From: an uncultured Anaerolineales bacterium
GTDB taxonomy: Bacteria > Chloroflexota > Anaerolineae > CG2-30-64-16
Assembly: GCA_964647255.1 (NCBI GenBank)
Contig: CAZYGI010000005.1
Location: 624 to 64,623, forward strand
Direction of reading: 5' to 3'
Length of the DNA stretch: 64,000 nucleotides
Below are positions 1 through 64,000 of this stretch, one piece after another. The translations under genes were made by a program, and so were the position numbers. Within the stretch, counting starts at the first letter, position 1. Each line of letters opens with the position of its first letter. Under the pieces are notes generated by a model. The model saw only the letters and a list, made by a program, of their open reading frames with translations, was not told the origin of the DNA and did not search any database.

Positions 1-1175
1 GTCGGTGCGCCTTGTCCGGGCGCACCTCCGGGTTGAGCTATAGGACCAGGGTTTTGCGCGACCGGTTGCACCGCCGGCTGCGCTGCGAACAATGCGGCGC
101 GTAGAAATGCCAACTCGATCGGAAGCTGCGGCACCCCCGGCACCTGATCCCGCAGCGCGCCGCGCGCTTCCGCAAATTCGTGCAGCGCGGCCAAAAGCGC
201 ACTTGGAGCCAGCAGGTCCGCCTGCCGCACCATCCGTGCGACCACGTCTTGCGGCAAATCTAGCTGCTCCGTTGTGCGCGCCATACGCACGAACAGCACG
301 CCGCGCAGGTAGGCGATGATCTGATCTAGAAGCTGTCCCAGCTCCGCCCCATCCGCAACCAGACGATTGATCAGCCCAAGGCCAGCCGCAGGATCGTTGG
401 CGGCCAGATGATCCACCAACTGGCCAACCGTGCCTGCATTGACCAGGCCCAAAACGCGTTCAACGCGATCCAGGGTCAGCACGGCGTCACCGTAGGAGAG
501 GAGCTGATCGAGCAGGCTCACTGCGTCGCGCATGCACCCGGTTGAACGCCGGGCGATGGCGACCAATGCGTCCGTCTCGGCCTTGCCGCCTTCGCTGGTC
601 AGGATTTCCTGCAGATGCTCGACGATTTCTGCGGTCGGAATCCGCCGGAAGTCGAACCGTTGACACCGCGAGCGTACGGTCTCGGGGACGCGATCCGGCT
701 CGGTGGTGGCAAGAACAAAAATAGCGTGCGGCGGCGGCTCCTCCAGGGTCTTCAACAGGGCGTTGAAGGCTTCCTTGGTGAGCATGTGGACTTCATCAAT
801 GATGTAAACCTTATACCGGGCCTCGTTTGGGCGGAAACCAATTTTTTCGCGCAGATCGCGAATCTCGTCAATGCCCCGGTTGGAGGCCGCGTCGATCTCA
901 ATGAGATCAAGCTGCCGACCCTCGGTGATGGCAACGCAAATGGTGCAGTGATTGCACGGTCGCGCCGCGGGATCGGGGGCCAAACAGTTGATCGCCTTTG
1001 CCAGGATGCGCGCGGTGCTGGTTTTCCCGGTGCCGCGCGGTCCGGTGAAGAGATAGGCATGCGACAGGCGTCCTTCACGCAACGCGTTGCGCAGGGTTAC
1101 GGTGACATGTTCTTGTCCCACGACGGTGTCGAACGACTGGGAACGCCATTTGCGATAGAGGGCCTGCGCGGCCAT
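1..1175 (-). CDS. dnaX: DNA polymerase III subunit gamma/tau, N-terminal ~390 aa; 3' end runs off the window
   Basis: Reverse-strand translation from ATG 1175 reads MAAQALYRKWRSQSFDTVVGQEHVTVTLRNALREGRLSHAYLFTGPRGTGKTSTARILAKAINC... with Walker A GPRGTGKT, IIDEVHML box and CNHCTIC zinc module. It is not in the ORF track because no stop lies inside the window. Confidence 0.9.
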   Translation of the reverse strand, partial: MAAQALYRKWRSQSFDTVVGQEHVTVTLRNALREGRLSHAYLFTGPRGTGKTSTARILAKAINCLAPDPAARPCNHCTICVAITEGRQLDLIEIDAASNRGIDEIRDLREKIGFRPNEARYKVYIIDEVHMLTKEAFNALLKTLEEPPPHAIFVLATTEPDRVPETVRSRCQRFDFRRIPTAEIVEHLQEILTSEGGKAETDALVAIARRSTGCMRDAVSLLDQLLSYGDAVLTLDRVERVLGLVNAGTVGQLVDHLAANDPAAGLGLINRLVADGAELGQLLDQIIAYLRGVLFVRMARTTEQLDLPQDVVARMVRQADLLAPSALLAALHEFAEARGALRDQVPGVPQLPIELAFLRAALFAAQPAVQPVAQNPGPIAQPGGAPGQGAP

Positions 1176-1324
1176 GGATATCCTCCAAAAACAAAGCCCG
1201 CTTTCCGAAATCGAAAGCCCACTTTCAGAAGTTGCCGCGGCAGTGTACCATAGACGAAGGATTCGCCGCAACTCGCCGCGACCGGCGTTTCTCGCCTTCC
1301 TTTGGCCTGTGCTATAATCTCGGC

Positions 1325-2827
1325 ATGACCGGCAATTCGAAAGTCCTGACCGGACTGATGGAGCGGCGGGCGCTGGAAGCAAGCTTCACGGCGCTTTCCG
1401 AGGCAACCAGCGCGGCGGAGTTGGCTCACCAGGCCGATGAGATCGCCAAATCCCCGCGCGCCGCCCTGCCGATCCTGATTGCCCGGCTGGATACGGAAGA
1501 CCCGCAGTTGCGCGGCGGGCTCGGCGAGGTGGCAAAACGGCTGGATCGCGAGGGGGTCGTCGGCGCCTTGCAGGGCGTGCTGCGGTCGCGTGAGCGCAGC
1601 CAAATCGCCCGCTTGAGCGCCGCGACGATCCTCGACCGGTATCTGGGCGAGCCGATAGATGAGTCGGCGCTGATGGGCCTCGGCGATCCTGAGGCGGTGG
1701 CAATCCGATCGCTCAACGAGCTGATCGCCGCGATGGAGGACGACGAGACGGCCGTCCTCGAATACCTGAGCCAGCTTGCCGCGCAGCCGCCGGAGACGCC
1801 AGGGCTGATCCTGGCGGCCATCCCGCGGATGGCGCCGCACCGTCACCTGATAACGCTGCTGCGCGTCTTCGCACAGGACACGGATCCGCGGCGCGCCCAA
1901 GAGGCGATTGAACAGCTCGGCCGGCTGCGGATGCCGGAAGCCCTCGTAGCGCTTGAGACGCTCACCCCGACGCTGCCCCTGGCCTTGAGCCGCTTGACGA
2001 ACCGCGCCGCGCGCAAGCTGCGGATGAGCGGGATGTGCGCGGCTGACGCGCCGACGGCGCGCTGGCGAACGCTGCTGTCTCCCGTGGACGGCGCCGGCGT
2101 ACAGGTGATCTGGTTCATCAGGCCAGCGCAGAAGCAGATAACCGAGGCGCAGTTGACCTTTGTCGTGCGCGACCCCGAAGGCATCGTGGCCTTTTACGGT
2201 GCGCACCAGGCGCCCGGCGCAGAACTGCCGCCGGAAAGGCCCATCGGCAGCGTGTCAACGTTGCCGATGGCGGACGGAGGCCCTGCGCTGCATCTGGTGG
2301 AGACGTCGTTCGACGCCGGACGGCATGCGGTGCGCACGGCGTTAGCACGCCATTGGGCGGACGGCACGTTTCCGCCATTGGCGTATCGCTTCTGGAACGC
2401 GCTGCTTTGGAACGCCCCAGAGCCGACCGAGGAGGAGACGCGGCTGCCGGTCGCCGAGCACTCTCCGGCCGTACTGGCCGCGTTGTTGGATCACCCGGCC
2501 TTCGCGGGCTGGTTTTGGCGCGATGAAGCAGTAGTGGATGCGGCCAGGCATCTAGGGTTGCATCCCAGCGCTGCGGCACGCGCCAGCACGATCGCCAAGC
2601 TCGCAGCGCTGCACTTCGGCCAGGCGACGAGCGCCGGCTACGGGCGACGCCTTGACGCCATGACGCGCTGGCTGTCCCTGGCAGGCCAGCCGGAAGCGGC
2701 CGACCTGGCGTCCGCCCTCTGCGAGCATTTGGCCGTGACCCCACCGGCAGAGTCGCTTTTTGTGCGTCGGTTGATCGGCATCAGCCTTGACATAGCCGCG
2801 GTGAGCACGCCGATCAGGCGGACCTGA
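1325..2827 (+). CDS. hypothetical protein, helical-repeat-like N-terminal region
   Basis: Track ORF 1232..2827. ATG 1325 is preferred because TGcTATAAT (1310-1318) ends 7 nt upstream, a leaderless geometry. No catalytic motif recognised. Confidence 0.5.
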   Translation: MTGNSKVLTGLMERRALEASFTALSEATSAAELAHQADEIAKSPRAALPILIARLDTEDPQLRGGLGEVAKRLDREGVVGALQGVLRSRERSQIARLSAATILDRYLGEPIDESALMGLGDPEAVAIRSLNELIAAMEDDETAVLEYLSQLAAQPPETPGLILAAIPRMAPHRHLITLLRVFAQDTDPRRAQEAIEQLGRLRMPEALVALETLTPTLPLALSRLTNRAARKLRMSGMCAADAPTARWRTLLSPVDGAGVQVIWFIRPAQKQITEAQLTFVVRDPEGIVAFYGAHQAPGAELPPERPIGSVSTLPMADGGPALHLVETSFDAGRHAVRTALARHWADGTFPPLAYRFWNALLWNAPEPTEEETRLPVAEHSPAVLAALLDHPAFAGWFWRDEAVVDAARHLGLHPSAAARASTIAKLAALHFGQATSAGYGRRLDAMTRWLSLAGQPEAADLASALCEHLAVTPPAESLFVRRLIGISLDIAAVSTPIRRT

Positions 2828-2889
2828 TCAGTGTTCCGCAACAGAAACGTTCCCGCTTTCAACTTCCAATTTGATTAGGAGTAGCTCCC

Positions 2890-3072
2890 ATGCCCAATCT
2901 CGGTCCCACTGAACTGATCATCATTTTGATCATCGTCCTGGTCATCTTCGGCGCGAGCCGGCTGCCCGGCCTGTTCCGTGCCCTCGGTCAAGGGGTCAAG
3001 GAATTCCGGGACGCCTCTAAAGACACCACGACGGAGGAGAAGCCCAAGGACGCGCCAAACGAGCAAAAATAA
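2890..3072 (+). CDS. tatA: twin-arginine translocase TatA/E family protein
   Basis: 60 aa. TM helix [20 protein letters not shown] followed by amphipathic [12 protein letters not shown]; AGGAG RBS upstream. Confidence 0.85.
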
Positions 3073-3160
3073 AGCCTCGCTCCCGCCAGGGTCTTCCTGG
3101 TCGTAGCACGCTTTCGCGGTTCCTTGCGAGGCTCCGACGCGCACCACGCCGTGTTGACGG

Positions 3161-4561
3161 ATGCACCCCATGAACGCACCATCTCACAACCGGCCTGAAT
3201 GGTCGGGCCGGTTGGCTTGGGCGCTGCCGATCAGCGTTGGCTTGCTGGTCATCGGCTATCTGGTGATCCGCCAAACAGCCGTCCTACCTGCGCGACCGCC
3301 AGCGGCCTTCTGGGGTGAGCTCCTGGTTTTCGGCGTCGCCGGCCCGCTGGCGGCGTGGTATCTCTTGCGGCAGCTCGCGCGGGATAGGGTGGAACGCCGC
3401 GCCGCATCTGAGCGAATTCAAACGCTGATGGCTGAAGATCGCCGCCGAACGACTGAACTGGTGGCGCTGCACGCCGTTGCGACCGCGATGGGCCAGGCGC
3501 TGAACGAAGACGAGGCGTTGTCCGCGGCGCTGGGCCAGGTGGCCGAGGTGGCCGGCCTCGCTGGTGGAGAAATCTACCGATGGAGCCCGGAGGCTGACCG
3601 ATTAATCTTGGCCGCAGCGTACGATGAGGCGACTTCGTGCGCCGAGCCGGCAACCGCCGACACGCCGGGCGAATGCCCATGCGTATTGGCAGCCGCAAAG
3701 GGCGATCCGCAACAGGCAATAAGCTGCGGAAGCGCGGAGCGCCGGACCGGCCCCGGACCGGACTACGACCAACAGCCCTGCGCCGCCGTGCCAATCCCGG
3801 CGAAAGATCGCGTCCTGGGCGTGCTGCACGTGATCGGCCAACCCGGAACCGCGTTCGCCGACGCCGACCTGGCGCTGCTCCGGTCGGTGGCCGCGCAGAT
3901 CGGCATTGCGGTGGAGAATATGCGCCTCCGCGAAGAGGCCCGCCGCGCCGAGGCCCTCTCCACCCTGATCCAGGAAATGCACCACCGGATCAAGAACAAC
4001 TTGCAGACCGTGGCCGATCTGCTGAGCCTGGAGATGTCGGCCAGCCCCAGCCCGGCCGCGCGCAAGAGCCTGCGCGACAGCATCAGCCGGATCAAGAGCA
4101 TCGCAGCGGTGCACGAGTTACTCTCGCTGGAGCAGTTGCGACTCACCGACATCACCGAGCTGGCGCGGCAGGTGTGCGACATTTCGCTGAAGCACCTGGT
4201 GCGCCCCGACCGGCGGGTGAGCGCGGAAATCACCGGGCCTGCGATTTACCTGCCCTCGAAACAGGCGACCGCGTTGGCGCTTGTGATGAACGAGCTGATA
4301 GCCAATGCGCTCGAGCACGCGTTCAGCGCAAACGGCAGCGACGGCCGGCTGACGATCAACACAGCGCAAGACGGCGCGCAGGTCACCGTGACCATCACCG
4401 ACAACGGACGCGGGCTATCGCCCGATTTCGACCTGGCGGCACGGCGGGGCATGGGTTTGCAGATCGTGCAAACCCTGGTCGAAAAAGACCTGGCCGGGAA
4501 CCTGCGACTGCAGAACACCGCCACAGGCGGCACCCAGGCCACTTTGACTTTCTTCAAGTAG
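3161..4561 (+). CDS. sensor histidine kinase (TM + GAF-like + HisKA_2/HATPase_c), PdtaS-like
   Basis: H-box EMHHRIKNNLQTVADLLSL, N box NELIANALEHAF, G boxes DNGRGL / GMGLQIV; two N-terminal hydrophobic segments. Confidence 0.85.
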   Translation: MHPMNAPSHNRPEWSGRLAWALPISVGLLVIGYLVIRQTAVLPARPPAAFWGELLVFGVAGPLAAWYLLRQLARDRVERRAASERIQTLMAEDRRRTTELVALHAVATAMGQALNEDEALSAALGQVAEVAGLAGGEIYRWSPEADRLILAAAYDEATSCAEPATADTPGECPCVLAAAKGDPQQAISCGSAERRTGPGPDYDQQPCAAVPIPAKDRVLGVLHVIGQPGTAFADADLALLRSVAAQIGIAVENMRLREEARRAEALSTLIQEMHHRIKNNLQTVADLLSLEMSASPSPAARKSLRDSISRIKSIAAVHELLSLEQLRLTDITELARQVCDISLKHLVRPDRRVSAEITGPAIYLPSKQATALALVMNELIANALEHAFSANGSDGRLTINTAQDGAQVTVTITDNGRGLSPDFDLAARRGMGLQIVQTLVEKDLAGNLRLQNTATGGTQATLTFFK

Positions 4562-4568
4562 AATCGGC

Positions 4569-5147
4569 ATGGACGCGCTCAAGATCCTCATCGCTGACGA
4601 CGAAAGCATCCGGCTGCTCAGCCTGCGCGCGCAGTTGACTGCGCTCGGCCACCGGGTCATCGCGGAGGCTTCCACCGGCGAAGAGGCAGTTGCCCTTGCC
4701 GCCAGCCAGCACCCCGACCTGGCTATCTTGGACATCAAGATGCCGCGCATGGATGGTATCGAGGCCGCCGAGCGCATCACGCAGGCGCGGCCCATCCCCA
4801 TCATCCTGCTCACCGCCTACAGTGAGGCGCAGTTGGTTGAGCGTGCCGCGCAGGCAAACATCTCCGCCTACCTGATGAAGCCCGTCTCCGAAGAAGATCT
4901 GCTGCCCGCGATCACCCTGGCGCTGATCCGCTTCAAGCAGTTCCAGGCCCTCCGGCAGGAAGTCTCCGACCTGCGCGAAGCGTTGGAAGCGCGCAAGGTG
5001 ATCGAAAGAGCCAAGGGCATCCTGATGCGCCGGCTCAACCTCAGCGAAGATGAGGCGTTCCGCCGCCTGCAGCGACAGAGCCAGGAGTCGAACCGCAAGC
5101 TGGCCCAGGTGGCGGAGGCGATCGTGGTGGCGAATCAGCTGTTATAG
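4569..5147 (+). CDS. response regulator with ANTAR RNA-binding output domain (PdtaR/AmiR type)
   Basis: REC motifs (ILIADDE, DIKMPRMDG, MKP) plus C-terminal ANTAR LEARKVIERAKGILMRRLNLSEDEAFRRLQRQSQESNRKLAQVAEAIV. Confidence 0.9.
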   Translation: MDALKILIADDESIRLLSLRAQLTALGHRVIAEASTGEEAVALAASQHPDLAILDIKMPRMDGIEAAERITQARPIPIILLTAYSEAQLVERAAQANISAYLMKPVSEEDLLPAITLALIRFKQFQALRQEVSDLREALEARKVIERAKGILMRRLNLSEDEAFRRLQRQSQESNRKLAQVAEAIVVANQLL

Positions 5148-5253
5148 AGAAAACATGACCCACATCATTGTCTCATCATCCGCTCTCTGACATACTGGCA
5201 TAGTTCAATAGCCCAGCAGGCTGACGCTGGCCTGCACCCGAATACAGGTGGTG

Positions 5254-5300
5254 AACGCCTGCCCATTTCGCTGTGCGCGAGGGGCAGGCGTTTATGTTTT
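5254..5300 (+). terminator. strong hairpin plus U-tract (intrinsic terminator candidate)
   Basis: AACGCCTGCCC (5254-5264) pairs perfectly with GGGCAGGCGTT (5282-5292). An inner TCGC/GCGA stem lies in the loop. Followed by TTTATGTTTT. Confidence 0.55.
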
Positions 5301-5722
5301 CCAACGAAGGGCGAGCGACCAACGACGAAGAGCCTGTTCGTCAAACATCGTTTGCCGATCGTCTTTCGTCCAATGCGGAGCATTTCGTGCGAAGCTGTTG
5401 GCAAATCCGACAGGGACTCATTCCCGGTAACGGCCACTCAGGTCCAGCCGGCCAGTCGGCCGAGAACGCCTGGGTCATGGGGTGCGCCGAGTGCGGGCTC
5501 TTCGGCCATCAGGTGTCCTGCTGGGAGCAGTGCAGCGGCTCCCCATGCTGTTGCGCGCCGATCCACGTCACCTGCGATTTTTGCCCTCTCTATCTCGAAC
5601 ACCGGCGAGAGATCGCCGAACTGCTCAACACGAACGCTAAATCTGTAGCAACCCCTGGCACGTCCGCAGCCTCACTGGCGGTGCGGCTGCCGATTCACAT
5701 CAAAGGAGAAGGTGCAGCGACT

Positions 5723-6052
5723 ATGGAGAAACTACAACTCAACGTCCCCGACCTGTGGGCAGATCATCACGTGCTCAAGGTGCGAGCGGTTTTGACCGCG
5801 CTGCCCGGCGTGCAAGATGTGATTGCCAGCTCGGCCTTCCGCATGGTTGCGCTGAGCTACGACCCGGCCCTCATCAGCCCCGGCGCGATCATGGCCGAGC
5901 TTGAGGACGCGGGCTACCCCATCGCCACCGACGGCGCGAACATCGTGGCCGACCGTGTCCCCGTGGCCGACGGCAAGCGCGATCCGGCCTGGACCCGCCT
6001 CGGCATGCGTCAGATCAAAACGGACGAGCGGGATTTGAAAACCAAACGATAG
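5723..6052 (+). CDS. HMA (ferredoxin-fold) domain protein with His-substituted metal site; possible N-terminal Cys-rich extension from ATG 5477
   Basis: MEKLQLNVPDLWADHHVLKVRAVLTALPGVQDVIASSAFRMVALSYDP..LEDAGYP matches the HMA fold pattern, but GMTCxxC reads DLWADHH. GGAG/AAGGTG RBS at 5705-5714. Same frame stays open back to 5273. Confidence 0.6.
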   Translation: MEKLQLNVPDLWADHHVLKVRAVLTALPGVQDVIASSAFRMVALSYDPALISPGAIMAELEDAGYPIATDGANIVADRVPVADGKRDPAWTRLGMRQIKTDERDLKTKR

Positions 6053-6172
6053 ATTGGGACTTGGTAGCTTAGTAACTTGGTGCCTTGTTGCGCCCAGATT
6101 GCCAGCCAACCGATCTACCAGTTTACCAATCTACTAATCTACCCAGTTGCCAATCACCAGGAGCAATCACCC
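6053..6172. repeat. 8-nt periodic word array in inverted halves (TTGGTANC-type x5, then ACCAATCT-type x6)
   Basis: Read directly: ttggtagc ttagtaac ttggtgcc ... accagttt accaatct actaatct acccagtt. Confidence 0.8.
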
Positions 6173-8155
6173 ATGGCAAAAGTCACTATGGTTCCGAGCA
6201 TTGATCCGGCCGCCTGCGGCATCCTGGATTGGGCCAGCGCCGAAGGCATCCAGACTTCGTTCAGCCGCGCGGCCGATTTCAAGCCCTGCACTATCGGCAA
6301 CGGGCAGTCCGGCGTGTGCTGCAAGAACTGCTACATGGGCCCATGCCGCATCACCAAGGACGGCCAGGTCGGCATCTGCGGCGCGACCGTGGAGACGATC
6401 GCCGCGCGCAACCTCGCGCGCGCCATCGCCGCGGGTTCGGCCGCGCATTCAGATCACGGCCGCGACCTGGCCTTCACCCTGCAGGCCGTTGGGCTGGGCG
6501 AGGCCCAAGGCTATGAGCTGCGCGACACAGCCAAGCTCTACTCGGTCGCGGCCAAGCACGGCATCCCCACCAGGGGCCGCAGCGACAAAGAGATCGCACT
6601 GGACGTCGCCAACAAGGCGATCGGCGAGTTCGGCCAGCAGCGCGGCCAGTTGAGCTATCTCTCGGTCGCGCCGCCCAAGCGTCAGGCGATTTGGAAGGAG
6701 CAGGGCGTCATGCCGCGCGGCATTGATCGCGAGGTCGTCGAGATCCTGCATCGCACGCATATGGGCGACGACCAGGACGCCAGCCACATCCTCAACGCCG
6801 CGATCCGCACCGCGCTTTCCGACGGCTGGGGCGGCTCAATGTGGGCCACCGACATCTCCGACATCCTGTTCGGCACCCCCAGCCCCAAGGTGGGCGAAGT
6901 GAACCTGGGCTGCCTGGAGGAGAAGCAGGTCAACATCATCGTCCACGGCCACGAGCCGACCCTCAGCGAGATGATCGTGACCGCGGTGCAGGACCCCGAG
7001 CTGATCGCCTACGCCAAGAGCAAGGGCGCGGAGGGGATCAACCTGGCCGGCATCTGCTGCACCTCGAACGAGGTGATGATGCGCCAGGGCATCCCGTCGG
7101 CCGGCAACTTCCTCAACCAGGAGTTGGCGATCCTCACCGGCGCCATCGAGGCGATGGTGGTGGATGTGCAGTGCATCATGCAGTCGCTGACCGGCGTGGC
7201 GAGCCATTTCCACACCGAGATCATCACCACCAGCCCAAAAGTGAAGATGACCGGCGCGACGCACATCGAGTTCGACGAGCATCACGCGCTGGATATCGCC
7301 AAGAGTATCGTGAAGCGCGCGTGCGACAACTACACCCGGCGCGGTGACACGCGCATCCCCAAAGACAGCGCCCAAGCGGTGGTGCCCGGCTTCAGCCACG
7401 AGTACCTGAACTACATGCTGGGGGGCTTCTACCGGCAGTCGTTCCGGCCGCTGAACGAGGCCATCGCGACCGGCCGCCTCCGCGGTGTGGCGGCCGACGT
7501 GGGCTGCAACAACCCCGGCATGACCCAGGACAAGGCGCACATGGACGTCATCACCGAGCTGCTGAAGAACGATGTCCTGGTCGTGAGCACCGGCTGCGGC
7601 GCGCTGGCAGCGGGCAAGTACGGCTACCTTAAGGGCGAGGCTGGCCTGGACAAGGTCGGCCCGGGGCTGCGCGAGATCTGCGAAACCCTCGGCATCCCGC
7701 CTGTGCTGCACATGGGCTCGTGCGTGGACAACAGCCGCATTCTGACCGTGCTGAGCCAGATGGCAACCGAGGGTGGGCTGGGCGACGACATCAGCGACAT
7801 CCCGGCCGTGGGCCTGGCGCCGGAATGGATGAGCGAGAAGGCGCTGGCCATCGCCGCGTACTGCGTCGGCTCCGGCGCCTACGTCATGATGGGCGTCCGC
7901 AACCCGGTGGAGTTCGCCGACGCGGTGACCGACATCCTCTCCGGAGAATGGGAGAAGAACTACGGCGGCAAGCTGGAGTTCGTGGTCGAGCCGGCGGAGA
8001 TCGTCAAAAAGACGCTGGAGCACATTGACAAGAAGCGCGCCGCGCTCAAGCTGCCCGCCTACGACCCGACCCACTTCGGCGCCTCCGGTGACGCCGCGAT
8101 GGAAGCGTTCGTCGAGCTCCCGGTGGAACAACAGATGGCGGAGCTTTACGGCTGA
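6173..8155 (+). CDS. acsA: anaerobic Ni-dependent carbon monoxide dehydrogenase catalytic subunit
   Basis: CTIGNGQSGVCCKNCYMGPCRI N-terminal Fe-S motifs, ~660 aa. Start moved from 6077 to ATG 6173 (AGGAG upstream). Confidence 0.92.
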   Translation: MAKVTMVPSIDPAACGILDWASAEGIQTSFSRAADFKPCTIGNGQSGVCCKNCYMGPCRITKDGQVGICGATVETIAARNLARAIAAGSAAHSDHGRDLAFTLQAVGLGEAQGYELRDTAKLYSVAAKHGIPTRGRSDKEIALDVANKAIGEFGQQRGQLSYLSVAPPKRQAIWKEQGVMPRGIDREVVEILHRTHMGDDQDASHILNAAIRTALSDGWGGSMWATDISDILFGTPSPKVGEVNLGCLEEKQVNIIVHGHEPTLSEMIVTAVQDPELIAYAKSKGAEGINLAGICCTSNEVMMRQGIPSAGNFLNQELAILTGAIEAMVVDVQCIMQSLTGVASHFHTEIITTSPKVKMTGATHIEFDEHHALDIAKSIVKRACDNYTRRGDTRIPKDSAQAVVPGFSHEYLNYMLGGFYRQSFRPLNEAIATGRLRGVAADVGCNNPGMTQDKAHMDVITELLKNDVLVVSTGCGALAAGKYGYLKGEAGLDKVGPGLREICETLGIPPVLHMGSCVDNSRILTVLSQMATEGGLGDDISDIPAVGLAPEWMSEKALAIAAYCVGSGAYVMMGVRNPVEFADAVTDILSGEWEKNYGGKLEFVVEPAEIVKKTLEHIDKKRAALKLPAYDPTHFGASGDAAMEAFVELPVEQQMAELYG

Positions 8156-8232
8156 ACGTTTACGCGTTATCACGTTTGAACGGTGGAACGTGCTAACGTG
8201 TAAACGTGTAAACGTGCAACGGAGGAACACAC
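8156..8232 (+). repeat. octamer array, unit NNAACGTG, about 9 units
   Basis: ...ggaacgtg ctaacgtg taaacgtg taaacgtg caacggag. Same unit as the array at 62461-62535. Confidence 0.85.
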
Positions 8233-10518
8233 ATGTCACGATACATTGCCACGCGCGCCATCCGCGGCGCGAACTTGATTGTGCAAGAAGCTGAGGCGCT
8301 GCTCAACAAGGCCCTGAAGGAAAAGGGGCCAGAGACGCCGGTGGCTTTCCCGAATACCGCCTACTATCTGCCGGTCATTCTCGGCTTCACCGGCCGCGAA
8401 ATCACCAAGCTGGGTGAGCTGGTCCCCGTGCTGGCGCACGCCAAGGATCTGTTGCACCCCGTGCCGTCGGCCCAATGCTGGACCCCCTACCTGGGCGAGA
8501 CGCTCGATTCCGGCTCCGCGACACTGCTGGCAGCCGAGATCATTGAGGCGGTGCGCTTCGTCTACGGCGAGGAACCGGGCTCGATCGCTGGCTTCCATGG
8601 CGCGGACGGCAGCTTCACCAGCCCTGACATGGCCGGCGGCAACGGCAACGGTGCGGGCCGGCTGAACGGCCCCATTGACGACATCCAGCTCCGCGCCTGG
8701 GGCATCCAACTGGTGGACGGCCGCATGCCCGGCTTCGCGGCGATCGTCGGCTGCGCCAAGAGCAACGAGGTCGCGGTCAAGATCGTGCGCGAGCTGCAGA
8801 AGCGCAACATTCTGATCTTCCTCTGCGGCAACGTGAACGGCCGCTCCGTCATCCACCAGCTCATGGAGGAAGGCGTCGAGATGGGCTACGACACCTACAT
8901 CGTGCCGTTCGGCCTCGACACCCTCTCCGCGATCTACCCGCTCGGCTTCGCCACCCGCTCCGCGCTTACCTTCGGCGGGATGAAGGGCGGCCAGGCCAAG
9001 GACATCCTGATCTACAACCGGCAGCGCGTGTTTGCATTCGTGCTGGCGCTGGGCGAGGTGGACGACCTGAAGTACGCGGCCGCGGCCGGCGCGATCAACT
9101 ACGGTTTCCCGGTCATCGCAGACACGCGCATCCCGCAGATCCTCCCGACGGGCGTCACCACCTACGAGCACGTTATCTCGATGCCGTTCAACGAGATCGA
9201 GGGCAAGGACGACCTGGAACGCGCCGAGAAGCTGGTGCAGAAATGCGTCGAGACCCGCGGGGTCAAGATTAAGCTGACCGAAGTCCCAATCCCGGTGCCC
9301 TACGGGTCAGCGTTCGAGGGCGAGGTCGTCCGCAAGGCCGACATGCGCGCGGAGTTCGGCGGCAAGTACAGCCGCGCGTTCGAGTACCTGCGCATGATCC
9401 CAATGGACCAGGTCGAGGACGGCAAGATCGAGGTGATCGGCCCCAGCTTCGAGGATCTGCCCGAGGGCAAGGCGATGGATATGGGCATCCTGGTCGAGGT
9501 GGCCGGCCGCAAGATGCAGGAGGACTTCGAGCCGGTGCTCGAACGCCAGATCCACTACTTCGTCAACGGCGCGTCGGGCATCCAGCACATCGGCCAGCGC
9601 GACATCACCTGGATCCGCATCAGCAAGGCCGCGGCCGAGAAGGGCTTCAACCTGAAGCACTTCGGCGAAATCCTGCACGCCCGCTTCATGGCCGACTTCG
9701 GCGCGATCGTGGACAAGGTGCAGGTGAAGATCGTGACCGAGCCGGCGCTGTTCCAGGAGTCGCTGGCAAAGGCGCGGGCGGCCTACGACTATCGCAACCG
9801 GCGCCTGGCCGACATGACCGACGAAGCGGTGGAAGAATTCTACACCTGTACGCTGTGCCAGTCGTTTGCGCCGACCCACCTGTGCCTGGTCAGCCCGCAG
9901 CGGCTGGGGCTGTGCGGCGCGTACAACTACCTGGACTGCGCCGCGAGCTACCAGATCAACCCCACCGGGCCCAATCAGCCGGTGCGCAAAGGCCGCGTGC
10001 TTGATGCCGAGAAGGGCGTCTACACCGGGCTGAACGAGATCGCCATCCAGAAGTCCAACGGCACGGTGCAAGAAGTGTCCATGTACTCGATCATGAACAA
10101 CCCCATGACCGCGTGCGGCTGCTTCGAGTGCATCGTGATGCTGATCCCCGAAGCGAACGGTGTGATGGTGGTGAGCCGCGAGGACACCAGCATGACCCCG
10201 GCCGGCATGACCTTCTCGACGCTGGCGGGCATGGCCGGCGGCGGCCTCCAGACCCCCGGCGTGATGGGCGTGGGCAAGTACTACCTGACCAGCCCGAAGT
10301 TCATCTCCGCGGATGGCGGGTTCAGCCGGGTCGTGTGGATGTCGAGCGTGCTGAAGCAGACGATGGCCGCGGAGCTGCAGGCCGTGTGCGAGCGCGAGGG
10401 CGACCCCGACCTGCTGAGCAAGATCGCGGATGAGACCATCTGCACGGACGTGGACGGGCTGCTCGCGCACCTGGAAGCGACGGGGCATCCGGCGCTGATG
10501 ATGGAGCCGATGTTCTAA
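8233..10518 (+). CDS. acsB: acetyl-CoA synthase (CODH/ACS alpha subunit)
   Basis: MSRYIATRAIRGANLIVQEAE..., CTLCQSFAPTHLCLVSPQRLGLCGA and A-cluster ACGCFEC motifs; 761 aa. Confidence 0.95.
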   Translation: MSRYIATRAIRGANLIVQEAEALLNKALKEKGPETPVAFPNTAYYLPVILGFTGREITKLGELVPVLAHAKDLLHPVPSAQCWTPYLGETLDSGSATLLAAEIIEAVRFVYGEEPGSIAGFHGADGSFTSPDMAGGNGNGAGRLNGPIDDIQLRAWGIQLVDGRMPGFAAIVGCAKSNEVAVKIVRELQKRNILIFLCGNVNGRSVIHQLMEEGVEMGYDTYIVPFGLDTLSAIYPLGFATRSALTFGGMKGGQAKDILIYNRQRVFAFVLALGEVDDLKYAAAAGAINYGFPVIADTRIPQILPTGVTTYEHVISMPFNEIEGKDDLERAEKLVQKCVETRGVKIKLTEVPIPVPYGSAFEGEVVRKADMRAEFGGKYSRAFEYLRMIPMDQVEDGKIEVIGPSFEDLPEGKAMDMGILVEVAGRKMQEDFEPVLERQIHYFVNGASGIQHIGQRDITWIRISKAAAEKGFNLKHFGEILHARFMADFGAIVDKVQVKIVTEPALFQESLAKARAAYDYRNRRLADMTDEAVEEFYTCTLCQSFAPTHLCLVSPQRLGLCGAYNYLDCAASYQINPTGPNQPVRKGRVLDAEKGVYTGLNEIAIQKSNGTVQEVSMYSIMNNPMTACGCFECIVMLIPEANGVMVVSREDTSMTPAGMTFSTLAGMAGGGLQTPGVMGVGKYYLTSPKFISADGGFSRVVWMSSVLKQTMAAELQAVCEREGDPDLLSKIADETICTDVDGLLAHLEATGHPALMMEPMF

Positions 10519-10527
10519 GCGAGATAG

Positions 10528-10603
10528 CCACGGAAGACACGGAAAACACGAAATATATTGGATGAGCCTATCTTCTTTTTCGTGGGGTCCGCGTCTTCCG
10601 TGG
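10528..10603. repeat. long imperfect hairpin (26-nt arms, 22/26 complementary) after acsB
   Basis: CCACGGAAGACACGGAAAACACGAAA ... TTTCGTGGGGTCCGCGTCTTCCGTGG. The left arm shares the 14-mer AGACACGGAAAACA with 26388-26401. Confidence 0.7.
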
Positions 10604-10610
10604 TTCTATC

Positions 10611-11093
10611 ATGCTGAAAGGCCAAATCATGCCAAACGATTCTGCCAGGATCGCGCCCGTTAAGATTCGTTTCAAGCTGTCAGATCCGACCGGCCCGGCA
10701 GGTGAAACTCTATGGGCAGAGCCGATAGCCGAGGGGCAATGTCGCCTGTTGAGTATCCCTTTTGCAGTAGATGGTTATGCGGAGGGTGACATCGTGCGTT
10801 GTGTGGAGCAGGATGGCTGGGACGAGGTGGTCGGCATGATGCAGGATGGCGGCAATGGCACGATCCGCCTCCTCTTCGGTGACGCTCAATCACCGGATGC
10901 GCAACACGTCCTGGATGAACTTGTGTCGGTCGGTTGCAGCTATGAGAGCGCAGCCCAACAGCTTGTGGCAGTAACGGTGCCTCCAACGCTTGATGTTCCT
11001 TTCTCTCAGTTGTGCAACTTTCTCAATGAGACCAGCGATGATGTCTTGCAAGGCTGGGAAATCGCGAAACGAGTGTCCAAATCAGGTCAGTAG
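10611..11093 (+). CDS. DUF4265-like protein (immunity-protein-like), lower GC
   Basis: ETLWAEPIAEGQCRLLSIPFAVDGYAEGDIVRCVEQDG...GTIRLLF resembles my recollection of the DUF4265 pattern. Not verified by HMM. Confidence 0.45.
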   Translation: MLKGQIMPNDSARIAPVKIRFKLSDPTGPAGETLWAEPIAEGQCRLLSIPFAVDGYAEGDIVRCVEQDGWDEVVGMMQDGGNGTIRLLFGDAQSPDAQHVLDELVSVGCSYESAAQQLVAVTVPPTLDVPFSQLCNFLNETSDDVLQGWEIAKRVSKSGQ

Positions 11094-11192
11094 TAGAGAC
11101 GGATTTGGTGGTGCTGGCCGACAAGACTTCGTGAACACCGCGAATAGCGGCACAACCATGATTTTGCAATCTGTAGCTTTTGTACTACACTC

Positions 11193-11528
11193 ATGACAGA
11201 GACCTCCACCCAGGTACTCGAATACCAAACTGAAGACGGCCACCAACCCTTCAGTGAATGGTTGTTGAGGTTACGCGACCGAGAGGCCTCCTACCGAATA
11301 GACGTGCGAGTAGGAAGGATACGTATGGGTAATTTCGGTGATACCAGGGCTGTTGGCAAGGGAGTGAGTGAGCTACGAATACCGTATGGCCCCGGCTACC
11401 GGGTCTACTTCGGTCGGAAGGGTGATCGAGTTGTCGTGTTGCTCTGTGGAGGCGATAAGAGTTCTCAGAGCATTGATATTCGAAAGGCGCACGAGTACTG
11501 GGCGGATTACCTGCGGAGGGCGGCATGA
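11193..11528 (+). CDS. type II toxin, RelE/HigB-like 'addiction module killer' family
   Basis: 111 aa. ...FSEWLLRLRD..A..RIDVRVGRIRMGNFGDTRAVGKGVSELRIPYGPGYRVYFGRKGDRVVVLLCGGDKSSQ; 4-nt overlap with the downstream HTH gene. Confidence 0.8.
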   Translation: MTETSTQVLEYQTEDGHQPFSEWLLRLRDREASYRIDVRVGRIRMGNFGDTRAVGKGVSELRIPYGPGYRVYFGRKGDRVVVLLCGGDKSSQSIDIRKAHEYWADYLRRAA

Positions 11529-11896
11529 GTGAACCAGCCGTAGACTATAAAATCAGACTGCTCAAGGATCTGGCTAATCCAGAGTATGCTGTTGGATATC
11601 TAGATGCAGCATTGGAGGATGGAGACCAGCAAGTCTTCCTGCTGGCGTTGCGTGACGTAGCTGAAGCCCGTGGTTTGAGCCAGGTGGCGAGAGAGGCGGG
11701 TCTGAATCGCGAGAATTTGTATCGGATTCTATCGCTCAACGGCAATCCGCAACTATCGAGTCTCACGACGCTGCTACGAAGCCTGGGACTGCGCCTCTCG
11801 ATTCGGCAAGCGGAACCGTATGCGGTGGAGGCCGATGCGCGAGCGGTGGCAGAGGAGCATGCTGAGTATAACGCTGAGAACGCAGACGATGAGTGA
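11525..11896 (+). CDS. type II antitoxin, HTH (HigA/XRE-like 'addiction module antidote')
   Basis: YLDAALEDGDQQVFLLALRDVAEARGLSQVAREAGLNRENLYRILSLNGNPQLSSLTTLLRSLGLRL. Confidence 0.8.
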   Translation: MSEPAVDYKIRLLKDLANPEYAVGYLDAALEDGDQQVFLLALRDVAEARGLSQVAREAGLNRENLYRILSLNGNPQLSSLTTLLRSLGLRLSIRQAEPYAVEADARAVAEEHAEYNAENADDE

Positions 11897-12374
11897 ACCC
11901 CTCCTCGTCCGTGATGTCATGCGTATCGGCGTGCCGACGTGCAAGCTGGGTGATTCCGTGACCGCGCTTGCCCGGCAGATGATCGAGCAGGGATGGACCG
12001 CGGTCGTCGTGATGGACGAGGACGGCGACGCGCGCGGGTGGGTCAACGAGCGGATGCTGGCGCTGGCCTATACCGTAGGTGACCGGGTGGAGGAGTTGGT
12101 TGCGGCGGACGTGATGGATGAAAATGTCCCCGACGCGCCCGCGGATATCCCGCTGGCCGCGACGGTGCAGATCATGGCGGACCTGGGCGTGGACCATCTC
12201 TTCTTCATGCACCACGCGGCAGGGAAGGCGTGGCCCGCATCGGTGCTGAACCTGCGCGACGTGGTCAAGGCGCTGGCCGGACCGGAATACCTCATAAACC
12301 AGGGGATGCACGCCGCGCGGCCGACGCCGATGGATCTGTTCCGGCAGCGGCACGGGTTGCCGGGCAAACAGTGA
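11889..12374 (+). CDS. CBS-pair domain protein
   Basis: MSEPLLVRDVMRIGVPTCKLGDSV...VVVMDEDGDARGWV...VMDENVPDAP: two CBS motifs. ATG 11889 overlaps the antitoxin stop by 8 nt. Confidence 0.75.
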   Translation: MSEPLLVRDVMRIGVPTCKLGDSVTALARQMIEQGWTAVVVMDEDGDARGWVNERMLALAYTVGDRVEELVAADVMDENVPDAPADIPLAATVQIMADLGVDHLFFMHHAAGKAWPASVLNLRDVVKALAGPEYLINQGMHAARPTPMDLFRQRHGLPGKQ

Positions 12375-12504
12375 AAACTCCCGCCCAGACCTGACCGGTC
12401 TCATACTCCTGTCAGGCCTGACCCTTTATGATGTCTTCGCGAATCGGAGTATAATCCGGCAAGCTATCTGACTTTGGTGAGAGTTACCTCAAGGGAGGAT
12501 CTTC

Positions 12505-13320
12505 TTGTCAGAACCTAACCTGAACGCGATCGTCACCTTGCGAGATGAGATTTCCCCCTGGTTGATGATCCTACGCGTCGCGGCCGACGGTTGGACGCTG
12601 CCCGATTTTGCGCCCGGACAATTCGCCGTGATCGGGCTGCCCGGCTCGACGCCGCGCTGTGCGTTGTCGGAGCCCGAAGATCCGCCGGCGGCGCCGGACA
12701 AGCTGATTCGCCGCGCCTACTCCATCGCCTCGTCGTCGCTCGCCCGCCAGTTCATGGAGTTTTACGTTGCGCTGGTGACCACCGGCAGCCTGACGCCGCG
12801 GCTGTTCAACCTGAAGATCGGCGACCGCATCTGGCTGGGGCCAAAGATCACCGGCATGTTCACCTTTGATCAAGTGCCGGCCGACGCCAACGTCGTGATG
12901 ATCGCCACGGGCACCGGCCTGGCGCCGTACATGAGCATGTTGAGCACGCACATGCTGTGCGGGGGGCCGCGCAAGGTCGCCGTCCTGCACGGGGCGCGCC
13001 ACTCGTGGGACCTGGGCTACCGATCACAACTGATGACATTACAGCACCTGTGCGCCAACTTCACTTATGTGCCGGTCATCAGCCGCCCACAGCAAGAACC
13101 TGCGCCGTGGGTGGGCGCGATAGGTTACGTGCAAGACCTGTGGCGGGATGGCGTGCTCGAACAGGCCTGGGGTTTCCGGCCGACGCCCCAGAACACGCAT
13201 TTCTTCCTCTGCGGCGCGCCGGCGATGATTGACGACACCGTGGCTTTGCTCGGGCAAGAGGGATTCAGGGAGCAGACGAAGAAGGAAGCGGGACAGATTC
13301 ATGTGGAGCGGTACTGGTGA
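12505..13320 (+). CDS. ferredoxin-NADP+ reductase-type flavoprotein
   Basis: RAYSIASS FAD motif, MIATGTGLAPYMS NAD(P) motif, C-terminal HVERYW; TTG start with GGGAGG RBS. Confidence 0.8.
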   Translation: MSEPNLNAIVTLRDEISPWLMILRVAADGWTLPDFAPGQFAVIGLPGSTPRCALSEPEDPPAAPDKLIRRAYSIASSSLARQFMEFYVALVTTGSLTPRLFNLKIGDRIWLGPKITGMFTFDQVPADANVVMIATGTGLAPYMSMLSTHMLCGGPRKVAVLHGARHSWDLGYRSQLMTLQHLCANFTYVPVISRPQQEPAPWVGAIGYVQDLWRDGVLEQAWGFRPTPQNTHFFLCGAPAMIDDTVALLGQEGFREQTKKEAGQIHVERYW

Positions 13321-13344
13321 TTAGTAGATCGGTGGACTGGTAGA
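13319..13344. repeat. 26-nt motif, 23/26 identical to the reverse complement of 6114..6139
   Basis: GATTAGTAGATCGGTGGACTGGTAGA versus rc(6114-6139) GATTAGTAGATTGGTAAACTGGTAGA. Confidence 0.85.
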
Positions 13345-13489
13345 CAAGGAAATAAGGAAACAAGTCACCAGGCATAAGCAACACTCAGCCAAAGCGGTGA
13401 AGTGTCCGCAAAGGCAGTTACGCAATACGCAGTAAGTAATCATGCAACACGAATTCACGTGTTACGCACCATGCAAAGGAGGCCCATAC

Positions 13490-14461
13490 ATGCCCGTAAA
13501 TGTCGAAATCCCCGTTGAAAAATGGCCGGGCAGCATCCGTCAAGTCACTCTGGGGGCCACTGCGGCCGACGGCGGCACGCGCAGCCATGTCGTCACGGTC
13601 GGCGGCGAGACCACCCTGCCCTTCCTGGGCTTTGAGGGCAAAGCGCCCAATCGGCCCGCCATCGCCATTGAGGTCCGTGCCATCAATCCCGCTGAGGAGT
13701 GGCCGGAGCCGCTCAGCAAAGCGTGGGGCGCAGCCATGGGCGACATCGCCGCCTGGGCCGCGGCCGCTGAAGCAGCGGGCGCCGACCTGGTCCTCTTGCA
13801 ATTGACGATGACCGACCGCACAGGACAAAAGATGACCGGCGCACAGGCGCGCAAAGCGCTGCGGGCGGTGCTCGGCGCCACCGGCCTCCCCGTGATCGTC
13901 TTCGGCATCGGCCAGGCCGAGCTGGACAACGAAATGTTGGTGGCATGCGCCGAGGAAGGCGTGGGCGAGCGGTTGGTGCTCGGTCCCTGCGAGGACAAGA
14001 ACTACCGCACCATCGTCGCCGCAGCCATGGCCCACGGCCACATCGTCACCGCCAAGACGCCGATGGATGTCAACCTGTCCAAGCAGTTGACCGTGTTGGT
14101 GCATGACATGGGTATGCCGATGGAGCGGATCATCACCGACCCAACCACCGGCGCGCTGGGCTACGGCATCGAATACGGCTACAGCGTCATGGAGCGTCTG
14201 CGGCTGGCCGGCCTGCAAGGGGATGGCATGACCCAGCAGCCGATGATCGTCACCCCCGGCGAAGAGGCGTGGCGCGCCAAGGAAGCCCGCGTGGGCGAGG
14301 GCGTGCCCGCGACCTGGGGCGATTGGGCCAGCCGGGCCGTCAACTGGGAGGCCATGACTGCGGCCGCGCTGGTCGAATCCGGCGCCGACATCGTCGTGAT
14401 GCGGCATCCGGAGGCGGTGGCGCGGGTGAAGAAGGTGATTGGCGAATTGATGGAGGCGTAA
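13490..14461 (+). CDS. acsD: corrinoid iron-sulfur protein small subunit
   Basis: MPVNVEIPVEKWPGSIRQVTLGAT... TIM-barrel CFeSP delta type; AAGGAGG RBS. Track start 13442 trimmed. Confidence 0.9.
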   Translation: MPVNVEIPVEKWPGSIRQVTLGATAADGGTRSHVVTVGGETTLPFLGFEGKAPNRPAIAIEVRAINPAEEWPEPLSKAWGAAMGDIAAWAAAAEAAGADLVLLQLTMTDRTGQKMTGAQARKALRAVLGATGLPVIVFGIGQAELDNEMLVACAEEGVGERLVLGPCEDKNYRTIVAAAMAHGHIVTAKTPMDVNLSKQLTVLVHDMGMPMERIITDPTTGALGYGIEYGYSVMERLRLAGLQGDGMTQQPMIVTPGEEAWRAKEARVGEGVPATWGDWASRAVNWEAMTAAALVESGADIVVMRHPEAVARVKKVIGELMEA

Positions 14462-14462
14462 A

Positions 14463-15830
14463 ATGGCCCTTTCCGGTCTTGACATCTACAAACTGCTCCC
14501 CGGCGGGATCAAGCCGCCGCATCCCAAGGCGAACTGCAAAGAATGCGGGTTCCCCACCTGCCTGGCGTTTGCGATGAAGCTGGCCGCCAAGCAGGCCGAG
14601 TTGGCCGCGTGCAAGTATGTCAGCGACGAGGCGAAGGGCAAGCTCTCGGCCGCGGCCGCGCCGCCGATCCGGCTGATCACCCTCTCGGCCGACGGCAACA
14701 AGGTCGAGGTGGGCAACGAGACAGTGCTCTTCCGGCACGAGAAGACCTTCATCCACCCGACCGCGCTGCTCGTCCGCGTGCCCGACACGCTGACCGAGGC
14801 CGAGATCGTTGCGCTGGCGAAGGCCGTGGCCGACTACAAGGTGGACTACGTCGGCATGGCGCTCAAGCTGAACGGCCTGGCGGTCGAGGCGGCCTCCGGC
14901 GACGCCGGCAAATTCGCCGCGGCCGTTGCGGCCGCGCGCGGGGCGTGCAGCCTGCCGCTGGTCCTGGTGACCGAAGACCCGGCGTTGATGGCCGCCGGCC
15001 TGGCGAAGGCGACCGGCGGCGCACCGCTGCTCTGTGCGGCGACCGCGGCCAACTGGGAGGCGATGGCGAAGCTGGCGAAGGATGCCAAGGCACCGCTGGC
15101 CGTGCGCGCCGACTCCGTCGCCGGCCTGGCCGAGCTGACTGAGAAGCTGGTCGCGGCCGGCGTTGAGGACCTGGTGCTCGATCCGGCCGTGCGCGGCTTC
15201 GGCGGCTCGCTGGCTGCGTTGACCCAGATCCGCCGCCTGGCGCTGAAGAAGAACTTCCGGCCGGTCGGCTACCCGGTCATCACCTTCCCCTACCTGGGCG
15301 CGGCCGACCCGGCGCTGGAGCTGCTGCTGGCGGAGCAGCAGGTCGCCAAGTACGCCGGCTTCGTCGTGCTGAGCAAATTCGACCCGGCCGCGGCCTACCC
15401 GCTGATGGTGCTGCGCGCCAACCTCTTCACCGACCCGCAAAAGCCGATCCAGGTGGAGCCGGGCGTCTACCCGATCAACAAGCCCGACGCCGACGCGCCG
15501 GTGCTCGTCACAACCAACTTCTCGATCACCTATTTCGCGGTCGCGAACGAGATGGAATCGTCCGGCCGTCCAGCCTGGCTCCTGGTCGCCGATGCGGAGG
15601 GGATGAGCGTGCTCACGGCTTGGGCCGCGGGCAAATTCGACGCCGAAAAGATCGCCAAGACGGTGAAGACCACCGGCATCGCTGAGAAGGTGAGCCATCG
15701 CAAGGTGGTGATCCCCGGCCACGTCGCGGTGCTGATGGGCGAGCTCGAAGAAGAGCTGCCCGGGTGGCAGATCAAGGTGGGGCCGCGCGAGGCAGTGGAT
15801 CTGCCGCGATTCTTGAAGACGGCGTGGTAA
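14463..15830 (+). CDS. acsC: corrinoid iron-sulfur protein large subunit
   Basis: N-terminal 4Fe-4S motif CKECGFPTCLAFAMKLA; 455 aa; starts 2 nt after the acsD stop. Confidence 0.92.
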   Translation: MALSGLDIYKLLPGGIKPPHPKANCKECGFPTCLAFAMKLAAKQAELAACKYVSDEAKGKLSAAAAPPIRLITLSADGNKVEVGNETVLFRHEKTFIHPTALLVRVPDTLTEAEIVALAKAVADYKVDYVGMALKLNGLAVEAASGDAGKFAAAVAAARGACSLPLVLVTEDPALMAAGLAKATGGAPLLCAATAANWEAMAKLAKDAKAPLAVRADSVAGLAELTEKLVAAGVEDLVLDPAVRGFGGSLAALTQIRRLALKKNFRPVGYPVITFPYLGAADPALELLLAEQQVAKYAGFVVLSKFDPAAAYPLMVLRANLFTDPQKPIQVEPGVYPINKPDADAPVLVTTNFSITYFAVANEMESSGRPAWLLVADAEGMSVLTAWAAGKFDAEKIAKTVKTTGIAEKVSHRKVVIPGHVAVLMGELEEELPGWQIKVGPREAVDLPRFLKTAW

Positions 15831-15845
15831 GAAGGAACAGTGTTC

Positions 15846-16709
15846 ATGTACAAAATCCTCGAAAAACAAGTCCTCAGCGACGTCACGAAGCTGATGGTGG
15901 TCGAAGCGCCGCATGTGGCGCGCAACGCGAAGGCGGGACAGTTCGTCATCGTCATCACCGACGCGCAGGGCGAACGCATCCCGCTCACCATCGCGGATCA
16001 TGATCCCGTCGCAGGCACGGTGACGCTCATCTTCCAGGAAGTGGGCAAGTCCACGCTGCAGATGGGCACAATGAACGTCGGTGATGGCTTTTACTCCGTC
16101 GCCGGGCCGCTGGGCCACCCCACCGAGATCGAAGAGTACGGCACGGTGGTCTGCGTGGCGGGCGGCGTGGGCATCGCCCCGATGTATCCCATCGCGCGCG
16201 ACCTGAAGCGGGCCGGCAACCATGTCATCGTGATCATGGGTGCGCGGAACAAGGAATTGCTCTTTTGGGAAGACAAGATGCGGGCGGTCTCCGATGAACT
16301 GGTCGTCTGTACCGACGATGGCTCGTACGGCCGCAAGGCGCTGGTGACGCAGCCGCTCAAGGAGCTCCTGGAGGCGCGGCCCGGCGAGATCGCCAAGGTA
16401 TGGGCCATTGGCCCGACGATCATGATGAAGTTCGTCTCAGCGACCACGCAGCCGTTCGCCGTGCCGACGATCGTGAGCTTGAACTCGATTATGATTGATG
16501 GCACCGGGATGTGCGGCGGCTGCCGTGTCGCGATGACCGACGGCGCGAAGTTCGTCTGCGTGGACGGCCCCGAGTTCGACGGCCATCTGGTGGACTGGGG
16601 CAACCTGCTCTCCCGCGTCCAGTACTACCGGGATGAGGAGCAGGCCGCCGTGCAGCATTGGCAGCGGGTGCGCGATCACGAGTGCAACCTGGAGAAGGTA
16701 CCGGCATAA
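15846..16709 (+). CDS. nfnA: NfnA/SudB-type FAD/NAD and 2Fe-2S subunit
   Basis: MYKILEKQVL..GERIPLTIADHD..GGVGIAPMYPIA..GTGMCGGCRV..CVDGPEFDGHLVDW. Confidence 0.85.
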   Translation: MYKILEKQVLSDVTKLMVVEAPHVARNAKAGQFVIVITDAQGERIPLTIADHDPVAGTVTLIFQEVGKSTLQMGTMNVGDGFYSVAGPLGHPTEIEEYGTVVCVAGGVGIAPMYPIARDLKRAGNHVIVIMGARNKELLFWEDKMRAVSDELVVCTDDGSYGRKALVTQPLKELLEARPGEIAKVWAIGPTIMMKFVSATTQPFAVPTIVSLNSIMIDGTGMCGGCRVAMTDGAKFVCVDGPEFDGHLVDWGNLLSRVQYYRDEEQAAVQHWQRVRDHECNLEKVPA

Positions 16710-16864
16710 CGAGATCCTTCGCGCTATCTTCAATCGTCTGAATGTCATGCTGAGGCACGGGCGGACCAAAGCGCTCACCCGATTTGCTGGCCCATCCGCT
16801 CAGGATGACAATCGCTTGACTTTTCTGGATTGAGTGTCGAAGCATCTCTTGATCCTCAGGATGC
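16710..16864. repeat. GTCATCCTGAG / GCGAAGGATCTCG hairpin-repeat family, copies inside the nfnA-nfnB spacer
   Basis: cgagatccttcgcgc (16710-16724), gtcatgctgagg (16744-16755), ccgctcaggatgac (16796-16809), gatcctcaggatgc (16851-16864). Confidence 0.75.
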
Positions 16865-16925
16865 TATCCTGCCTATTTCGGATGCAGAAGCTTGGGGTAA
16901 TCAAGTAACTTTGGAGCAAACACGT

Positions 16926-18401
16926 ATGTCTCCGCTTTCCAACAAAGAGCGTATGCAGATCCCGCGGCACGAGATGCCGACGCAGGAGCCGGAGGTGCGC
17001 GCGGGCAATTTCGAGGAAGTCGCCCTGGGCTATGCCTGGGAAGACGCGCTGGCAGAGGCCGAGCGCTGCCTGCAATGCGCCAAGCCGCACTGCGTGGACG
17101 GCTGCCCGGTCGGCGTACAAATTCCGCAGTTCATCAAGGCGCTGCGTGACGGTGATCTGCCCGCCGCGGTGGCTGCGATGAAGGTGAAGAACAACCTGCC
17201 CGCGATCTGCGGCCGCGTGTGCCCGCAAGAGACACAGTGCGAGGCGAACTGCATCCTGGCGAAGCGGGGCCAGTCGGTCGCCATCGGCCGGCTGGAGCGT
17301 TACGTGGGCGACTACGCCCTGGCTGAGCAGCTTAAGCCCGAGCCGCCCGCCGCGCCGACGGGCCGCAAGGTCGCCGTGGTCGGCTCCGGCCCATCGGGCC
17401 TGACGTGTGCGGTGGACCTGGCGAAGCTGGGCCACAAGGTGACGATCTTCGAGTCGCTGCACGTGCCGGGCGGCGTGCTGGTCTACGGCATCCCGGAATT
17501 CCGCCTGCCGAAGAGCATCATCCGGGCCGAGATCCAGACCGCAGCCGACACCCTGGGCGTCGAGATCCGCACCGATCACGTCATCGGCAACACCTACACG
17601 CTGGACGAGCTGCTGAACGAGTACGACGCGGTCTTCATGGGCACCGGCGCGGGCCTGCCGAGCTTCATGCGCATCCCCGGCATCAACCTGAACGGCGTGA
17701 TGTCGGCCAATGAATTCCTGACCCGCGTCAACCTGATGAAGGGCTACCGCTTCCCCGAGTACGACACACCGGTGAAGGTGGGCCGCAAGGTAGCCGTCGT
17801 GGGCGCGGGCAACGTGGCGATGGACGCCGCGCGCAGCAGCCTGCGCCTGCAGATGCTGCAGGCGCACAAACCAGGTTTCTCGGAGAAACCTGGTTTGTCG
17901 CCGGGCGAGGTGCACATCGTCTACCGCCGCTCGCGCGACGAGGTGCCGGCCCGCGAGGAAGAGTTCCACCATGCCGTGGAAGAAGGCGTGATCTGCGATT
18001 TCCTCACCAACCCGGTGGCGATCCTGGGCGATGAGCAAGGCCGGGTGCGGGCGCTGCGCTGCATCCGCATGGCGCTCGGCGAGCCGGACGCGTCGGGCCG
18101 CCGCTCGCCGATCCCCATCGAAGGCTCTGAGTTCGAGATGGCGGTGGACACGGTGATCTTTGCGCTGGGCACCAGCCCGAACCCGATCGTTTTCAACCAG
18201 GCCGCGGGGCTCCAGCGCACCAAGCATGGCACCGTCGTGGCCGACGAGACGACCGGTCGCACCAAGAAGCCCGGCGTCTGGGCCGGCGGCGACGTGGTGA
18301 CCGGCGCAGCGACCGTGATCTCTGCGATGGGCGCCGGCAAGCGCGCCGCAGCGGATATCCATGCGTTTTTGATGGATGAGACGTTGTTCGATGTTGGATA
18401 G
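16926..18401 (+). CDS. nfnB: NfnB/GltD-type NADPH-dependent oxidoreductase subunit
   Basis: CLQCAKPHCVDGCP, KVAVVGSGPSGLTCA, VAVVGAGNVAMDAAR, GVWAGGDVVTGAATVI. Start moved to ATG 16926 (GGAG RBS). Confidence 0.85.
   Translation: MSPLSNKERMQIPRHEMPTQEPEVRAGNFEEVALGYAWEDALAEAERCLQCAKPHCVDGCPVGVQIPQFIKALRDGDLPAAVAAMKVKNNLPAICGRVCPQETQCEANCILAKRGQSVAIGRLERYVGDYALAEQLKPEPPAAPTGRKVAVVGSGPSGLTCAVDLAKLGHKVTIFESLHVPGGVLVYGIPEFRLPKSIIRAEIQTAADTLGVEIRTDHVIGNTYTLDELLNEYDAVFMGTGAGLPSFMRIPGINLNGVMSANEFLTRVNLMKGYRFPEYDTPVKVGRKVAVVGAGNVAMDAARSSLRLQMLQAHKPGFSEKPGLSPGEVHIVYRRSRDEVPAREEEFHHAVEEGVICDFLTNPVAILGDEQGRVRALRCIRMALGEPDASGRRSPIPIEGSEFEMAVDTVIFALGTSPNPIVFNQAAGLQRTKHGTVVADETTGRTKKPGVWAGGDVVTGAATVISAMGAGKRAAADIHAFLMDETLFDVG
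17867..17897. repeat. perfect 31-nt palindrome (15+1+15) in frame within nfnB
   Basis: CAAACCAGGTTTCTC G GAGAAACCTGGTTTG; encodes part of the QMLQAHKPGFSEKPGLSP insert. Confidence 0.95.
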
Positions 18402-18607
18402 AGATCAGGGATTGGAGATTGTTTCCTGGCACTACAACCGTATTTCGCGCTTGATATCATTCTGAGTGACCAGCGGGAGCGAAGAATGTCTTCCGCCCAC
18501 TGGATTTCTCAAACGACAGACGAGATTCTTCGTCGCTCCGCTCCTCAGAATGACAAGGCGTGGTTGTCGTACTGGCTATAATCCCTAATCCCTGATCCCC
18601 AATCTTT
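18402..18607. mobile_element. MITE-like non-coding cassette bounded by inverted GGGATTG-type heptamer arrays
   Basis: Left agatcagggattggagattg (18402-18422); right ataatccctaatccctgatccccaatct (18578-18607). Interior has atcattctgag / cctcagaatgac and gagcgaagaatgtc / gagattcttcgtcgctc inverted pairs. Confidence 0.5.
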
Positions 18608-18615
18608 CCGGAGAC

Positions 18616-20628
18616 TTGACCCTGACCACCTATACGGTCCATTTCTCTCCCGGTGGCAAAACCGTCACCGTCCCCGGCGGCTCCACGCTGTCGGAGGCGG
18701 CGCGGCTGGCCGGGTTTGACCTGAACCAGCCGTGCGGCGGGCAGGGGCGTTGCGGCCGGTGTGCAGTGATCGTGGACGATTCGCGCTCCTCGGTCCGCCG
18801 GCGCTCGACCATCCGCCTCGACCCGGACGACGTGGCTGCAGGCTATGCGCTGGCCTGCCAGACGGTGGTGGAGGGGGATAGCTGGGTCACGGTGCCGCCG
18901 CAGGAGGCTATCGAGCGACGGCTGGTCACACACAAGACCGCGGCGAAGGTCGAGGTCCCGTTCGATTACGATCCCCGGCGTCACCAGTCCGTCCGACGCT
19001 ACTTCCTGCGCCTCGACCCGCCCGATCTGGCCGATCAAACCGACGATTGGGCGCGCGTGACCCGCGCACTCGCGGCATTGGGCGTGCCGCGGCCCCAGGC
19101 GAGCCTGGACGTCTTGCGAGGTATGCCGAACATTCTGCGCGGGGAGAATTGCGCCGCCGCGCCGGAGCCGCCCGAAAAGAATATCTGGGACGAAGGGCCG
19201 GCGCCGTGGGAGGTGACTGCGGTCGTTGCGCTGGATAGCTGGGATCGACCCGATGGCCCGCCGCAACTGTTGGCGCTGCTGCCCGGCGATCAATCCGACC
19301 GCAACTTCGGCGCCGCGGTGGACATTGGCACCACAACGGTCTCGGTTTGGCTGGTGGACCTGGAAAGCGGCCAGGTGGTGGCGCAGGCCGCGGATTACAA
19401 CGGTCAGATCGCCCGCGGCGAGGATGTGATCTCCCGCATCATCTACGCCAAACGCGACGAGCGGCTGGTCGAGATGCAAGGACTGGTGGTCGGCACGATC
19501 AATCGGCTGCTGGAAGCCGCGTGCCGGCAGGTCGGTGCGAGCCCCGATGAGGTCTTCAAACTAGCCGTCGCGGGCAACACCACCATGACGCACCTGCTGC
19601 TGGCGATCCCGCCCGAATCCATCCGCCTGGCGCCTTACATCCCGGTCGTGAACCACATGCCGACCCTGACTGCGGGCATGCTGGGGCTGGCCGCGCATCC
19701 GCAAGCGATCGTGGACTGCCTGCCCGGCGTCGCCAGCTACGTCGGCGCAGACATCAGCGCGGGCGTGCTCTCCACCAGGATGGACGAAGCCGCCGAGCTG
19801 ACGCTGTTCATTGACGTGGGCACGAACGGCGAGACCGTGCTGGGCAACGCCGACTGGCTCGTCACTTGTGCGTGCTCGGCCGGCCCTGCGTTCGAGGGTG
19901 CGGGCGTCGAACACGGGATGCGCGCCACGACCGGCGCCATCGAAGAGGTGTGGATCAACGACGACACCCTGGAGCCGGCTTACCGCGTGATCGGCCGCGA
20001 GGGCGAGAGGCCCAAGGGGATCTGCGGCTCCGGCCTGCTGTCGCTCCTGGCCGAGATGTTCGTCACCGGCGTGGCCGACCGGGCAGGCAACCTGCGCGTG
20101 GGCGCGTCCCCGCGCATCCGCGAGGGCGAACACGGCCCTGAGTACGTGATCGCCTCGGCGGCGGAGACCGCGCACGGCCGCGACATTGCCATCACAAAGG
20201 TGGATGTGGACAACCTGATGCGCGCCAAGGCAGCCATCTACGCCGGCTTCACCGTGATGGCGCAGAGCGTCGGCGTGGATCTAGCCGACGTCTCGCAGAT
20301 GCTCATCGGCGGCTCGTTCGGCCAGTACATCAACGTGGAGAAGGCCGTGCAGATCGGCCTGCTCCCCGACCTGCCCGCGCCGCCGGGCAGCGCATCGCCG
20401 TGGGATCGCTTCCGTTTTCTGGGCAACACGTCCATCCGCGGCGCGTACATGGCGTTGCTGCGCCGCGACGTGCGGGCTCACCTGTCGGACATCGCGGGCA
20501 TGATGACCTATCTTGAGCTATCGGCCGATAACAGTTTCTACGATGCGTTTACCTCAGCCTTGTTCCTGCCGCACACCGACATCGGACAGTTTCCGTCGGT
20601 CGCAGCAGCGCTGAAGAAGGCGCGCTGA
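18616..20628 (+). CDS. acsV: corrinoid activation/regeneration protein (RACo; 2Fe-2S + ASKHA ATPase)
   Basis: N-terminal plant-type ferredoxin CGGQGRCGRCAV..LACQ; DIGTTTV and IDVGTNGE ASKHA phosphate motifs; TTG start. Confidence 0.85.
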   Translation: MTLTTYTVHFSPGGKTVTVPGGSTLSEAARLAGFDLNQPCGGQGRCGRCAVIVDDSRSSVRRRSTIRLDPDDVAAGYALACQTVVEGDSWVTVPPQEAIERRLVTHKTAAKVEVPFDYDPRRHQSVRRYFLRLDPPDLADQTDDWARVTRALAALGVPRPQASLDVLRGMPNILRGENCAAAPEPPEKNIWDEGPAPWEVTAVVALDSWDRPDGPPQLLALLPGDQSDRNFGAAVDIGTTTVSVWLVDLESGQVVAQAADYNGQIARGEDVISRIIYAKRDERLVEMQGLVVGTINRLLEAACRQVGASPDEVFKLAVAGNTTMTHLLLAIPPESIRLAPYIPVVNHMPTLTAGMLGLAAHPQAIVDCLPGVASYVGADISAGVLSTRMDEAAELTLFIDVGTNGETVLGNADWLVTCACSAGPAFEGAGVEHGMRATTGAIEEVWINDDTLEPAYRVIGREGERPKGICGSGLLSLLAEMFVTGVADRAGNLRVGASPRIREGEHGPEYVIASAAETAHGRDIAITKVDVDNLMRAKAAIYAGFTVMAQSVGVDLADVSQMLIGGSFGQYINVEKAVQIGLLPDLPAPPGSASPWDRFRFLGNTSIRGAYMALLRRDVRAHLSDIAGMMTYLELSADNSFYDAFTSALFLPHTDIGQFPSVAAALKKAR

Positions 20629-20639
20629 AGGAGGATTGC

Positions 20640-21227
20640 ATGGATACCACGAAGCCAACCGCAGGGGTCGAACAACTGATGCTCTACCGCCACCTGGTCA
20701 CCCTGCCGGACGGCCTGCGGGTTGTCTTGCGGCCGTTGTCCCCGAAGGATAAGGACTCGCTGATCGCCCTTTTCAGCAACCTGCCCGCGGAGGAAACCCA
20801 ATATTTCCGCAGCAACATCGCGGACCCGGATGTGGTGGCAAGGTGGGCCGAGCAGCCGAATTACGCCAACGTCTTTCCGCTGGTGGCTGTGGTCGGCGAC
20901 CGGATCGTCGGCAATTCGACCTTGCACCTGGGCAAGGGGTTCACCCGGCACACGGCCGAAATCCGCATCTTCCTGATCAAGGAGTTCCGGCGCCACGGCC
21001 TCGGCGCGGCCATGATCAAGGGTCAGCTTGAGATCGCACGCAAGCTGGGCCTGCACCAGGTGCTCGCCGAGGTCGTCGAAAGCCGGCCGCAGGTGATCCA
21101 CGCCTTCGAACGTCTTGGCTTCGAGCGCCAATTCGCCTTCAAAGACCTGTTCATGACTCCGGAGGGCGAGACGCTGGACATGGTCGTGCTGGTGAATTTC
21201 CTGAAGCGGCACGCGGAAGATTTTTGA
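20640..21227 (+). CDS. GNAT family N-acetyltransferase
   Basis: IKEFRRHGLGAAMI (R/QxxGxG/A) acetyl-CoA motif; 195 aa. Confidence 0.8.
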   Translation: MDTTKPTAGVEQLMLYRHLVTLPDGLRVVLRPLSPKDKDSLIALFSNLPAEETQYFRSNIADPDVVARWAEQPNYANVFPLVAVVGDRIVGNSTLHLGKGFTRHTAEIRIFLIKEFRRHGLGAAMIKGQLEIARKLGLHQVLAEVVESRPQVIHAFERLGFERQFAFKDLFMTPEGETLDMVVLVNFLKRHAEDF

Positions 21228-21238
21228 CGGAGTGATAG

Positions 21239-21997
21239 ATGACCATCACCATCGCCGTCGCCGGCAAGGGCGGCACAGGCAAGACCACCCTTTCCGGGCT
21301 GCTGGTTCGCTATTTGATTCAGAATCATCCCGGGAAGAAGATCCTGGCGATTGACGCCGATCCCAGCGCCAACCTCAACCTGGTGCTCGGCCTGCCGCTG
21401 ACGCAGACGGTCGGCGACATCCGTGAGGATGCGCGCACCGGAGTGGCGCCCGGCCAGTCGCGGCAGGATTGGCTCAGCTACGCCGTGCGCATGGCCGTCG
21501 AAGAAGGGGACGACTGCGACCTGCTGGCGATGGGCAGGCCGGAGGGGCAGGGCTGCTACTGCGCGGCTAACCACATGCTGCGCAGCATCATGGACGGCAT
21601 CAACGCGGGTTATGATTATGTCGTAATGGATAATGAGGCCGGCATGGAGCATCTGAGCCGGCGCACCACGCGCGACCTGGATCACCTGCTGCTGGTGAGC
21701 GACGCCAGCCTGCGCGGGATGGCCGCGGCCGAGGCGATGCTGGCGCTCAGCCGGGAGCTGGAGATCAGCATCCGCAACACCTACCTGGTGGTCAACCGCG
21801 TCATCGGCGAGATGCCCCCGGCGATCCGGGCCAAGGCCGAGGCGATGGGCGTCCCGCTGCTCGCCGCGGTCCCGTACGACGCACAGCTCGTCGAGTTCGA
21901 CGGCGCGGGCCGGCCGCTGGTCGAGCTGCCCCCGGACGCGGCAGTCAGCTTGGCCGTGGCGGAGATCGCGGAGAAGCTGTTGAACAACAGGGATTAA
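21239..21997 (+). CDS. cooC: CODH/ACS nickel-insertion ATPase
   Basis: AVAGKGGTGKTT P-loop, CYCAANHML Cys motif, MinD/ParA fold size. Confidence 0.88.
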   Translation: MTITIAVAGKGGTGKTTLSGLLVRYLIQNHPGKKILAIDADPSANLNLVLGLPLTQTVGDIREDARTGVAPGQSRQDWLSYAVRMAVEEGDDCDLLAMGRPEGQGCYCAANHMLRSIMDGINAGYDYVVMDNEAGMEHLSRRTTRDLDHLLLVSDASLRGMAAAEAMLALSRELEISIRNTYLVVNRVIGEMPPAIRAKAEAMGVPLLAAVPYDAQLVEFDGAGRPLVELPPDAAVSLAVAEIAEKLLNNRD

Positions 21998-22000
21998 TCC

Positions 22001-23026
22001 ATGCGTGCGATGATCCTCCCGGCCTTGTGCCGGCTCGACGAGAACCCGAAACCGCTCCAGCTCGCCGACCTGCCCGATCCTGAGCCGGGCCCCGGCGAGA
22101 TCCTGGTGCGCGTGGCGGCGTGCGGCGTGTGCCACACCGAGCTGGACGAAATCGAGGGCCGCACGCCCCCGCCGCGGCTGCCGGTGGTGCTGGGCCACCA
22201 GGTCGTGGGCCGGGTTGAGGCGTTGGGGCCAGGCGCGAGCTTATTTCCGGTGGGCGAGCGCGTGGGGGTGGCGTGGATCTTCTCAGCGTGTGGGCAGTGT
22301 GCGTATTGTCGTGCGGGCCAGGAGAACCTGTGCCCGGAGTTCCGGGCCACAGGCCGCGACGCGAACGGCGGCTATGCCGAGCTGATGGTCGTGCCGGAGC
22401 GTTTCGCCTACCGCATCCCCAACGCTTTCAGCGACGCGCAGGCCGCGCCGCTGCTCTGTGCGGGGGCCATCGGCTACCGATCGCTGCGGCTGAGCGGCTT
22501 GCGGGATGGACAAAACCTGGGCTTGACCGGCTTCGGCGCATCGGCGCATCTCGTGCTGAAGATGGCCCGGCATCGCTATCCGCACAGCCGGGTGTACGTA
22601 TTTTCCCGGACGGCCGCCGAGCAGTCCTTCGCCCTGGAATTGGGCGCGGCGTGGGCGGGCGACACGACGGAGGGCACGCCGGAACCGCTGCACTGCATCA
22701 TTGACACGACGCCGGTCTGGCGGCCCATCGTCGAGGCGCTGCGCAGCCTGGCGCCGGGCGGCCGGCTGGTGATCAACGCGATCCGCAAGGAAGATCACGA
22801 CAAGGAGGCTCTGCTGGGCCTCGACTACCCGGCGCACCTGTGGCAGGAACGGGAGATCAAGAGCGTTGCCAACGTGACGCGGGCCGACGTCAGCGAGTTC
22901 CTTGCCCTGGCGGCCGAGATCCCCATCGTGCCGGAGGTGCAGGAGTACGGGCTGGGGGATGCCAACCGGGCGCTCGTCGAGCTGAAGGCGCGACGGATCA
23001 GAGGGGCAAAAGTACTGCGAATGTGA
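22001..23026 (+). CDS. zinc-dependent alcohol dehydrogenase family protein
   Basis: CGVCHTELDEIEG catalytic Zn motif, CGQCAYCRAGQENLC structural Zn motif, GFGASAHL Rossmann. Confidence 0.82.
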   Translation: MRAMILPALCRLDENPKPLQLADLPDPEPGPGEILVRVAACGVCHTELDEIEGRTPPPRLPVVLGHQVVGRVEALGPGASLFPVGERVGVAWIFSACGQCAYCRAGQENLCPEFRATGRDANGGYAELMVVPERFAYRIPNAFSDAQAAPLLCAGAIGYRSLRLSGLRDGQNLGLTGFGASAHLVLKMARHRYPHSRVYVFSRTAAEQSFALELGAAWAGDTTEGTPEPLHCIIDTTPVWRPIVEALRSLAPGGRLVINAIRKEDHDKEALLGLDYPAHLWQEREIKSVANVTRADVSEFLALAAEIPIVPEVQEYGLGDANRALVELKARRIRGAKVLRM

Positions 23027-23166
23027 CTGTTCGACCGTAGTGGAGCACCCTTTATCTGGAGCCGCATCCTTCGACTACACCCCCGCGAACAGATGCGGGG
23101 CTCCGCTCAGGATGCTCGCTTCGGGGATGCGAAGCAGGATGTGACACTCAACCCAGGAGCATGTTC

Positions 23167-23949
23167 ATGCAACAGGAGCTTTACCAGACCATCACGACCC
23201 TCCTCTCCAGCACCGACCCGAACGAGATTCGCGGCGGGCTGGCGCTGGTCAAGTCGCAACTGCCCTCGCTGGGCGAGGAGGAGGGCTGCGCGCTGTTGGA
23301 AATGATTTCCGCGCTGTTCTACATTGACCCGCTCGACCTGCCGGGTCATGTCCCGGTGATCGAGGACGCGATCACGCTGGTTGGCGGCATGGGCACCTGG
23401 GCCATCCCGCCCCTGCTCAAGGAGTTGGGGGAAGGGGATGTCAAGGCCCAGATGGCGATCGCCCAGGCATTGGGGCAAATGGGCACGCCGGCCATCGAGG
23501 CGTTGCTCTTCGAATACAACGCCTGTCCCGAACCCGCGTGCCAGAACTTCATCCTGTACGCGATGGGAAAAGTCAAATCGTCGGAAGTGATCAAGGCGGT
23601 GCCGCTGGCGCTAGAGGCCGCCGCGTCCATAGATCAAGAGATGCGCGACACCGCCACCCGCGCCCTGGGCAAGTTTGCCGAATCCATCCCAGCGGGCAAC
23701 CTGACCGGCGATCTGCGCACTGCGGTGATCGAGCGCCTGCGCAAGAACATGGCAGACCTGAATCCGGCGCTGCGTGCAAAGGCCGTGCGCAGCCTGGGCA
23801 AGCTGGCCAAGCACGGACACATGACCGGCCGCGAACGCTGGGAGCTCGCCGCCGCGCTGCGCCGCATCCTGGGCCAGGACGAAGCCTACGAATGGGATCG
23901 CGCTTACGTGGTGCGCAAGGAAGCGAAAGAAGCGCTTGCGTATACCTGA
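23167..23949 (+). CDS. HEAT-repeat protein
   Basis: Repeated ~30-aa units with AxxALGxxG (AQALGQMGTPAIEAL, ATRALGKFAE, AVRSLGKLAK). Second ATG chosen for RBS spacing. Confidence 0.7.
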   Translation: MQQELYQTITTLLSSTDPNEIRGGLALVKSQLPSLGEEEGCALLEMISALFYIDPLDLPGHVPVIEDAITLVGGMGTWAIPPLLKELGEGDVKAQMAIAQALGQMGTPAIEALLFEYNACPEPACQNFILYAMGKVKSSEVIKAVPLALEAAASIDQEMRDTATRALGKFAESIPAGNLTGDLRTAVIERLRKNMADLNPALRAKAVRSLGKLAKHGHMTGRERWELAAALRRILGQDEAYEWDRAYVVRKEAKEALAYT

Positions 23950-24007
23950 TTTCACGCCTCCCCCCTGCCAGGGGAACGTCGCGTCCGCATAAGGAGGAGA
24001 TTATCCC

Positions 24008-24919
24008 ATGAAAATCATCGGCGAAAACATCCACATTCTGTCACCGCGGGTCAAGGAAGCCCTAGCGAATCGAGACCGCGTCTTTTTTCAGGAATCGGCC
24101 CTGAAGCAGGTGGCGGCCGGCGCGTGGGCCGTAGACCTGAACATCGGCCCGCAGAAGAAGTTGGGCCACGAGATCTTGCCCTGGCTCGTTGAGGCTGTGC
24201 AGGAAGTCGTGGACGTCCCGCTGTGCCTGGACACCACCAACCTGGGCGCCATCGAGGCTGCCTGCGAGATCGTCAAGCGCCAGCCGATCATCAACTCGAC
24301 CTCGGCCGAGGCCGAGCGGCTGGAGAAAGTGCCGCTGGTCGCCGCGAAATACCACACCAAACTGATCGGTCTCACCATGGAGGCCGAGGGCATCCCGGTG
24401 GCGGCCGAGGCGCGCGTCAACATCGCGCTGGAAAAACTGATCCCGCGCGCCGAAGAAGTTGGGCTACCGCTGGAGGATCTGATGGTTGATCCCCTCGTGT
24501 TGACGGTCAGTGGCTGCCAGCAGTACGTGCCGGAGTGCATCGAGGCCGTCCGCATTCTGAAGGTGACGGGCGCGGGCGTGCAGGTGGGACTGAGCAACGT
24601 CTCCAACGCAGTGCCCAACGAGATGCGGCCGCTGATCAACCGCGTCTATTGCGTCATGCTGATGGGCGCCGGACTCGACACCATGATCGCCGACCCGCTG
24701 GACAAGAAGCAGAACGATTTCATCCGCATCGTTGAAGAACGGGATGACAGCACTCCGGTGGGCCGGCTGCTCGTCGCTCTGTATGATGCCGTCGCCGCCC
24801 AGGAAGAGTTGAGCCTCGATGCGGTGGATATGAGCGACCCCGAACAGGCCGATATCTGGAAGACGGTGCAGATCTTGCTCAACAAAGTAATCTACGCGGA
24901 TTCATATCTGAGGGTTTAG
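24008..24919 (+). CDS. acsE: methyltetrahydrofolate:corrinoid/Fe-S protein Co-methyltransferase
   Basis: MKIIGENIH..DLNIGP..LCLDTTN..INSTSAE..GLSNVS..RPLINR, collinear with Moorella AcsE as I remember it. Confidence 0.9.
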   Translation: MKIIGENIHILSPRVKEALANRDRVFFQESALKQVAAGAWAVDLNIGPQKKLGHEILPWLVEAVQEVVDVPLCLDTTNLGAIEAACEIVKRQPIINSTSAEAERLEKVPLVAAKYHTKLIGLTMEAEGIPVAAEARVNIALEKLIPRAEEVGLPLEDLMVDPLVLTVSGCQQYVPECIEAVRILKVTGAGVQVGLSNVSNAVPNEMRPLINRVYCVMLMGAGLDTMIADPLDKKQNDFIRIVEERDDSTPVGRLLVALYDAVAAQEELSLDAVDMSDPEQADIWKTVQILLNKVIYADSYLRV

Positions 24920-24995
24920 GGGGCAGGGATCGGGGGTTAGGGGCCAGGTTCCCACTTCCTGAGTCCCCAACCCCTGGCCCCTTACTCTCAATCCC
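24920..24995. repeat. heptamer arrays in inverted halves (GGGNNAG x4 / NNCCCCT x4), no cargo
   Basis: ggggcag ggatcgg gggttag gggccag ... agtcccc aacccct ggcccct. Confidence 0.75.
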
Positions 24996-25016
24996 TCGTC
25001 GCGCAAGGAGGCGCAC

Positions 25017-26381
25017 ATGCAACGGGTCAAGGAAGCCCCCAATATCCCGGAATTGTTGGCCAAGGCGCAGAAGCCTTCGGCGGATGCGATGAAACTCCAT
25101 CCCTTCTACCGCGGGAAGATCGAAACGGTCCCCAAGTCGTGCATCCGCTCGCTGGATGATTTCGCGATCTGGTATACGCCCGGCGTTGCCGCCCCCTGTC
25201 GCGCCATCCAGAAGGACCCCGAACTGGTCTACGAGCACACGAACAAGTGGAACACCGTTGCGGTCATCTCTGATGGCACGCGCGTCCTCGGGCTGGGTGA
25301 CATCGGTCCGAAGGCCGGCCTGCCCGTGATGGAGGGCAAGGCGCTGCTCTTCAAGTGGCTGGGCGGCGTGGATGCCGTGCCGATCATGCTCGACACGAAA
25401 GACCCGGACGAGATCATCCACACCACACTCCTACTCCAACCGTCCTTCGGCGGGGTCAACCTGGAGGACCTCTCCCAGCCCAAGTGCTTCCGCATCCTCG
25501 ACACCTTGCGCGAGAAGGCGGAGATCCCGATGTGGCATGATGACCAGCAAGGGACGGCGTGCGTCACGGTGGCGGGGCTGCTCAACGCGCTGAAGATCGT
25601 CAAGAAGCCGATCGGCGACGTCAAAGTCGTCTTCATCGGCTCCGGCGCATCGAACGTGGCCATCACCCGGCTCTGCTTCAAGGCCGGCGTAGACCCGGCG
25701 AAGTGCATGGTGGTGGACAGCCAAGGCATTTTGAACCGCGACCGGCAGGACATCTTTATGCGCCGCGCGGAATACGTGGACAAGTGGCGGCTGTGCCAGA
25801 TCACCAACGCGGAGGGGCGCAAGGGCGGGATCGCCGAGGCGCTGGCCGGCGCCGACGCCGTAATCGCGCTGAGCAAACCCGGCCCGGGCACCCTCCTGCC
25901 CGAATGGATCAGCGCCATGGCCGAGGATGCTATCGTTTTCGCCTGCGCCAACCCGGTGCCGGAGATCTGGCCCTGGGAGGCGAGCGCGGCCGGCGCAGCC
26001 ATCGTCGCCACCGGCCGATCGGACTTCGCGAACCAGGTCAACAACTCACTGGGTTTCCCCGGCATCTTTCGCGGCGCGCTGGACGTGCGGGCGCGCACCA
26101 TCACCGACGAGATGTGTATCGCGGCCGCCCAGGCGCTGGCCGACGCCGCCCCTGACGGCGGCCTGAATCCCGACTGCATCCTGCCGACCATGATCGAGTG
26201 GGAGGTCTACGCCAAGGAGGCCGTGGCCGTCGGCATGAAAGCGCAGGAACAGGGGATCGCCCGGCTGAGCTTCACCGCAGATGCGCTCTTCCAGAACGCC
26301 GCCAGCATGATCCAGCGCTCGCGGCGACTGACCGAGGTGATGATGGAGACGGGGCTGATCGAGGAGCCGCCGGCAGAGTAG
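25017..26381 (+). CDS. NAD(P)-dependent malic enzyme (no PTA domain)
   Basis: YTPGVAAPC, VISDGTRVLGLGDIG, MEGKALLFK, NLEDLSQPKCF, FIGSGASNVA. Confidence 0.88.
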   Translation: MQRVKEAPNIPELLAKAQKPSADAMKLHPFYRGKIETVPKSCIRSLDDFAIWYTPGVAAPCRAIQKDPELVYEHTNKWNTVAVISDGTRVLGLGDIGPKAGLPVMEGKALLFKWLGGVDAVPIMLDTKDPDEIIHTTLLLQPSFGGVNLEDLSQPKCFRILDTLREKAEIPMWHDDQQGTACVTVAGLLNALKIVKKPIGDVKVVFIGSGASNVAITRLCFKAGVDPAKCMVVDSQGILNRDRQDIFMRRAEYVDKWRLCQITNAEGRKGGIAEALAGADAVIALSKPGPGTLLPEWISAMAEDAIVFACANPVPEIWPWEASAAGAAIVATGRSDFANQVNNSLGFPGIFRGALDVRARTITDEMCIAAAQALADAAPDGGLNPDCILPTMIEWEVYAKEAVAVGMKAQEQGIARLSFTADALFQNAASMIQRSRRLTEVMMETGLIEEPPAE

Positions 26382-26478
26382 ACAAGCAGACACGGAAAAC
26401 ATGGACCAGGAACCGGGGCACACTCCCTCGGCTCCTCGTCTCCTTGTTTCCTTGTTTCCTATCACAAGGAGCCACACC

Positions 26479-27390
26479 ATGTACGACCTCATCATTATCG
26501 GTGGTGGGCCGGCCGGGCTGACGGCAGCCATCTACGCCATCCGCAAACGGTTGAACTGTCTCTTGATCAGCCCAGACCTGGGCGGCAAAGCCAACGTCCA
26601 CACTCACATTGAGGGCATGGACACCTACAACATCGTCAACGGTTCGGATCTGGTGCGCCGTTTCCGCAACGAAGTGGAATACCTGGACTTTGCGCGCATC
26701 CTGGAGAAAGTCTCCGCGCTGAGAAAAGTTGAAAACCGCTTCGTCGTCACGACGGTCGGCGGCAAGGAGCTGGAGGCGCGGGCGGTCATCCTGGCTAGCG
26801 GCGCCGACGGTGTGCGGCTGGCCGTCCCCGGCGCCGACCGTTACGCTCTGCGCGGGATCACCTACTCCACTGTCAGCTATGCCCCGCTGTACATTGACAA
26901 GACGGTGGCGTTGGTAGGCGCAGGCCGCATCGCGCTGCGCGGTGCGGCCGAGCTGGCGCAGATCGCTAAGCAGCTCTATCTCGTCGCGCCGACGCATGGC
27001 GAACTGGACACCTACCTCGGCCGGAAGCTGCGCGCCGCACCGAATGTCACCCTGTTCGAGAATTGGACGCCTGCAGCCGTGCAAGGTGAGGATGTGGCCC
27101 GCCAGCTCGTGATCCGGTCGCCCGAAGGCGCGGAGCAAACGCTGGAGGTGGATGGCATCTTCGTCGAACTGGGGCTCAAACCCAACACCCAACTGGTGGC
27201 GGGTTGGGCGAAGCTGGACGATGAAGGCCGCGTCGTGATCAACGGCGAGGGCCAAACCAGCGTGCCCGGCCTCTTTGCCGCAGGCGATGTGACGAATGAG
27301 CCCGCCGAGCAGGTCGTCATTGCGATCGGCGACGGCGCTAAAGCGGCCCTGAACGCGTACGAGTATCTGTTGAAATGCGAGGAGTGCTGA
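26479..27390 (+). CDS. thioredoxin-reductase-like FAD oxidoreductase lacking the redox CxxC, with C-terminal CEEC
   Basis: MYDLIIIGGGPAGLTAAIYA, GLFAAGDVT. The position of TrxB CATC reads STVS (GITYSTVSYAPLY). The protein ends ...YEYLLKCEEC. Confidence 0.8.
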   Translation: MYDLIIIGGGPAGLTAAIYAIRKRLNCLLISPDLGGKANVHTHIEGMDTYNIVNGSDLVRRFRNEVEYLDFARILEKVSALRKVENRFVVTTVGGKELEARAVILASGADGVRLAVPGADRYALRGITYSTVSYAPLYIDKTVALVGAGRIALRGAAELAQIAKQLYLVAPTHGELDTYLGRKLRAAPNVTLFENWTPAAVQGEDVARQLVIRSPEGAEQTLEVDGIFVELGLKPNTQLVAGWAKLDDEGRVVINGEGQTSVPGLFAAGDVTNEPAEQVVIAIGDGAKAALNAYEYLLKCEEC

Positions 27391-27468
27391 ACGAACGATG
27401 ATGGATCATTGCGCACGGACATGGCAATCGTCCATCATCAATCGTCCAGCCCCCGAAAGGAGCAATCC

Positions 27469-28353
27469 ATGACCGCGAAACTGATTGACGGGAAGATCAT
27501 CTCCGAGGCGGTGCGCCGGGAAGCGGCCGAGGAAACGGCGAAGTTGAAGGCGCAGACGGGTCAGGTCCCCACCCTGGCGGTGGTGCTGGTCGGCGACAAC
27601 CCGGCCTCGCAAAGCTACGTCACGTCCAAGGGCAAGGCGTGCGAAGAGGCCGGTATGGGTTCGATCACCCATCGGCTGCCGGCCACCGCGACCCAGGCCG
27701 AGGTCGAGGACCTGGTCCGAACGCTCAACGCCGACCCGGCCGTCAACGGCATCCTGGTGCAGTTGCCGCTGCCCAAGGGCCTGGACGAAGAGGCCGTGCT
27801 CAACCTCATCAGCCTGAACAAAGACGTGGACGGCTTCCATCCGATGAATATCGGCCAGCTCGTGATGAAAGGGCGCACGCCGCAGTTTATCCCCTGCACC
27901 CCGGCCGGCTGCATCGAGATGCTCGTCCGCTCCGGCATCGAGATCGCGGGCAAGGATGCGGTCGTCGTGGGCCGCAGCAATATCGTCGGCGTCCCCGTGG
28001 CGGCGCTGCTGCAAAACGCGGATGCAACCGTGACCGTTTGCCACAGCCGGACCAAAGACCTGCCGGCCAAGGTGCACGACGCCGACATCGTGGTGGCAGC
28101 CATCGGCCGGCCGGAGTACGTGCGAGGCGAATGGCTAAAGCCAGGCTGCGCCGTCATTGACGTCGGGATCAACCGCATCCCGGATGCGACCAAGAAGAGC
28201 GGAGCGCGGCTGGTGGGCGATGTGAACTTCGCCGAAGCGGTCGAGGTGGCGGGCTACATCACCCCCGTCCCCGGCGGCGTCGGCCTGATGACGGTCGCGA
28301 TGCTGCTGGCAAATACGGTCAGGGCGTTCAAGTTGCAGCACGGCATTGCGTAA
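27469..28353 (+). CDS. folD: bifunctional methylene-THF dehydrogenase / methenyl-THF cyclohydrolase
   Basis: LIDGK..PTLAVVLVGDNPASQSYV..GILVQLPLP..DVDGFHP..PCTPAG..VVVGRSNIVG..TPVPGGVGLMT. Confidence 0.93.
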   Translation: MTAKLIDGKIISEAVRREAAEETAKLKAQTGQVPTLAVVLVGDNPASQSYVTSKGKACEEAGMGSITHRLPATATQAEVEDLVRTLNADPAVNGILVQLPLPKGLDEEAVLNLISLNKDVDGFHPMNIGQLVMKGRTPQFIPCTPAGCIEMLVRSGIEIAGKDAVVVGRSNIVGVPVAALLQNADATVTVCHSRTKDLPAKVHDADIVVAAIGRPEYVRGEWLKPGCAVIDVGINRIPDATKKSGARLVGDVNFAEAVEVAGYITPVPGGVGLMTVAMLLANTVRAFKLQHGIA

Positions 28354-28365
28354 AGGAAGCAAATC

Positions 28366-28917
28366 ATGTCACTGCGCTCCTACATCCAAGATCACCCCGC
28401 CCCCCTCGTCTGGTCATGGGAGGCAACCGCGTGGGTCTTGCGGCGGATTAAGCCGTTGTTCGCGAAGCTGGGCATGGAAACGTCGTCCAAGATCGTCAAG
28501 GCGCCAGAGGAGGTGGTCAAGGGGCTGCTGTTCAACTGCCAGGATTGCGCCCAATGCGTGCTGCATTACACCGGCATGACCTGTCCGATGAACTGCCCCA
28601 AGAACCTGCGCAACGGGCCGTGCGGCGGCGTACGACTGAACGGCCATTGCGAGGTTAAGCCCGAGATGGATTGCGTGTGGGTCAAGGCGATCGAGCGGGC
28701 GCCGAAAACACCGTATGCCCACGAGCTGCGTCGCCTGAACCCGCCGGTGGACTGGCGGCTGAAGGGCCAGGCGTCGTGGGTCACCTACTCGCTGGGCCGC
28801 GATCAAATCCCGACCGGCGCCGATACGACCATCCGTTACGCCGACGAGGCGCTGCCAGATAGAAACCAGGTTTCTGCGAGAAACCTGGTTTCTGGAGGCA
28901 AGGAGGCGGCGAAATGA
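28366..28917 (+). CDS. metV: methylene-THF reductase small (MetV, Cys-rich) subunit
   Basis: CQDCAQCVLHYTGMTCPMNCPKNLRNGPCGG motif. ATGA overlap with metF. Confidence 0.82.
   Translation: MSLRSYIQDHPAPLVWSWEATAWVLRRIKPLFAKLGMETSSKIVKAPEEVVKGLLFNCQDCAQCVLHYTGMTCPMNCPKNLRNGPCGGVRLNGHCEVKPEMDCVWVKAIERAPKTPYAHELRRLNPPVDWRLKGQASWVTYSLGRDQIPTGADTTIRYADEALPDRNQVSARNLVSGGKEAAK
28861..28893. repeat. perfect 33-nt palindrome (15+3+15) in frame in the metV 3' end, 8 nt upstream of the metF RBS
   Basis: AGAAACCAGGTTTCT GCG AGAAACCTGGTTTCT; same core as 17867-17897. Confidence 0.95.
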
Positions 28918-29894
28918 ACGTCCAGACGCCTCCTGCCGCACCCGCGGCGCCCATCCAGACCGGCCTCACCGGTGCGGGCAGCAATCTGGCAAAGGTGATC
29001 GCCGCCGGCCACTTCCCTGTCTGCGTCGAGATTTCGCCGCCGGTCGGCCCGAACGTTGAGGCGATCCAGCGCGAAATCAAGACGCTGAAGGGCTACGGCG
29101 ACGCATACAACGTCACCGATAACCAGTCGGCCATGGTGCACGTCTCCAGCCTGGCAGTCAGCATCATGCTGAAGCAGGCCGGCATGGAGCCGGTAATCCA
29201 GTTCACCGCGCGGGACCGCAACCGCCTGGGCATGCAGGGCGACATGCTGGGCGCCTACGTCTTCGGGATCAACACGCTCCTGTGTCTCAGCGGCGACCAC
29301 CCGATCTGGGGCGACCACCCGCAGTGCAAGCCGGTCTACGACCTGGATTCGATCAACATCATCCGCATGGCGCGCATGATGCGCGATAACCAGGTGTTCG
29401 AGAACGGCAAGCTGATCCCGAAGATCGCGCCCGACTTTTTCATCGGCGCAGTGGAGAACCCGTTTGCGCCGCCATACGAATATCGGCCCTATCGCCTAGC
29501 GAAAAAGATCGTCGCGGGCGCCCAGTTTGTTCAGACCCAGCTGATCTTCAACGTGGACCGTTTCCGCGAGTTCATGAAGCGCGTCGTTGACCTCGGCCTG
29601 CACGAGAAGATCGCGATCCTGGCCGGCGTCGGCCCCATCCGCTCAAGCAAGGCGGCCGAGTACATGAAGAACGAAGTCGCCGGCATGGACGTGCCCGACT
29701 GGGTGCTCAAACGGCTGGACGGGCTGTCGAAAGAGGATCAGCAGAAGGCCGGTCTCGACATCTGCTGCGAAGTCGCCAACCAGGTGCGCGAGATCGAGGG
29801 CGTGAAAGGGCTGCACATCATGGCGGTCAGTTGGCCGGCCGCCGTGCCGCAGGTGTGCCAGATGCTGGGACTGTACCCACGACCGGTGGTGTAA
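28914..29894 (+). CDS. metF: methylenetetrahydrofolate reductase
   Basis: FPVCVEISPP..NVTDN..TARDRN..LLCLSGDHP..FIGAVENP..FVQTQLIF. Confidence 0.88.
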   Translation: MNVQTPPAAPAAPIQTGLTGAGSNLAKVIAAGHFPVCVEISPPVGPNVEAIQREIKTLKGYGDAYNVTDNQSAMVHVSSLAVSIMLKQAGMEPVIQFTARDRNRLGMQGDMLGAYVFGINTLLCLSGDHPIWGDHPQCKPVYDLDSINIIRMARMMRDNQVFENGKLIPKIAPDFFIGAVENPFAPPYEYRPYRLAKKIVAGAQFVQTQLIFNVDRFREFMKRVVDLGLHEKIAILAGVGPIRSSKAAEYMKNEVAGMDVPDWVLKRLDGLSKEDQQKAGLDICCEVANQVREIEGVKGLHIMAVSWPAAVPQVCQMLGLYPRPVV

Positions 29895-29980
29895 GCGATC
29901 CCGATTGCGCCGCCGAGCGTCTGGAACTTTCAACGCGCCGCGAACGTTCTGATGGCAGGATTCATCAAGGGAGGTGAAGG

Positions 29981-30502
29981 ATGTTCAGAGGTTCGGTTCT
30001 CGTCTTGGCCATTATTGCGCTCGCCGCGTGCGCGCCTTTACCGTCGGCGTCGGTATCGTCCCCGTCGACACCGGGATCTGAGGCAGTTGTAGCTACAGGA
30101 GGAACGCCAGCGGTCACGCCTTTCGAGGCGCAAGTCGACGCACAGTCCGGCGGGCCGGCGATTACACTGATCCGCAGCGGTGGGCTGGCGGGCAAGGTGG
30201 TGCAGTGGGATATTTACCTGGATGGCCGCGTGGTATCGAGTTCGGGGAAGGAAGAAATGGTGCCCGACGCCGAGGTCACGCGGGTCATCTCCGACATCGA
30301 GAAGTTGGGCTTTTATGAGCTGGCTGAACCGGGGGGCAAGAACAACAGTTGTGCCGACTGCTTCCTCTATAAGCTCACGGTGCGAGACGGCGGCAAAGAG
30401 CGGACCCTGGCCTTCACGCCTGAGGCCACAGGCACGCCGGCGGAGCTGCTGCAGATGATGGAGAAGTTGAACCTCCTGCTTCAGGCTTTGCCGAAGGAGT
30501 AA
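29981..30502 (+). CDS. lipoprotein of unknown function (possible emfourin-like M4 inhibitor)
   Basis: Signal peptide plus lipobox LVLAIIALAAC. Mature part has IRSGGLAGKVVQW and CADCFLYKLTV. Convergent neighbour of the M4 peptidase. Confidence 0.55.
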   Translation: MFRGSVLVLAIIALAACAPLPSASVSSPSTPGSEAVVATGGTPAVTPFEAQVDAQSGGPAITLIRSGGLAGKVVQWDIYLDGRVVSSSGKEEMVPDAEVTRVISDIEKLGFYELAEPGGKNNSCADCFLYKLTVRDGGKERTLAFTPEATGTPAELLQMMEKLNLLLQALPKE

Positions 30503-30556
30503 CCCCCTGGTTGCGCCGGTCAGATGACCGACGCAACCAGGTGAATCCGTTTCCGA

Positions 30557-30602
30557 GGGTGTGTTGGGCGGTACAGTTGTCCAGCACACCCTTTCTTTTT
30601 TG
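30557..30602 (+). terminator. intrinsic terminator between convergent genes
   Basis: GGGTGTGTTGG ... CCAGCACACCC stem followed by TTTCTTTTTT. Confidence 0.7.
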
Positions 30603-30614
30603 CCGTCTGCCGGC

Positions 30615-33600
30615 TTACGGGACCCGGGTCGCCGTGAAAGGCGTCTTGACGTCTACCTGTTCCGTCAGGTAGGGCAGGGTGCTGTCGTTTGCCGCGGCTT
30701 GCGCGCTGTGCACCCAGCTCGCGGTCCAGGAGTACGGCCCGCCGCTGACGGAACCGCAACCGTAGATGTAGAAATTATTCAGGCCCAACGATCCGCTGGC
30801 GGAGGTGGACGACGCGAACGTGCCTGAGGCATAGAACCCTCCGGTGAACGAGAACTTATTGCTGGAGATGGACGCCGGAGTTGTGTGGGTGATCTTGTAG
30901 CTTCCGCAGCCGGATACGCTGAGATAGATGGCGAAGTTCTGTACTTGCTTTCTATCGCTGCTTACGTAGAACTCCATGGCTCCGCCGCTCTTTTGCCAGA
31001 AGCCGGGGGTGGGACCGGATACAGGCGGAGGAACCACGACCGACTGAACGTTGCTCCATCCACTGTCGCCTATGCTGTTCGTAGCCTTCACGCGGTAATA
31101 GTACGTGCCGACCGCCTTGCCCGAGGCCGCCCACGACGTCGAGGCGCTGTGGTCCACCCGAGTCGTCGGGCTGGAGAATGCGCTGTTATCATCTTCCTGG
31201 AGAGTGTACGAATTGGCGCCGGCGACCGAGTTCCAGCTCACCGTGTAACTCCCATCCCCATCCGCGTTGTCGATCGCATCCAGCACCGGCGCGGATGGCG
31301 GCGCAACCGCCGCCGACTGAACATTACTCCACGCGCTGTCACCGTAGGCGTTGGTGGCCCTCACCCGGTAGTAGTAGGTGCCGATGGTCTTGCCTGAGGC
31401 TGCCCAGGACGTGGAGGCGACATGGTCTGCCACCGTGGCCGGGCTGGAGAATGCGCTGTTGTCATCTTCCTGGAGGGTGTACGAGGTGGCGTCGGCAGCC
31501 GGGTTCCAGCTCACTGCGTAATTCCCATCCCCATCCGTGTTGTCGATTGCATTCAGCACCGGCACATCGGGCACAGGCGGCCAGCGACGCATGATCAGCG
31601 GCAAGTAGACCTTCCGGCCACCGACCAGTGCGCTGCTGGAGTTGTTCGCCGAATCGCTATCATTCGGCGCCGAGATTGTAGCAGTGTTGACGAAAGTGAA
31701 TCCCGACGGCAGGTCGGTGCTGAGCTTGCCGTTGACGGTAATGGTGCCACTGGCGCCCGCGGCGAGCGAGGCGAGGTTCCAGGTGTACGCCGCGCCGCCC
31801 CCTTGCGTCACCGGAAGTGTGCTGCTGTAGCTCAGGTTGGCCACCTGGGATGGCACGAGATCTGTGATCACGATCTGCGATGCGGCGGCGTTGCCCAGGT
31901 TGGCGACCGTGAGGATGAAGCTGATGGGATCGCCCGGCCGGGGGTTGCTGCTGGCCAGACGCTTGTTGATGCTGACATCGGGCGCGGTCACCACAGCCGC
32001 GCACGTGTAGATGTTGATGTCATCCAGGAACCAGCCCCAACTGTAGCCTGAGCTATCGGTGCCGATGCGGAATCGGAACCGGATGTTCTGCCCCGCGAGC
32101 GTGCTCAGGCCCAGGCGGCTTGAGATGTAACCGTTGCTTTTGCTGCCAAAGGCCTGGCGCGCCCCCAACGGATTGCCGCTGTCAAGCGTGCCGCGATACC
32201 CGTTGTCGGTGATGAGCGAGCCGGCATCGTGCCACGAGCTGCCGCTGTCGGTGCTGTATTCGATGACGCCGCCGTCGTACATGGTTCCGCCGGAGGAGGT
32301 CTCAAAACCGTACGAGTGGTTGAAGCGGAGATAGGGCGATTTCCCTGCCGGCAGCGCAATGTTCTTAGTCATCGCGATGAAAGAGTCGGTGCTGCTGTCC
32401 GGGTCGTCGCCGAAAAAGTTGTACCTGCCGCTGGTGGCGTAGGTAGCATCGAACCCGGTGTAGGCGTTTGGATTCTGTGGATAGAACCATACCTGCGAAC
32501 CGCTGATCGTGCCCTTGCTCCAGTTGCCGCTGGCCGTGTTCTCCAGGTTATCGAAGAATAGGCTGGTGGCTGTCTGACCGGTGGGGCAGAGAGGCGCTTC
32601 ATTGGCCGGGCACTGGGTCGGCTGCTGGTTCATCTCTGTGGCGTCCACCGCGTTCTTCACCTGTTGGCAGTCGGCGGCAGTGATGCCGTTGGTGCCGACC
32701 AGGTTGGTGCAGGCCTGTTGCAAGCCATTGTAGAGATCCTGGAAATCGCTGGCCGACGTGAACAGATGGGTCTGCACCTCGTAGAAAATCTTGGCGACTT
32801 TCGTGATCCCTAAGCCAGTCACGGTTTTGCCATTGAAGGTGCCGCCATCGGTCATCAGGTAGGCTGCCTTGTTCGACACGCCGCTGTTGGTGTGGACCCC
32901 GCCGTTGTCTTTATCCTGCAGGTCGCACGAATAGTTGGCGCTCGTTATCTTGTCCGGGTCATTGTACGCCGGCGGGTTGCTCATGCTGCGGATCGCACCG
33001 CCCGGCACGTCTTCACCCATCAGCCAGCGAACCGCGGTCGTGTCGGTACCCTTGCCGTTGCTCAGGTCAATGAACTCACCCCAGATATCTGACAACGACT
33101 CGTTAATAGCACCGGATTGCATGTAGTAAAAGAGGTGTGATTCGTGATCTGTGACCCCGTGCGTCATCTCATGGGCCACCACGTCATCGGCGGACGAGTA
33201 CCCCTGGCCGTAGACCATCTGCTCGCCGTTCCAAAACGCGTTCTCGTAGGGACAGGTGACGCCGGTTTTGCAGTAACGCACCGTTGAGATAAGCTGCATG
33301 CCGGCGCCGTCCACGCTATCCCGGTTGTGTGTGTTCTTGTAGAAGTCGTAGACATCCCCCGCGTAGTCATAGGCCTTGTCAGCATCGCCGATCCCGGTGG
33401 CTCCCTGGCCCTCCACACGCACCGGACCGTTGCCGGGCAGCCCATAAGATGTGTTGTTCTGGTTGTCGTAAATCTTGCGGTACTTGGCCGTGTCGATCTC
33501 GCTGAAATGGAGCACCACACCGCCGCGATGGGCATCGACCAGAACCAGCTCCTTGATCGGCAGCAGATCGGTTGCCTGCACCTCGACGCGCCAGACTAAC

Positions 33601-34241
33601 GACGTGACGCGAGGGCCGGGAGCGTCCAGCAGCACCGGGTCGTAGATCCACAGCTCGGGCTCCGTGGCCTGCAAGGTGTCGCTGGGCTGAGCGTAGTCTT
33701 TGGCGATCTGTCCAACCGCCAACCGGGCGGCGTCCCCGGCTGCGAGGGTGGGGACGCTGTCGACCCTGAGGTCGGGCAACACCTCGCCGTTGACCGACAG
33801 GATATCGCGCTTGCCGTCCATCTGGACGATCAACTCGCCGCCCAGCACCGGAATGTTGGCTGAAACCTGTTGGAACCGTACGAAGGAGCGGTTCCCATCG
33901 GCCTCCTGCGTTTTCATCACGGCCAGACCTTGGGCCTGATCTGTCACCCCGAAAAGCGTGCCGTAAGCGGACAGGAACTGGCGTGCTGCGGTCTCGGGGG
34001 TCGCGTCACCGACAAGGGGAGCCGGCTGGGGGATCGGATGCGCCTGGTCTGTCCCAATGAAGCGCACCTGGCCCGTATCGGCATGGTAGGCGATCTGTAT
34101 CTGGTGGTCGGTTTGTTGTTTCAACGTATCCAGCAGACCCGTGGAAATGCTCGCATCCGGGTTAGCTTGGCCGCAGACTGGGATCGTAGTCAACAGGAGG
34201 AGCAAGATCGGAATGACGGCGAGGACATGGCGTTTCTTCAT
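30615..34241 (-). CDS. secreted M4 (thermolysin-like) metallopeptidase with long C-terminal extension (DUF11-like, 2x FN3-like, terminal beta-rich domain)
   Basis: Signal peptide MKKRHVLAVIPILLLLLTTIPVCGQA, HEMTHGV zinc motif, GAINESLSDIWGE third ligand. ATG 34241 with AAGGAG RBS replaces track start 34355. Confidence 0.9.
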   Translation of the reverse strand: MKKRHVLAVIPILLLLLTTIPVCGQANPDASISTGLLDTLKQQTDHQIQIAYHADTGQVRFIGTDQAHPIPQPAPLVGDATPETAARQFLSAYGTLFGVTDQAQGLAVMKTQEADGNRSFVRFQQVSANIPVLGGELIVQMDGKRDILSVNGEVLPDLRVDSVPTLAAGDAARLAVGQIAKDYAQPSDTLQATEPELWIYDPVLLDAPGPRVTSLVWRVEVQATDLLPIKELVLVDAHRGGVVLHFSEIDTAKYRKIYDNQNNTSYGLPGNGPVRVEGQGATGIGDADKAYDYAGDVYDFYKNTHNRDSVDGAGMQLISTVRYCKTGVTCPYENAFWNGEQMVYGQGYSSADDVVAHEMTHGVTDHESHLFYYMQSGAINESLSDIWGEFIDLSNGKGTDTTAVRWLMGEDVPGGAIRSMSNPPAYNDPDKITSANYSCDLQDKDNGGVHTNSGVSNKAAYLMTDGGTFNGKTVTGLGITKVAKIFYEVQTHLFTSASDFQDLYNGLQQACTNLVGTNGITAADCQQVKNAVDATEMNQQPTQCPANEAPLCPTGQTATSLFFDNLENTASGNWSKGTISGSQVWFYPQNPNAYTGFDATYATSGRYNFFGDDPDSSTDSFIAMTKNIALPAGKSPYLRFNHSYGFETSSGGTMYDGGVIEYSTDSGSSWHDAGSLITDNGYRGTLDSGNPLGARQAFGSKSNGYISSRLGLSTLAGQNIRFRFRIGTDSSGYSWGWFLDDINIYTCAAVVTAPDVSINKRLASSNPRPGDPISFILTVANLGNAAASQIVITDLVPSQVANLSYSSTLPVTQGGGAAYTWNLASLAAGASGTITVNGKLSTDLPSGFTFVNTATISAPNDSDSANNSSSALVGGRKVYLPLIMRRWPPVPDVPVLNAIDNTDGDGNYAVSWNPAADATSYTLQEDDNSAFSSPATVADHVASTSWAASGKTIGTYYYRVRATNAYGDSAWSNVQSAAVAPPSAPVLDAIDNADGDGSYTVSWNSVAGANSYTLQEDDNSAFSSPTTRVDHSASTSWAASGKAVGTYYYRVKATNSIGDSGWSNVQSVVVPPPVSGPTPGFWQKSGGAMEFYVSSDRKQVQNFAIYLSVSGCGSYKITHTTPASISSNKFSFTGGFYASGTFASSTSASGSLGLNNFYIYGCGSVSGGPYSWTASWVHSAQAAANDSTLPYLTEQVDVKTPFTATRVP
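31020..31580 (-). repeat. tandem ~279-bp duplication encoding two FN3-like modules
   Basis: VLNAIDNTDGDGNYAVSWNPAADATSYTLQEDDNSAFSSP... versus VLDAIDNADGDGSYTVSWNSVAGANSYTLQEDDNSAFSSP... Confidence 0.85.
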
Positions 34242-34487
34242 GGTGCGATCTCCTTTGGTTCCTTGAGGATGCGAATGGACAACCCATGGCCGCTCCTCCC
34301 CGGGGAGCATACGGACGGGAGCAACAGCCACGCCTTGTGCCCAACCGAGCCTCAATCATACATCGGCTTTGTTGCGCAAGCAAAATGGTAAAATAAGATG
34401 TATCTGGAAGTGATGTAGACGTAAATGGTTGTACCTGTGACACCGTCCGATAGGTTGATCCTGTTTCGCCATAGGCAGAAAACTCTT

Positions 34488-34516
34488 TTGCTTCGGTAAG
34501 TAACTGATGCTAGAAT
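34488..34516 (+). promoter_or_regulatory. sigma70-type promoter, leaderless geometry
   Basis: TTGCTT, 17 nt, TGcTAGAAT. The -10 ends 7 nt before ATG 34523. Confidence 0.45.
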
Positions 34517-34522
34517 CCGTCC

Positions 34523-34999
34523 ATGGACGCCATCCGCACCCGTATCACCGATATCCTCGACGCTCGCGGCGTCTCCTACCGTTGGCTGCGGCATGCCGAG
34601 CCGGTCTTCACCGTGGAGGCAGCGGCTGCCCAGCGCGGCGTCGTGCTGGAGGAGATGGTCAAGTCCATCCTGCTATGCGATCGAACCGGCCACTATGTCA
34701 TGGCGTGCGTGCCGGGCGCATCCCGGGTGGATCCCAAGGCGGTGCAGGCCGCGTTGGGCGAGGGCTGGCGACGATTGCACTTCGCCAGCGGCGGGGAGAT
34801 CCAGGTTGTCACAGGTTGTGTTCAGGGCGCGGTGACGCCGATCGGGTTGCCCGACGAGGTGCCAGTGCTGTTCGACGCAGCCATCGCGGACCTGGTCCGC
34901 TGCAATATCAGCAGTGGCGACCCGCTGGCCGGATTGGAGCTTGACCCTGCCGACCTGGTGCGTGTCGCTGGAGGCCGGTTTGCGCCGATTGCCGGGTAA
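34523..34999 (+). CDS. YbaK/EbsC-type aminoacyl-tRNA deacylase domain protein
   Basis: Size and pattern (FTVEAAAAQRGVVLEEMVKSILL..., GAVTPIGL) typical of the YbaK/ProX editing domain. Confidence 0.78.
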   Translation: MDAIRTRITDILDARGVSYRWLRHAEPVFTVEAAAAQRGVVLEEMVKSILLCDRTGHYVMACVPGASRVDPKAVQAALGEGWRRLHFASGGEIQVVTGCVQGAVTPIGLPDEVPVLFDAAIADLVRCNISSGDPLAGLELDPADLVRVAGGRFAPIAG

Positions 35000-35109
35000 C
35001 GGTAGGTCCGGCTATTCTGTTTTGCTTGGTGATCATGCCGAGTGGGTGTAGAATTCGCATGCCCTCGCCATGATAGGGTGCATCTGGCAAGCTTGAGAGG
35101 CCTCGCTCG

Positions 35110-35742
35110 ATGATGACGGTTCCTTACGTTCCTCGTTGGCTGGCCTGGGCGCGTGAACTCCAGGCGATCAGCCAGACCGGCCTAACCTACAGTCTCAATC
35201 ATTACGACACCGAGCGCTACATGCGCCTGGGCGCCATCGCGGCCGAGATTGTTGAGAGCGAGGCCGGCCTGCCTGCCGGCCCGACGCTGGATAATTTCCG
35301 GGTCCAGCCCGGCTATGCCACCCCGAAGGTTGACGTGCGCGGGGCGGCCGTTCAGGAGGGCCGTATTCTGCTGGTGCAGGAGGCCGCGGATGGCTGCTGG
35401 TGTCTGCCCGGCGGCTGGGCTGACGTGGGCGAAACGCCGGCCGAAATGGTCGTGCGCGAGATGTGGGAGGAGAGCGGGTTCCAAGTGGCGCCCCGAAAAT
35501 TGATCGGCGCCTACGATGCCAACCGCGTTGGCACACCGCTGTCCTTCTATCATGCCTACAAGCTCATTTTCCTGTGCGAGATCGTCGGTGGGGAAGCGCG
35601 CCCCAGCGCCGAGACACTGGCCGTGGCATTCTTTCCCTTCGATGCATTGCCGCCGCTGTCGAGCGAACGGACCAGCGCACGTCACCTGGCCGAGATCGCC
35701 GCGCATCTGCGCGACCCATATCGCCCGGCTGCGTTTGACTGA
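35110..35742 (+). CDS. NUDIX hydrolase with N-terminal Nudix_N_2-type domain
   Basis: RWLAWARELQAISQTGLTYSLNHYDTERY; Nudix box GGWADVGETPAEMVVREMWEESG. Confidence 0.85.
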   Translation: MMTVPYVPRWLAWARELQAISQTGLTYSLNHYDTERYMRLGAIAAEIVESEAGLPAGPTLDNFRVQPGYATPKVDVRGAAVQEGRILLVQEAADGCWCLPGGWADVGETPAEMVVREMWEESGFQVAPRKLIGAYDANRVGTPLSFYHAYKLIFLCEIVGGEARPSAETLAVAFFPFDALPPLSSERTSARHLAEIAAHLRDPYRPAAFD

Positions 35743-35904
35743 ACCGACGGCACGACACGCTGAATCCCGGAGCTGGCAGACGCCGTTCTTGGCGAAGGAC
35801 CTGAGTTCCAGGGTTTGCCGGTTGACGCCGCGGCTGTGGTAGAATGGCGAAGCCATTCCGGCTAGAGCTGCGTTTGCACACATTCCAGGCGAAGGAGCCG
35901 AGCC

Positions 35905-36321
35905 ATGCAACCTCATGAAATCTATTCCCTGCGGGCCCGGGACATCATGAATCGCAATTTCGCCGTCGTCTCACCGGTTGCCACGGTGCAAGAGGCGGTG
36001 GATGCGATGCAAGCATGCAAGTGCGGCGCCGCGATCGTGGACCGCGCCGACGAGAGCGACGCCTACGGCATCGTCACCTTGCAGGAAATCGTCTATCGCG
36101 TGATCGCCAAGTCGCTGTCACCCACGCGGGTGCGGGTGGGCGAAATTCAGGTCAAGCCGCTCATCCTGGTCAGCCCGAACCTGCGCCTGCCCTTTATTGC
36201 CCAGCTTTTTGCCCGCGTCGGCATCCAGAACGGCATCGTCATTGACGATCACCGGCTGGTCGGCATCGTTTCCAGCGCGGATCTCGTCAACGCGCTGGTG
36301 CGGCCGGTGGATCACGAGTAA
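35905..36321 (+). CDS. CBS-pair domain protein
   Basis: [25 protein letters not shown]...[19 protein letters not shown]. Confidence 0.8.
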
Positions 36322-36419
36322 CCGGTAATCGGTAGCCAATACGCGAGACGCGTTGATCGTGCGGTTCAAGTCACTCGTTACGCATCACTCGTCACAACAT
36401 GCTTCAAGGAGGAAGTTAC

Positions 36420-37631
36420 ATGGATTTCGGCTGGACGGAAGAACAGACCATGTGGCGCCGCGCGGTGCGCGAGTTCGCCCAGAAGAAGATTGCACCCCGC
36501 GTGCGCGAGATTGACACAAACCACCGCATCCCCGATGAGATCATCAAAGGGATGACGGATATGGGGCTTTGGGCGCCCACCGTGTCGGAGGAGTACGGCG
36601 GCCAGGGGATGAGCGTCACCATGGCGACCATCGCCGCCGAGGAGCTGGGGCGCGCGGAGATCAGCCTGGCGCTGCCGGTGTGGTACCTGGTGGAAGCGAG
36701 CTGGGGCTTCGTCTTCGACCGTTACGCTTCGCCTGCGCTGAAGCGGGAGATCCTGCCGGACGTCACTGCGGGCAAGAAGTTCCTGGGCATCGCCACCACT
36801 GAGCCGGGCGGCGGCTCCGACATCGAGGGCGTCACCCGCTCCCGCGCTGAGCGCCGGCCGGACGGCAAATGGGTGCTCAACGGCGAGAAGGTCTACATCA
36901 GCGGGGTCAAGGAATCGGAGCGGCTCGGCGGCATCCATATGACCCTCGTCCGCACCGACCCGGCGGCCGGCCACAAGGGGTTCACCTACTTCGCGGTGCC
37001 GCTCAAGGACAATCCGCAGGTCAAAACCACCTATTTCGAGAACTGGGGCCGCACGGGCATCTCGACCGGCGGGTTCGTGATGGAAGACCTGGTGCTGGAC
37101 GACCACTACCGCATCGGTGAGGTGGGCCGCGGGTTCTACATGGGGATGGAGGGCTTCACCTTCGCCCGCGCGCTGATCGGCGCAACCTGTGTGGGCGCAG
37201 CCGACACCGCGCTGGCCATGGGCGTCGAGTACATCAAGCAGCGCAAGTCGTTCGGGAAGCCGCTGGCCGCCTACCAGGGCATCAACTTCCCGGCCGCCGA
37301 ACGCTACGTGGACATCGAGACCGCCCGTCTGCTGACCTACAAGGCCGCATGGATGGCCGATGAGATGTACAGCAAGCGCACGTTCAAACCCAAGGACATC
37401 GCCCTGTACGGCGCGATGGCAAAGCTGCGCGCGCCGATCATGGCCTTTGAGACCTTCAACGAGGTGGCGAACTGGCTGGGCGCGATGGGCTACACCAAGG
37501 AATACCCCATCGAGATGGGCATCCGCGGCGTCCGCTCCTACTCCATCGGGGCGGAAGGCGGCATGAACATCATGCGCATGATCATCGCCCGCGAGCTGAT
37601 CGGCGGCGAGTACACCAATCCGAGGCAGTAG
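36420..37631 (+). CDS. acyl-CoA dehydrogenase
   Basis: MDFGWTEEQTMWRRAVREFAQKKIAP, ATTEPGGGSD, QRKSFGKPLAAYQ. AAGGAGG RBS; track start 36399 trimmed. Confidence 0.88.
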   Translation: MDFGWTEEQTMWRRAVREFAQKKIAPRVREIDTNHRIPDEIIKGMTDMGLWAPTVSEEYGGQGMSVTMATIAAEELGRAEISLALPVWYLVEASWGFVFDRYASPALKREILPDVTAGKKFLGIATTEPGGGSDIEGVTRSRAERRPDGKWVLNGEKVYISGVKESERLGGIHMTLVRTDPAAGHKGFTYFAVPLKDNPQVKTTYFENWGRTGISTGGFVMEDLVLDDHYRIGEVGRGFYMGMEGFTFARALIGATCVGAADTALAMGVEYIKQRKSFGKPLAAYQGINFPAAERYVDIETARLLTYKAAWMADEMYSKRTFKPKDIALYGAMAKLRAPIMAFETFNEVANWLGAMGYTKEYPIEMGIRGVRSYSIGAEGGMNIMRMIIARELIGGEYTNPRQ

Positions 37632-37703
37632 AGCGGAGAGCGCGGAGCGAGAACATCGGAGATCTACGCTCCACGCTCCACCCTCCACGCTCCACGAGCA
37701 CCC
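37632..37703. repeat. heptamer arrays in inverted halves (GAGCGNN x3 / ACGCTCC x4)
   Basis: gagcggagagcgcggagcgag ... acgctccacgctccaccctccacgctccacg. Confidence 0.75.
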
Positions 37704-38321
37704 ATGAACCAACCCGATCCCAACCGCCGCTTCCAGATCGCCCTGGACAAGGCCCGCGCCGACTGGGCTGCGGCCGACCCGACGCGCTGTGCGACGTTGG
37801 CCGGCTGCACGCTGACGCCGGCTGGCGTGATCGTCCCTTACTTCGGCCGGCCGCACCGGTTGACGCATCCCGGCGGCGAGGCGTTCGTCCAGGCCACGGG
37901 GAACCCCGCCCACATGACCGTCGCCATCGCGCTGATGCACTACCTGCTGACCGCCGACGGCGCGGCCCCGGCGGACCGCTGGCTGGCATTCCGCGAGCTG
38001 CCCGATGGGCTGTTCTACGCCCAGGCGTTCGCGGGGCACATCGAGGGTGAGATCGCGCAGCGGTTCGGCGCAGATGTGGCGGGATTTCGGCAGGCGCTCC
38101 AGGCGTTGGGCGGCCAGCCGCTTGATCTTGCCGATGCGAGCTATCGGCTCCAGGCGCTGCCGCGGCTGGCGGTCGCCGTCCTGCTTTGGGCCGGCGACGA
38201 CGAATTTCCGGCCCAGGCCCGCGTCCTGTTCGACGCCAGTGCCGGACATTACCTGCCGACGGAAGATCTGTCGGGCCTGGGGGATTGGCTGGCGCACAAG
38301 CTGGCCCCCAAACTCCATTGA
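37704..38321 (+). CDS. DUF3786-like protein (family often linked to CODH/ACS loci)
   Basis: Pattern recollection only (VPYFGRPHRLTHPGG...LFYAQAFAGHIEGEI). Needs an HMM check. Confidence 0.45.
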   Translation: MNQPDPNRRFQIALDKARADWAAADPTRCATLAGCTLTPAGVIVPYFGRPHRLTHPGGEAFVQATGNPAHMTVAIALMHYLLTADGAAPADRWLAFRELPDGLFYAQAFAGHIEGEIAQRFGADVAGFRQALQALGGQPLDLADASYRLQALPRLAVAVLLWAGDDEFPAQARVLFDASAGHYLPTEDLSGLGDWLAHKLAPKLH

Positions 38322-38369
38322 ACCGGCTTCGCCCTGGATGGCGCTTGAGATGATTTGAGAGGAGATTGC

Positions 38370-39080
38370 ATGGCCCCCCAATCAGCGCATCACCGCCGAC
38401 AACGGCTAGTATGGATGGTCTTTGTCACCTTGTTGGCCCTGGCCTGGATGGGGGTGGCCGGGAGCGCACAAATTGCGCGCGCTCAGGCGCCCACGGCAGG
38501 GACATACCCGAAACTGGACAGCCCGGACCCCAACGTGCGCGCGGAGGCGGTCCAGGAGATCCGTGCGGCCCAGGATCACAACGCGGCCATCGCGCTGATT
38601 GACCATATCGAGGACCCCGATCAGCGCACCGGTCTGTACATCGCACAGGCGTTGATCGAGCTTGCGCCGCCGGATGTCGTCTCCTTGCTGCAGGCATCGC
38701 TTCTGAGCGGCAATGCCGACGGGCGTTGGCGGGCCGCCTATGTGCTGGGGGCACGCAAAGAAACGCGAGCTGCGTCTATGCTGGCTCACGCCCTGCGGGA
38801 CGAAGACGTGCTCGTGTCCAGGACCGCCGCCGAAGCTCTGGCAAAAATCGGCACGCCCGCCGCGACCAAGGCGCTGATCGCAGCACTGACGAGCACCCGG
38901 CCAGCAGAAATCCACGCGGCCATGAACGGCCTGCTGCTGCTGGGCGATGCCGCCGTGCCCGCGCTGGCTGAAGCGCTGGAATCGAACAACTGGCAAGTCG
39001 AGTACAGCGCGGCGGTCGTGCTGGAAGCCATCGGCACGCCAAGCGCAGTGGCGGCCCTGACCCACCTGACCGCGCAGTAG
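38370..39080 (+). CDS. secreted HEAT-repeat (PBS-lyase-like) protein
   Basis: Signal-like LVWMVFVTLLALAWMGVAGSAQIARA; repeated DxxVRxxAxxALxxIG units; GAGGAG RBS. Confidence 0.7.
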   Translation: MAPQSAHHRRQRLVWMVFVTLLALAWMGVAGSAQIARAQAPTAGTYPKLDSPDPNVRAEAVQEIRAAQDHNAAIALIDHIEDPDQRTGLYIAQALIELAPPDVVSLLQASLLSGNADGRWRAAYVLGARKETRAASMLAHALRDEDVLVSRTAAEALAKIGTPAATKALIAALTSTRPAEIHAAMNGLLLLGDAAVPALAEALESNNWQVEYSAAVVLEAIGTPSAVAALTHLTAQ

Positions 39081-39133
39081 CGTCAATCCGCAGCGATTCT
39101 CGCCGATGCATCCTTAAACGGAGGACAACACCT

Positions 39134-39904
39134 ATGACAGTCGCAGTGGGGCAAGTCGCCCCGAATTTCGCCCTGAAAAGCCACGATGGGCGGACCATTC
39201 ACCTGAGCGATTACCGGGGGAAGCGTAACGTTGTGCTGGCCTTCTTCCCCTTGGCCTGGACCCCGGTCTGAACAAGCCAGATCCCGTCGTACCAGGCCGC
39301 ACTCGGCCGGTTTGATGGGGTCAAGACCCAGGTTCTGGGTCTCAGTGTAGACAGCGCACCCTGCCTGGCGGCCTGGGCGGAAAGCCTGGGCGGCATCACT
39401 TACCCGCTCCTGAGCGACTTCTACCCGCACGGCGCGGTGGCCGACCTGTATGGCGTGCTGCGCGGAGAAGGCTACAGCGAACGGGCCATCTTCGTGATTG
39501 ACACGACCGGGATTGTGCGCTACGTGGACGTGCACGATATTGACCAACAACCGGACAACGAAGTGTTATTCGGTGTATTGGACGACATCGAACCCGAGTT
39601 AGGCGCGGCCTATCGAGCCACCGAAGCGCAAAAAGCGGCTGCGGCGCACCCCGCCCCGGCGCCCCAAGGCGGCGTGATCATGTACTGCACCACCTGGTGC
39701 CCCTCCTGCCGGCGGGCGCGCACCTTCCTCGCGGAGAACGGCATCGCCTTCACTGAAGTTGACATCTCCAAGGACCGGGGCGCGGCCGCGAAAGTGCGCG
39801 GCTGGGCGAACGGCAACGAGACAACGCCGACGTTTGACATCAACGGGACAATCATCGTGGATTTCAAACAGGCTGAGGTGGCAAAGGTCCTGGGCTTGAA
39901 GTAA
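39134..39904 (+). CDS. peroxiredoxin (AhpC/TSA)-glutaredoxin-like fusion with in-frame TGA (39269-39271) at the peroxidatic Cys: candidate selenoprotein
   Basis: FFPLAWTPV-TGA-TSQIP fits PxxxTxxC. Prx homology continues after the TGA. The C-terminal CPSC Grx/NrdH-like domain is the track ORF 39437..39904, same frame. GGAGG RBS before ATG 39134. Confidence 0.7.
39283..39319 (+). promoter_or_regulatory. SECIS-like stem-loop candidate
   Basis: CCCGUC/GAUGGG outer stem (one G-U), CC..GG, GGCCG/CGGCC inner stem, CACU loop. The apical loop is ~31 nt after the UGA. Confidence 0.45.
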
Positions 39905-40027
39905 CCGCCTGCTGTTGGACAGCGGAGACGAAGCCTAAGGCTCCGTCTCCGTGCGGGTATCACACCGAATCCGAGAGCTTGATCCTGACCGAGCCTGGCT
40001 TGGTCCAACTGGCGCAGTTCATCTTGT

Positions 40028-41152
40028 TCACAGCATCAACATCGCATCCCCGAAACTGAAGAAGCGATACCGCTCCCGGATTGCTTCGGCGTAGGCCCGG
40101 TCAATCAGCTCTTTTCCCGCAAACGCGCTCACCAGCATTAACAGGGTGGATTTCGGCAGGTGGAAGTTCGTCACCATGACATCCACCGCGCGGAAGATGT
40201 GGCCGGGCCGGATGAAGAGATCGGTCTCGCCGGTGAAAGCCGCCACGCGCTGCCAGCCGCAGACCGCGCCATCGGGAACAGTGTCGCACGGCCGGTAGCC
40301 CAGCGCGATCTTGGCTGCACTCTCCAGGGTGCGAACAACCGTCGTGCCAACGGCGATCACCCGGCCGCCGGACAGCCGGGCCTCATTGACGGCCCGCGCC
40401 GTCTCGGCGCCTAGCTCGGCCCACTCGCGATGGATCTGATGCTCCTCGATGTTCTCGGCCTGCACCGGCCGGAAGGTGTCCAGCCCGATGTGCAGCGTGA
40501 CAAACGCCAGGTTGACCCCGCGCTCGCGCAGCGCCAGCATCAGCTCCGGGGTGAAATGCAGTCCTGCAGTGGACGACGCGACCGAGCCCTCGATCCGGCT
40601 GTAGACCGTCTGGTAGCGCTCGGGGTCGGCCAGCGGCGCGTGGATGTACGGCGGCAGCGGCACCTCGCCCACATCCCACAGCCACTCGCCGGTCGGCGGA
40701 TCGAAAGCGATGACCCGGCCGCCGCTCGCGGTCTCGGCCAGGACGGTTGCGGTGATGTCGCGCCCGCCGCCGCCGTGCCGCACGCGCACCTGCACCCCCG
40801 GCCGCAACCCCTTGCCGCCAACCAGACATTCCCAGGCGTCCCCCTGCTCCTGAACCCGCAGTAGCGGTTCGGGAGCAGGGGTCAAGGGAGCGGGGGCCGG
40901 TCGCAGCAGAAAGATCTCCACCGCCCCACCCGTCGGCTTAACCCCGTGCAGCCGCGCCGGGATCACCCGGCTGTCGTTGCCCACCAACAGATCGCCGGGC
41001 CGCAGGTAGTCCAAGATGTCGTGGAACGTCCGATGGGCGATCTCGCCCGTGCGGCGGTCCAACACCAACAGCCGCGAAGCGTCGCGCGGCTCGATCGGCG
41101 TCTGTGCGATCAGCTCGGGCGGGAGGGTGTAGTCGAAGTCGTTCGTTTTCAT
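40028..41152 (-). CDS. queA: S-adenosylmethionine:tRNA ribosyltransferase-isomerase
   Basis: MKTNDFDYTLPPELIAQTPIEPRDASRLLVL..., GTTVVRTLES, LVSAFAG. M8 of the track ORF chosen by N-terminal alignment. Confidence 0.9.
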   Translation of the reverse strand: MKTNDFDYTLPPELIAQTPIEPRDASRLLVLDRRTGEIAHRTFHDILDYLRPGDLLVGNDSRVIPARLHGVKPTGGAVEIFLLRPAPAPLTPAPEPLLRVQEQGDAWECLVGGKGLRPGVQVRVRHGGGGRDITATVLAETASGGRVIAFDPPTGEWLWDVGEVPLPPYIHAPLADPERYQTVYSRIEGSVASSTAGLHFTPELMLALRERGVNLAFVTLHIGLDTFRPVQAENIEEHQIHREWAELGAETARAVNEARLSGGRVIAVGTTVVRTLESAAKIALGYRPCDTVPDGAVCGWQRVAAFTGETDLFIRPGHIFRAVDVMVTNFHLPKSTLLMLVSAFAGKELIDRAYAEAIRERYRFFSFGDAMLML

Positions 41153-41233
41153 GGAGATTCTTCGCTGGGGCATCGCCGCGACACAGGTTGAGCCGTTAGC
41201 CCGCTCAGAGTGACCGGGGGAGCGGCTTTTTGA

Positions 41234-42271
41234 TCATTGGCCTTCTTGCGTGAACAACGCGGGCTGCTCGCCGGATTCGGGGTAAGGTTCGCCCAAGTGA
41301 GCGTAGGCCTTGCGCGTCGCCACGCGGCCGCGCGGGGTGCGGTCAAGGAAGCCGAGCTGAAGCAGATAAGGCTCGACAACATCCATGATCGTGTCGGACT
41401 CCTCGGAAAGCGACGCGGCAATGGTCTCCAGCCCCACCGGTCCCCCGCGAAAATCGCGGATGATGCGGCTCAGCACCGCCCGGTCGAGTGCGTCAAGCCC
41501 CAGGTTGTCCACATCCAGGAGCGCCAGTGCCTCCGCAGCGCTGGCGCCGGTGATCGCGCCGTCCCCGCGCACCTGGGCGTAATCCCGCGCGCGGCGCAGC
41601 AGACGCAGGGCCACGCGCGGTGTACCGCGGCCGCGACGGGCGATCTCGGCGATACCGTCGGCCGTGATGGGCGCCTGGAGCAGCCCGGCCGCGCGCTGGA
41701 CGATCTTCTGCACCGCCTCCACGTCGTAAAAATCGAAGCGATACGTCGCACCGAAACGCGCACGCAGCGGCGCGGTCATCAGCGCCAGCCGGGTCGTCGC
41801 GCCGATCAGCGTGAAGCGCGGCAGCTTCAGGCGGATGTTCCGTGCGCTCGGCCCTTTGCCGATCACGATGTCCAGCGCGAAGTCCTCCATCGCCGGGTAA
41901 AGCACCTCTTCGACCGCGCGACCCAGGCGGTGGACCTCGTCAATGAACAGGATGTCGCCCGCGCGCAGGTTGGTCAGGATCGCCGCCAGGTCACCGGCGC
42001 GCTCGATCGCCGGGCCGGCCGTGACTTTCAGCCCGACGCCCATCTCCGTGCTCAACACGTGCGCCAAGGTTGTCTTTCCCAGCCCCGGCGGCCCGTAGAA
42101 CAGGACGTGATCCAATGGCTCCCCGCGGGCACGCGCGGCTTGAATCAGGATGCTCAGGTTCTCCCGCAGGCGATCCTGGCCGACGATCTCGGCCAGGGTG
42201 CGCGGACGGAGTGCAGCATCCACCACCACTTCTTCGGGACGGCTTTGCGGCGAAATCGGGCGATCAGGCAT
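41234..42271 (-). CDS. ruvB: Holliday junction branch migration helicase
   Basis: [39 protein letters not shown]-terminal [20 protein letters not shown]. Confidence 0.94.
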
Positions 42272-42306
42272 GGCGACCTTTCAGGTGACGAAAATTCCCG
42301 AGCGGC

Positions 42307-42315
42307 ATTATACCA
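42307..42315 (-). promoter_or_regulatory. extended -10 element (TGgTATAAT) upstream of ruvB
   Basis: rc of 42307-42315 is TGGTATAAT, ~36 nt upstream of ATG 42271. No convincing -35. Confidence 0.4.
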
Positions 42316-42347
42316 GACCCGGCCGGTTTCAACCAGCAGCGCGGACG

Positions 42348-42376
42348 TTGACGCGTTCAACGTTCTGTGGTATAAG
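42348..42376 (+). promoter_or_regulatory. sigma70-type promoter for the dksA-like gene
   Basis: TTGACG, 17 nt, TGgTATAAG. ~70 nt upstream of ATG 42448, which has a GAGGAG RBS. Confidence 0.55.
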
Positions 42377-42447
42377 AGGACAGCTTTTGCCCCGGTCAGA
42401 TAGAAGTACAACCCTTTGACCGCAAGACACGGACCGAGGAGATACCC

Positions 42448-42831
42448 ATGCCGACTCGCCAACAGATCATCATCCGCGAACGCCATAAGCTGCTTGACGA
42501 GCAGAAACGGATCGCCGGTGAGTTGGAGCGCCTGCGTGAGGCGCTCAAAGTTGAAGTTGATGTTGACCCTGAAGAGGGCGACGCCGACCTGCTCGAGCGT
42601 GAAAAGAACGTCGCGTTGGTCAGCCAGCTCGAGGTCAAGCTGGCGCGCGTGCAAGCCGCGCTGCGCTCCATCGAAAAGGGCAAGTACGGCATCTGCGAGC
42701 GCTGCGGCAACGAGATCCCCACCGAGCGCCTTGACGTGCGGCCCGATGCCACGCTTTGCGTCACTTGCCAGGTGGAAGTCGAGAAGCTGATTAAACGCGG
42801 CCAGCTACGTCAAGCCCAAGAAATCGTGTGA
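42448..42831 (+). CDS. DksA/TraR family C4 zinc-finger protein
   Basis: Coiled-coil N-terminus plus CERCGNEIPTERLDVRPDATLCVTC. Confidence 0.82.
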   Translation: MPTRQQIIIRERHKLLDEQKRIAGELERLREALKVEVDVDPEEGDADLLEREKNVALVSQLEVKLARVQAALRSIEKGKYGICERCGNEIPTERLDVRPDATLCVTCQVEVEKLIKRGQLRQAQEIV

Positions 42832-42964
42832 CGCTATGTCCAGGAGAGGTGCGGGCGTGACATCTTGTCAGCCTGCCGGAATGCAGACGGGTTTGGCAAG
42901 CCTCTGAGTGAGGAAGCCAGACCCGTTTTTTCTGCCCGGAGACCGGACAGAAGGGAGCGCTTTC

Positions 42965-43597
42965 ATGTTGCCAGAAAACGTCTTCGTTTCAGGCCATCCA
43001 CTCATCCGACACAAGCTTTCGATCCTACGTAACAAGGACACGGAACCCAAGAAGTTCCGTGAGCTGATCCGAGAGATTTCGATCCTGCTCGCTTACGAGG
43101 CGACCTCCGACCTTGGCTTGAAGCCGAAAGAGGTTGAGACGCCGATGGGGATCGCCCACTGCGCGGAACTCACCGAGGCGATCGGCCTGGTGCCGGTGCT
43201 GCGGGCCGGGCTGGGCATGGTGGAGGGCATTTGGGAGATGATGCCGGGCGCCGAGGTCTGGCACATCGGCCTCTTCCGCGACGAGCGGACGCTGCGGCCC
43301 GTGCAATACTACAACAAGCTGCCCGTCGCGCCCACCGTCCAGGTGTGCCTGATGCTCGATCCGATGCTCGCGACCGGCGGCTCGGCGGTGGCGACGGTGG
43401 ACATCCTGAAGCGTTGGGGTGCGCTCCGGATCAAATACGTGGGCATCATCGGCGCGCCGGAAGGCGTCGAGCGGCTGCACACTGCGCACCCCGATGTCCC
43501 GATCCACCTGGCCGCCGTGGACGAGCGGCTCAACGAGATCGGCTACATCGTGCCCGGCCTGGGCGACGCGGGTGACCGGCAGTTCGGGACAGGATGA
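42965..43597 (+). CDS. upp: uracil phosphoribosyltransferase
   Basis: [49 protein letters not shown]. Confidence 0.92.
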
Positions 43598-43822
43598 GGG
43601 AGCTATTGTTGATTGGCCGGCTGCGCGTGTAATGAAGCGCCGAAGGTCGGCGACTGAAACGCGCTGCCGCGGATGCCCCCATCATATCTGGCACAGATTG
43701 GCCGCCTCACGTATAATAGCCGGGTTTTGGCGGAACCGATGTGCGCGGTAACACGCGGGATTCGCGGATGGAATGCTCACGCGGTGTACGCCTCACGAAT
43801 CACAATAACCACTCAGGAAAGC

Positions 43823-44311
43823 ATGACAGATACGACAGCTCCCCGTCCCCCGTGGGACGACTACTTCATGGACATCACCCTCCAGGTGGCGCGGCGGAGC
43901 ACCTGCGACCGCGCGCACGTCGGCTCGATCATCGTCAAGGATAAGCGCATCCTGACGACGGGTTACAACGGTGCGCCCGCCGGGCTGCCGCACTGCGATG
44001 AGATCGGCCACTTGATGATCGCCGGGCACTGCGTCCGCACGCTGCACGCGGAGCAGAACGCGATCATCCAGGCTGCGCTGCACGGCGTCAGCGTCGAGGG
44101 CAGCACCCTGTACGTGACGCACCAGCCGTGCCTGACCTGCGCCAAAATGATCATCAATGCGGGCATCCGGCGCGTGGTCTACGCGGGGCACTACCCGGAC
44201 GAGAACGCTGTGGCGTTCCTCCGCGACGCCGGTGTCGCGCTCGAACCGTGGACGCGGCCTGCGCGTGCGGCCGAGCCCGGCGAAGACGCGGACAACGTCG
44301 CGACGGAGTGA
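43823..44311 (+). CDS. dCMP deaminase / ComEB-type cytidine-deoxycytidylate deaminase
   Basis: WDDYFM...RSTC, HAEQNAI, PCLTCAKMIINAGI. Confidence 0.87.
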   Translation: MTDTTAPRPPWDDYFMDITLQVARRSTCDRAHVGSIIVKDKRILTTGYNGAPAGLPHCDEIGHLMIAGHCVRTLHAEQNAIIQAALHGVSVEGSTLYVTHQPCLTCAKMIINAGIRRVVYAGHYPDENAVAFLRDAGVALEPWTRPARAAEPGEDADNVATE

Positions 44312-44347
44312 GTCGGCGAATCGCGGGGGCCGCACGACGCCGATCGT

Positions 44348-45148
44348 ATGCAGAGGATGAGAAATCGAGCCATGGATATCACTGGACACGCAGATCCGAA
44401 AAGGTGGTTCGTTGCGGGCGCGCTCGCGGCGCTCTGTCTGATGGCGGTGGTGTTGGTTTTGAGCGGCTGTGCGGCGGCTGAACCGGCTGCAACGCCAACG
44501 CCCACCAAGACCCAGATGCCGACTTTCACGCCCGCGCCGCCCACGGCCACGGCGACTGAGATTCCGCCGACCGCGACGGCGACGGTCATGCCGACAGCCA
44601 CTGCAGAACCCACCGCGACGGCTGCGCCGCCGACGGCGCAGCCGACCGCGGTCCCGCCGACCGCCACCCCGCAGCCGGCCGCGCCGAAGCCGACGGCCCG
44701 ACCTGCGCAGCCGACCGCGGTCCCGCAGCCGGTTGTGACCGACCCCTGCGCGGGCATCGGCGGCGACGGGTGCAAGTGGCGCGTCACCGGCGGGCCAAGC
44801 TTCGGTGAAAACGGCGGGATGGAGCTCAAGCTGCAGCTTCTCTTCATCCACAGCGGCGTTGAGGGCGGACAGCCGCAGGGCAGCTATTTCATCGTCGTAG
44901 AGAAAGACGGCCAACGCCTTCCGATCCCCGACAGCGTGCGCAGCATCGCGCTGGAGTCCAGCACGGGTTTGCTCGGCAAGTATAATTACGAGTACAGCCT
45001 CGGCGTAGACAAGCTGCCGGGCAACACCGTGGCCGGTCATTACCGATTGTGGGTATTGGATGGCAACGGCGAGCGCGATAGCCGGAACATCGAATTCGAC
45101 GTGCCGGCCAACAGCGGGCTGATTTGGATCAAGTTCGATCAAAACTAA
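44348..45148 (+). CDS. secreted protein with Pro/Thr/Ala-rich repeat linker and C-terminal beta-rich domain
   Basis: TM/signal [16 protein letters not shown]; [46 protein letters not shown] repeats (44490-44740). Confidence 0.55.
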
Positions 45149-45253
45149 AGTACGTCTTTCTGAAACGCTCGATTCCGCGCAGCGGCAGGCGGCCCGACAA
45201 GCTACGCTTACGCACGAGATGCTTCGGCACCTGATTCCAAAAGTTTAGCGAAT

Positions 45254-45429
45254 GTCATCCTGAGCGGATCTGCTTCGCAAGCTGCGGCACCGTTAAAGTC
45301 TGACCGTGCCTCAGCATGACATGCGATCTTGTGAAAACAGAGCGAAGGATCTCGTTCCGGCCGAAATCTCTAAGCGAGTTAACAACTCAACACGCCTCCC
45401 GATAAGTCACACCAGCGAAGAATCTCGTG
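45254..45429. repeat. GTCATCCTGAG / GCGAAGGATCTCG hairpin-repeat family copies
   Basis: gtcatcctgagcgg (45254-45267) pairs with gcctcagcatgac (45308-45320); agcgaaggatctcgt (45341-45355) and agcgaagaatctcgt (45415-45429). Confidence 0.75.
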
Positions 45430-45552
45430 TCCTTGCATGTCGGGAGTGGCGAGGCGACGGTGCAACGTCGTCTATGTTGAGCGAATGGATGCTTCACTGA
45501 CGATTCGCTGTAACGGGCTGTAAGCTGTTAGCTCGTTCAGCATGACCTTCTT

Positions 45553-46932
45553 ATGACGACCGATGTGCGAGAAACCACCATGACCGATACCGCTATCCTG
45601 CGTATGCCCGACGGCTTCCTGTGGGGCGCGGCGACCGCCGCACACCAGAACGAAGGCGGCAACCGCAACAACCAGTGGGCGGCCTGGGAGCAGCAGCCCG
45701 GCCGCATCCACAACGACGCCGTGGCCGGCAAGGCAACCGACTGGTGGAACCTGGAGACCGCCGAGGCCGATTTCGACCGCGCGGCCGAGCTCGGGCTGAA
45801 CAGCCTGCGCATCTCGGTCGAGTGGAGCCGGATCGAGCCGGAAGAGGGGCTGTTCGACCAGACCGCGCTGCGTAAGTACGCGGAGATGGTCGGCCTGCTG
45901 CGCGCCCGCGGCATCGAGCCGATGGTCACGCTGCACCACTTCACCGACCCGCTGTGGCTGACCGACCTGGGCGCGTGGGAAAACCCCAAGGTCGAGGACT
46001 ACTTCGCCCGTTTCACGACCCGCGTTGTGGAGGCGTTGGGCGATCAGGTGACGCTGTGGTGCACGGTCAACGAGCCGATCGTCTACGCGTACAATGGGTT
46101 CGCGGCCGGCGGAGCGTTCCCACCGGGCGCCAGCAACATCCGCCGCGCGTTCGGCGTGCTGCGGCAGATGATCCTGGCGCACGGCCGCGCCTACCGGACG
46201 ATCCATCGCCTGCAGAACGGCGCCCGCGTCGGCCTGGCGCACAATCACCGCGTCTACCTCCCGGCGAACCCGGCCAGGGCGCTGGATCGGCGCGCGGCAG
46301 CGCTGCTGGATCGCATGGCGAACGGCGCGGTCTACGCAGCGTTTACCCGCGGGAAGCTGCTGCCGCCGCTTGGCATGGGGCAGCGCGTCACCCCCCTGAT
46401 TGATGCCTGCGATTACATCGGCGTGAACTACTACACACCGGCGCGCGTCCGTTTCGACCCGCGCGCGCCGGGCCAGCTCTTTGCGCAGCAGTTCTACTCG
46501 CCCGAGGCCGAGCTGAGCGATGTGACGCCCACCGGCGAGGCGTATGGCGAGATTGCACCGGAGGGCCTCTACCTGGCGCTGATGCAGGCCGCGGCCTACG
46601 GCAAGCCGCTGTACGTCACCGAAAACGGCGTGCCCGATCACGACGACGACGTGCGCCCGCGCTTCATCGCCACGCACCTGGCCGAGACCTGGCGTGCGAT
46701 CCGGGACGGCGCGGACGTGCGGGGCTTCTATCACTGGACGCTGGTGGACAACTTCGAGTGGGCCGCCGCCTGGAGCCTGCGCTTCGGTTTGTTTGAGCTC
46801 GATCCGGCCACCCAGGCCCGCACCCCACGCACCAGCGCCGCGGTCTACAGCCGGATGGCCCAGGCCAACGGCCTGCCGGTCAGCCTGCTGGAGCGGGTGG
46901 CGCCGGGATATCGGCTGCAGGCTGAAAGATAG
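45553..46932 (+). CDS. glycoside hydrolase family 1 beta-glucosidase
   Basis: FLWGAATAAHQNEGG, acid/base TVNEP, nucleophile YVTENG, WTLVDNFEW. Alternative start ATG 45580. Confidence 0.9.
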   Translation: MTTDVRETTMTDTAILRMPDGFLWGAATAAHQNEGGNRNNQWAAWEQQPGRIHNDAVAGKATDWWNLETAEADFDRAAELGLNSLRISVEWSRIEPEEGLFDQTALRKYAEMVGLLRARGIEPMVTLHHFTDPLWLTDLGAWENPKVEDYFARFTTRVVEALGDQVTLWCTVNEPIVYAYNGFAAGGAFPPGASNIRRAFGVLRQMILAHGRAYRTIHRLQNGARVGLAHNHRVYLPANPARALDRRAAALLDRMANGAVYAAFTRGKLLPPLGMGQRVTPLIDACDYIGVNYYTPARVRFDPRAPGQLFAQQFYSPEAELSDVTPTGEAYGEIAPEGLYLALMQAAAYGKPLYVTENGVPDHDDDVRPRFIATHLAETWRAIRDGADVRGFYHWTLVDNFEWAAAWSLRFGLFELDPATQARTPRTSAAVYSRMAQANGLPVSLLERVAPGYRLQAER

Positions 46933-46970
46933 AGGTTGGAAGGTGGAGGCTGGTCTCCACCTTCCAACCT
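46933..46970. repeat. perfect 16-bp stem hairpin made of CTTCCAN-type heptamers
   Basis: AGGTTGGAAGGTGGAG gctggt CTCCACCTTCCAACCT, followed by ccaccttccaatttccagcttccag. Confidence 0.85.
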
Positions 46971-46996
46971 CCACCTTCCAATTTCCAGCTTCCAGT

Positions 46997-47025
46997 TTGG
47001 CCTTCTCGGCCTGATATGCTATACT
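46997..47025 (+). promoter_or_regulatory. promoter for tRNA-Lys
   Basis: TTGGCC, 17 nt, TGcTATACT. The -10 ends 11 nt before the tRNA 5' end. Confidence 0.45.
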
Positions 47026-47035
47026 TTCGTCCGTT

Positions 47036-47108
<73 letters not shown>

Positions 47109-47120
47109 CTCACTCGGATC

Positions 47121-47157
47121 AGCCGGCAGTGCTTCTGGTGCTGCCGGCTTTGTTTTT
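47121..47157 (+). terminator. intrinsic terminator after the tRNA
   Basis: AGCCGGCAG ... CTGCCGGCT followed by TTGTTTTT. Confidence 0.7.
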
Positions 47158-47160
47158 CGG

Positions 47161-47189
47161 TTGATTGTCAGGCGTTTCTGAGGTAAGAT
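47161..47189 (+). promoter_or_regulatory. candidate promoter for hsdR
   Basis: TTGATT, 17 nt, TAAGAT. Confidence 0.35.
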
Positions 47190-47245
47190 AGCACCCGGTT
47201 CGGCTGTGGACCCAAGCGATGTAACGCCTGAATGCTCACAGTGAG

Positions 47246-49801
47246 GTGCAAATCACAGTGTCCCCCAAAGAAGCCGCCGCCCGCATCAAGATCAACAAGC
47301 TGCTCGAAGCCGCCGGTTGGCGCTTCTTCCCCGATGGGAACGCGCCCGCCAATATCCGCCTGGAGCCCGCCGTCGCGCTCAAACCGGCCGATCTCGACGC
47401 GCTGGGCGAGAATTTCGAGAAGCCGAGCAAGGGCTTCGTGGATTTCTTGCTGCTCGACGCACGGGGCTTCCCGCTGATCGTCCTGGAGGCTAAAGCGGAG
47501 GACAAAAACCCGCTGATTGGCAAGGAGCAGGCCCGACGATACGCGCGGTCGCAGAACTGCCGCTTTGTGCTCCTCTCCAACGGCAACCTGCACTACTTCT
47601 GGGATCTCGAACGCGGCAACCCCTATCTGATCACGGCGTTCCCGACCCCTGCGTCGGTCACGGGTTATCAGAAGACCGTCCCCGACCCCCAGCGCCTCAT
47701 TGCGGAGATCGTCGAAGCCGACTACATCGTCCGCACCCAGCGCCCCGGCTATGCCGCCGAGGCCGCCTGGAAGAACGCGGCCGAGCGCCCCGGCTTCATC
47801 GAGGCCAACGGGCTGCGCTTCCTGCGCCCCTATCAGGTGAAGGCCGTCGCCGCGCTCCAGCGCGCGGTCAAGGAGGGCAAGGATCGCTTCCTGTTCGAGA
47901 TGGCGACAGGCACCGGCAAGACCCTCATCGCGGCGGCGGTCATCAAGCTCTTCCTGCGCACCGGCAACGCGCGGCGGGTCCTCTTTCTGGTAGATCGCCT
48001 GGAGCTTGAAGATCAGGCCAAGAAAGCGCTCAGCAAGGTGCTCGGCAACGACTATCAGGTCGTCATTTACAAAGAGAACCGCGACGACTGGCGCCGCGCC
48101 GATGTGGTCGTCACCACCGTCCAATCGCTGCTCTTCAACAACAAGTACCAGCAGCTCTTTTCGCCCACCGATTTCGACCTGGTGATCTCGGACGAGGCGC
48201 ACCGCTCCATTGGCGGCAACGCTCGCGCCGTCTTCGACTTCTTCGTCGGCTACAAACTCGGCCTGACCGCGACGCCGCGCGACTACCTCAAGCGGTTCGA
48301 TCGGGCCGGCCCAGCCACGCACGACCCGCGCGAGGTCGAGCGCCGGCTGCTGCTGGACACCTATCGCACCTTCGGCTGCGAAAACAGCCAGCCGACCTTC
48401 CGTTACTCGCTGCTCGACGGCGTGCGGGATGGCTTCCTGGTCAACCCGACCGTGGTGGACGCCCGCACCGACATCACCACGGCGCTGCTCTCGGCCGATG
48501 GGTTTGTGGTCGAATTCCGAGATGAGGAAGGCGACGACCAACGGGAAACGTTCAAGCAGCGCGAGTTCGAGAAGCGCTTCTTCGCCGACGCCACCAACCA
48601 GCTCCTTTGCAAGACTTTCCTGGAAAACGCCCTGCGCGACCCGATCAGCGGCGAGATCGGCAAGTCCATCGTCTTTGCGGTCAGCCAAAACCACGCGGCC
48701 AAGCTGGCGCAGATCCTCAACCAGATGGCCGATCGGATGTTCCCCGGCAAGTACCAGTCCGACTTCGCGGTGCAGGTCACGTCGCAGATCCCCGACGCCC
48801 AGCAGTTTACGATCAACTTCACCAACAACAACCTGCTCGGCTCGGCCAACTTCCTGTCGGCCTACCGGACCAGCAAGGCGCGCGTCTGCGTGACGGTCGG
48901 CATGATGACCACCGGCTACGACTGCCCGGACATCCTGAACCTCGGCCTCTTCCGGCCGATCTTCTCGCCCACCGACTTCATCCAGATCAAGGGCCGCGGC
49001 ACGCGCCGGCACAACTTCCTCGAACAGCTTTTCGACGACGGCCTCAAAGATGCCGTCACGCAGCCGCAGAAGACCGCCTACAAGCTCTTCGACTTCTTCG
49101 CCAACTGCGAGTACTTCGAGGAGGGGTACAACTACGACGAGGTGCTGAAGCTGCCCCGGCCCCAGGGCCAGGAGCGCGGCGAGGACAGCGATGGCACAGG
49201 CCCGACGGTGGCCGTCGGCGCCTACGAGCACCTGGGCGCGGACATCCTGGCGACGATCAAGGAAGAGACCATCGGCTTCGAGGGGATGAAGATTGACCGG
49301 ATGTTTTTCGAGAAGTTCGAGGACGCGGTGCGCGGGAACGCGGCCATCGCCAGGGAGATCGAGGCGTGCCGCTGGGAGCGCGCCGTGGACACCGTCAACC
49401 GGGAGGTTTTGAACAAGCCGGAGGAGTTCTACACCCTGGACAAACTGCGCAAAGCCGCGGCCGTGGACCGCCGCCTGACCCTGCGCGAGATCCTGGAGAA
49501 GGTCTTCGGCCTGATCCCGCGCTTCAAATCAAAGGATGAGCTGCTGGAGGAGGAGTTCGGCAAGTTCGTCGCCGACGCCCGGCCCACCGAGGTCGAGGCG
49601 ATCCCGGCGATCAAGACCTTCTTCAAGGCCTATGTGACCAGCGATCAGGTGCGCGGCATCATCGAGGCGAAGCAATTCACCGACCTGGCGACGAACCCGG
49701 TCTTTTCCACGCGCGATTTTCGGGCCGTGCCGGCGAAGTACCGCGCGTTGGTGCCGGAGTATGTCAAGGACTACGTCTCATTGAACCAGTTTGCAGCGTA
49801 G
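47246..49801 (+). CDS. hsdR: type I restriction endonuclease R subunit (EcoEI/IB-like)
   Basis: N-terminal PD-(D/E)xK-like D..LEAK, helicase motifs MATGTGKT, DEAH (VISDEAHRS), LGLTATP, QIKGRGTR; long helical C-terminal domain. Confidence 0.9.
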   Translation: MQITVSPKEAAARIKINKLLEAAGWRFFPDGNAPANIRLEPAVALKPADLDALGENFEKPSKGFVDFLLLDARGFPLIVLEAKAEDKNPLIGKEQARRYARSQNCRFVLLSNGNLHYFWDLERGNPYLITAFPTPASVTGYQKTVPDPQRLIAEIVEADYIVRTQRPGYAAEAAWKNAAERPGFIEANGLRFLRPYQVKAVAALQRAVKEGKDRFLFEMATGTGKTLIAAAVIKLFLRTGNARRVLFLVDRLELEDQAKKALSKVLGNDYQVVIYKENRDDWRRADVVVTTVQSLLFNNKYQQLFSPTDFDLVISDEAHRSIGGNARAVFDFFVGYKLGLTATPRDYLKRFDRAGPATHDPREVERRLLLDTYRTFGCENSQPTFRYSLLDGVRDGFLVNPTVVDARTDITTALLSADGFVVEFRDEEGDDQRETFKQREFEKRFFADATNQLLCKTFLENALRDPISGEIGKSIVFAVSQNHAAKLAQILNQMADRMFPGKYQSDFAVQVTSQIPDAQQFTINFTNNNLLGSANFLSAYRTSKARVCVTVGMMTTGYDCPDILNLGLFRPIFSPTDFIQIKGRGTRRHNFLEQLFDDGLKDAVTQPQKTAYKLFDFFANCEYFEEGYNYDEVLKLPRPQGQERGEDSDGTGPTVAVGAYEHLGADILATIKEETIGFEGMKIDRMFFEKFEDAVRGNAAIAREIEACRWERAVDTVNREVLNKPEEFYTLDKLRKAAAVDRRLTLREILEKVFGLIPRFKSKDELLEEEFGKFVADARPTEVEAIPAIKTFFKAYVTSDQVRGIIEAKQFTDLATNPVFSTRDFRAVPAKYRALVPEYVKDYVSLNQFAA

Positions 49802-49837
49802 GAATTTTAGATTTTCGATTGCGGATTGCGGATTGGA
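49802..49837. repeat. GATTNNN heptamer array (left bracket of the four-helix-bundle gene)
   Basis: gaatttta gattttc gattgcg gattgcg gattgga. Confidence 0.85.
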
Positions 49838-49844
49838 GGGCGCC

Positions 49845-50228
49845 ATGGATGAGCAGGAATTGAAGACGCGCACCAAACAGTTTGGCTTGCGGGTGGTGAA
49901 CCTGGTCGCCGCGCTGCCGAATACCACAGCGGGACGGGCCATTGGCAACCAGCTCGTGCGCAGCGGAACATCCGTGGGGGCAAATTACCGCGCAGCATGC
50001 CGCAGTCGGTCAAAGGCTGAGTTTATCGCCAAGATCGGCACAGTCGTCGAAGAGGCAGACGAATCGGCGTTCTGGCTTGAGATGATCGTTGAGGGTGGAC
50101 TTCTGAAAAACGAACTGGTGGCCCCGCTTCATCAGGAAGCGGAGGAACTGACGGCTATTTTCACCGCGTCTGCCCGCACCGCCAAGCAGAACAATCAGCA
50201 ATCACAAATCGGAAATCGAAAATGCTAG
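49845..50228 (+). CDS. four-helix-bundle protein (23S rRNA intervening-sequence protein family)
   Basis: FGLRVVNLVAALPNTTAGRAIGNQLVRSGTSVGANYRAACRSRSKAEFIAKIGTVVEEADESAFWLEM. GGAGG RBS. Confidence 0.85.
   Translation: MDEQELKTRTKQFGLRVVNLVAALPNTTAGRAIGNQLVRSGTSVGANYRAACRSRSKAEFIAKIGTVVEEADESAFWLEMIVEGGLLKNELVAPLHQEAEELTAIFTASARTAKQNNQQSQIGNRKC
50193..50223. repeat. AATCNNN heptamer array (right bracket, inverted relative to 49802-49837)
   Basis: aatcagc aatcaca aatcgga aatcgaa aat; encodes the C-terminal QQSQIGNRK tail. Confidence 0.85.
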
Positions 50229-52720
50229 ACGCCGACACCCGCCGCCGCATTGACACCGCCCGCGACATCCTCGTGGGCAAAGTGCCCGACCCCAAGAGCC
50301 AGGTCGAGCAGATCACCATCGCGCTGATCTACAAGTTCATGGATGACATGGACGCGGAGAGCGAGGAGTTCGGCGGGGTGCGCAAGTTCTTCGCCGGGGA
50401 GTTCGCGCGCTATGGCTGGGCCAGGCTGATGCACGCCGGGCTGGGCGGCTTCGAGACGCTGAACCTCTACGCCGAGGCGATCACCAAGATGCCGGAGAAC
50501 CCCGGCATCCCGCCCCTGTTCCGCAACATCTTCAAGAACGCCTACCTGCCCTACCGCGACCCTGAGACGCTGCGGATGTTCCTCAAGGTCATTGACGAGT
50601 TCACCTACGACCACAGTGAGCGGCTGGGCGACGCGTTCGAGTATCTGCTGTCGGTACTCGGCTCGCAGGGGGACGCGGGACAGTTCCGCACCCCGCGCCA
50701 CATCATTGACTTCATGGTCGCCGTGGTGGACCCGAAGAAGACCGAGACCGTGCTCGATCCGGCCTGCGGCACCGCGGGGTTCCTGATCTCCTCCTACAAG
50801 CACATCCTGCGGGCCAACACCGACGCGGACGGCCACAGCACGCTGACGCCGGATGAAAGGGGCCGCCTGGCGCAGAACTTCCACGGCTACGACATCTCGC
50901 CCGACATGGTGCGGCTGTCGCTGGTGAACCTCTACCTGCACGGGTTCGCCGACCCGCACATCTTCGAGTACGACACGCTGACCAGCCAGGAGCGCTGGCA
51001 CGAGTACGCCGATGTGATCCTCGCCAACCCGCCCTTTATGTCGCCCAAGGGGGGCATCAAGCCGCACAACCGCTTCTCGGTGCAGAGCAAGCGCAGCGAA
51101 GTGCTCTTTGTGGACTACATGGCCGAGCATCTGACGCCCGGCGGCCGCGCCGCCATCATTGTGCCCGAGGGGATCATCTTCCAGAGCCAGAACGCATACC
51201 GCGACCTGCGGAAGATGCTGGTGGACACGGCCCTGGTCGCCGTGGTTTCGCTGCCGGCCGGGGTGTTCCAGCCCTATTCCGGCGTCAAGACCTCGATCCT
51301 GATCCTCGACAAGGCGCTGGCGAAGCGGGCGGACGCCGTCGCCTTCTTCAAGGTGGAGAACGACGGCTTCGGCCTGGGCGCACAGCGCCGCGAGATTGAC
51401 CGGAACGACCTGCCGCAGGCCCAGGCCGAGATCGGCGAATACCTGCGCCGGCTGCGGACGGGGGAATCGGTGGCCGATTTCCGGCCCGCGTTGGGGCTGG
51501 TCGTGGAGAAAGCAAAGATCGCGGCGAATGGGGAGTACAATCTGAGCGGGGAACGGTATCGGGAGGGGACGGGCAGCGTGTCTGCATGGCCGCTGGTTTC
51601 AGTCGGGAGTGTTTTCTGTAAATCCGAAGAGTCAGTGTTACCCAAGACACTTCAGAACGCTGTGACCTATATCGGTCTCGAAAACCTGACACAGCATACG
51701 GGTGAGATCATAGGAAATATTGTCGCCGAGAAACCATCCGACATCAAGAGCCTGAAGAATGTTTTTTACCCAGGCGACCTTCTATATGGGAAGCTCCGCC
51801 CTAACCTGAACAAGGTTTGGGTGGCAGACCGAAAAGGTATCTGCTCAACTGATATTTTCGTGATTCGATCCATTGAAGGGCAGGCCATCCCCGCTCTTTA
51901 CGGCTATATCTTCCGTAGCGCGCGCTTCAACGACGCGGTCTTGGTGCAACTCAAGGGCGCGCAACTTCCAAGAATCGGGTGGTCATCGTTCGCGGAACTC
52001 CAAATCCCCCTCCCGCCACTTGACGTCCAGCAGGCGATCGTCGCGGAGATCGAGGGCTACCAGAAAGTCATCAACGGCGCCCGCGCCGTCCTCGACAACT
52101 ACCGCCCCCACATCCCCATCCAGCCTGACTGGCCGATGGTGGAGGTGCGAAAAGCCTGCATCGTGAATCCCAAAAAATCGGAGCTCGGCGATCTGCCCGG
52201 TTCCTTGCAGGTATCGTTTGTCCCAATGTCGGACGTCTCAACGAACGCCATGTTACTTGATGCAAGACAGACGAGGCGCTTGGATGAAGTGACTTCCAGT
52301 TATTCATACTTCAGGGATGGCGATGTGCTCATCGCCAAGGTTACGCCATGCTTCGAAAACGGGAAGGCTGGAGTAGCGCGCAACTTGGTGAACGGTGTTG
52401 GATTCGGCTCAAGTGAGCTTCACGTTTTACGGCCAACGAGGGACGTTCTCTCAGAATGGGTCTTCCTGTTTGTAGCAACTCCAGCCTTTAGGGCATCAGC
52501 CGTGCCAAAGATGACTGGCACCGGAGGGCTACAGCGCGTTCCTACGGCGGTTATCGAAGCTTACACCATTCCCCTCCCACCCCTCGCCACCCAGCAAGCC
52601 ATCGTCGCCGAGATCGAAGCCGAGCAGGCGCTGGTCGCGGCCAACCGCGAGCTGACCGCGCGCTTCGAGCGGAAGATCCAGGCGGCCCTGGCGCGGGTTT
52701 GGGGGGGAGGTTTGCCGTGA
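50222..52720 (+). CDS. hsdM: type I R-M methyltransferase fused to a two-TRD specificity subunit (HsdM-HsdS fusion)
   Basis: SAM motif LDPACGTAGFL, catalytic ILANPPF. C-terminal half has two HsdS-type TRDs, each ending in IPLPPL(D/A)xQQAIVAEIE. TRD DNA is visibly lower GC. Confidence 0.85.
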   Translation: MLDADTRRRIDTARDILVGKVPDPKSQVEQITIALIYKFMDDMDAESEEFGGVRKFFAGEFARYGWARLMHAGLGGFETLNLYAEAITKMPENPGIPPLFRNIFKNAYLPYRDPETLRMFLKVIDEFTYDHSERLGDAFEYLLSVLGSQGDAGQFRTPRHIIDFMVAVVDPKKTETVLDPACGTAGFLISSYKHILRANTDADGHSTLTPDERGRLAQNFHGYDISPDMVRLSLVNLYLHGFADPHIFEYDTLTSQERWHEYADVILANPPFMSPKGGIKPHNRFSVQSKRSEVLFVDYMAEHLTPGGRAAIIVPEGIIFQSQNAYRDLRKMLVDTALVAVVSLPAGVFQPYSGVKTSILILDKALAKRADAVAFFKVENDGFGLGAQRREIDRNDLPQAQAEIGEYLRRLRTGESVADFRPALGLVVEKAKIAANGEYNLSGERYREGTGSVSAWPLVSVGSVFCKSEESVLPKTLQNAVTYIGLENLTQHTGEIIGNIVAEKPSDIKSLKNVFYPGDLLYGKLRPNLNKVWVADRKGICSTDIFVIRSIEGQAIPALYGYIFRSARFNDAVLVQLKGAQLPRIGWSSFAELQIPLPPLDVQQAIVAEIEGYQKVINGARAVLDNYRPHIPIQPDWPMVEVRKACIVNPKKSELGDLPGSLQVSFVPMSDVSTNAMLLDARQTRRLDEVTSSYSYFRDGDVLIAKVTPCFENGKAGVARNLVNGVGFGSSELHVLRPTRDVLSEWVFLFVATPAFRASAVPKMTGTGGLQRVPTAVIEAYTIPLPPLATQQAIVAEIEAEQALVAANRELTARFERKIQAALARVWGGGLP

Positions 52721-52782
52721 ATGGGTTTGCCGTGAATGAGCCGTGAGAGTGAGCCGTCAATGAATTCACGGCCTGGTACGGC

Positions 52783-52842
52783 GAAACCGGCTGAAGCAGG
52801 TTGGACATGGGGGCCGCGCAACCCGCTTCAGCGGGTTTGGGA
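52783..52842. repeat. hairpin upstream of the Y1 transposase gene
   Basis: AAACCGGCTGAAGC ... GCTTCAGCGGGTTT (13/14 complementary, ~24-nt loop). Also tandem GTTTGCCGTGAATG x2 at 52706-52734 and CATTCGACGGCG x2 at 52856-52881. Confidence 0.7.
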
Positions 52843-52927
52843 TACCAGACGCCGAATTCATTCGACGGCGCATTCGACGGCGCTCCGGCGGCGCTTGATT
52901 CGGCAGCCCATGAAAAGGAGGGGTGAA

Positions 52928-53437
52928 ATGCCATTCTGGCGCACATATTACCATCTGGTATGGGCGACAAAGAATCGTGAACCGTTGATCGCACCGGAAA
53001 TCGAGCCGCGCCTGTACGCGTATATCGTCCACAAAGCCGCCGAGTTGGGCGCGTTCGTCTACGTCATCAACGGGTGCACCGATCACATCCATCTGGTTGT
53101 CGCTATTCCGCCTCACGTCTCTGTTTCCGAACTGGTCAAGCACCTCAAAGGCGCCTCCTCCCACGATCTGAATCAACAGGGACTTGAAGACCATTTCGCC
53201 TGGCAGCGTGGCTATGGTGTCCTGACTCTGGGCCAGCGCCAGAAAGCCGATGCCGAGTTGTATGTGAAACAGCAAAAAGAGCATCATCGCACAGGCAGTG
53301 CCATCCAATGGCTCGAACATTGCGCGGAAACGGACGAGGGACCCGAAGAGCTGTCATCGCCGGCCGCATTTCAACCGGTGCCAGCGATACGCGAATCACA
53401 GTCGGCCTATGATTCTCTCGGTGAACCGGCGTTTTAG
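52928..53437 (+). mobile_element. tnpA: IS200-like Y1 (HUH) transposase gene, no tnpB partner; possibly RAYT-like
   Basis: YYHLVWATKNREPLI, HUH motif DHIHLVV, catalytic Tyr region WQRGYGV. AAGGAGG RBS; track start 52736 trimmed. Confidence 0.85.
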
Positions 53438-53470
53438 GCCGCTGAATTTGAGCCTGGGAGGGGACCTGCC

Positions 53471-54157
53471 ATGGGCATCACCATCTTCTATCGCGGCGCC
53501 CTACGCGACATGGACGACCTGCCGCAACTGACGGCGTCGCTTCAGTTGGCATGCAGCCGGCTTGCATGGCCCTGCCGGCTCGTGGATGAGCGCGTCTTGG
53601 GGACTGGCGAACGCTTCAGGAGCACCGAGGTCGAGTCCGCTGACGGCATCCCCACCCACGCGCTAGAGGTCTACCTCGAGCCGGTGGACGACCACGTGCG
53701 AGGGGCCGTCATCTCGCCGCCCGGCTGCGAGACGCTACATCTCACCTTCAGCCGCACGGGCCGGCTGATTGAGTATGGCGCGGCGTTCGGCGAAAGCGCA
53801 CCGGGGCGCTATGGTCTGATCAACGAACACCTCTTCACCAAGACCCAGTTCAGCTCCCCGGAGGTGCACATCCAGGTCTGCGAACTGCTGCGGATCGTTG
53901 AGCCGTTCATGGCCGAGTGGGAGGTAGTGGACGAGGGCGACTACTGGGGAACCTGGGATGAACAGACCCTCCGAGATACATGGGCGCGCTACGACGCCGC
54001 ACTCTCCGCACTCTCCGATCCGGCGACGATGCAGCAGTTCCTCAAGGACGCAGGGTTGGATATTGAGGTCACTGAGCCACCGGAGGTGGGCAAGTGGCTG
54101 TCGGCCCCGCAGCCGGCCTGGCGCGACGATTGGGGCATCAGCGCCGGGGATAACTGA
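53471..54157 (+). CDS. hypothetical protein
   Basis: 228-aa ORF with GGGAGG RBS and host-like codon bias. No motif recognised. Confidence 0.5.
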   Translation: MGITIFYRGALRDMDDLPQLTASLQLACSRLAWPCRLVDERVLGTGERFRSTEVESADGIPTHALEVYLEPVDDHVRGAVISPPGCETLHLTFSRTGRLIEYGAAFGESAPGRYGLINEHLFTKTQFSSPEVHIQVCELLRIVEPFMAEWEVVDEGDYWGTWDEQTLRDTWARYDAALSALSDPATMQQFLKDAGLDIEVTEPPEVGKWLSAPQPAWRDDWGISAGDN

Positions 54158-54259
54158 ACCGTCGGTTTTCCGTGCCCCCAGCGCCGGCTTCCATTTGTCC
54201 TGAATGGGACTATAATCAACGATTGAGTGATCGGTCAAGGTTAACCAGGAGAAACTATC

Positions 54260-55633
54260 ATGCCAAAACCCACACCCCCGTTCGTCTCGGGCGCACTGCC
54301 CACGCTAGGGCATGCCCTTGAGTTCCGTGAGGATCGGACCGCGCTGATACGCCGCGGGTTTGAGGAACACGGCAACATCTTTGCAATCAAGCTGGCCAAC
54401 CAGAACGTCGCCATTCTGATCGGCCCGGAGAACCAGAAGGTCTTCTTCATGGAGACCGACAAGGCGCTGGGGATCCAGGCCCCTTACCGCTTCCTGCGCG
54501 CGATGTTCGGTGAGGTGCTCTTCCTGGCGCCGCACGACGTCTATCTGGAGCACCGCACGGTGACGCTGGAGGCGTTCCGCCGCGAGAAGATGCTGCATTA
54601 CAGCGACGTGATGCAGGAGGTGGTGCAGCGCTGGCTTGATTCCCTCGGCGAGTCCGGCGAGATCGAGCTGATCAAAGAGATCACCCACCTGGTGCAGGAG
54701 GTGGCCGGCAACTGCTTCCTGGGCCCCGAGGTGCACCGCCAATTGGGCCGCGAGTTCTGGGATCACTACACCGACCTGGCGGCCGGGCTCGACCCGCTGC
54801 TGCCGCCCGACCTGCCGCTGCCCAAGTTCGCCCGCCGCGACCGGGCCAAGGCCGGGCTGCAGGCCGTCATCGGCCCGGTGATCACCGAGCGCCGCGCCAA
54901 CCCCGACCGCTACGACGACTTCCTGCAAGACCTGGTCAACAAGCGGATGCCCGACGGCAGCCTGGCCGACGAGGAGCTGATCGTCAACCTGCTGGTCGGC
55001 CTGATGTTCGCCGGCCACGAGACGACCGCGGGGCAGGCCGCCTGGACGCTGATCCTGCTGCTGCAAAACCCGGACACCCTGCGGGTGGTGCAGGAGGAGA
55101 TCGCGCGGGTGGCGCCCTACGGCACGCACATTGACGCCCAGCGTTTAGCGCAGCTCGAGTATATCGGCTGGGCGGTGCGCGAGGTGGAGCGCATGCGGCC
55201 GTCGGTTGACCTGCTGATGCGCACCGTGGAGCAGGATCTGGAGGTCGGCGACTACCTGCTGCCGAAAGGCTGGCTGGCCCAGGTGGCGCAGGACATCGGT
55301 CACAACCTGCCCGGGCTCTTCGAGGATCCGGAGCGCTTCGACCCGCTGCGTTACGCACCCGGCCGTGCCGAGGACCGGCAGCACCGCTTCGCGCTGATCG
55401 GCTTCGGCGGGGGCACCCACAAGTGCATCGGCATGAACTTCGCCAACAACGAGATGACCATCATCACCGCGCTGCTGTTTGGGCAGTTCGATGTCGAACT
55501 GGTGACGAAGCACCCGCAGGTCCACCGCGGGCTGGGCGCCAGCCGGCCGACCGCAACCGTGATCCGTTATCGCCGCAAGCCCCAGGCTGAGACGCTGTCT
55601 GCTGCCGCGACGCAGAGGGAGATTTCGTTATGA
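54260..55633 (+). CDS. cytochrome P450, CYP51-like
   Basis: Heme loop FGGGTHKCIGMNFA, ExxR (EVERMR), I-helix FAGHETTAG. Collinear with mycobacterial CYP51 as I remember it (PFVSG..GH..EFR...). Confidence 0.85.
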   Translation: MPKPTPPFVSGALPTLGHALEFREDRTALIRRGFEEHGNIFAIKLANQNVAILIGPENQKVFFMETDKALGIQAPYRFLRAMFGEVLFLAPHDVYLEHRTVTLEAFRREKMLHYSDVMQEVVQRWLDSLGESGEIELIKEITHLVQEVAGNCFLGPEVHRQLGREFWDHYTDLAAGLDPLLPPDLPLPKFARRDRAKAGLQAVIGPVITERRANPDRYDDFLQDLVNKRMPDGSLADEELIVNLLVGLMFAGHETTAGQAAWTLILLLQNPDTLRVVQEEIARVAPYGTHIDAQRLAQLEYIGWAVREVERMRPSVDLLMRTVEQDLEVGDYLLPKGWLAQVAQDIGHNLPGLFEDPERFDPLRYAPGRAEDRQHRFALIGFGGGTHKCIGMNFANNEMTIITALLFGQFDVELVTKHPQVHRGLGASRPTATVIRYRRKPQAETLSAAATQREISL

Positions 55634-56547
55634 GCAAATCAGCGAAAACACTGTTTATCGGCGGTGCGCTGGTCGGGACGGCGGCCGGTCTCCTGTGGCA
55701 GCGGACGCGCGCCCAGCGCCGCCTCGCGGAGACGACCGATCCGGGCAACCGCTTCCTGCGGCAATACGGGCCGTGGGCGCTGGTCACCGGCGCGGCGCGG
55801 GCCGAGGGGCTGGGTTACAGCTTCGCCCGCCACCTCGCCGGCCGCAACTTCAACCTGGTGCTGGTTGATATCCGCGGCGATGCACTGGCCGAGCGGGCCG
55901 CGGAGCTCCGGGCCAAATACCTGGTGAAGGTGCGGCCGATCGTCCTCGACCTGGGCCGAGAGGATTTCCTGGCCGAGCTGCTGCCGCAGACCGCGGACAT
56001 CACGGTGGGCATGGTGGTGTGCAACCACATGGCCACGCCCAAAGAGACGCCCACGATCATGGAGATGGACCTGGCGACGCATCACGCGCTGCTGAACATC
56101 AACGCCCGCGCATACACGTCGCTGATCCATGCTTACGGCCGGCCAATGGTTGCCCGCGGCCGCGGGGGCATCGTGATCATCAGCTCGGGCGCGGGCTTGC
56201 AGACGGCGCCGTACACGGGGGCCTATTCGGCCAACAAAGCCTACCAGCGCGCGCTGGGCGAGGCGCTCTGGTACGAGCTCCGCGAGAGCGGGGTGGATGT
56301 GTTGGTGGCCGCGCCCGGCCTGATGGACACCCAGGGCGACGGCCTGGCCGGCTACCCGCAGTGGATGATTACCCCAGCCGAGCCGGTGGCCGTGGAAATC
56401 CTGGGCGCGCTGTCGCGGGGCCCGCTGGTCATCCCCGGCCCGGTCAACAAGCTGATGATGTTCGTGCAGACGCGACTGCTGCCGCGGCGGCTGGCCGTGG
56501 AGGCCACCGGCCGCTTCATGGCCGCGGGCCTGGGCAAAGACCAGTAA
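55630..56547 (+). CDS. short-chain dehydrogenase/reductase
   Basis: ALVTGAARAEGLG (TGxxxGxG-like), catalytic YSANKAY. ATGA overlap with the P450 gene. Confidence 0.85.
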   Translation: MSKSAKTLFIGGALVGTAAGLLWQRTRAQRRLAETTDPGNRFLRQYGPWALVTGAARAEGLGYSFARHLAGRNFNLVLVDIRGDALAERAAELRAKYLVKVRPIVLDLGREDFLAELLPQTADITVGMVVCNHMATPKETPTIMEMDLATHHALLNINARAYTSLIHAYGRPMVARGRGGIVIISSGAGLQTAPYTGAYSANKAYQRALGEALWYELRESGVDVLVAAPGLMDTQGDGLAGYPQWMITPAEPVAVEILGALSRGPLVIPGPVNKLMMFVQTRLLPRRLAVEATGRFMAAGLGKDQ

Positions 56548-56550
56548 CGC

Positions 56551-56607
56551 GCAGTGACGACTTCAGTCATGATGTCACAATCGGTGAGCGACTGAAGTCG
56601 TCACTAC
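56551..56607. repeat. inverted pair of REP-like elements (GTAG-headed hairpin family)
   Basis: AGTGACGACTTCAGTC (56553-56568) and GACTGAAGTCGTCACT (56590-56605) are perfect 16-nt complements. rc of 56588-56607 is GTAGTGACGACTTCAGTCGC. Confidence 0.8.
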
Positions 56608-56814
56608 AAATGCGCGTATTTACTTCGTGGCCTGTTCCAACAGCGCCTGGATGCCAGGGGCCATGCCGGCGTGGCGTGCCGGCCACGAGCGTGCCAGAAT
56701 TCATCCAGATTCCCCGCACACCCATTCCCAGCCAAAACTTGACGTGCTCAGAAATGAGTGGTACCCTGCTGATACGATAATTCCTATAGAATTACTATAC
56801 TTTAGGGCAGTACG

Positions 56815-57294
56815 ATGAAACTCTCCAAACGCGGCGAATACGGCCTACGGGCCATGGTGGATCTGGCGGGGCAAATGACGCCCGGCGGCGTGGTGCCCTT
56901 GAAGGCCATCGCGCAGCGCGAACAGATCCCGGCCAAGTTTCTAGAGCAGATCTTGCTGGCGTTGAAAAACGCCGGACTATTGGGCAGCAAGATGGGCATC
57001 GGAGGCGGTTATCACCTGGCCCGGCCGGCCGATCAGATCACCCTGGGCCAGATCGTACGCGTGCTCGACGGCCCGCTGGCGCCGATCCGCTGCGTGAGCA
57101 AGATGGCCTATGAGCCGTGCGCCTGCCCGGACGAGGCGACGTGCGGCCTGCGGCTGGTGATGCTCGACGTGCGCAACGCGATCAGCGACATCCTGGATCA
57201 CACGACGCTGGCCGACACCGCGCGCCGCGTAGAGCAGGCCCGCAGCATCCTCCCATCGGAACCGATTGAGTCCGAGGCTGGGAATAGGTCATAG
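56815..57294 (+). CDS. Rrf2 family transcriptional regulator (Cys-cluster type)
   Basis: MKLSKRGEYGLRAMVDLA wHTH; CVSKMAYEPCACPDEATC cysteine cluster. Confidence 0.88.
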   Translation: MKLSKRGEYGLRAMVDLAGQMTPGGVVPLKAIAQREQIPAKFLEQILLALKNAGLLGSKMGIGGGYHLARPADQITLGQIVRVLDGPLAPIRCVSKMAYEPCACPDEATCGLRLVMLDVRNAISDILDHTTLADTARRVEQARSILPSEPIESEAGNRS

Positions 57295-57336
57295 CTAAGC
57301 GTTTCCCATCATCCGAAGATACACACGTATCGCACT

Positions 57337-57372
57337 TTTTGTATACAAAATCCTAGTATTTCACTAGGATTT
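57337..57372. promoter_or_regulatory. two overlapping AT-rich palindromes (operator candidates) upstream of pstS
   Basis: TTTTGTATACAAAA (57337-57350) and AAATCCTAGT atttc ACTAGGATTT (57348-57372). Confidence 0.4.
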
Positions 57373-57399
57373 ATATGAGTTCAACTCGGAGGTTCTGCC

Positions 57400-58368
57400 A
57401 TGTTTAGACAACACCGATTGGCCGCCCTGCTAGGCGTACTCGCTCTCATTCTTCCGCTACTGGGCGGGTGCGGCGGGCAGCCTGCTGCGTCGAGCGGCGA
57501 ATTGAAGGGCACGATCACAGTTTCCGGCGCGTTTGCGCTCTACCCGATGATGGTGCGTTGGGGCGAGGAGTTCGGCAAGCTGCACCCCGGCGTCCAGTTC
57601 GACATCTCGGCGGGCGGCGCGGGCAAGGGGATGACCGATGCGCTGAACGGCGCCGTCGAGATCGGCATGGTCTCCCGCGCGATCACGCCCGAGGAAGAGG
57701 GCAAGGGCGCGTTCTGGGTGGCGGTCACCAAGGATGCCGTCTTCGGCGCGGTCAACGAGAAGAACCCGGTGCTTGCCGATCTCCGGGCCAAGGGCCTCAG
57801 CAAGGAGACGCTGATCGGCATCTACATTACCGGCAGCGTCACCACCTGGGGCCAGGCAGTGGGCCGCCCCGAGATCACCGACCAGATCCACGTCTACACC
57901 CGCTCCGATTCGGCGGGCGCGGCGGAAAGCTGGGCAAAGTACCTGGGCAATAAAAAGCAGGAGGATCTCAAGGGCATCGGCGTCTCCAGCGATCCCGGCA
58001 TCATGGATGCGGTGATTAAGGATCCGCTGGGCATCGGCTATAATAACCTCAACTACGCGTTCGATGCCAAGACGGGCCAGCCGGTGGCGGGGTCGTTCGT
58101 CCTGCCGCTCGATGCCAACGGCGACGGCGTGGCCGGCGAGGACGAACTGCTGCTGACCAAGGCCGCCGCGGTCCAGGCCGTGGCGGGCGGCAAGTATCCC
58201 TCCCCGCCCGCGCGGCTGCTCTATCTGGTCACCAAGGGCAAACCGGCCGGGCTGACCGAGACCTTCATCAAGTGGATCCTGGCCGATGGGCAGAAGCTCG
58301 TGGGCGAGGTCGGCTACGTGCCGCTGACCCCGGAGCAGGTGGAAACGAGCAACGCCAGGCTGCAGTAG
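57400..58368 (+). CDS. pstS: phosphate ABC transporter substrate-binding lipoprotein
   Basis: Lipobox LLGGC; PBP_like_2 pattern TVSGAFALYPM, SAGGAGKG, TRSDSAGA. Operon with pstCAB. Confidence 0.8.
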   Translation: MFRQHRLAALLGVLALILPLLGGCGGQPAASSGELKGTITVSGAFALYPMMVRWGEEFGKLHPGVQFDISAGGAGKGMTDALNGAVEIGMVSRAITPEEEGKGAFWVAVTKDAVFGAVNEKNPVLADLRAKGLSKETLIGIYITGSVTTWGQAVGRPEITDQIHVYTRSDSAGAAESWAKYLGNKKQEDLKGIGVSSDPGIMDAVIKDPLGIGYNNLNYAFDAKTGQPVAGSFVLPLDANGDGVAGEDELLLTKAAAVQAVAGGKYPSPPARLLYLVTKGKPAGLTETFIKWILADGQKLVGEVGYVPLTPEQVETSNARLQ

Positions 58369-58498
58369 AAACCCGACGCAGACCACGCAGATCTGCCTGA
58401 TAGACTTTGTATATCATTTTCGGATTGCTGCCCACCACCTCGTCGCTGAAAATGCGCTGGATGGTGGTAGTACCTCGCCACCAAGAATTTGAGGGGGC

Positions 58499-58600
58499 GT
58501 AGTGGCGACTTTAGTCGCTTTTGGGTCGGCGACGAACGACTGAAGTCGTTACTACTATCCATCAAGACCAACGTGGCGACGTAGTAGCGACTTCAGTCGC
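58499..58600. repeat. three REP-like elements (GTAG + imperfect palindrome) in the pstS-pstC spacer
   Basis: GTAGTGGCGACTTTAGTCGC (58499-58518, +), rc of 58535-58555 GTAGTAACGACTTCAGTCGTT (-), GTAGTAGCGACTTCAGTCGC (58581-58600, +). Confidence 0.8.
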
Positions 58601-58618
58601 ATTTTTGGGGAGAACCTC

Positions 58619-59596
58619 ATGGCCACACAAGCCGCATCTGGGCCGCGGGCGGTTTCCGCCCGCGCTGCGACACGCTGGCGGCGGAGCCTGGACCGCGCCG
58701 CGAGCCGGTTCTTCCTCCTGCTGACTGCGCTGCCGGCGGCGCTTCTGGTTGCGATGCTGATCGCCCTGGTGGTGCGCACCTGGCCGATCCTGGAGAGCAA
58801 CTCGCTCGGTGCGCTGCTGGCCGGGCGGACCTGGCAGCCGTGGCAGAAGCTCTTTGGCTTCTATCCCTTCATCGCCGGCACCTTCTGGGTGACGTTCCTC
58901 GCCCTGTTGATCGCGGCCCCGCCCTCGCTGCTCATCGCGATCTATCTGATCGAATACGCGCGGCCGCGGACGCGCAACACGATGCGGCTGCTGCTCGACG
59001 TGCTGGCAGGCATCCCGTCCGTCATTTACGGAGTGTGGGGCGTGATCGCCATCGTGCCGCTGGTCGGGAAGGTGCTGGAACCGGCGTTGAGCCGGATGCT
59101 GGGGTTCCTCCCGCTCTTCGCGGCCACGAACCCGACGGGGTACAGCCTGATCGCGGGCAGCATCGTACTGGCGGTGATGGTCACGCCGGTGATCATCGCG
59201 GTCACCTGCGAGGTGTTGGAGGCGGTGCCGAACGGACTGCGCGAAGCGGCGTTGGCGATCGGCTGCACCCGCTGGCAGGCGGTCAAGCACGTCGTGCTGC
59301 GCCGCGCTGCGCCGGGCGTGATCGCCGGCATCGTGCTGGGCTTCTCCCGCGCGTTCGGCGAGACGATGGCCGTGCTGATGGTGGTAGGCAATGTGCCGGC
59401 CGCGCCGACCTCGATCTTCGACGCCGCCTACCCGCTGACCGCGCTGATCGCCAACAACTTCGGCGAGATGATGTCCATCCCGCTGTACGATGCCGCGCTG
59501 ATGGGCGCCGCGCTGATTCTGCTGGTGGTTGTCCTGGCGTTCAACATCGCCGCGGCGCTCTTCCTGCGCCAGGTGGTCAGGAGGACCGGACTATGA
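58619..59596 (+). CDS. pstC: phosphate ABC transporter permease
   Basis: Six-TM permease with EAA-like loop EVLEAVPNGLREAALAIGCTRWQ. Confidence 0.88.
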   Translation: MATQAASGPRAVSARAATRWRRSLDRAASRFFLLLTALPAALLVAMLIALVVRTWPILESNSLGALLAGRTWQPWQKLFGFYPFIAGTFWVTFLALLIAAPPSLLIAIYLIEYARPRTRNTMRLLLDVLAGIPSVIYGVWGVIAIVPLVGKVLEPALSRMLGFLPLFAATNPTGYSLIAGSIVLAVMVTPVIIAVTCEVLEAVPNGLREAALAIGCTRWQAVKHVVLRRAAPGVIAGIVLGFSRAFGETMAVLMVVGNVPAAPTSIFDAAYPLTALIANNFGEMMSIPLYDAALMGAALILLVVVLAFNIAAALFLRQVVRRTGL

Positions 59597-60441
59597 GCAG
59601 AAAACACCTCGAAGAAGGCTGTTTCCTGGCGCTGATGCGTGCGTCATTCGTGTTAGTGATCGGCAGCCTACTGTTGATCCTGGCGACCGTCGTGATTCGC
59701 GGGCTGCCCGCGCTGAACTGGCAGATGATCTCGCAAACCCCGAAGGGCGGCTTCTACCTGGGCAAGGAGGGCGGCATCCTTAACGCCATCCTCGGCTCGC
59801 TCTACCTGGCCGGCGGGGGCACGCTCCTGGCGCTCCTGCTGGCGCTGCCCATCGTGCTCTTCCTGAACGTCTATGCGCGAGGGGCGCGCTGGGCGGAGGT
59901 CGTGCGGCTGGCGCTGGACGTGATGTGGGGAGTGCCGTCCATCGTGTACGGCGCGTTCGGCTTCACCCTGATGCTGCTGGTGGGGCTGCGCGCCTCGCTC
60001 CTGGCCGGCATCCTTGTGCTGGCGCTGCTGGAGCTGCCGATCATGGCGCGGGCGATGGACGAGGTGCTCAAGATGATCCCGCACGACCTCAAGGAGGTCT
60101 CGTTTGCGTTGGGCGCGACGCGCTTCGAGGTGGCCTTCAAGGTGCTCGTGCGCCAGGCGCTGCCCGGCGCCGTCACCGGTGCGCTGCTGGCCTTCGGCCG
60201 CGGGATCGGCGACGCCGCTTCGGTGCTCTTCACCGCGGGGTACACCGACCGGCTGCCCACCTCGCTGCTGCGGCCAACTGCGTCGCTGCCGCTGGCGGTC
60301 TTCTTCCAGTTGAGCACGCCCTACCCCGAGGTGCGGCAGCGCGGCTATGCTGCGGCGCTGATCCTGACCCTCATCATCCTGGCCGTCAGCCTGGGTTCGC
60401 GCTGGCTGGCGAGCAGGCTGTCGAAGAATGTGGTGAAGTAG
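59593..60441 (+). CDS. pstA: phosphate ABC transporter permease
   Basis: MSRKHLEEG...; EAA loop DEVLKMIPHDLKEVSFALGATRFE. ATGA overlap with pstC. Only the C-terminal part of track ORF 58840..60441 is real. Confidence 0.88.
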   Translation: MSRKHLEEGCFLALMRASFVLVIGSLLLILATVVIRGLPALNWQMISQTPKGGFYLGKEGGILNAILGSLYLAGGGTLLALLLALPIVLFLNVYARGARWAEVVRLALDVMWGVPSIVYGAFGFTLMLLVGLRASLLAGILVLALLELPIMARAMDEVLKMIPHDLKEVSFALGATRFEVAFKVLVRQALPGAVTGALLAFGRGIGDAASVLFTAGYTDRLPTSLLRPTASLPLAVFFQLSTPYPEVRQRGYAAALILTLIILAVSLGSRWLASRLSKNVVK

Positions 60442-61209
60442 ATGGCTGAGAGACAAACCGGCGTACATTTCTCGGTGCGCAACTTGAACGTGAGCTACGG
60501 CAAGCAGCCGGCGCTGCGCGACATCAACGTAGACATCCCGCGCGGGCAGATCACGGTGATCCTGGGTCCATCGGGCTGCGGCAAGACCACCCTGCTGAAG
60601 AGCCTGAACCGCCTGCTGGACATCACCGAGGGGGTGCGCGTGACGGGCCAGGTGCTGCTTGACGGCGAAGATGTCTACGCCCCCGGCGTGGACGTGACGG
60701 AGGTTCGCAAGCGCGCCGGCCTGCTGTCGCAGCGTCCTTCTCCGCTGCCCATGTCCATCTACGACAACGTCGCCTTCGGCCCGCGCGTCCACGGCACGGC
60801 CCGAGGTCGCGATCTGGACGCGCAGGTGCGGCACTATCTGGAGCTCGCCGGGCTGTGGGATGAGGTGAAGGATCGGCTGCACGCGCCGGCGACGCGGCTC
60901 TCCATCGGCCAGCAGCAGCGGCTCTGCCTGGCGCGCGGCCTGGCCGTGGAGCCGGAGGTGATCCTGGGCGATGAGCCGACCTCGGCGCTTGACCCCATCT
61001 CCGCGCAGCATATCGAGCACCGGCTGCTCGATTTGAAGGGACAATACACCGTCGTGTTGGTGACGCATATCCTGCGCCAGGCGAAGCGCCTGGCCGACCA
61101 CGTGGTGTTCATGTATCTGGGCGACCTGGTCGAAGCCGGGCCAGCCAAAGAGATCTTCGCCAACCCGCGAGAAGAACGCACGCGCGCCTATTTGAGCGGG
61201 GAGTTTTAA
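60442..61209 (+). CDS. pstB: phosphate ABC transporter ATP-binding protein
   Basis: Walker [10 protein letters not shown], signature LSIGQQQR, Walker B VILGDEP. Confidence 0.93.
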
Positions 61210-61253
61210 CGTTGGAACGTTTAGGCGGCTAACCGCGCAGCAAGGGAGTTAAC

Positions 61254-62438
61254 ATGCCATCCATCCACACGATCGCCGTCCACGCGGGCGAGCAGGCCCA
61301 GCGGCCGCTGTTCACGCCGGTCGCCACGCCGATCTACCACGCGTCCAGCTACGTCTACGACGACATGGAGATGCTGGACGCGACCTTTGCCGGGACCTTC
61401 GACGGCCCGATGTACACCCGCTACGGCAACCCAACCGTGTCAGCGCTGGAGGCGGCGGTGGCCGCGCTGGAGGGGGGCGAGGCGGCGCTGGCCTACGGCT
61501 CCGGCATGGCGGCGATCCATGCCGCGCTGCTCGCCGCGGGCGCGCGGGCGGGGACCGCAGTGGTGGCAGCCCAGGACTGCTACGGCGCGACCTACGCGCT
61601 GCTGAGCAAGCTGCTGGCGAGCCAGGGCGTGGCCACGCACTTTGTGGACACCGCCGACCTTGGCGCCGTGCGCGCGACCCTGGCGGCTGCCCGCCCGGCC
61701 GCGCTGCTCGTCGAGACGATCTCGAACCCGCTGCTCAAGCTGGCCGATCTGCCGGCGCTGGCGGAGCTGGCGCACGGTGCGGGCGCGGCGCTCATCGTTG
61801 ACAACACGTTCGCCTCACCCTACCTCTGCCGGCCGCTGGCGCTCGGCACGGACTATGTGGTGCACTCCGCAACGAAGTACCTGGGCGGGCACGGCGATGT
61901 GCTGGGGGGCGTCATCGTGACCAGTGCGGCGCGGCGGCGGGAGCTGAACGAGATCAACAAGCTGATCGGTGCGAACCTGGGGCCGCAGGAGGCGTGGCTG
62001 GTGCTGCGCGGGCTCAAGACGCTGCCGCTGCGCGTCCAGCGCCAGTGCGAGAACGCCCGCCGCGTGGCCGAGTGGCTGGCCGGCCATCCGCGGGTGAGCC
62101 GCGTCAACTATCCCGGCCTGGCGTCGCACCCGCAGCATGGCCTCGCGGCGCGGCTGCTGGAGCGGGGGGAGTTCGGCGCGATGATCAGCTTCGATATCCG
62201 CGACGCGGACCGACCGGCCGTCTTCCGCTTCATGGAGGCGCTGCGGCTGGTGCTGCCCGCCACCACGCTCGGCGACGTCTACAGTCTGGTGCTTTACCCG
62301 GCGCACTCCTCGCACCGCGCGCTCGACCCGGCGCTGCGCCGGCGCCTCGGCATCGGCGACGGCCTGGTGCGGCTGTCGGTAGGGATCGAGGATCCCGCGG
62401 ATATCATCGCGGATTTAGGGCAGGCGTTAGCACGTTGA
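61254..62438 (+). CDS. Cys/Met-metabolism PLP enzyme (cystathionine gamma-synthase / gamma-lyase / O-acylhomoserine sulfhydrylase family)
   Basis: PLP-lysine motif HSATKYLGGHGD; YTRYGNPT; C-terminal VRLSVGIED. Confidence 0.85.
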   Translation: MPSIHTIAVHAGEQAQRPLFTPVATPIYHASSYVYDDMEMLDATFAGTFDGPMYTRYGNPTVSALEAAVAALEGGEAALAYGSGMAAIHAALLAAGARAGTAVVAAQDCYGATYALLSKLLASQGVATHFVDTADLGAVRATLAAARPAALLVETISNPLLKLADLPALAELAHGAGAALIVDNTFASPYLCRPLALGTDYVVHSATKYLGGHGDVLGGVIVTSAARRRELNEINKLIGANLGPQEAWLVLRGLKTLPLRVQRQCENARRVAEWLAGHPRVSRVNYPGLASHPQHGLAARLLERGEFGAMISFDIRDADRPAVFRFMEALRLVLPATTLGDVYSLVLYPAHSSHRALDPALRRRLGIGDGLVRLSVGIEDPADIIADLGQALAR

Positions 62439-62535
62439 CAGGTTGACAGGTTAGCACGTTGAAACGTGCGAACGTGCAAACGTGCGAACGTGCAAACGTG
62501 CGAACGTACAAACCTGCAAACGTGCCGACCTGCCG
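62426..62535 (+). repeat. word-repeat spacer: GTTAGCACGTTGA(C/A) duplicated, then octamer NNAACGTG x ~9
   Basis: gaaacgtg cgaacgtg caaacgtg cgaacgtg caaacgtg cgaacgta caaacctg caaacgtg ccgacctg. Lies between convergent genes. Confidence 0.9.
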
Positions 62536-62540
62536 CCGCA

Positions 62541-64000
62541 TCACCGCCGCCGCGGAAAGACCATCGAAATCACCAGCGCCGCGCCCATCAGTGCGGAGAA
62601 GGCAAAGCCTGCGAGGCTGAGCCAGCGCGCGATGGGGCTGTTGGCCGTGTAGGGGAACAACCAGGCGGTGCCCACGATCAGCGCGGCGATCATCAGGCTG
62701 ACGGCCAGGCGGGTGGACAGGCGGTCCACCGTCCCCAGGATGTCGGCGGTGTCCTTCATGCGGATAGTGAAGAGGTCGCCGCGCTCGACCTTGCGCAGCA
62801 GGCCGCCGGCCGCGCGCGGCAGCGCATCCATCATCTCGGCCATTTCGGTCTGGCGGTGAAGAAGAGTCAAGCGCAGGGGGCGCTTCGGCAGGAAAGAGCG
62901 CCGGAGCAGCCGCCGGACAAGAGGGGCCGAGGCCGCGAAAATATCGAAATCGGGATCAAGCTGCGCCCCAACCCCCTCCAACATGCTCAACGTCTTCCCC
63001 AGCAGCCACAGGTTCGAGGGCAGCCGCAGCCGGTGGCGGAAGGCGATGGGCATGAGATCGGATACAAACTCCGCGGCCCGGACCTCCTTCAGGGTGACGC
63101 CGCGGTACTTGTCCAGCAGCGCGCCGACGTCGCGCGCCAACGCTTCGCGGTCCACATCCTCGTCCGCGGCGCCCATGCGCAACAACTGCTCGGCCAGATC
63201 GGGTGTAGACATCTCCATGGCCGCGATATAAAGCAGGGTCAGTTCCTGGCGCAGCTTCTCGTCCACCACGCCCATCATGCCGAAGTCCATCACCCCCAGC
63301 ACGTTGCCGGGCATCACCACGAAGTTGCCGGGGTGCGGATCGGCGTGGAAGAAGCCGTCCTCGAGCACCTCCTTGACGATGGTCTGCGCCGCATAGCGCG
63401 CGACATGCTTGCGATCAATCCCGGCCGCTTCCAGCGCGGGCAAATCGTCAATCTTGATGCCCCGGATGCGTTCCAGCACCAGCACTTGAGGCGTAGAATA
63501 CTCCCAGTAGACGCGCGGAAAATAGATCTCGGTCCACCCCTCGAAATTCTTGCGCAGGCGATCGGCGCTGCGGCCCTCGCGGCGATAATCCATCTCGCGC
63601 CGCAGCGTATCCGCGAACTCCCGCACGACGCCGGGTAAATCGTGTCGTTTGCCCAACGGCGTGACTTTGCTGCCTGCCGCCAGCTCAGCCATCATCGCCA
63701 GGTCGGTCTCGATGAGCTGGCGGATGCCCTGCCGCTGCACTTTGACAACCACCTCCGTGCCGTCGGCGAGGGTCGCCGCATGAACTTGCGCCAGCGAGGC
63801 CGCGGCCAGCGGCACGGAGTCAATGCTGGCGAAGACCTCTTCGGGCGGCTTGCCGTATTCGTTCGTCAGTACGGCGTGGATCTCCTCCCACGGCTGGGCG
63901 GGCACGCTGTCCTGCAAACGCGTCAGTTCAGCGATGTAGGCCGGCGGCAGGAGGTCGGGCCGCGTGCTCAACACCTGACCCAGCTTCACGAAGGTCGGCC
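62541..64000 (-). CDS. ABC1/UbiB family kinase-like protein, N-terminus off the window
   Basis: (GPTF)VKLGQVLSTRPDLLPPAYIAEL, VVKVQRQGI, HADPHPGN, two C-terminal TM helices. The reading frame stays open past 63989 to the window edge. Confidence 0.87.
   Translation of the reverse strand, partial: PTFVKLGQVLSTRPDLLPPAYIAELTRLQDSVPAQPWEEIHAVLTNEYGKPPEEVFASIDSVPLAAASLAQVHAATLADGTEVVVKVQRQGIRQLIETDLAMMAELAAGSKVTPLGKRHDLPGVVREFADTLRREMDYRREGRSADRLRKNFEGWTEIYFPRVYWEYSTPQVLVLERIRGIKIDDLPALEAAGIDRKHVARYAAQTIVKEVLEDGFFHADPHPGNFVVMPGNVLGVMDFGMMGVVDEKLRQELTLLYIAAMEMSTPDLAEQLLRMGAADEDVDREALARDVGALLDKYRGVTLKEVRAAEFVSDLMPIAFRHRLRLPSNLWLLGKTLSMLEGVGAQLDPDFDIFAASAPLVRRLLRRSFLPKRPLRLTLLHRQTEMAEMMDALPRAAGGLLRKVERGDLFTIRMKDTADILGTVDRLSTRLAVSLMIAALIVGTAWLFPYTANSPIARWLSLAGFAFSALMGAALVISMVFPRRR

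Follow-up and report, generated by a model that had tools for sequence, protein, structure and literature searches.

The bacterial peroxiredoxin (Prx) selenoprotein family known as Prx (TxxU) is said to have been reported by Sohling et al. in 2001. It appears as a known bacterial selenoprotein family in the portions available of Zhang et al. 2006 (PMC1794560) and of two reviews (PMC9312934, PMC13188914). Its members carry the PF00578 domain with selenocysteine (Sec) in place of the peroxidatic Cys of the motif PxxxTxxU, have Cys homologues, and contain a SECIS element in the coding sequence downstream. PrxU of Eubacterium acidaminophilum (NF040737) is also a Sec peroxiredoxin; its reductant is thioredoxin, and no redoxin is fused to it. 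In Mycobacterium tuberculosis AhpE (Rv2238c) and mycoredoxin-1 (Rv3198A) are two separate Cys proteins and the system is mycothiol-dependent. Peroxiredoxins that naturally carry a glutaredoxin (Grx) domain at the C-terminus are represented by the hybrid Prx5-Grx protein (PGdx) of Haemophilus influenzae and relatives (PDB 1NM3), in which a classical glutathione-dependent Grx acts as the built-in reductant of a Prx5-type peroxidase, with Cys used throughout. The canonical bacterial SECIS, as in E. coli fdhF and the bSECISearch consensus, is a hairpin that follows the UGA within the coding sequence and has a small apical loop starting G-U.

The window (the whole 64-kb stretch of DNA that was analyzed) very probably carries, at 39134-39904, one gene for a 256-residue selenoprotein in which UGA is decoded through a two-hairpin signal and a Sec-containing peroxiredoxin is joined to a fused redoxin. 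The features of the gene and its predicted product are as follows.

39120 to 39124, plus strand: Shine-Dalgarno sequence GGAGG, 9 nt 5' of ATG 39134, read directly
39134 to 39904, plus strand: complete coding sequence of the putative Sec-peroxiredoxin/mycoredoxin-like fusion (256 codons, UGA as codon 46, TAA at 39902-39904)
39146 to 39526, plus strand: AhpE-type peroxiredoxin domain, residues 5-131 (Pfam AhpC-TSA, PF00578, E 5.4e-39, score 133 bits with the cutoff at 26)
39269 to 39271, plus strand: UGA predicted to be read as Sec, residue 46, peroxidatic position (TGA in 80/80 genomes; aligns with AhpE Cys45)
39482 to 39484, plus strand: Arg117, one of the predicted catalytic residues Pro39, Thr43, Sec46 and Arg117 (Pro39, Thr43 and Arg117 invariant, 59 sequences)
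39551 to 39667, plus strand: linker, about residues 140-178, first helical, then Ala/Pro-rich
39674 to 39856, plus strand: mycoredoxin/NrdH-like glutaredoxin-fold domain, residues 181-241 (Pfam Glutaredoxin, E 4e-13)
39698 to 39709, plus strand: active site WCPSC

Direct reading revealed TGA 39269-39271 as the sole interruption of the frame running from ATG 39134 to the TAA ending at 39904, and confirmed the ribosome binding site (GGAGG), start, TGA and end that had been given for this gene in a first-pass annotation. The residues just before the TGA are ...FFPLAWTPV. The same annotation had described a peroxiredoxin continuing beyond the TGA and leading into a CPSC Grx/NrdH-like domain, and this was upheld by Pfam, which matched the read-through product to AhpC-TSA over residues 5-131 (E 5e-39) and to Glutaredoxin over residues 181-241 (E 4e-13). 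Every automatic gene caller splits the gene at the TGA, leaving fragments of 45 and 155 amino acids, and the public records of it are of a truncated "glutaredoxin" or "redoxin domain-containing protein". Such calls would suit a pseudogene or a pair of genes, with the TGA as a true stop behind a 45-residue remnant and the rest either restarted internally or dead, as would the additional in-frame TAG found in one metagenome copy (L116). The comparative data contradict this reading, which we consider extremely unlikely and have rejected. The 80 genomes compared all contain the single same stop and no other lesion. An upstream ATG is located 43-49 codons (mostly 44-45) before the TGA in 79 of 81 loci, 77 of which have a Shine-Dalgarno-like motif, whereas no restart codon is conserved: the first candidate is scattered 9-56 codons 3' of the TGA across loci, and in the window it lies at 56 codons, where a restart would lose the active site and half of the Prx fold. 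At a pS of about 0.65, pN/pS was 0.20 over the 16 codons 5' of the TGA and 0.25 over the 90 codons 3' of it; purifying selection acts on both sides of the TGA. The RNA structure described below is, furthermore, conserved and specific to the TGA forms.

TGA was present at the peroxidatic codon in all 80 species-level Chloroflexota genomes retrieved, and also in 50 of 53 metagenome loci, stand-alone Prx genes among them. The first-pass annotation had proposed asking whether orthologues carry TGC/TGT or TGA at this codon; they carry TGA throughout (80/80) and are not accumulating stops. Since the codon has been kept in 80/80 genomes at synonymous saturation, selection must act on UGA itself. In the alignment the TGA falls on Cys45 of M. 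tuberculosis AhpE, within FFPLAFTGIC, as expected from its earlier placement on the C of the PxxxTxxC peroxidatic motif, and alignment to the Prx families placed Cys in the UGA column of 52 called, more distant homologues. Other called proteins have W or G in this column, corresponding to TGA under genetic code 4 or 25, or else are truncated. The called proteins P0001 and P0003 (W) and P0005 and P0011 (G) could be taken, in line with some JGI gene calls, to mean that UGA is a sense codon in this organism, for Trp (code 4) or Gly (code 25). That is next to impossible and was rejected on the stop-codon usage of the window, in which TGA terminates many well-supported ordinary genes, including the adjoining queA, so that the standard genetic code applies. 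Nor were other TGA-bridged coding regions found in the 64-kb window by a GC3-filter scan that recovered the Prx gene as positive control. The genome is that of a 64% G+C Chloroflexota, a phylum not known to us for code 4 or code 25.

The Prx domain is placed closest to M. tuberculosis AhpE, and not to PrxU, by sequence and model comparison. In a PDB sequence search the top seven matches were all M. tuberculosis AhpE (E of about 1e-28), the next best among the matches listed having an E value of 7e-20. The predicted structure used was that of a Cys homologue (P0018), standing in for the window protein; superimposed on AhpE it gave a TM score of 0.92 and an rmsd of about 1.4 Å, the ranges among the fold matches listed being 0.88-0.93 and 1.3-1.6 Å. 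The first-pass annotation had drawn a comparison with PrxU, which does not hold: the PrxU model NF040737 scored 58.7 bits on the fusion protein, below its cutoff of 270 (59 bits against 270), and the Prx domain is AhpE-type. The two proteins are alike as Sec peroxiredoxins of the same catalytic chemistry, yet PrxU belongs to a different Prx subfamily, depends on thioredoxin and lacks the fused redoxin. Apart from the peroxidatic column, the Prx domain contains a single Cys, C77, which lies outside the conserved columns and is Ser in P0001 and P0005; the domain is, as judged from the alignment, one-Cys, without a conserved resolving Cys.

In the P0018 model the linker region forms two helices followed by coil and includes the lowest pLDDT block (73). 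The C-terminal domain is predicted to be mycoredoxin-like. It contains the cis-Pro motif TTPT; no variation was seen at W188, C189, T231 or P232, and conservation of C185 and C192 is 90% or more. The closest solved redoxin is M. tuberculosis mycoredoxin-1 (2LQO, E 3e-10). The TIGR02200 mycoredoxin model gave 57.8 bits, below its cutoff of 89.5, and was, together with the YruB family, the best redoxin model; no NCBIfam model reaches its cutoff on the fusion protein. Mrx1 is the reductant of AhpE in M. tuberculosis (PMC6178380), and the fusion therefore unites homologues of a known peroxidase/reductant pair. Among solved proteins the two domains are most closely related to AhpE and mycoredoxin-1, and they differ from these in being located on one chain and in the predicted Sec at the peroxidatic site. 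We know of no mycothiol synthesis in Chloroflexota. PGdx resembles the fusion in joining a peroxiredoxin to a C-terminal Grx domain, and differs in the type of both domains and in the use of Cys. Chains of the Prx5/PGdx type were absent from the 60 PDB sequence matches listed, the 21 Grx-domain matches and the 50 fold matches listed, from which we infer that the fusion arose independently of PGdx.

The locus shares with the Prx (TxxU) family its Pfam domain, the predicted Sec at the peroxidatic position, the existence of Cys homologues and a downstream signal in the coding sequence. It is unlike the family in its Grx-type fusion, of which the available portions of the literature make no mention for Prx (TxxU), and in its phylum, Chloroflexi being absent from the available portions of the reviews PMC9312934 and PMC13188914. 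Where no Grx domain was detected, for example in L122-L133, the loci are probably members of the Prx (TxxU) family already described. Neither a Sec-containing Prx-Grx fusion nor selenoproteins of Anaerolineae were found described in the portions of the literature available, and the Sec Prx-mycoredoxin fusion thus appears to be undescribed so far. A Sec-Prx fused to a Grx domain had been expected to be unusual; instead it is widespread, the same fusion and two-hairpin signal being found in at least 80 Anaerolineae-type genomes, in which public annotation splits the gene.

Two hairpins lie 3' of the UGA, the second of which was absent from the first-pass annotation.

39281 to 39321, plus strand: hairpin 1 (41 nt), 9 nt downstream of the UGA, conserved and covarying; proposed structured spacer
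39324 to 39342, plus strand: hairpin 2, 8-bp stem AGACCCAG/CUGGGUCU with GUU triloop at 39332-39334, 98.9% of cells paired; proposed SelB-binding apex

The minimum free energy (MFE) fold of 39266-39335 contained a stem-loop at 39280-39322 with a dG of -30.1 kcal/mol (z = -3.5, none of 200 shuffles as stable), and the stem-loop noticed on first pass is accordingly real. For both hairpins in 80 sequences, 91.4% of cells were paired, as against 86.2% in shuffles (0/500 reaching 91.4%) and 22-49% in slid registers. In hairpin 1, 87% of cells were paired, and one pair formed by two third-codon positions occurred as six pair types (AU 22, UA 19, GC 9, CG 6, GU 6, UG 4). The stems of divergent Sec-Prx loci are rebuilt from different sequences. 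Hairpin 2 showed compensatory changes at two pairs; both coincide with amino acid changes (Thr/Ala and Leu/Ile), and its covariation could partly be clade history. The RNAalifold consensus of the 80 sequences contained hairpin 2 only, hairpin 1 being demonstrated by explicit pair counting. No SECIS or other meaningful family was matched in Rfam, either in gathering mode across the whole window or in permissive mode over 39230-39380.

The Cys forms served as controls. The folding energy of hairpin 1 was -20.7 +/- 3.5 kcal/mol in the Sec forms and -6 to -13 kcal/mol in eight Cys forms; that of hairpin 2 was -12.2 +/- 1.4 kcal/mol in the Sec forms and, with one exception, -1 to -7 kcal/mol in the eight Cys forms. 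Both hairpins are conserved among the TGA forms and specific to them, and the eight Cys-form controls are largely without them; the structure is kept where the TGA is and is weak where Cys is, which was the pattern to be looked for according to the first-pass annotation. Across 128 sequences hairpin 2 had a stem of median 8 bp, a mean MFE of -12.2 kcal/mol (worst -9.5) and a loop that was GUN in every case (128/128), while its QVL codons were lost in seven of the eight Cys forms. Protein constraint alone is therefore a poor explanation of hairpin 2. Locus L170 suggests that hairpin 2 may outlast a Sec/Cys conversion for a short time. The loop of hairpin 1 is variable in sequence and 3-15 nt long (3-10 nt in 127/128).

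According to the portion available of a review (PMC13188914, Fig. 2), a bacterial SECIS (bSECIS) has 3-9 nt in its apical loop, 4-16 bp in its upper stem and an MFE of -7.5 kcal/mol or lower; G occurs within the first two bases of the loop, most often as G[G/U], and the loop lies 16-37 nt from the UGA. Hairpin 1 (mean MFE about -20.6 kcal/mol) and hairpin 2 (3-nt loop) both agree with the loop, stem and MFE values, and neither alone agrees with all four criteria. The apical loop of hairpin 1 is 17-30 nt (median 27) from the UGA, so that the distance expected of a SECIS was borne out for the stem-loop first proposed, but its loop signature was not, the G[G/U] pattern being found in only 10/128 sequences. 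Hairpin 2 has the G-U loop of the canonical element and lies outside the distance range, its loop being 60 nt from the UGA, not 16-37, with the conserved 41-nt hairpin in between.

Further evidence was provided by selD of related genomes. In one locus (L047) selD (TIGR00476, 371 bits) is located directly downstream of the Prx fusion gene. Cys17 of SelD is a classic Sec position, and TGA occupied the Cys17 column in 5/5 loci of related genomes. The selD SECIS of this lineage has the apex GGCGCAG-GUN-CUGCGCC, which matches that of Prx hairpin 2; the selD loop lies 33 nt 3' of the UGA, and the selD elements agree with all four bSECIS consensus criteria. The CAG-GUN-CUG motif is rare in background DNA, and we take the apex of E. 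coli fdhF, GCAGGUCUGC, to resemble it closely. Extra CAG-GUN-CUG hairpins following an in-frame TGA, which were obtained in a DNA scan, were rejected as ordinary genes in other frames.

Because the CAG-GUN-CUG apex is common to hairpin 2 and the lineage's canonical selD SECIS, hairpin 2 is, by this sequence comparison, more likely than hairpin 1 to be the SelB-binding site. We give some weight to the opposite assignment, without favoring it, in which hairpin 1 would be the true SelB-binding SECIS and hairpin 2 an accessory pause or stabilizer, or a product of the conserved QVLG peptide. The loop of hairpin 1 is within the published distance of 16-37 nt, G occurs within its first two positions in 77/128 sequences, its mean MFE is -20.6 kcal/mol, and it is strongly covarying and weak in the Cys forms; many bSECIS elements are, moreover, dissimilar to one another, as stated in the available portion of PMC13188914. 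Against it are the variable loop of hairpin 1 (3-15 nt, G[G/U] in only 10/128), the loss of the QVL codons in 7/8 Cys forms together with the invariant GU of hairpin 2 (128/128), and the fact that the selD SECIS, which the same SelB must recognize, is unlike hairpin 1 and like hairpin 2. With hairpin 2 as the SelB site, the signal could be a bipartite SECIS, in which the SelB hairpin, 60 nt from the UGA, is brought into range by hairpin 1 as a folded 41-nt spacer; we put the chances of this arrangement at about even. With hairpin 1 looped out the hairpin 2 loop would be 19 nt from the UGA, and with hairpin 1 folded only about 9 + 2 = 11 single-stranded nt remain between the UGA and the hairpin 2 base. 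The same spacing, about 11 nt, is required by the minimal SECIS of E. coli. A SECIS with a spacer hairpin was not found described in the portions of the literature available, and a displaced SECIS apex of this kind appears to be undescribed so far.

As for the Sec machinery, tRNA-Sec, selA, selB and selD were all absent from the 64-kb window. ARAGORN was run over 1.66 Mb and tblastn with approximate E. coli SelA, SelB and SelD queries, and one selD was the sole result; selA, selB and tRNA-Sec were not found in four further selD neighborhoods, nor in any of the flanks examined. The lack of such genes in the window would be compatible with UGA being read through without selenium, either by hairpin-stimulated near-cognate decoding (Trp, Cys, Arg) or by leaky translation, and stable downstream structures can, in general, promote stop-codon read-through. 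This is nevertheless very unlikely. The UGA is located on the catalytic Cys column, where only Cys or Sec makes an active peroxiredoxin, and Cys could be encoded by TGC/TGT as in the relatives; the UGA was kept in 80/80 genomes at synonymous saturation; and the SelD of the lineage has UGA at its catalytic Cys17, followed by a canonical SECIS with the Prx apex. The relatives thus appear, from their gene content, to use Sec: they have a selD with its own Sec codon, once next to the Prx fusion gene. That Sec, and not another residue, is inserted in this organism is what we infer from the sequence. The original proposal, that Sec occupies the peroxidatic site of a Prx-Grx fusion which ORF callers miss, is supported by the TGA of the orthologues, the Cys of homologues in the same column, the hairpins and selD.

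A mechanism may be proposed as follows. Translation would start at ATG 39134, and at UGA 39269 Sec would be put in, brought by SelB with Sec-tRNA(Sec), the signal being the two-hairpin RNA inside the coding sequence just 3' of the UGA, in which hairpin 2 (8-bp stem, G-U-N triloop) is the probable SelB-binding site and hairpin 1 the presumed spacer between. Sec46 of PxxxTxxU would reduce the hydroperoxide and be converted to a selenenic acid, which the fused mycoredoxin-like domain (WCPSC) would attack to form a selenenylsulfide; the second Cys of WCPSC would then resolve this to a CxxC disulfide. The latter may be re-reduced by an external enzyme of the thioredoxin reductase type or by a low-molecular-weight thiol; the window encodes a thioredoxin-reductase-like protein at 26401-27390, a candidate for this step. 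Both the route of electrons by way of the fused domain and the final reductant are presumed.

The locus points to a conserved selenoprotein family of considerable size among Anaerolineae-type Chloroflexota, with members in 80 or more species-level genomes as well as many metagenome contigs, which public databases systematically split or translate with the wrong genetic code and which no curated model covers. The fusion of AhpE and mycoredoxin homologues gives independent support to the AhpE-Mrx partnership outside Actinobacteria, and since Cys counterparts with the same architecture occur in nature, it offers a one-chain system suited to the comparison of Sec and Cys at a Prx active site. Should SelB prove to bind hairpin 2, the distance rule now accepted for the bacterial SECIS is too narrow and selenoprotein prediction would have to change. 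If the bipartite SECIS is true, the distance for Sec decoding would be measured in folded space and not in sequence, and the current SECIS search rules would miss such elements.

The gene was read directly from the window, and the ribosome-binding site, start codon, TGA and frame to position 39904 reported by the first-pass annotation were all confirmed:

39120-39124, forward strand: Shine-Dalgarno sequence GGAGG
39134, forward strand: start ATG; the product opens MTVAVGQ
39269-39271, forward strand: in-frame TGA (codon 46), preceded by FFPLAWTPV and followed by TSQIPSYQ
39902-39904, forward strand: terminal TAA, in the same frame as ATG 39134
Residues 5-131: AhpC-TSA domain (Pfam, E 5e-39; TGA replaced by a placeholder residue)
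Residues 181-241: Glutaredoxin domain (Pfam, E 4e-13; TGA replaced by a placeholder residue)

In the ORF listing and public gene calls it appears as two pieces, one of 45 residues and one starting at GTG 39437. The TGA aligns with Cys45 of Mycobacterium tuberculosis AhpE (motif FFPLAFTGIC), which bears out its proposed position at the peroxidatic Cys.

AhpE was the closest solved relative of the peroxiredoxin (Prx) domain, taking all of the top seven PDB matches (E ~1e-28). P0018, a Cys-form homologue, gave a high-confidence model (pLDDT 91.6, pTM 0.81) that superposed on AhpE with a TM score of 0.92 and an rmsd of ~1.4 Å. Pro39, Thr43 and Arg117 are invariant, and no conservation is seen for the domain's one further Cys, which makes this a one-Cys (here one-Sec) enzyme. 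The closest solved relative of the C-terminal domain was M. tuberculosis mycoredoxin-1 (2LQO, E 3e-10); the best NCBIfam models, mycoredoxin and YruB, both scored below cutoff. Since mycoredoxin-1 is the reductant of AhpE in M. tuberculosis (PMC6178380, PMC8945050), the gene, judged by homology, joins relatives of an established peroxidase-reductant pair. PrxU, previously offered as the comparison protein, was rejected (59 bits versus a cutoff of 270). Haemophilus has Prx5-Grx hybrids; these were also rejected, none being among the PDB sequence and fold matches listed. The redoxin (Grx) domain has a third Cys, placed four residues ahead of its CPxC (Y-C-T-x-W-C-P-x-C, window 39686-39709, residues 185-192); this Cys is at least 90% conserved in Sec and Cys forms alike, and is absent from mycoredoxin-1 (YTTSWCGYC).

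In the proposed mechanism Sec46 would reduce peroxide, turning into a selenenic acid that is then attacked by Cys189 of the fused WCPSC to give a selenenylsulfide; Cys192 would resolve it to a disulfide, and an external reductant would recycle the disulfide. We infer this electron path and the final reductant, unlike the domain identities and conserved residues. No redox partner gene adjoins the window gene, its neighbours being acyl-CoA dehydrogenase, DUF3786, a HEAT-repeat protein, queA and ruvB. A thioredoxin-reductase-like gene was located 12 kb upstream:

26401-27390, forward strand: pyridine nucleotide-disulphide oxidoreductase, 329 residues (Pyr_redox_2, E 2e-34)

Its product, of thioredoxin-reductase type with an unusual C-terminal CxxC (ending ...LKCEEC), may act as the reductant of the redoxin domain.

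In protein searches the nearest matches (74-81% identity) were all ~200 residues long and started just past the TGA position. Full-length matches were more distant, and carried W or G at the TGA column in some cases and Cys in others. W and G are the outcomes of TGA under genetic codes 4 and 25. TGA was rendered as Trp or Gly in the called proteins P0001, P0003, P0005, P0011 and ~18 others, which JGI and Logan called from short contigs; apparently the gene caller chose code 4 or 25 for Chloroflexota contigs owing to the Sec-Prx gene itself. A reassigned code was ruled out for the window: TGA terminates many well-supported genes, including the adjacent queA, so the code is standard, and a composition-based scan of the window revealed no second TGA-bridged coding region.

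Orthologues were taken as the best 80 loci in a one-genome-per-species collection, nearly all labelled Anaerolineae, Anaerolineales, Thermoflexales or Chloroflexota. The TGA was found at exactly the window codon in 80/80, with no second interruption in any, which answers the orthologue check proposed earlier. One of these loci (L027, JBLMXX010000428.1) is labelled Acidobacteriota, due to either mis-binning or horizontal transfer. In a metagenome scan 50 of 53 loci were TGA forms, although the seeds were Cys forms. No Grx domain was detected in about half of the 50, many of which are stand-alone Prx genes of ~153 residues, while in some the contig ends before the domain could appear. Synonymous sites are near saturation between orthologues (pS ~0.65), and pN/pS was 0.20 over the 16 codons that precede the TGA and 0.25 over the 90 that follow it. 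Of 81 loci, 77-79 have an upstream ATG with a Shine-Dalgarno sequence, mostly 44-45 codons before the TGA; potential restart codons first occur at scattered distances, 9-56 codons downstream. Neither a pseudogene nor a split gene fits the conserved TGA, the low pN/pS on both sides, the conserved ATG and the wandering restart codon. The called protein P0053 has Arg at the Sec column, possibly from a TGA to CGA change, and one metagenome copy (L116:2038-2065) has an extra in-frame TAG eight codons past the TGA; such cases are rare and reflect decay of the copy or a sequencing error. Frameshifts split acyl-CoA dehydrogenase and queA in L005 and selD in L174 (ERZ250395xx assemblies); they are typical of long-read assembly errors, and single lesions there are therefore not read as biology.

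The window encodes one tRNA-Lys only, and no SelA, SelB or SelD homologues were found in its 64 kb. In a Thermoflexales MAG (JTS-AC224, locus L047) selD (8787-9833; 371 bits on TIGR00476, cutoff 125) starts ~30 nt downstream of the Prx-Grx orthologue (8009-8758) on the same strand, with a TGA at its Cys17 column. This arrangement, a possible two-selenoprotein operon, was seen in that genome alone among the 80. TGA occupies the Cys17 column in 5/5 selD loci examined (...CAG-U-ASKL...), and GGCGCAG-GUN-CUGCGCC, its loop 33 nt past the TGA, is present in 4/5, one of them (L173) counted by inference from an identical AQVLR peptide; this is a fully canonical SECIS. Anaerolineales-labelled SelD homologues are common and typically called N-terminally truncated, as expected if they contain Sec. 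The selD loci L171, L172, L173 and L174 (~9970-10050 each) are Sec-containing and truncated in public records. To our knowledge the complete Sec pathway is required to make a SelD that contains Sec, and on this ground the lineage decodes Sec. selA, selB and tRNA-Sec were not found in the Prx-Grx and selD flanks examined.

Folding and pair counting identified two hairpins after the TGA, both present in all 80 unique orthologous sequences:

39281-39321, forward strand: hairpin 1
39324-39342, forward strand: hairpin 2

In the window the hairpin right after the TGA is strong (-30.1 kcal/mol over 39266-39335, z = -3.5; 0/200 shuffles fold as well). In the ungapped alignment 91.4% of cells were paired, versus 86.2% in column shuffles (0/500 reaching the observed value) and only 22-49% in shifted registers. 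One pair joins the third bases of a Pro and an Asp/Glu codon; it occurs as six types (AU 22, UA 19, GC 9, CG 6, GU 6, UG 4) and is kept even where the change swaps Asp for Glu. Divergent Sec-Prx loci build the lower stem of hairpin 1 anew, from quite different sequences. Energies of hairpins 1 and 2 were -20.7 +/- 3.5 and -12.2 +/- 1.4 kcal/mol in 128 Sec forms, against -6 to -13 and -1 to -7 in eight Cys forms. Because these controls fold weakly at the same positions, the structure tracks the TGA and does not simply follow from the protein sequence; the stem-loop first noticed after the TGA is real, conserved and covarying. The sole exception among the controls is a Cys-form (TGT) fusion, L170:399-1268, which retains hairpin 2 at full strength (GCCCAGGUUCUGGGC, -13 kcal/mol), has lost hairpin 1, and may be a recent Sec-to-Cys conversion. 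A small hairpin (GUCUG...CAGAU, window 39266-39282) with the UGA in its stem is predicted in many orthologues, and would compete with the first pair of hairpin 1.

The published bacterial SECIS consensus (PMC13188914) combines a stem of 4-16 bp capped by a 3-9 nt loop, G within the first two loop positions (usually G[G/U]), a UGA-to-loop distance of 16-37 nt and an MFE no higher than -7.5 kcal/mol. Hairpin 1, originally flagged for its SECIS-like spacing, has its loop at a median of 27 nt, within range, but carries G[G/U] in only 10/128. Hairpin 2 has G-U-N in 128/128 on a ~8-bp stem, its loop lying 60 nt from the UGA, out of range. In the window it is AGACCCAG-GUU-CUGGGUCU, with the CAG-GUN-CUG apex of the selD SECIS; the Q-V-L codons form the apex in both genes (A-Q-V-L-R in selD, T-Q-V-L-G in Prx). 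This hairpin follows essentially every Sec-Prx TGA scanned. Counting stems of 6 bp or more, the motif had ~16 unrelated background occurrences in the 3.4 Mb scanned, and those with an upstream TGA were ordinary genes in another frame. Judging from the selD genes, CAG-GUN-CUG is likely the apex read by SelB in this lineage. With hairpin 1 folded, the base of hairpin 2 is 9 + 2 = 11 unpaired nt away from the UGA. A distance of 11 nt from the UGA is what the minimal stem-loop of E. coli (17 nt) requires, and G23 and U24 of its loop are essential (PMC8659212). Given the selD-like apex and this spacing, we favour hairpin 2 as the SelB site, with hairpin 1 as a structured spacer, at roughly even odds. 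Binding of SelB by hairpin 1 itself, favoured by its loop distance, is somewhat less likely given its loop sequence and the selD apex of hairpin 2.

Sec-peroxiredoxins with PxxxTxxU are an established prokaryotic selenoprotein family (PMC1794560, PMC9312934, PMC13188914), so the core idea is not new. In the searchable literature, whose coverage is incomplete, no account was found of Anaerolineae selenoproteins, of a fusion between an AhpE-type Sec enzyme and a mycoredoxin-like domain, or of a SECIS with a GU-loop hairpin behind a spacer hairpin. None of the curated models captures the window protein, and public records truncate it. The TGA in all 80 best loci, purifying selection, TGA-linked hairpins and Sec-containing selD in relatives support the original selenoprotein reading, and the gene is very probably a genuine selenoprotein working as described. 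The proposed two-hairpin SECIS is the aspect most worth attention.

Follow-up and report, generated by a model that had tools for sequence, protein, structure and literature searches.

The question raised by this locus is whether a small gene lying between the restriction and modification genes of a type I restriction-modification system is part of that system or an insertion that carries its own conserved ends. We think it probable, though well short of certain, that it is an insertion: a promoter-less cassette of about 425 bp, built like an rRNA intervening sequence (IVS) and transcribed by read-through, with arms that would form a stem and supply the downstream start codon.

The gene and its neighbours

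The window, by which we mean the whole 64-kb stretch of DNA that was analysed, contains a four-helix-bundle (4HB) gene at 49845-50228 on the forward strand. The open reading frame has 127 codons and a stop. The figure of 128 aa in the preliminary description counted the stop codon. The protein belongs to the 'S23 ribosomal / 23S rRNA IVS protein' family, scoring 78.3 bits against TIGR02436 (cut-off 24) and 50.4 bits against PF05635 (cut-off 33.8). The defence-system and phage family libraries PADLOC and PHROGs gave no match for it.

The 5' neighbour is hsdR (47246-49801, +), the type I restriction subunit R, identified by Pfam ResIII/HSDR_N, NCBIfam EcoAI-type R and PADLOC REase_I. Its C-terminus (SLNQFAA) is identical to that of orthologous loci, and its stop codon TAG (49799-49801) lies 1 nt ahead of the left arm described below. 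The 3' neighbour is a fused hsdM-hsdS gene (50222-52720, +) with N6_Mtase and Methylase_S domains. It starts with MLD(A/T)DT(K/R)RRI, the same as at loci with an empty junction, and its ATG (50222-50224) overlaps the 4HB stop (ATGCTAG), an overlap of 7 nt. Since hsdR stops where it does and the hsdM-S ATG overlaps the 4HB stop, the 4HB unit fills the gap exactly, as had been claimed.

The whole unit (49803-50227, 425 nt) consists of the left arm, a Shine-Dalgarno (SD) sequence, the 4HB gene and the right arm. The SD, read from the sequence as GGAGG at 49834-49838 (+), overlaps the innermost left heptad and sits 6 nt upstream of the 4HB ATG. Homologous cassettes have the same SD arrangement (GATTGGAGG and GATTTGGAGG).

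Heptad arrays in the window

The left arm (49803-49837, +) repeats the word GATTK with a period of 7 and reads AATTTTA, GATTTTC, GATTGCG, GATTGCG, GATTGGA. The right arm (50193-50227, +) repeats the inverted complement of that word and reads AATCAGC, AATCACA, AATCGGA, AATCGAA, AATGCTA. Four heptads per side had been reported, (GATTNNN)x4 at 49810-49837 and (AATCNNN)x4 at 50193-50220, and they are there. With one mismatch allowed there are five per arm. The fifth on the left is AATTTTA (49803-49809), and the fifth on the right is AATGCTA (50221-50227), which has the hsdM ATG inside it. The resulting inverted repeat pairs 49804-49835 with 50192-50223, 32 nt each, at 81% complementarity. The right array also encodes the odd tail of the 4HB protein (NNQQSQIGNRKC; QQSQIGNRKC), another point on which the preliminary description was right.

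A chance origin of the arrays is ruled out. Searched with up to 1 mismatch, the four-heptad pattern has 5 overlapping hits in the 64-kb window, and none of 100 dinucleotide-preserving shuffles produced a hit. Control words matched in composition yield hardly any arrays. All of the window's hits are within the two arms except for one solo array, discussed below. In most loci the arms are complementary beyond their shared word, but this window is not such a case: its own arms match at 0.47 of the free positions versus 0.50 for arms of different loci. The complementarity of the arms here is little more than what two GATT arrays in register would give. We also considered the left arm as a three-frame stop signal. 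This was dropped as a general rule because the left arm in the window has a stop in one frame only.

Recurrence across phyla and operons

The homolog sample comprises 80 species-level 4HB loci from more than 10 phyla, 780 kb in all. It contains 114 exact GATT/AATC arrays of period 7 at the 4HB gene and 46 elsewhere. Loci not picked for 4HB, 495 kb in total, have 5 such arrays, and 4 of these are in the only locus there that has a 4HB cassette. Inverted period-7 arms score above the 99th percentile of a within-locus null in 69 of the 80 homolog loci (arm-arm alignment). In 76 of 82 cases the two arms of one locus match better than arms combined from different loci (p=3e-14). Counting the free positions alone, own arms agree at 0.69 and arms across loci at 0.49 (p=3e-10).

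Five is the commonest copy number (34/57 upstream arrays, 39/67 downstream arrays). The self-match of the arrays is 0.44 at lag 7, while other lags give about 0.25. An identical free triplet is shared by only 20% of adjacent heptads, so these arrays are not the result of simple slippage.

Neighbours are mostly co-directional with the cassette (upstream 70/76, downstream 63/79). The operon partners on its two sides include HlyD then AcrB, NuoI then NuoJ, and an ABC ATPase then its permease. On plasmids of cultured strains its flanking genes are DrmD and PglX, or DUF1156 and Swt1-HEPN. Plasmid carriers include Nostoc punctiforme PCC 73102 (pNPUN01, near 162.6-163.1 kb), Gloeocapsa PCC 7428 (pGLO7428.03, near 12.2-12.6 kb) and Planktothrix agardhii PCC 7805 (p1). 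An hsd context was found in one homolog locus of the 80 (L011) and an rRNA context in none of the 9 related loci scanned, four of them from the Candidate Phyla Radiation (CPR). Carriage by phage is rare, with 3 viral contigs and 2 distant hits in phages. The GATT word tracks the 4HB gene across phyla regardless of the base composition of the host. On this evidence the arrays belong to the 4HB gene and not to the restriction system or to this genome. The comparisons show a widespread class in which this 4HB subfamily is bracketed by inverted arrays, usually of five heptads (GATTK and two free positions, period 7). They likewise place the cassettes in sense orientation at the junction of two operon genes. 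Full-text searching, which covers the literature incompletely, returned no description of heptamer arrays flanking 4HB genes, and this is absence of evidence only.

Gain and loss at the restriction locus

The hsdR-hsdM junction is empty in 47 of 71 orthologous restriction-modification loci, where the HsdM identity is 83-90%. An empty junction consists of the stop codon, AGGAGnCCCC (an SD) and ATG, with no arrays. One of the remaining junctions has this cassette (L126), and 16 have other inserts of more than 500 nt, among which 13 small genes were identified. The nearest HsdM relatives of occupied loci have empty junctions. The preliminary description had proposed looking for a presence/absence polymorphism at syntenic loci, and it is there at the orthologous junctions, with array-free empty sites. 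By this comparison the 4HB gene and its arms are gained and lost together, and the cassette replaced a native 10-nt spacer.

The same description spoke of an autonomous insertion cassette. The gene and arrays are indeed one cassette in unrelated operons of many phyla, but 'autonomous' is not supported. Two signs of a TIR transposon or MITE, a target-site duplication and a cognate transposase, were looked for and not found. When empty and occupied junctions are compared the AGGAGnCCCC spacer is replaced and there is no direct duplication. The only ORF of the cassette is the 4HB gene, and no transposase family recurs among the neighbours of the homolog loci. Mobilisation by the adjacent IS200-like gene (52925-53437) was rejected, as it has no recurrent association at other loci. 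Near-identical cassette copies in different contexts were not found among the 80 loci. Most pairs of similar cassettes share homologous flanks, so recent movement is not documented. One pair (L022 and L031) is 82% identical without flank homology.

Transcript and reading frames

The minimum-free-energy fold of the window's cassette has 36 arm-arm pairs with a mean pair probability of 0.92, and the arms-only duplex is at -30.6 kcal/mol. The AU of the hsdM AUG is paired in this predicted fold. At least 15 arm-arm pairs close the fold in 68 of 79 other loci. The preliminary description had proposed folding the cassette RNA to look for a stem, and a closing one is predicted. Nothing shows selection on the stem at the RNA level, whether in the arm mismatches, which have no G-U bias on the sense strand (51 vs 64, p=0.26), or in the sense and antisense duplex energies, which are equal. 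For these two reasons a stem cut by RNase III is something we infer.

There is no promoter-like or terminator-like site within the cassette, so its transcript probably comes from read-through of the host operon. Its arms adjoin the stop and start codons of the neighbours, and the downstream ATG is part of the outermost right heptad. This ATG is exactly in array phase (AATC becomes AATG) in 15 of 44 other loci, and the upstream TGA shares bases with the first GATT in 13 of 32. The 4HB stop precedes the right array in 27 of 44 loci, so a translational hand-over through the array is not general.

Protein fold and selection

The AlphaFold2 model of the 4HB protein has four helices with a mean pLDDT of 92. 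The array-encoded tail is modelled with low confidence: the mean pLDDT is about 75 for residues 111-120 and 49 for 121-127, with values below 50 for 125-127. The best structural matches are the five-chain entries 2RLD (Foldseek TM 0.75-0.90) and 2GSC (TM 0.63-0.84) and the DGR accessory protein Avd. The 4HB profile matches 2RLD at E=4e-21. Five chains, A-E, are present in each of the solved relatives, namely 2RLD, 2GSC and Avd (4DWL and the 8UB7 ribonucleoprotein). By analogy with 2RLD, 2GSC and 4DWL, the protein studied here would form a homopentameric ring.

The dN/dS of the 4HB gene is 0.02-0.14, which means purifying selection. All 5+5 GATT words are kept although dS is saturated relative to two homologs (L175 and L177). 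By these comparisons, purifying selection acts on the protein and also on the GATT words and their spacing.

Comparison with known systems

ORF-bearing IVS of 23S rRNA (Coxiella burnetii, Leptospira) have cargo from the same family as the cassette, PF05635. The Coxiella IVS is 428 nt long with a 28-bp stem and an S23p ORF (PMC4990558), compared to about 425 nt here. Both have terminal inverted repeats that form a closing stem of roughly 28-32 bp around the ORF, and the cassette falls in with elements defined by a stem of about 25-30 bp and a size of 0.4-0.75 kb. The likeness drawn in the preliminary description holds for size and closing stem. The two are also alike in having no known mobility enzyme and a patchy, horizontal distribution (PMC4990558). 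However, the cassette is not an rRNA insertion. It lies at an mRNA operon junction flanked by hsdR and hsdM-S, and Rfam finds only a tRNA-Lys over the window. It also differs in having arms that are arrays of a conserved heptad word, and in having a strong SD and a protein under purifying selection, while the Coxiella S23p is apparently not made.

Correia/nemis elements of Neisseria, enterobacterial ERIC and Rickettsia palindromic elements are likewise small insertions, bounded by TIRs and located in intergenic regions that are transcribed. RNase III can act on the hairpins of their RNA, and in-frame insertions into genes occur. They have no gene, arms of unique sequence, narrow hosts and many near-identical copies. 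The in-frame insertions have a counterpart in two hairpins described below, but the cassette carries a gene, its arms are word arrays and its host range is broad.

Avd has the same fold as the 4HB protein (TM 0.65-0.70 to 4DWL and 8UB7) and a five-subunit ring. In the DGR literature that ring binds nucleic acid. The likeness is in fold only, as sequence similarity of the 4HB protein to Avd is not detectable at E<=0.01. The cassette also differs from Avd in its company: the hsdR, hsdM-S and IS200-like neighbours contain no reverse transcriptase domain. Avd is not known to have heptad arrays at its flanks.

The TAACTGA heptamer repeats are found in Beggiatoaceae, Cyanobacteria and Bacteroidetes (PMC4679880). 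Together with the cyanobacterial STRR they resemble the arms in being tandem 7-nt units in transcribed spacers, often a few nt from a start codon. They too are common to distant phyla with no known transfer mechanism (PMC4679880). They differ in repeating an exact heptamer directly, and neither a partner array nor an enclosed gene goes with it. The cassette has a core of 4-5 nt with free positions and two inverted arrays around a gene.

Alternative explanations

It is worth considering whether the 4HB protein serves this type I restriction-modification system as a dedicated subunit, accessory or regulatory, with the arrays as operon-specific control sequences. Its closest homologs (85-95% identity) all occupy the hsdR to hsdM-S interval and have diverged along with these genes, and a resident accessory gene would look alike. 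It is translationally coupled to hsdM and the selection on it is strong. 4HB genes within cas operons have been interpreted as cas-associated in the same way (PMC3936711). We still regard this as improbable. The gene does not consistently co-occur with hsd: most orthologous junctions do without it and others hold different small genes, and of the 80 homolog loci a single one belongs to an hsd operon. Gene and arrays together turn up in operons for efflux, NADH dehydrogenase, ABC transporters and DISARM, among others, and PADLOC does not recognize the protein. One could also argue that the arrays are ordinary genome-wide intergenic repeats, either hairpins of 7-8-nt words or STRR-like heptamers, that are beside a 4HB gene by coincidence. 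The window does have at least 6 further inverted arrays of words a short way ahead of start codons, and heptamer repeats near start codons are known from Cyanobacteria and Beggiatoaceae (PMC4679880). But these other arrays use words that differ from GATT. GATT/AATC arrays occur in the 64 kb only at the cassette and one solo site, versus 0 expected. Coincidence is already contradicted by the association of word and gene across phyla whatever the host composition, and we give it next to no credence.

A more serious competitor makes the array hairpin the primary unit. It would be a MITE/REP-like palindrome, spread by an enzyme that the host supplies or that acts in trans, and the 4HB gene would be optional cargo that landed in the loop or recombined between hairpins. 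Cargo-less GATT/AATC hairpins adjoin cassettes at five loci (L010, L017, L030, L083, L183), and two more lie in frame inside RND pump genes (L029, L012), like Rickettsia palindromic elements. Arrays also bracket other cargo, an ORF6N gene (L008) and a GxxExxY gene (L104) whose arrays are of GGATT with period 9. The latter means that arrays are not exclusive to 4HB cargo, which weakens the idea that the 4HB protein reads them. The solo array of the window (18579-18604, +; AATCCCT, AATCCCT, GATCCCC, AATC) directly precedes the SD and TTG start of the following co-directional gene. It could be what is left of a right arm, or a relative without cargo. The preliminary description took the arrays in other spacers of the window as empty versions of the occupied element. 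Given the hairpins beside cassettes, that idea holds for GATT-type arrays in other genomes. It is not supported for the window's other spacers, where the words do not match those of the occupied site and only the solo array is of GATT type. Against the hairpin as the primary unit, the empty hsdR-hsdM junctions have no hairpin that could serve as a landing pad, arrays are almost absent from DNA not picked for 4HB and no transposase is consistently nearby. We consider it unlikely, and prefer a cassette in which gene and arms are one unit.

Proposed mechanism and significance

In such a cassette the arms would pair in the transcript, giving a stem of about 30 bp around the 4HB ORF, like that of ORF-bearing 23S rRNA IVS. 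By analogy this stem may be an RNase III-type substrate. The hsdM AUG would lie in it as well, together with part of the 4HB SD. A ribosome that translates the tail encoded by the array would open the stem and pass on to hsdM, and the insertion would then be non-polar. The five heptads of each arm are candidate binding sites for the five 4HB subunits, one GAUUK word each, as a single strand. Binding of the ring to the heptads could give self-regulation and control of stem formation. A broader scenario can be imagined, and we offer it tentatively. The 4HB genes scattered over defence and housekeeping operons may not be accessory subunits of the host systems at all, but the cargo of a single ancient class of intercistronic cassettes that crosses phyla. 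Their five-heptad arms would be read by the pentamer, making them self-regulating modules that cut or insulate transcripts, and they would be the free-living source of ORF-bearing rRNA IVS.

4HB genes between hsd, cas/cmr, DISARM/BREX, nuo and efflux genes have been taken by association as parts of those systems. The present evidence indicates that they are insertions with their own conserved arms, and a very common 'hypothetical' gene needs to be read again. Five GATTK heptads at 7-nt spacing, facing a five-subunit ring, are a testable candidate ligand for a family whose structures are solved but which has no assigned function (S23p / BT_0352 / Xcc0516, relatives of Avd). The rRNA intervening sequences become connected with similar-looking elements in mRNA, which are far more numerous. 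Arms that abut one stop codon and supply the next start would allow insertion between coupled genes without breaking the operon, which may be useful for operon building. Cultured carriers include Nostoc punctiforme, Gloeocapsa PCC 7428 and Planktothrix agardhii, so these predictions are directly testable.

The 4HB gene and its arms

The small gene between hsdR (47246-49801, + strand) and the fused hsdM-hsdS gene (50222-52720, +) is a four-helix-bundle (4HB) gene, as the preliminary description proposed. It runs from 49845 to 50228 (+), and its product has 127 residues, not the 128 first given. The protein matches TIGR02436 at 78.3 bits (cut-off 24) and PF05635 at 50.4 bits (cut-off 33.8). Its AlphaFold2 model consists of four helices with a mean pLDDT of 92, falling at the C-terminus to about 75 (residues 111-120) and 49 (121-127). 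In structure it comes closest to BT_0352 (2RLD), Xcc0516 (2GSC) and Avd, a DGR protein (4DWL, 8UB7), and each of these deposited entries has five chains. The 4HB stop overlaps the hsdM start (ATGCTAG).

Inverted period-7 arrays flank the gene exactly where they had been described, with (GATTNNN)x4 at 49810-49837 and (AATCNNN)x4 at 50193-50220. With one mismatch per word tolerated, each arm grows to five heptads by one at its outer end, AATTTTA (49803-49809) on the left and AATGCTA (50221-50227) on the right. The ATG of the latter is the hsdM start codon. The inverted repeat made by the two arms is 32 nt long and 81% complementary. The array pattern matches only these two arms and one solo site (18580-18604) in the real window, and has 0 matches in each of 100 shuffled sequences. 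The odd tail of the protein, NNQQSQIGNRKC, is indeed the translation of the right arm. It is missing from 4HB variants of 117-123 aa, which makes the tail a by-product of a DNA or RNA feature. At the free positions, the variable nucleotides outside the GATT(K) core, the window's own arms match at 0.47, no better than arms from different loci (0.50). What is maintained here is the heptad word and its phase, not full complementarity.

Both the protein and the heptad words are under selection. Against its relatives the 4HB gene has a dN/dS of 0.02-0.14. Against two of them, L175 and L177, dS has reached saturation (> 3) and the free heptad positions differ. Even so, none of the 5+5 GATT words is lost and their spacing is unchanged. 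Across loci the heptad frequencies are G 0.84, A 0.98, T 0.94, T 0.96 and K (G 0.39, T 0.56), followed by two nearly free positions. Self-match is 0.44 at lag 7 against about 0.25 at other lags. Five is the commonest heptad count, both upstream (34 of 57 arrays) and downstream (39 of 67). Two neighbouring heptads have identical free triplets in only 20% of cases, and the arrays are therefore not products of simple slippage.

A cassette class at operon junctions

Are the arrays a property of this locus or of the gene? We collected 80 homologous loci, one genome per species, with proteins 55-79% identical. They come from Planctomycetota, Verrucomicrobiota, Acidobacteriota, Chloroflexota, Nitrospirales, Spirochaetes, Ignavibacteria, Bacteroidota, Candidate Phyla Radiation lineages, Proteobacteria and others. 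In nearly all of them GATT heptads precede the gene, and AATC heptads stand at its 3' end or beyond it. In 780 kb, 114 exact arrays lie at the 4HB gene and 46 elsewhere. DNA not selected for 4HB (495 kb) has five, four of them in the only locus there with a 4HB cassette, and control words matched for composition yield next to none. The arrays thus go with the gene. The two arms of a locus also belong together. Arm-arm alignment scores exceed the 99th percentile of a within-locus null in 69/80 loci, and own arms match better than cross-locus pairings in 76/82 (p=3e-14). This holds at the free positions too (0.69 vs 0.49; 39/42, p=3e-10). The median arm is 31 nt long with 88% identity. Among more distant family members (33-54% identity; plasmids of cultured strains), inverted period-7 arrays occur in Candidatus Chlorohelix, Gloeocapsa PCC 7428, Planktothrix agardhii, Nostoc flagelliforme and N. 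punctiforme PCC 73102. The last keeps the period with a different word (GTCGGAG / CTCCGAC), so the period is more conserved than the word.

The hsd context is found in only one of the 80 loci (L011). Neighbours are co-directional upstream in 70/76 and downstream in 63/79. A Pfam census shows the gene between operon partners such as, with the upstream one named first, HlyD and AcrB (9-10 loci), NuoI and NuoJ (8-9 loci), an ABC ATPase and a MacB/FtsX permease, or MoxR and DUF58. Other neighbours are NuoA- and NuoB-type subunits (2 loci on each side) and Cas1. The plasmid copies are flanked by DrmD and a PglX-type methylase, by DUF1156 and Swt1-HEPN, or by FabH and a peptidase. Such genes between cmr3 and cmr2 have been interpreted as cas-associated (PMC3936711).

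The arms are placed so as to supply the neighbours' stop and start codons. The last AATC is exactly 4 nt from the downstream start in 15/44 loci, which puts the ATG in the next word slot (AATG), and 57% of downstream starts are within 12 nt. The upstream TGA overlaps the first GATT (TGATT) in 13/32 loci. In 14/44 loci the stop of 4HB and the downstream start overlap; in 27/44 the stop comes ahead of the array. The comparison of loci shows a widespread cassette class inserted in sense orientation at operon junctions.

Gain and loss between hsdR and hsdM

A metagenome scan with the HsdM N-terminus gave 80 loci 83-90% identical, and both gene ends could be placed in 71. The junction is empty and array-free in 47/71, with a gap of at most 28 nt that is typically a stop, AGGAGnCCCC and ATG. 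The GATT-armed 4HB cassette is present in one (L126). A second 4HB subfamily (TIGR04258 suffix type) occupies the junction in five others. A GxxExxY gene does so in two, once with GGATT arrays of period 9, and a gene of 272-277 aa that matched no NCBIfam family in six. Insertions of 124-260 nt occur in 7/71, and some are remnants of the inserted small genes. The junction is an insertion hot spot among these orthologous RM systems (L087-L166). Short remnants there carry a TGGCGAATTCGCCA palindrome, and the ST-rich tails of the TIGR04258-type proteins are encoded by period-9 GTCCAC repeats.

Where the junction is occupied, the nearest relatives by HsdM have an empty one. The native spacer is precisely replaced by the cassette, with no target duplication visible when empty and occupied junctions are compared. 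Gene and arms form one insertion cassette that is gained and lost as a unit. In the window's lineage it is an old resident inherited with the operon, since its closest homologs (85-95%) are all in the hsdR-4HB-hsdMS arrangement and have diverged about as much as the hsd genes. Most pairs of similar cassettes share their flanks. One pair, L022/L031, is 82% identical without flank homology, and it alone hints at transfer.

Arrays without the gene

The preliminary description suggested that arrays in other spacers of the window are the empty form of this element. Six other inverted 7-8-nt word hairpins, at about 6050-6150, 8150-8225, 26380-26460, 37630-37700, 46929-46994 and 62430-62535, do resemble the arms in style. 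Their words all differ (ACCAATCT, AACGTGCA, CCTCGTCT, ACGCTCC, TCCAACC and AAACGTGC) and none is shared with the GATT arms; they are at most possible relatives of the cassette. The first four have an ATG within about 30 nt past the array, three of them with an SD-like GGAG; the hairpin at 46929-46994 has a glycosidase gene on one side and tRNA-Lys on the other. Across the 64 kb, GATT-type arrays occur outside the cassette just once, as the solo AATC-type array at 18579-18604 (AATCCCT twice, GATCCCC, AATC). It lies between two co-directional genes directly before an SD and a TTG start at 18616, and may be a leftover right arm.

Elsewhere, gene-less GATT/AATC hairpins sit beside cassettes in L010, L017, L030, L083 and L183. 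In-frame arrays inside AcrB-type RND transporter genes (L029 8020-8110, L012 6004-6214) add about 30 and 80 residues and recall Rickettsia palindromic elements. L008 (4950-6330) has three tandem arm units: an arm with a truncated 4HB start and an ORF6N gene, an arm with 4HB, and an arm with SD and ATG, fused to a run of about 35 AATC heptads from which the next protein gets its N-terminus (MKINNPQSTINNLKSKIQNPQ...). In L177 (2940-3011) the AAAATGTTA hsdM start motif is duplicated past the 4HB stop with an extra AATC array between the copies, so arrays evidently can expand and rearrange locally.

A tRNA-Lys(UUU) with its own terminator (47036-47109) is just upstream of hsdR, and sibling contig L002 has a phage-type integrase (1246-2160) upstream of the same module, which suggests that the RM module as a whole is carried by an integrative island. 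Directly behind hsdM-S is a Y1 transposase gene of IS200/IS605 type (52925-53437), and ahead of it two tandem arrays with 11-12-nt units form an inverted pair (GCCGTGAATGA at 52709-52763, CATTCGACGGCG at 52859-52894). Tandem Repeats Finder also reports a duplicated 273-nt unit at 31040-31563 (1.9 copies, 81% match).

RNA stem or DNA repeat

The cassette RNA is predicted to close with an arm-arm stem. The 451-nt transcript segment forms 36 arm-arm pairs (mean probability 0.92, z = -2.1), and the arms alone reach -30.6 kcal/mol. At least 15 closing pairs are predicted in 68/79 other loci. The predicted stem takes in two bases of the hsdM AUG, its A and U, and also two G of the 4HB SD. No promoter-like or terminator-like sites were found within the cassette, which would be transcribed by read-through. 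Ribosomes could then be handed over to hsdM via the translated right arm. A DNA-level inverted repeat fits the data as well as an RNA stem does, since arm mismatches show no sense-strand G-U bias (51 vs 64, p=0.26) and the duplex energy does not differ between sense and antisense.

The pentameric relatives of 4HB are nucleic-acid-binding. A five-subunit 4HB ring could therefore bind five heptads on one strand, given also the five-copy mode and the pattern of core plus free positions. The GxxExxY cassette with similar arrays argues against exclusive recognition by 4HB.

The 4HB family, its presence in intervening sequences (IVS) of 23S rRNA and its scatter through defence loci are already known. 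In the full-text literature searched, coverage of which is incomplete, we found neither the heptad-array arms described nor the cassettes' habit of sitting in operon junctions nor their gain/loss polymorphism. The Coxiella IVS is 428 nt long, has a 28-bp stem and carries an S23p ORF (PMC4990558). The arms would likewise make an IVS-like closing stem around an ORF, a candidate RNase III substrate. We rate the cassette as a probable IVS-like element outside rRNA.
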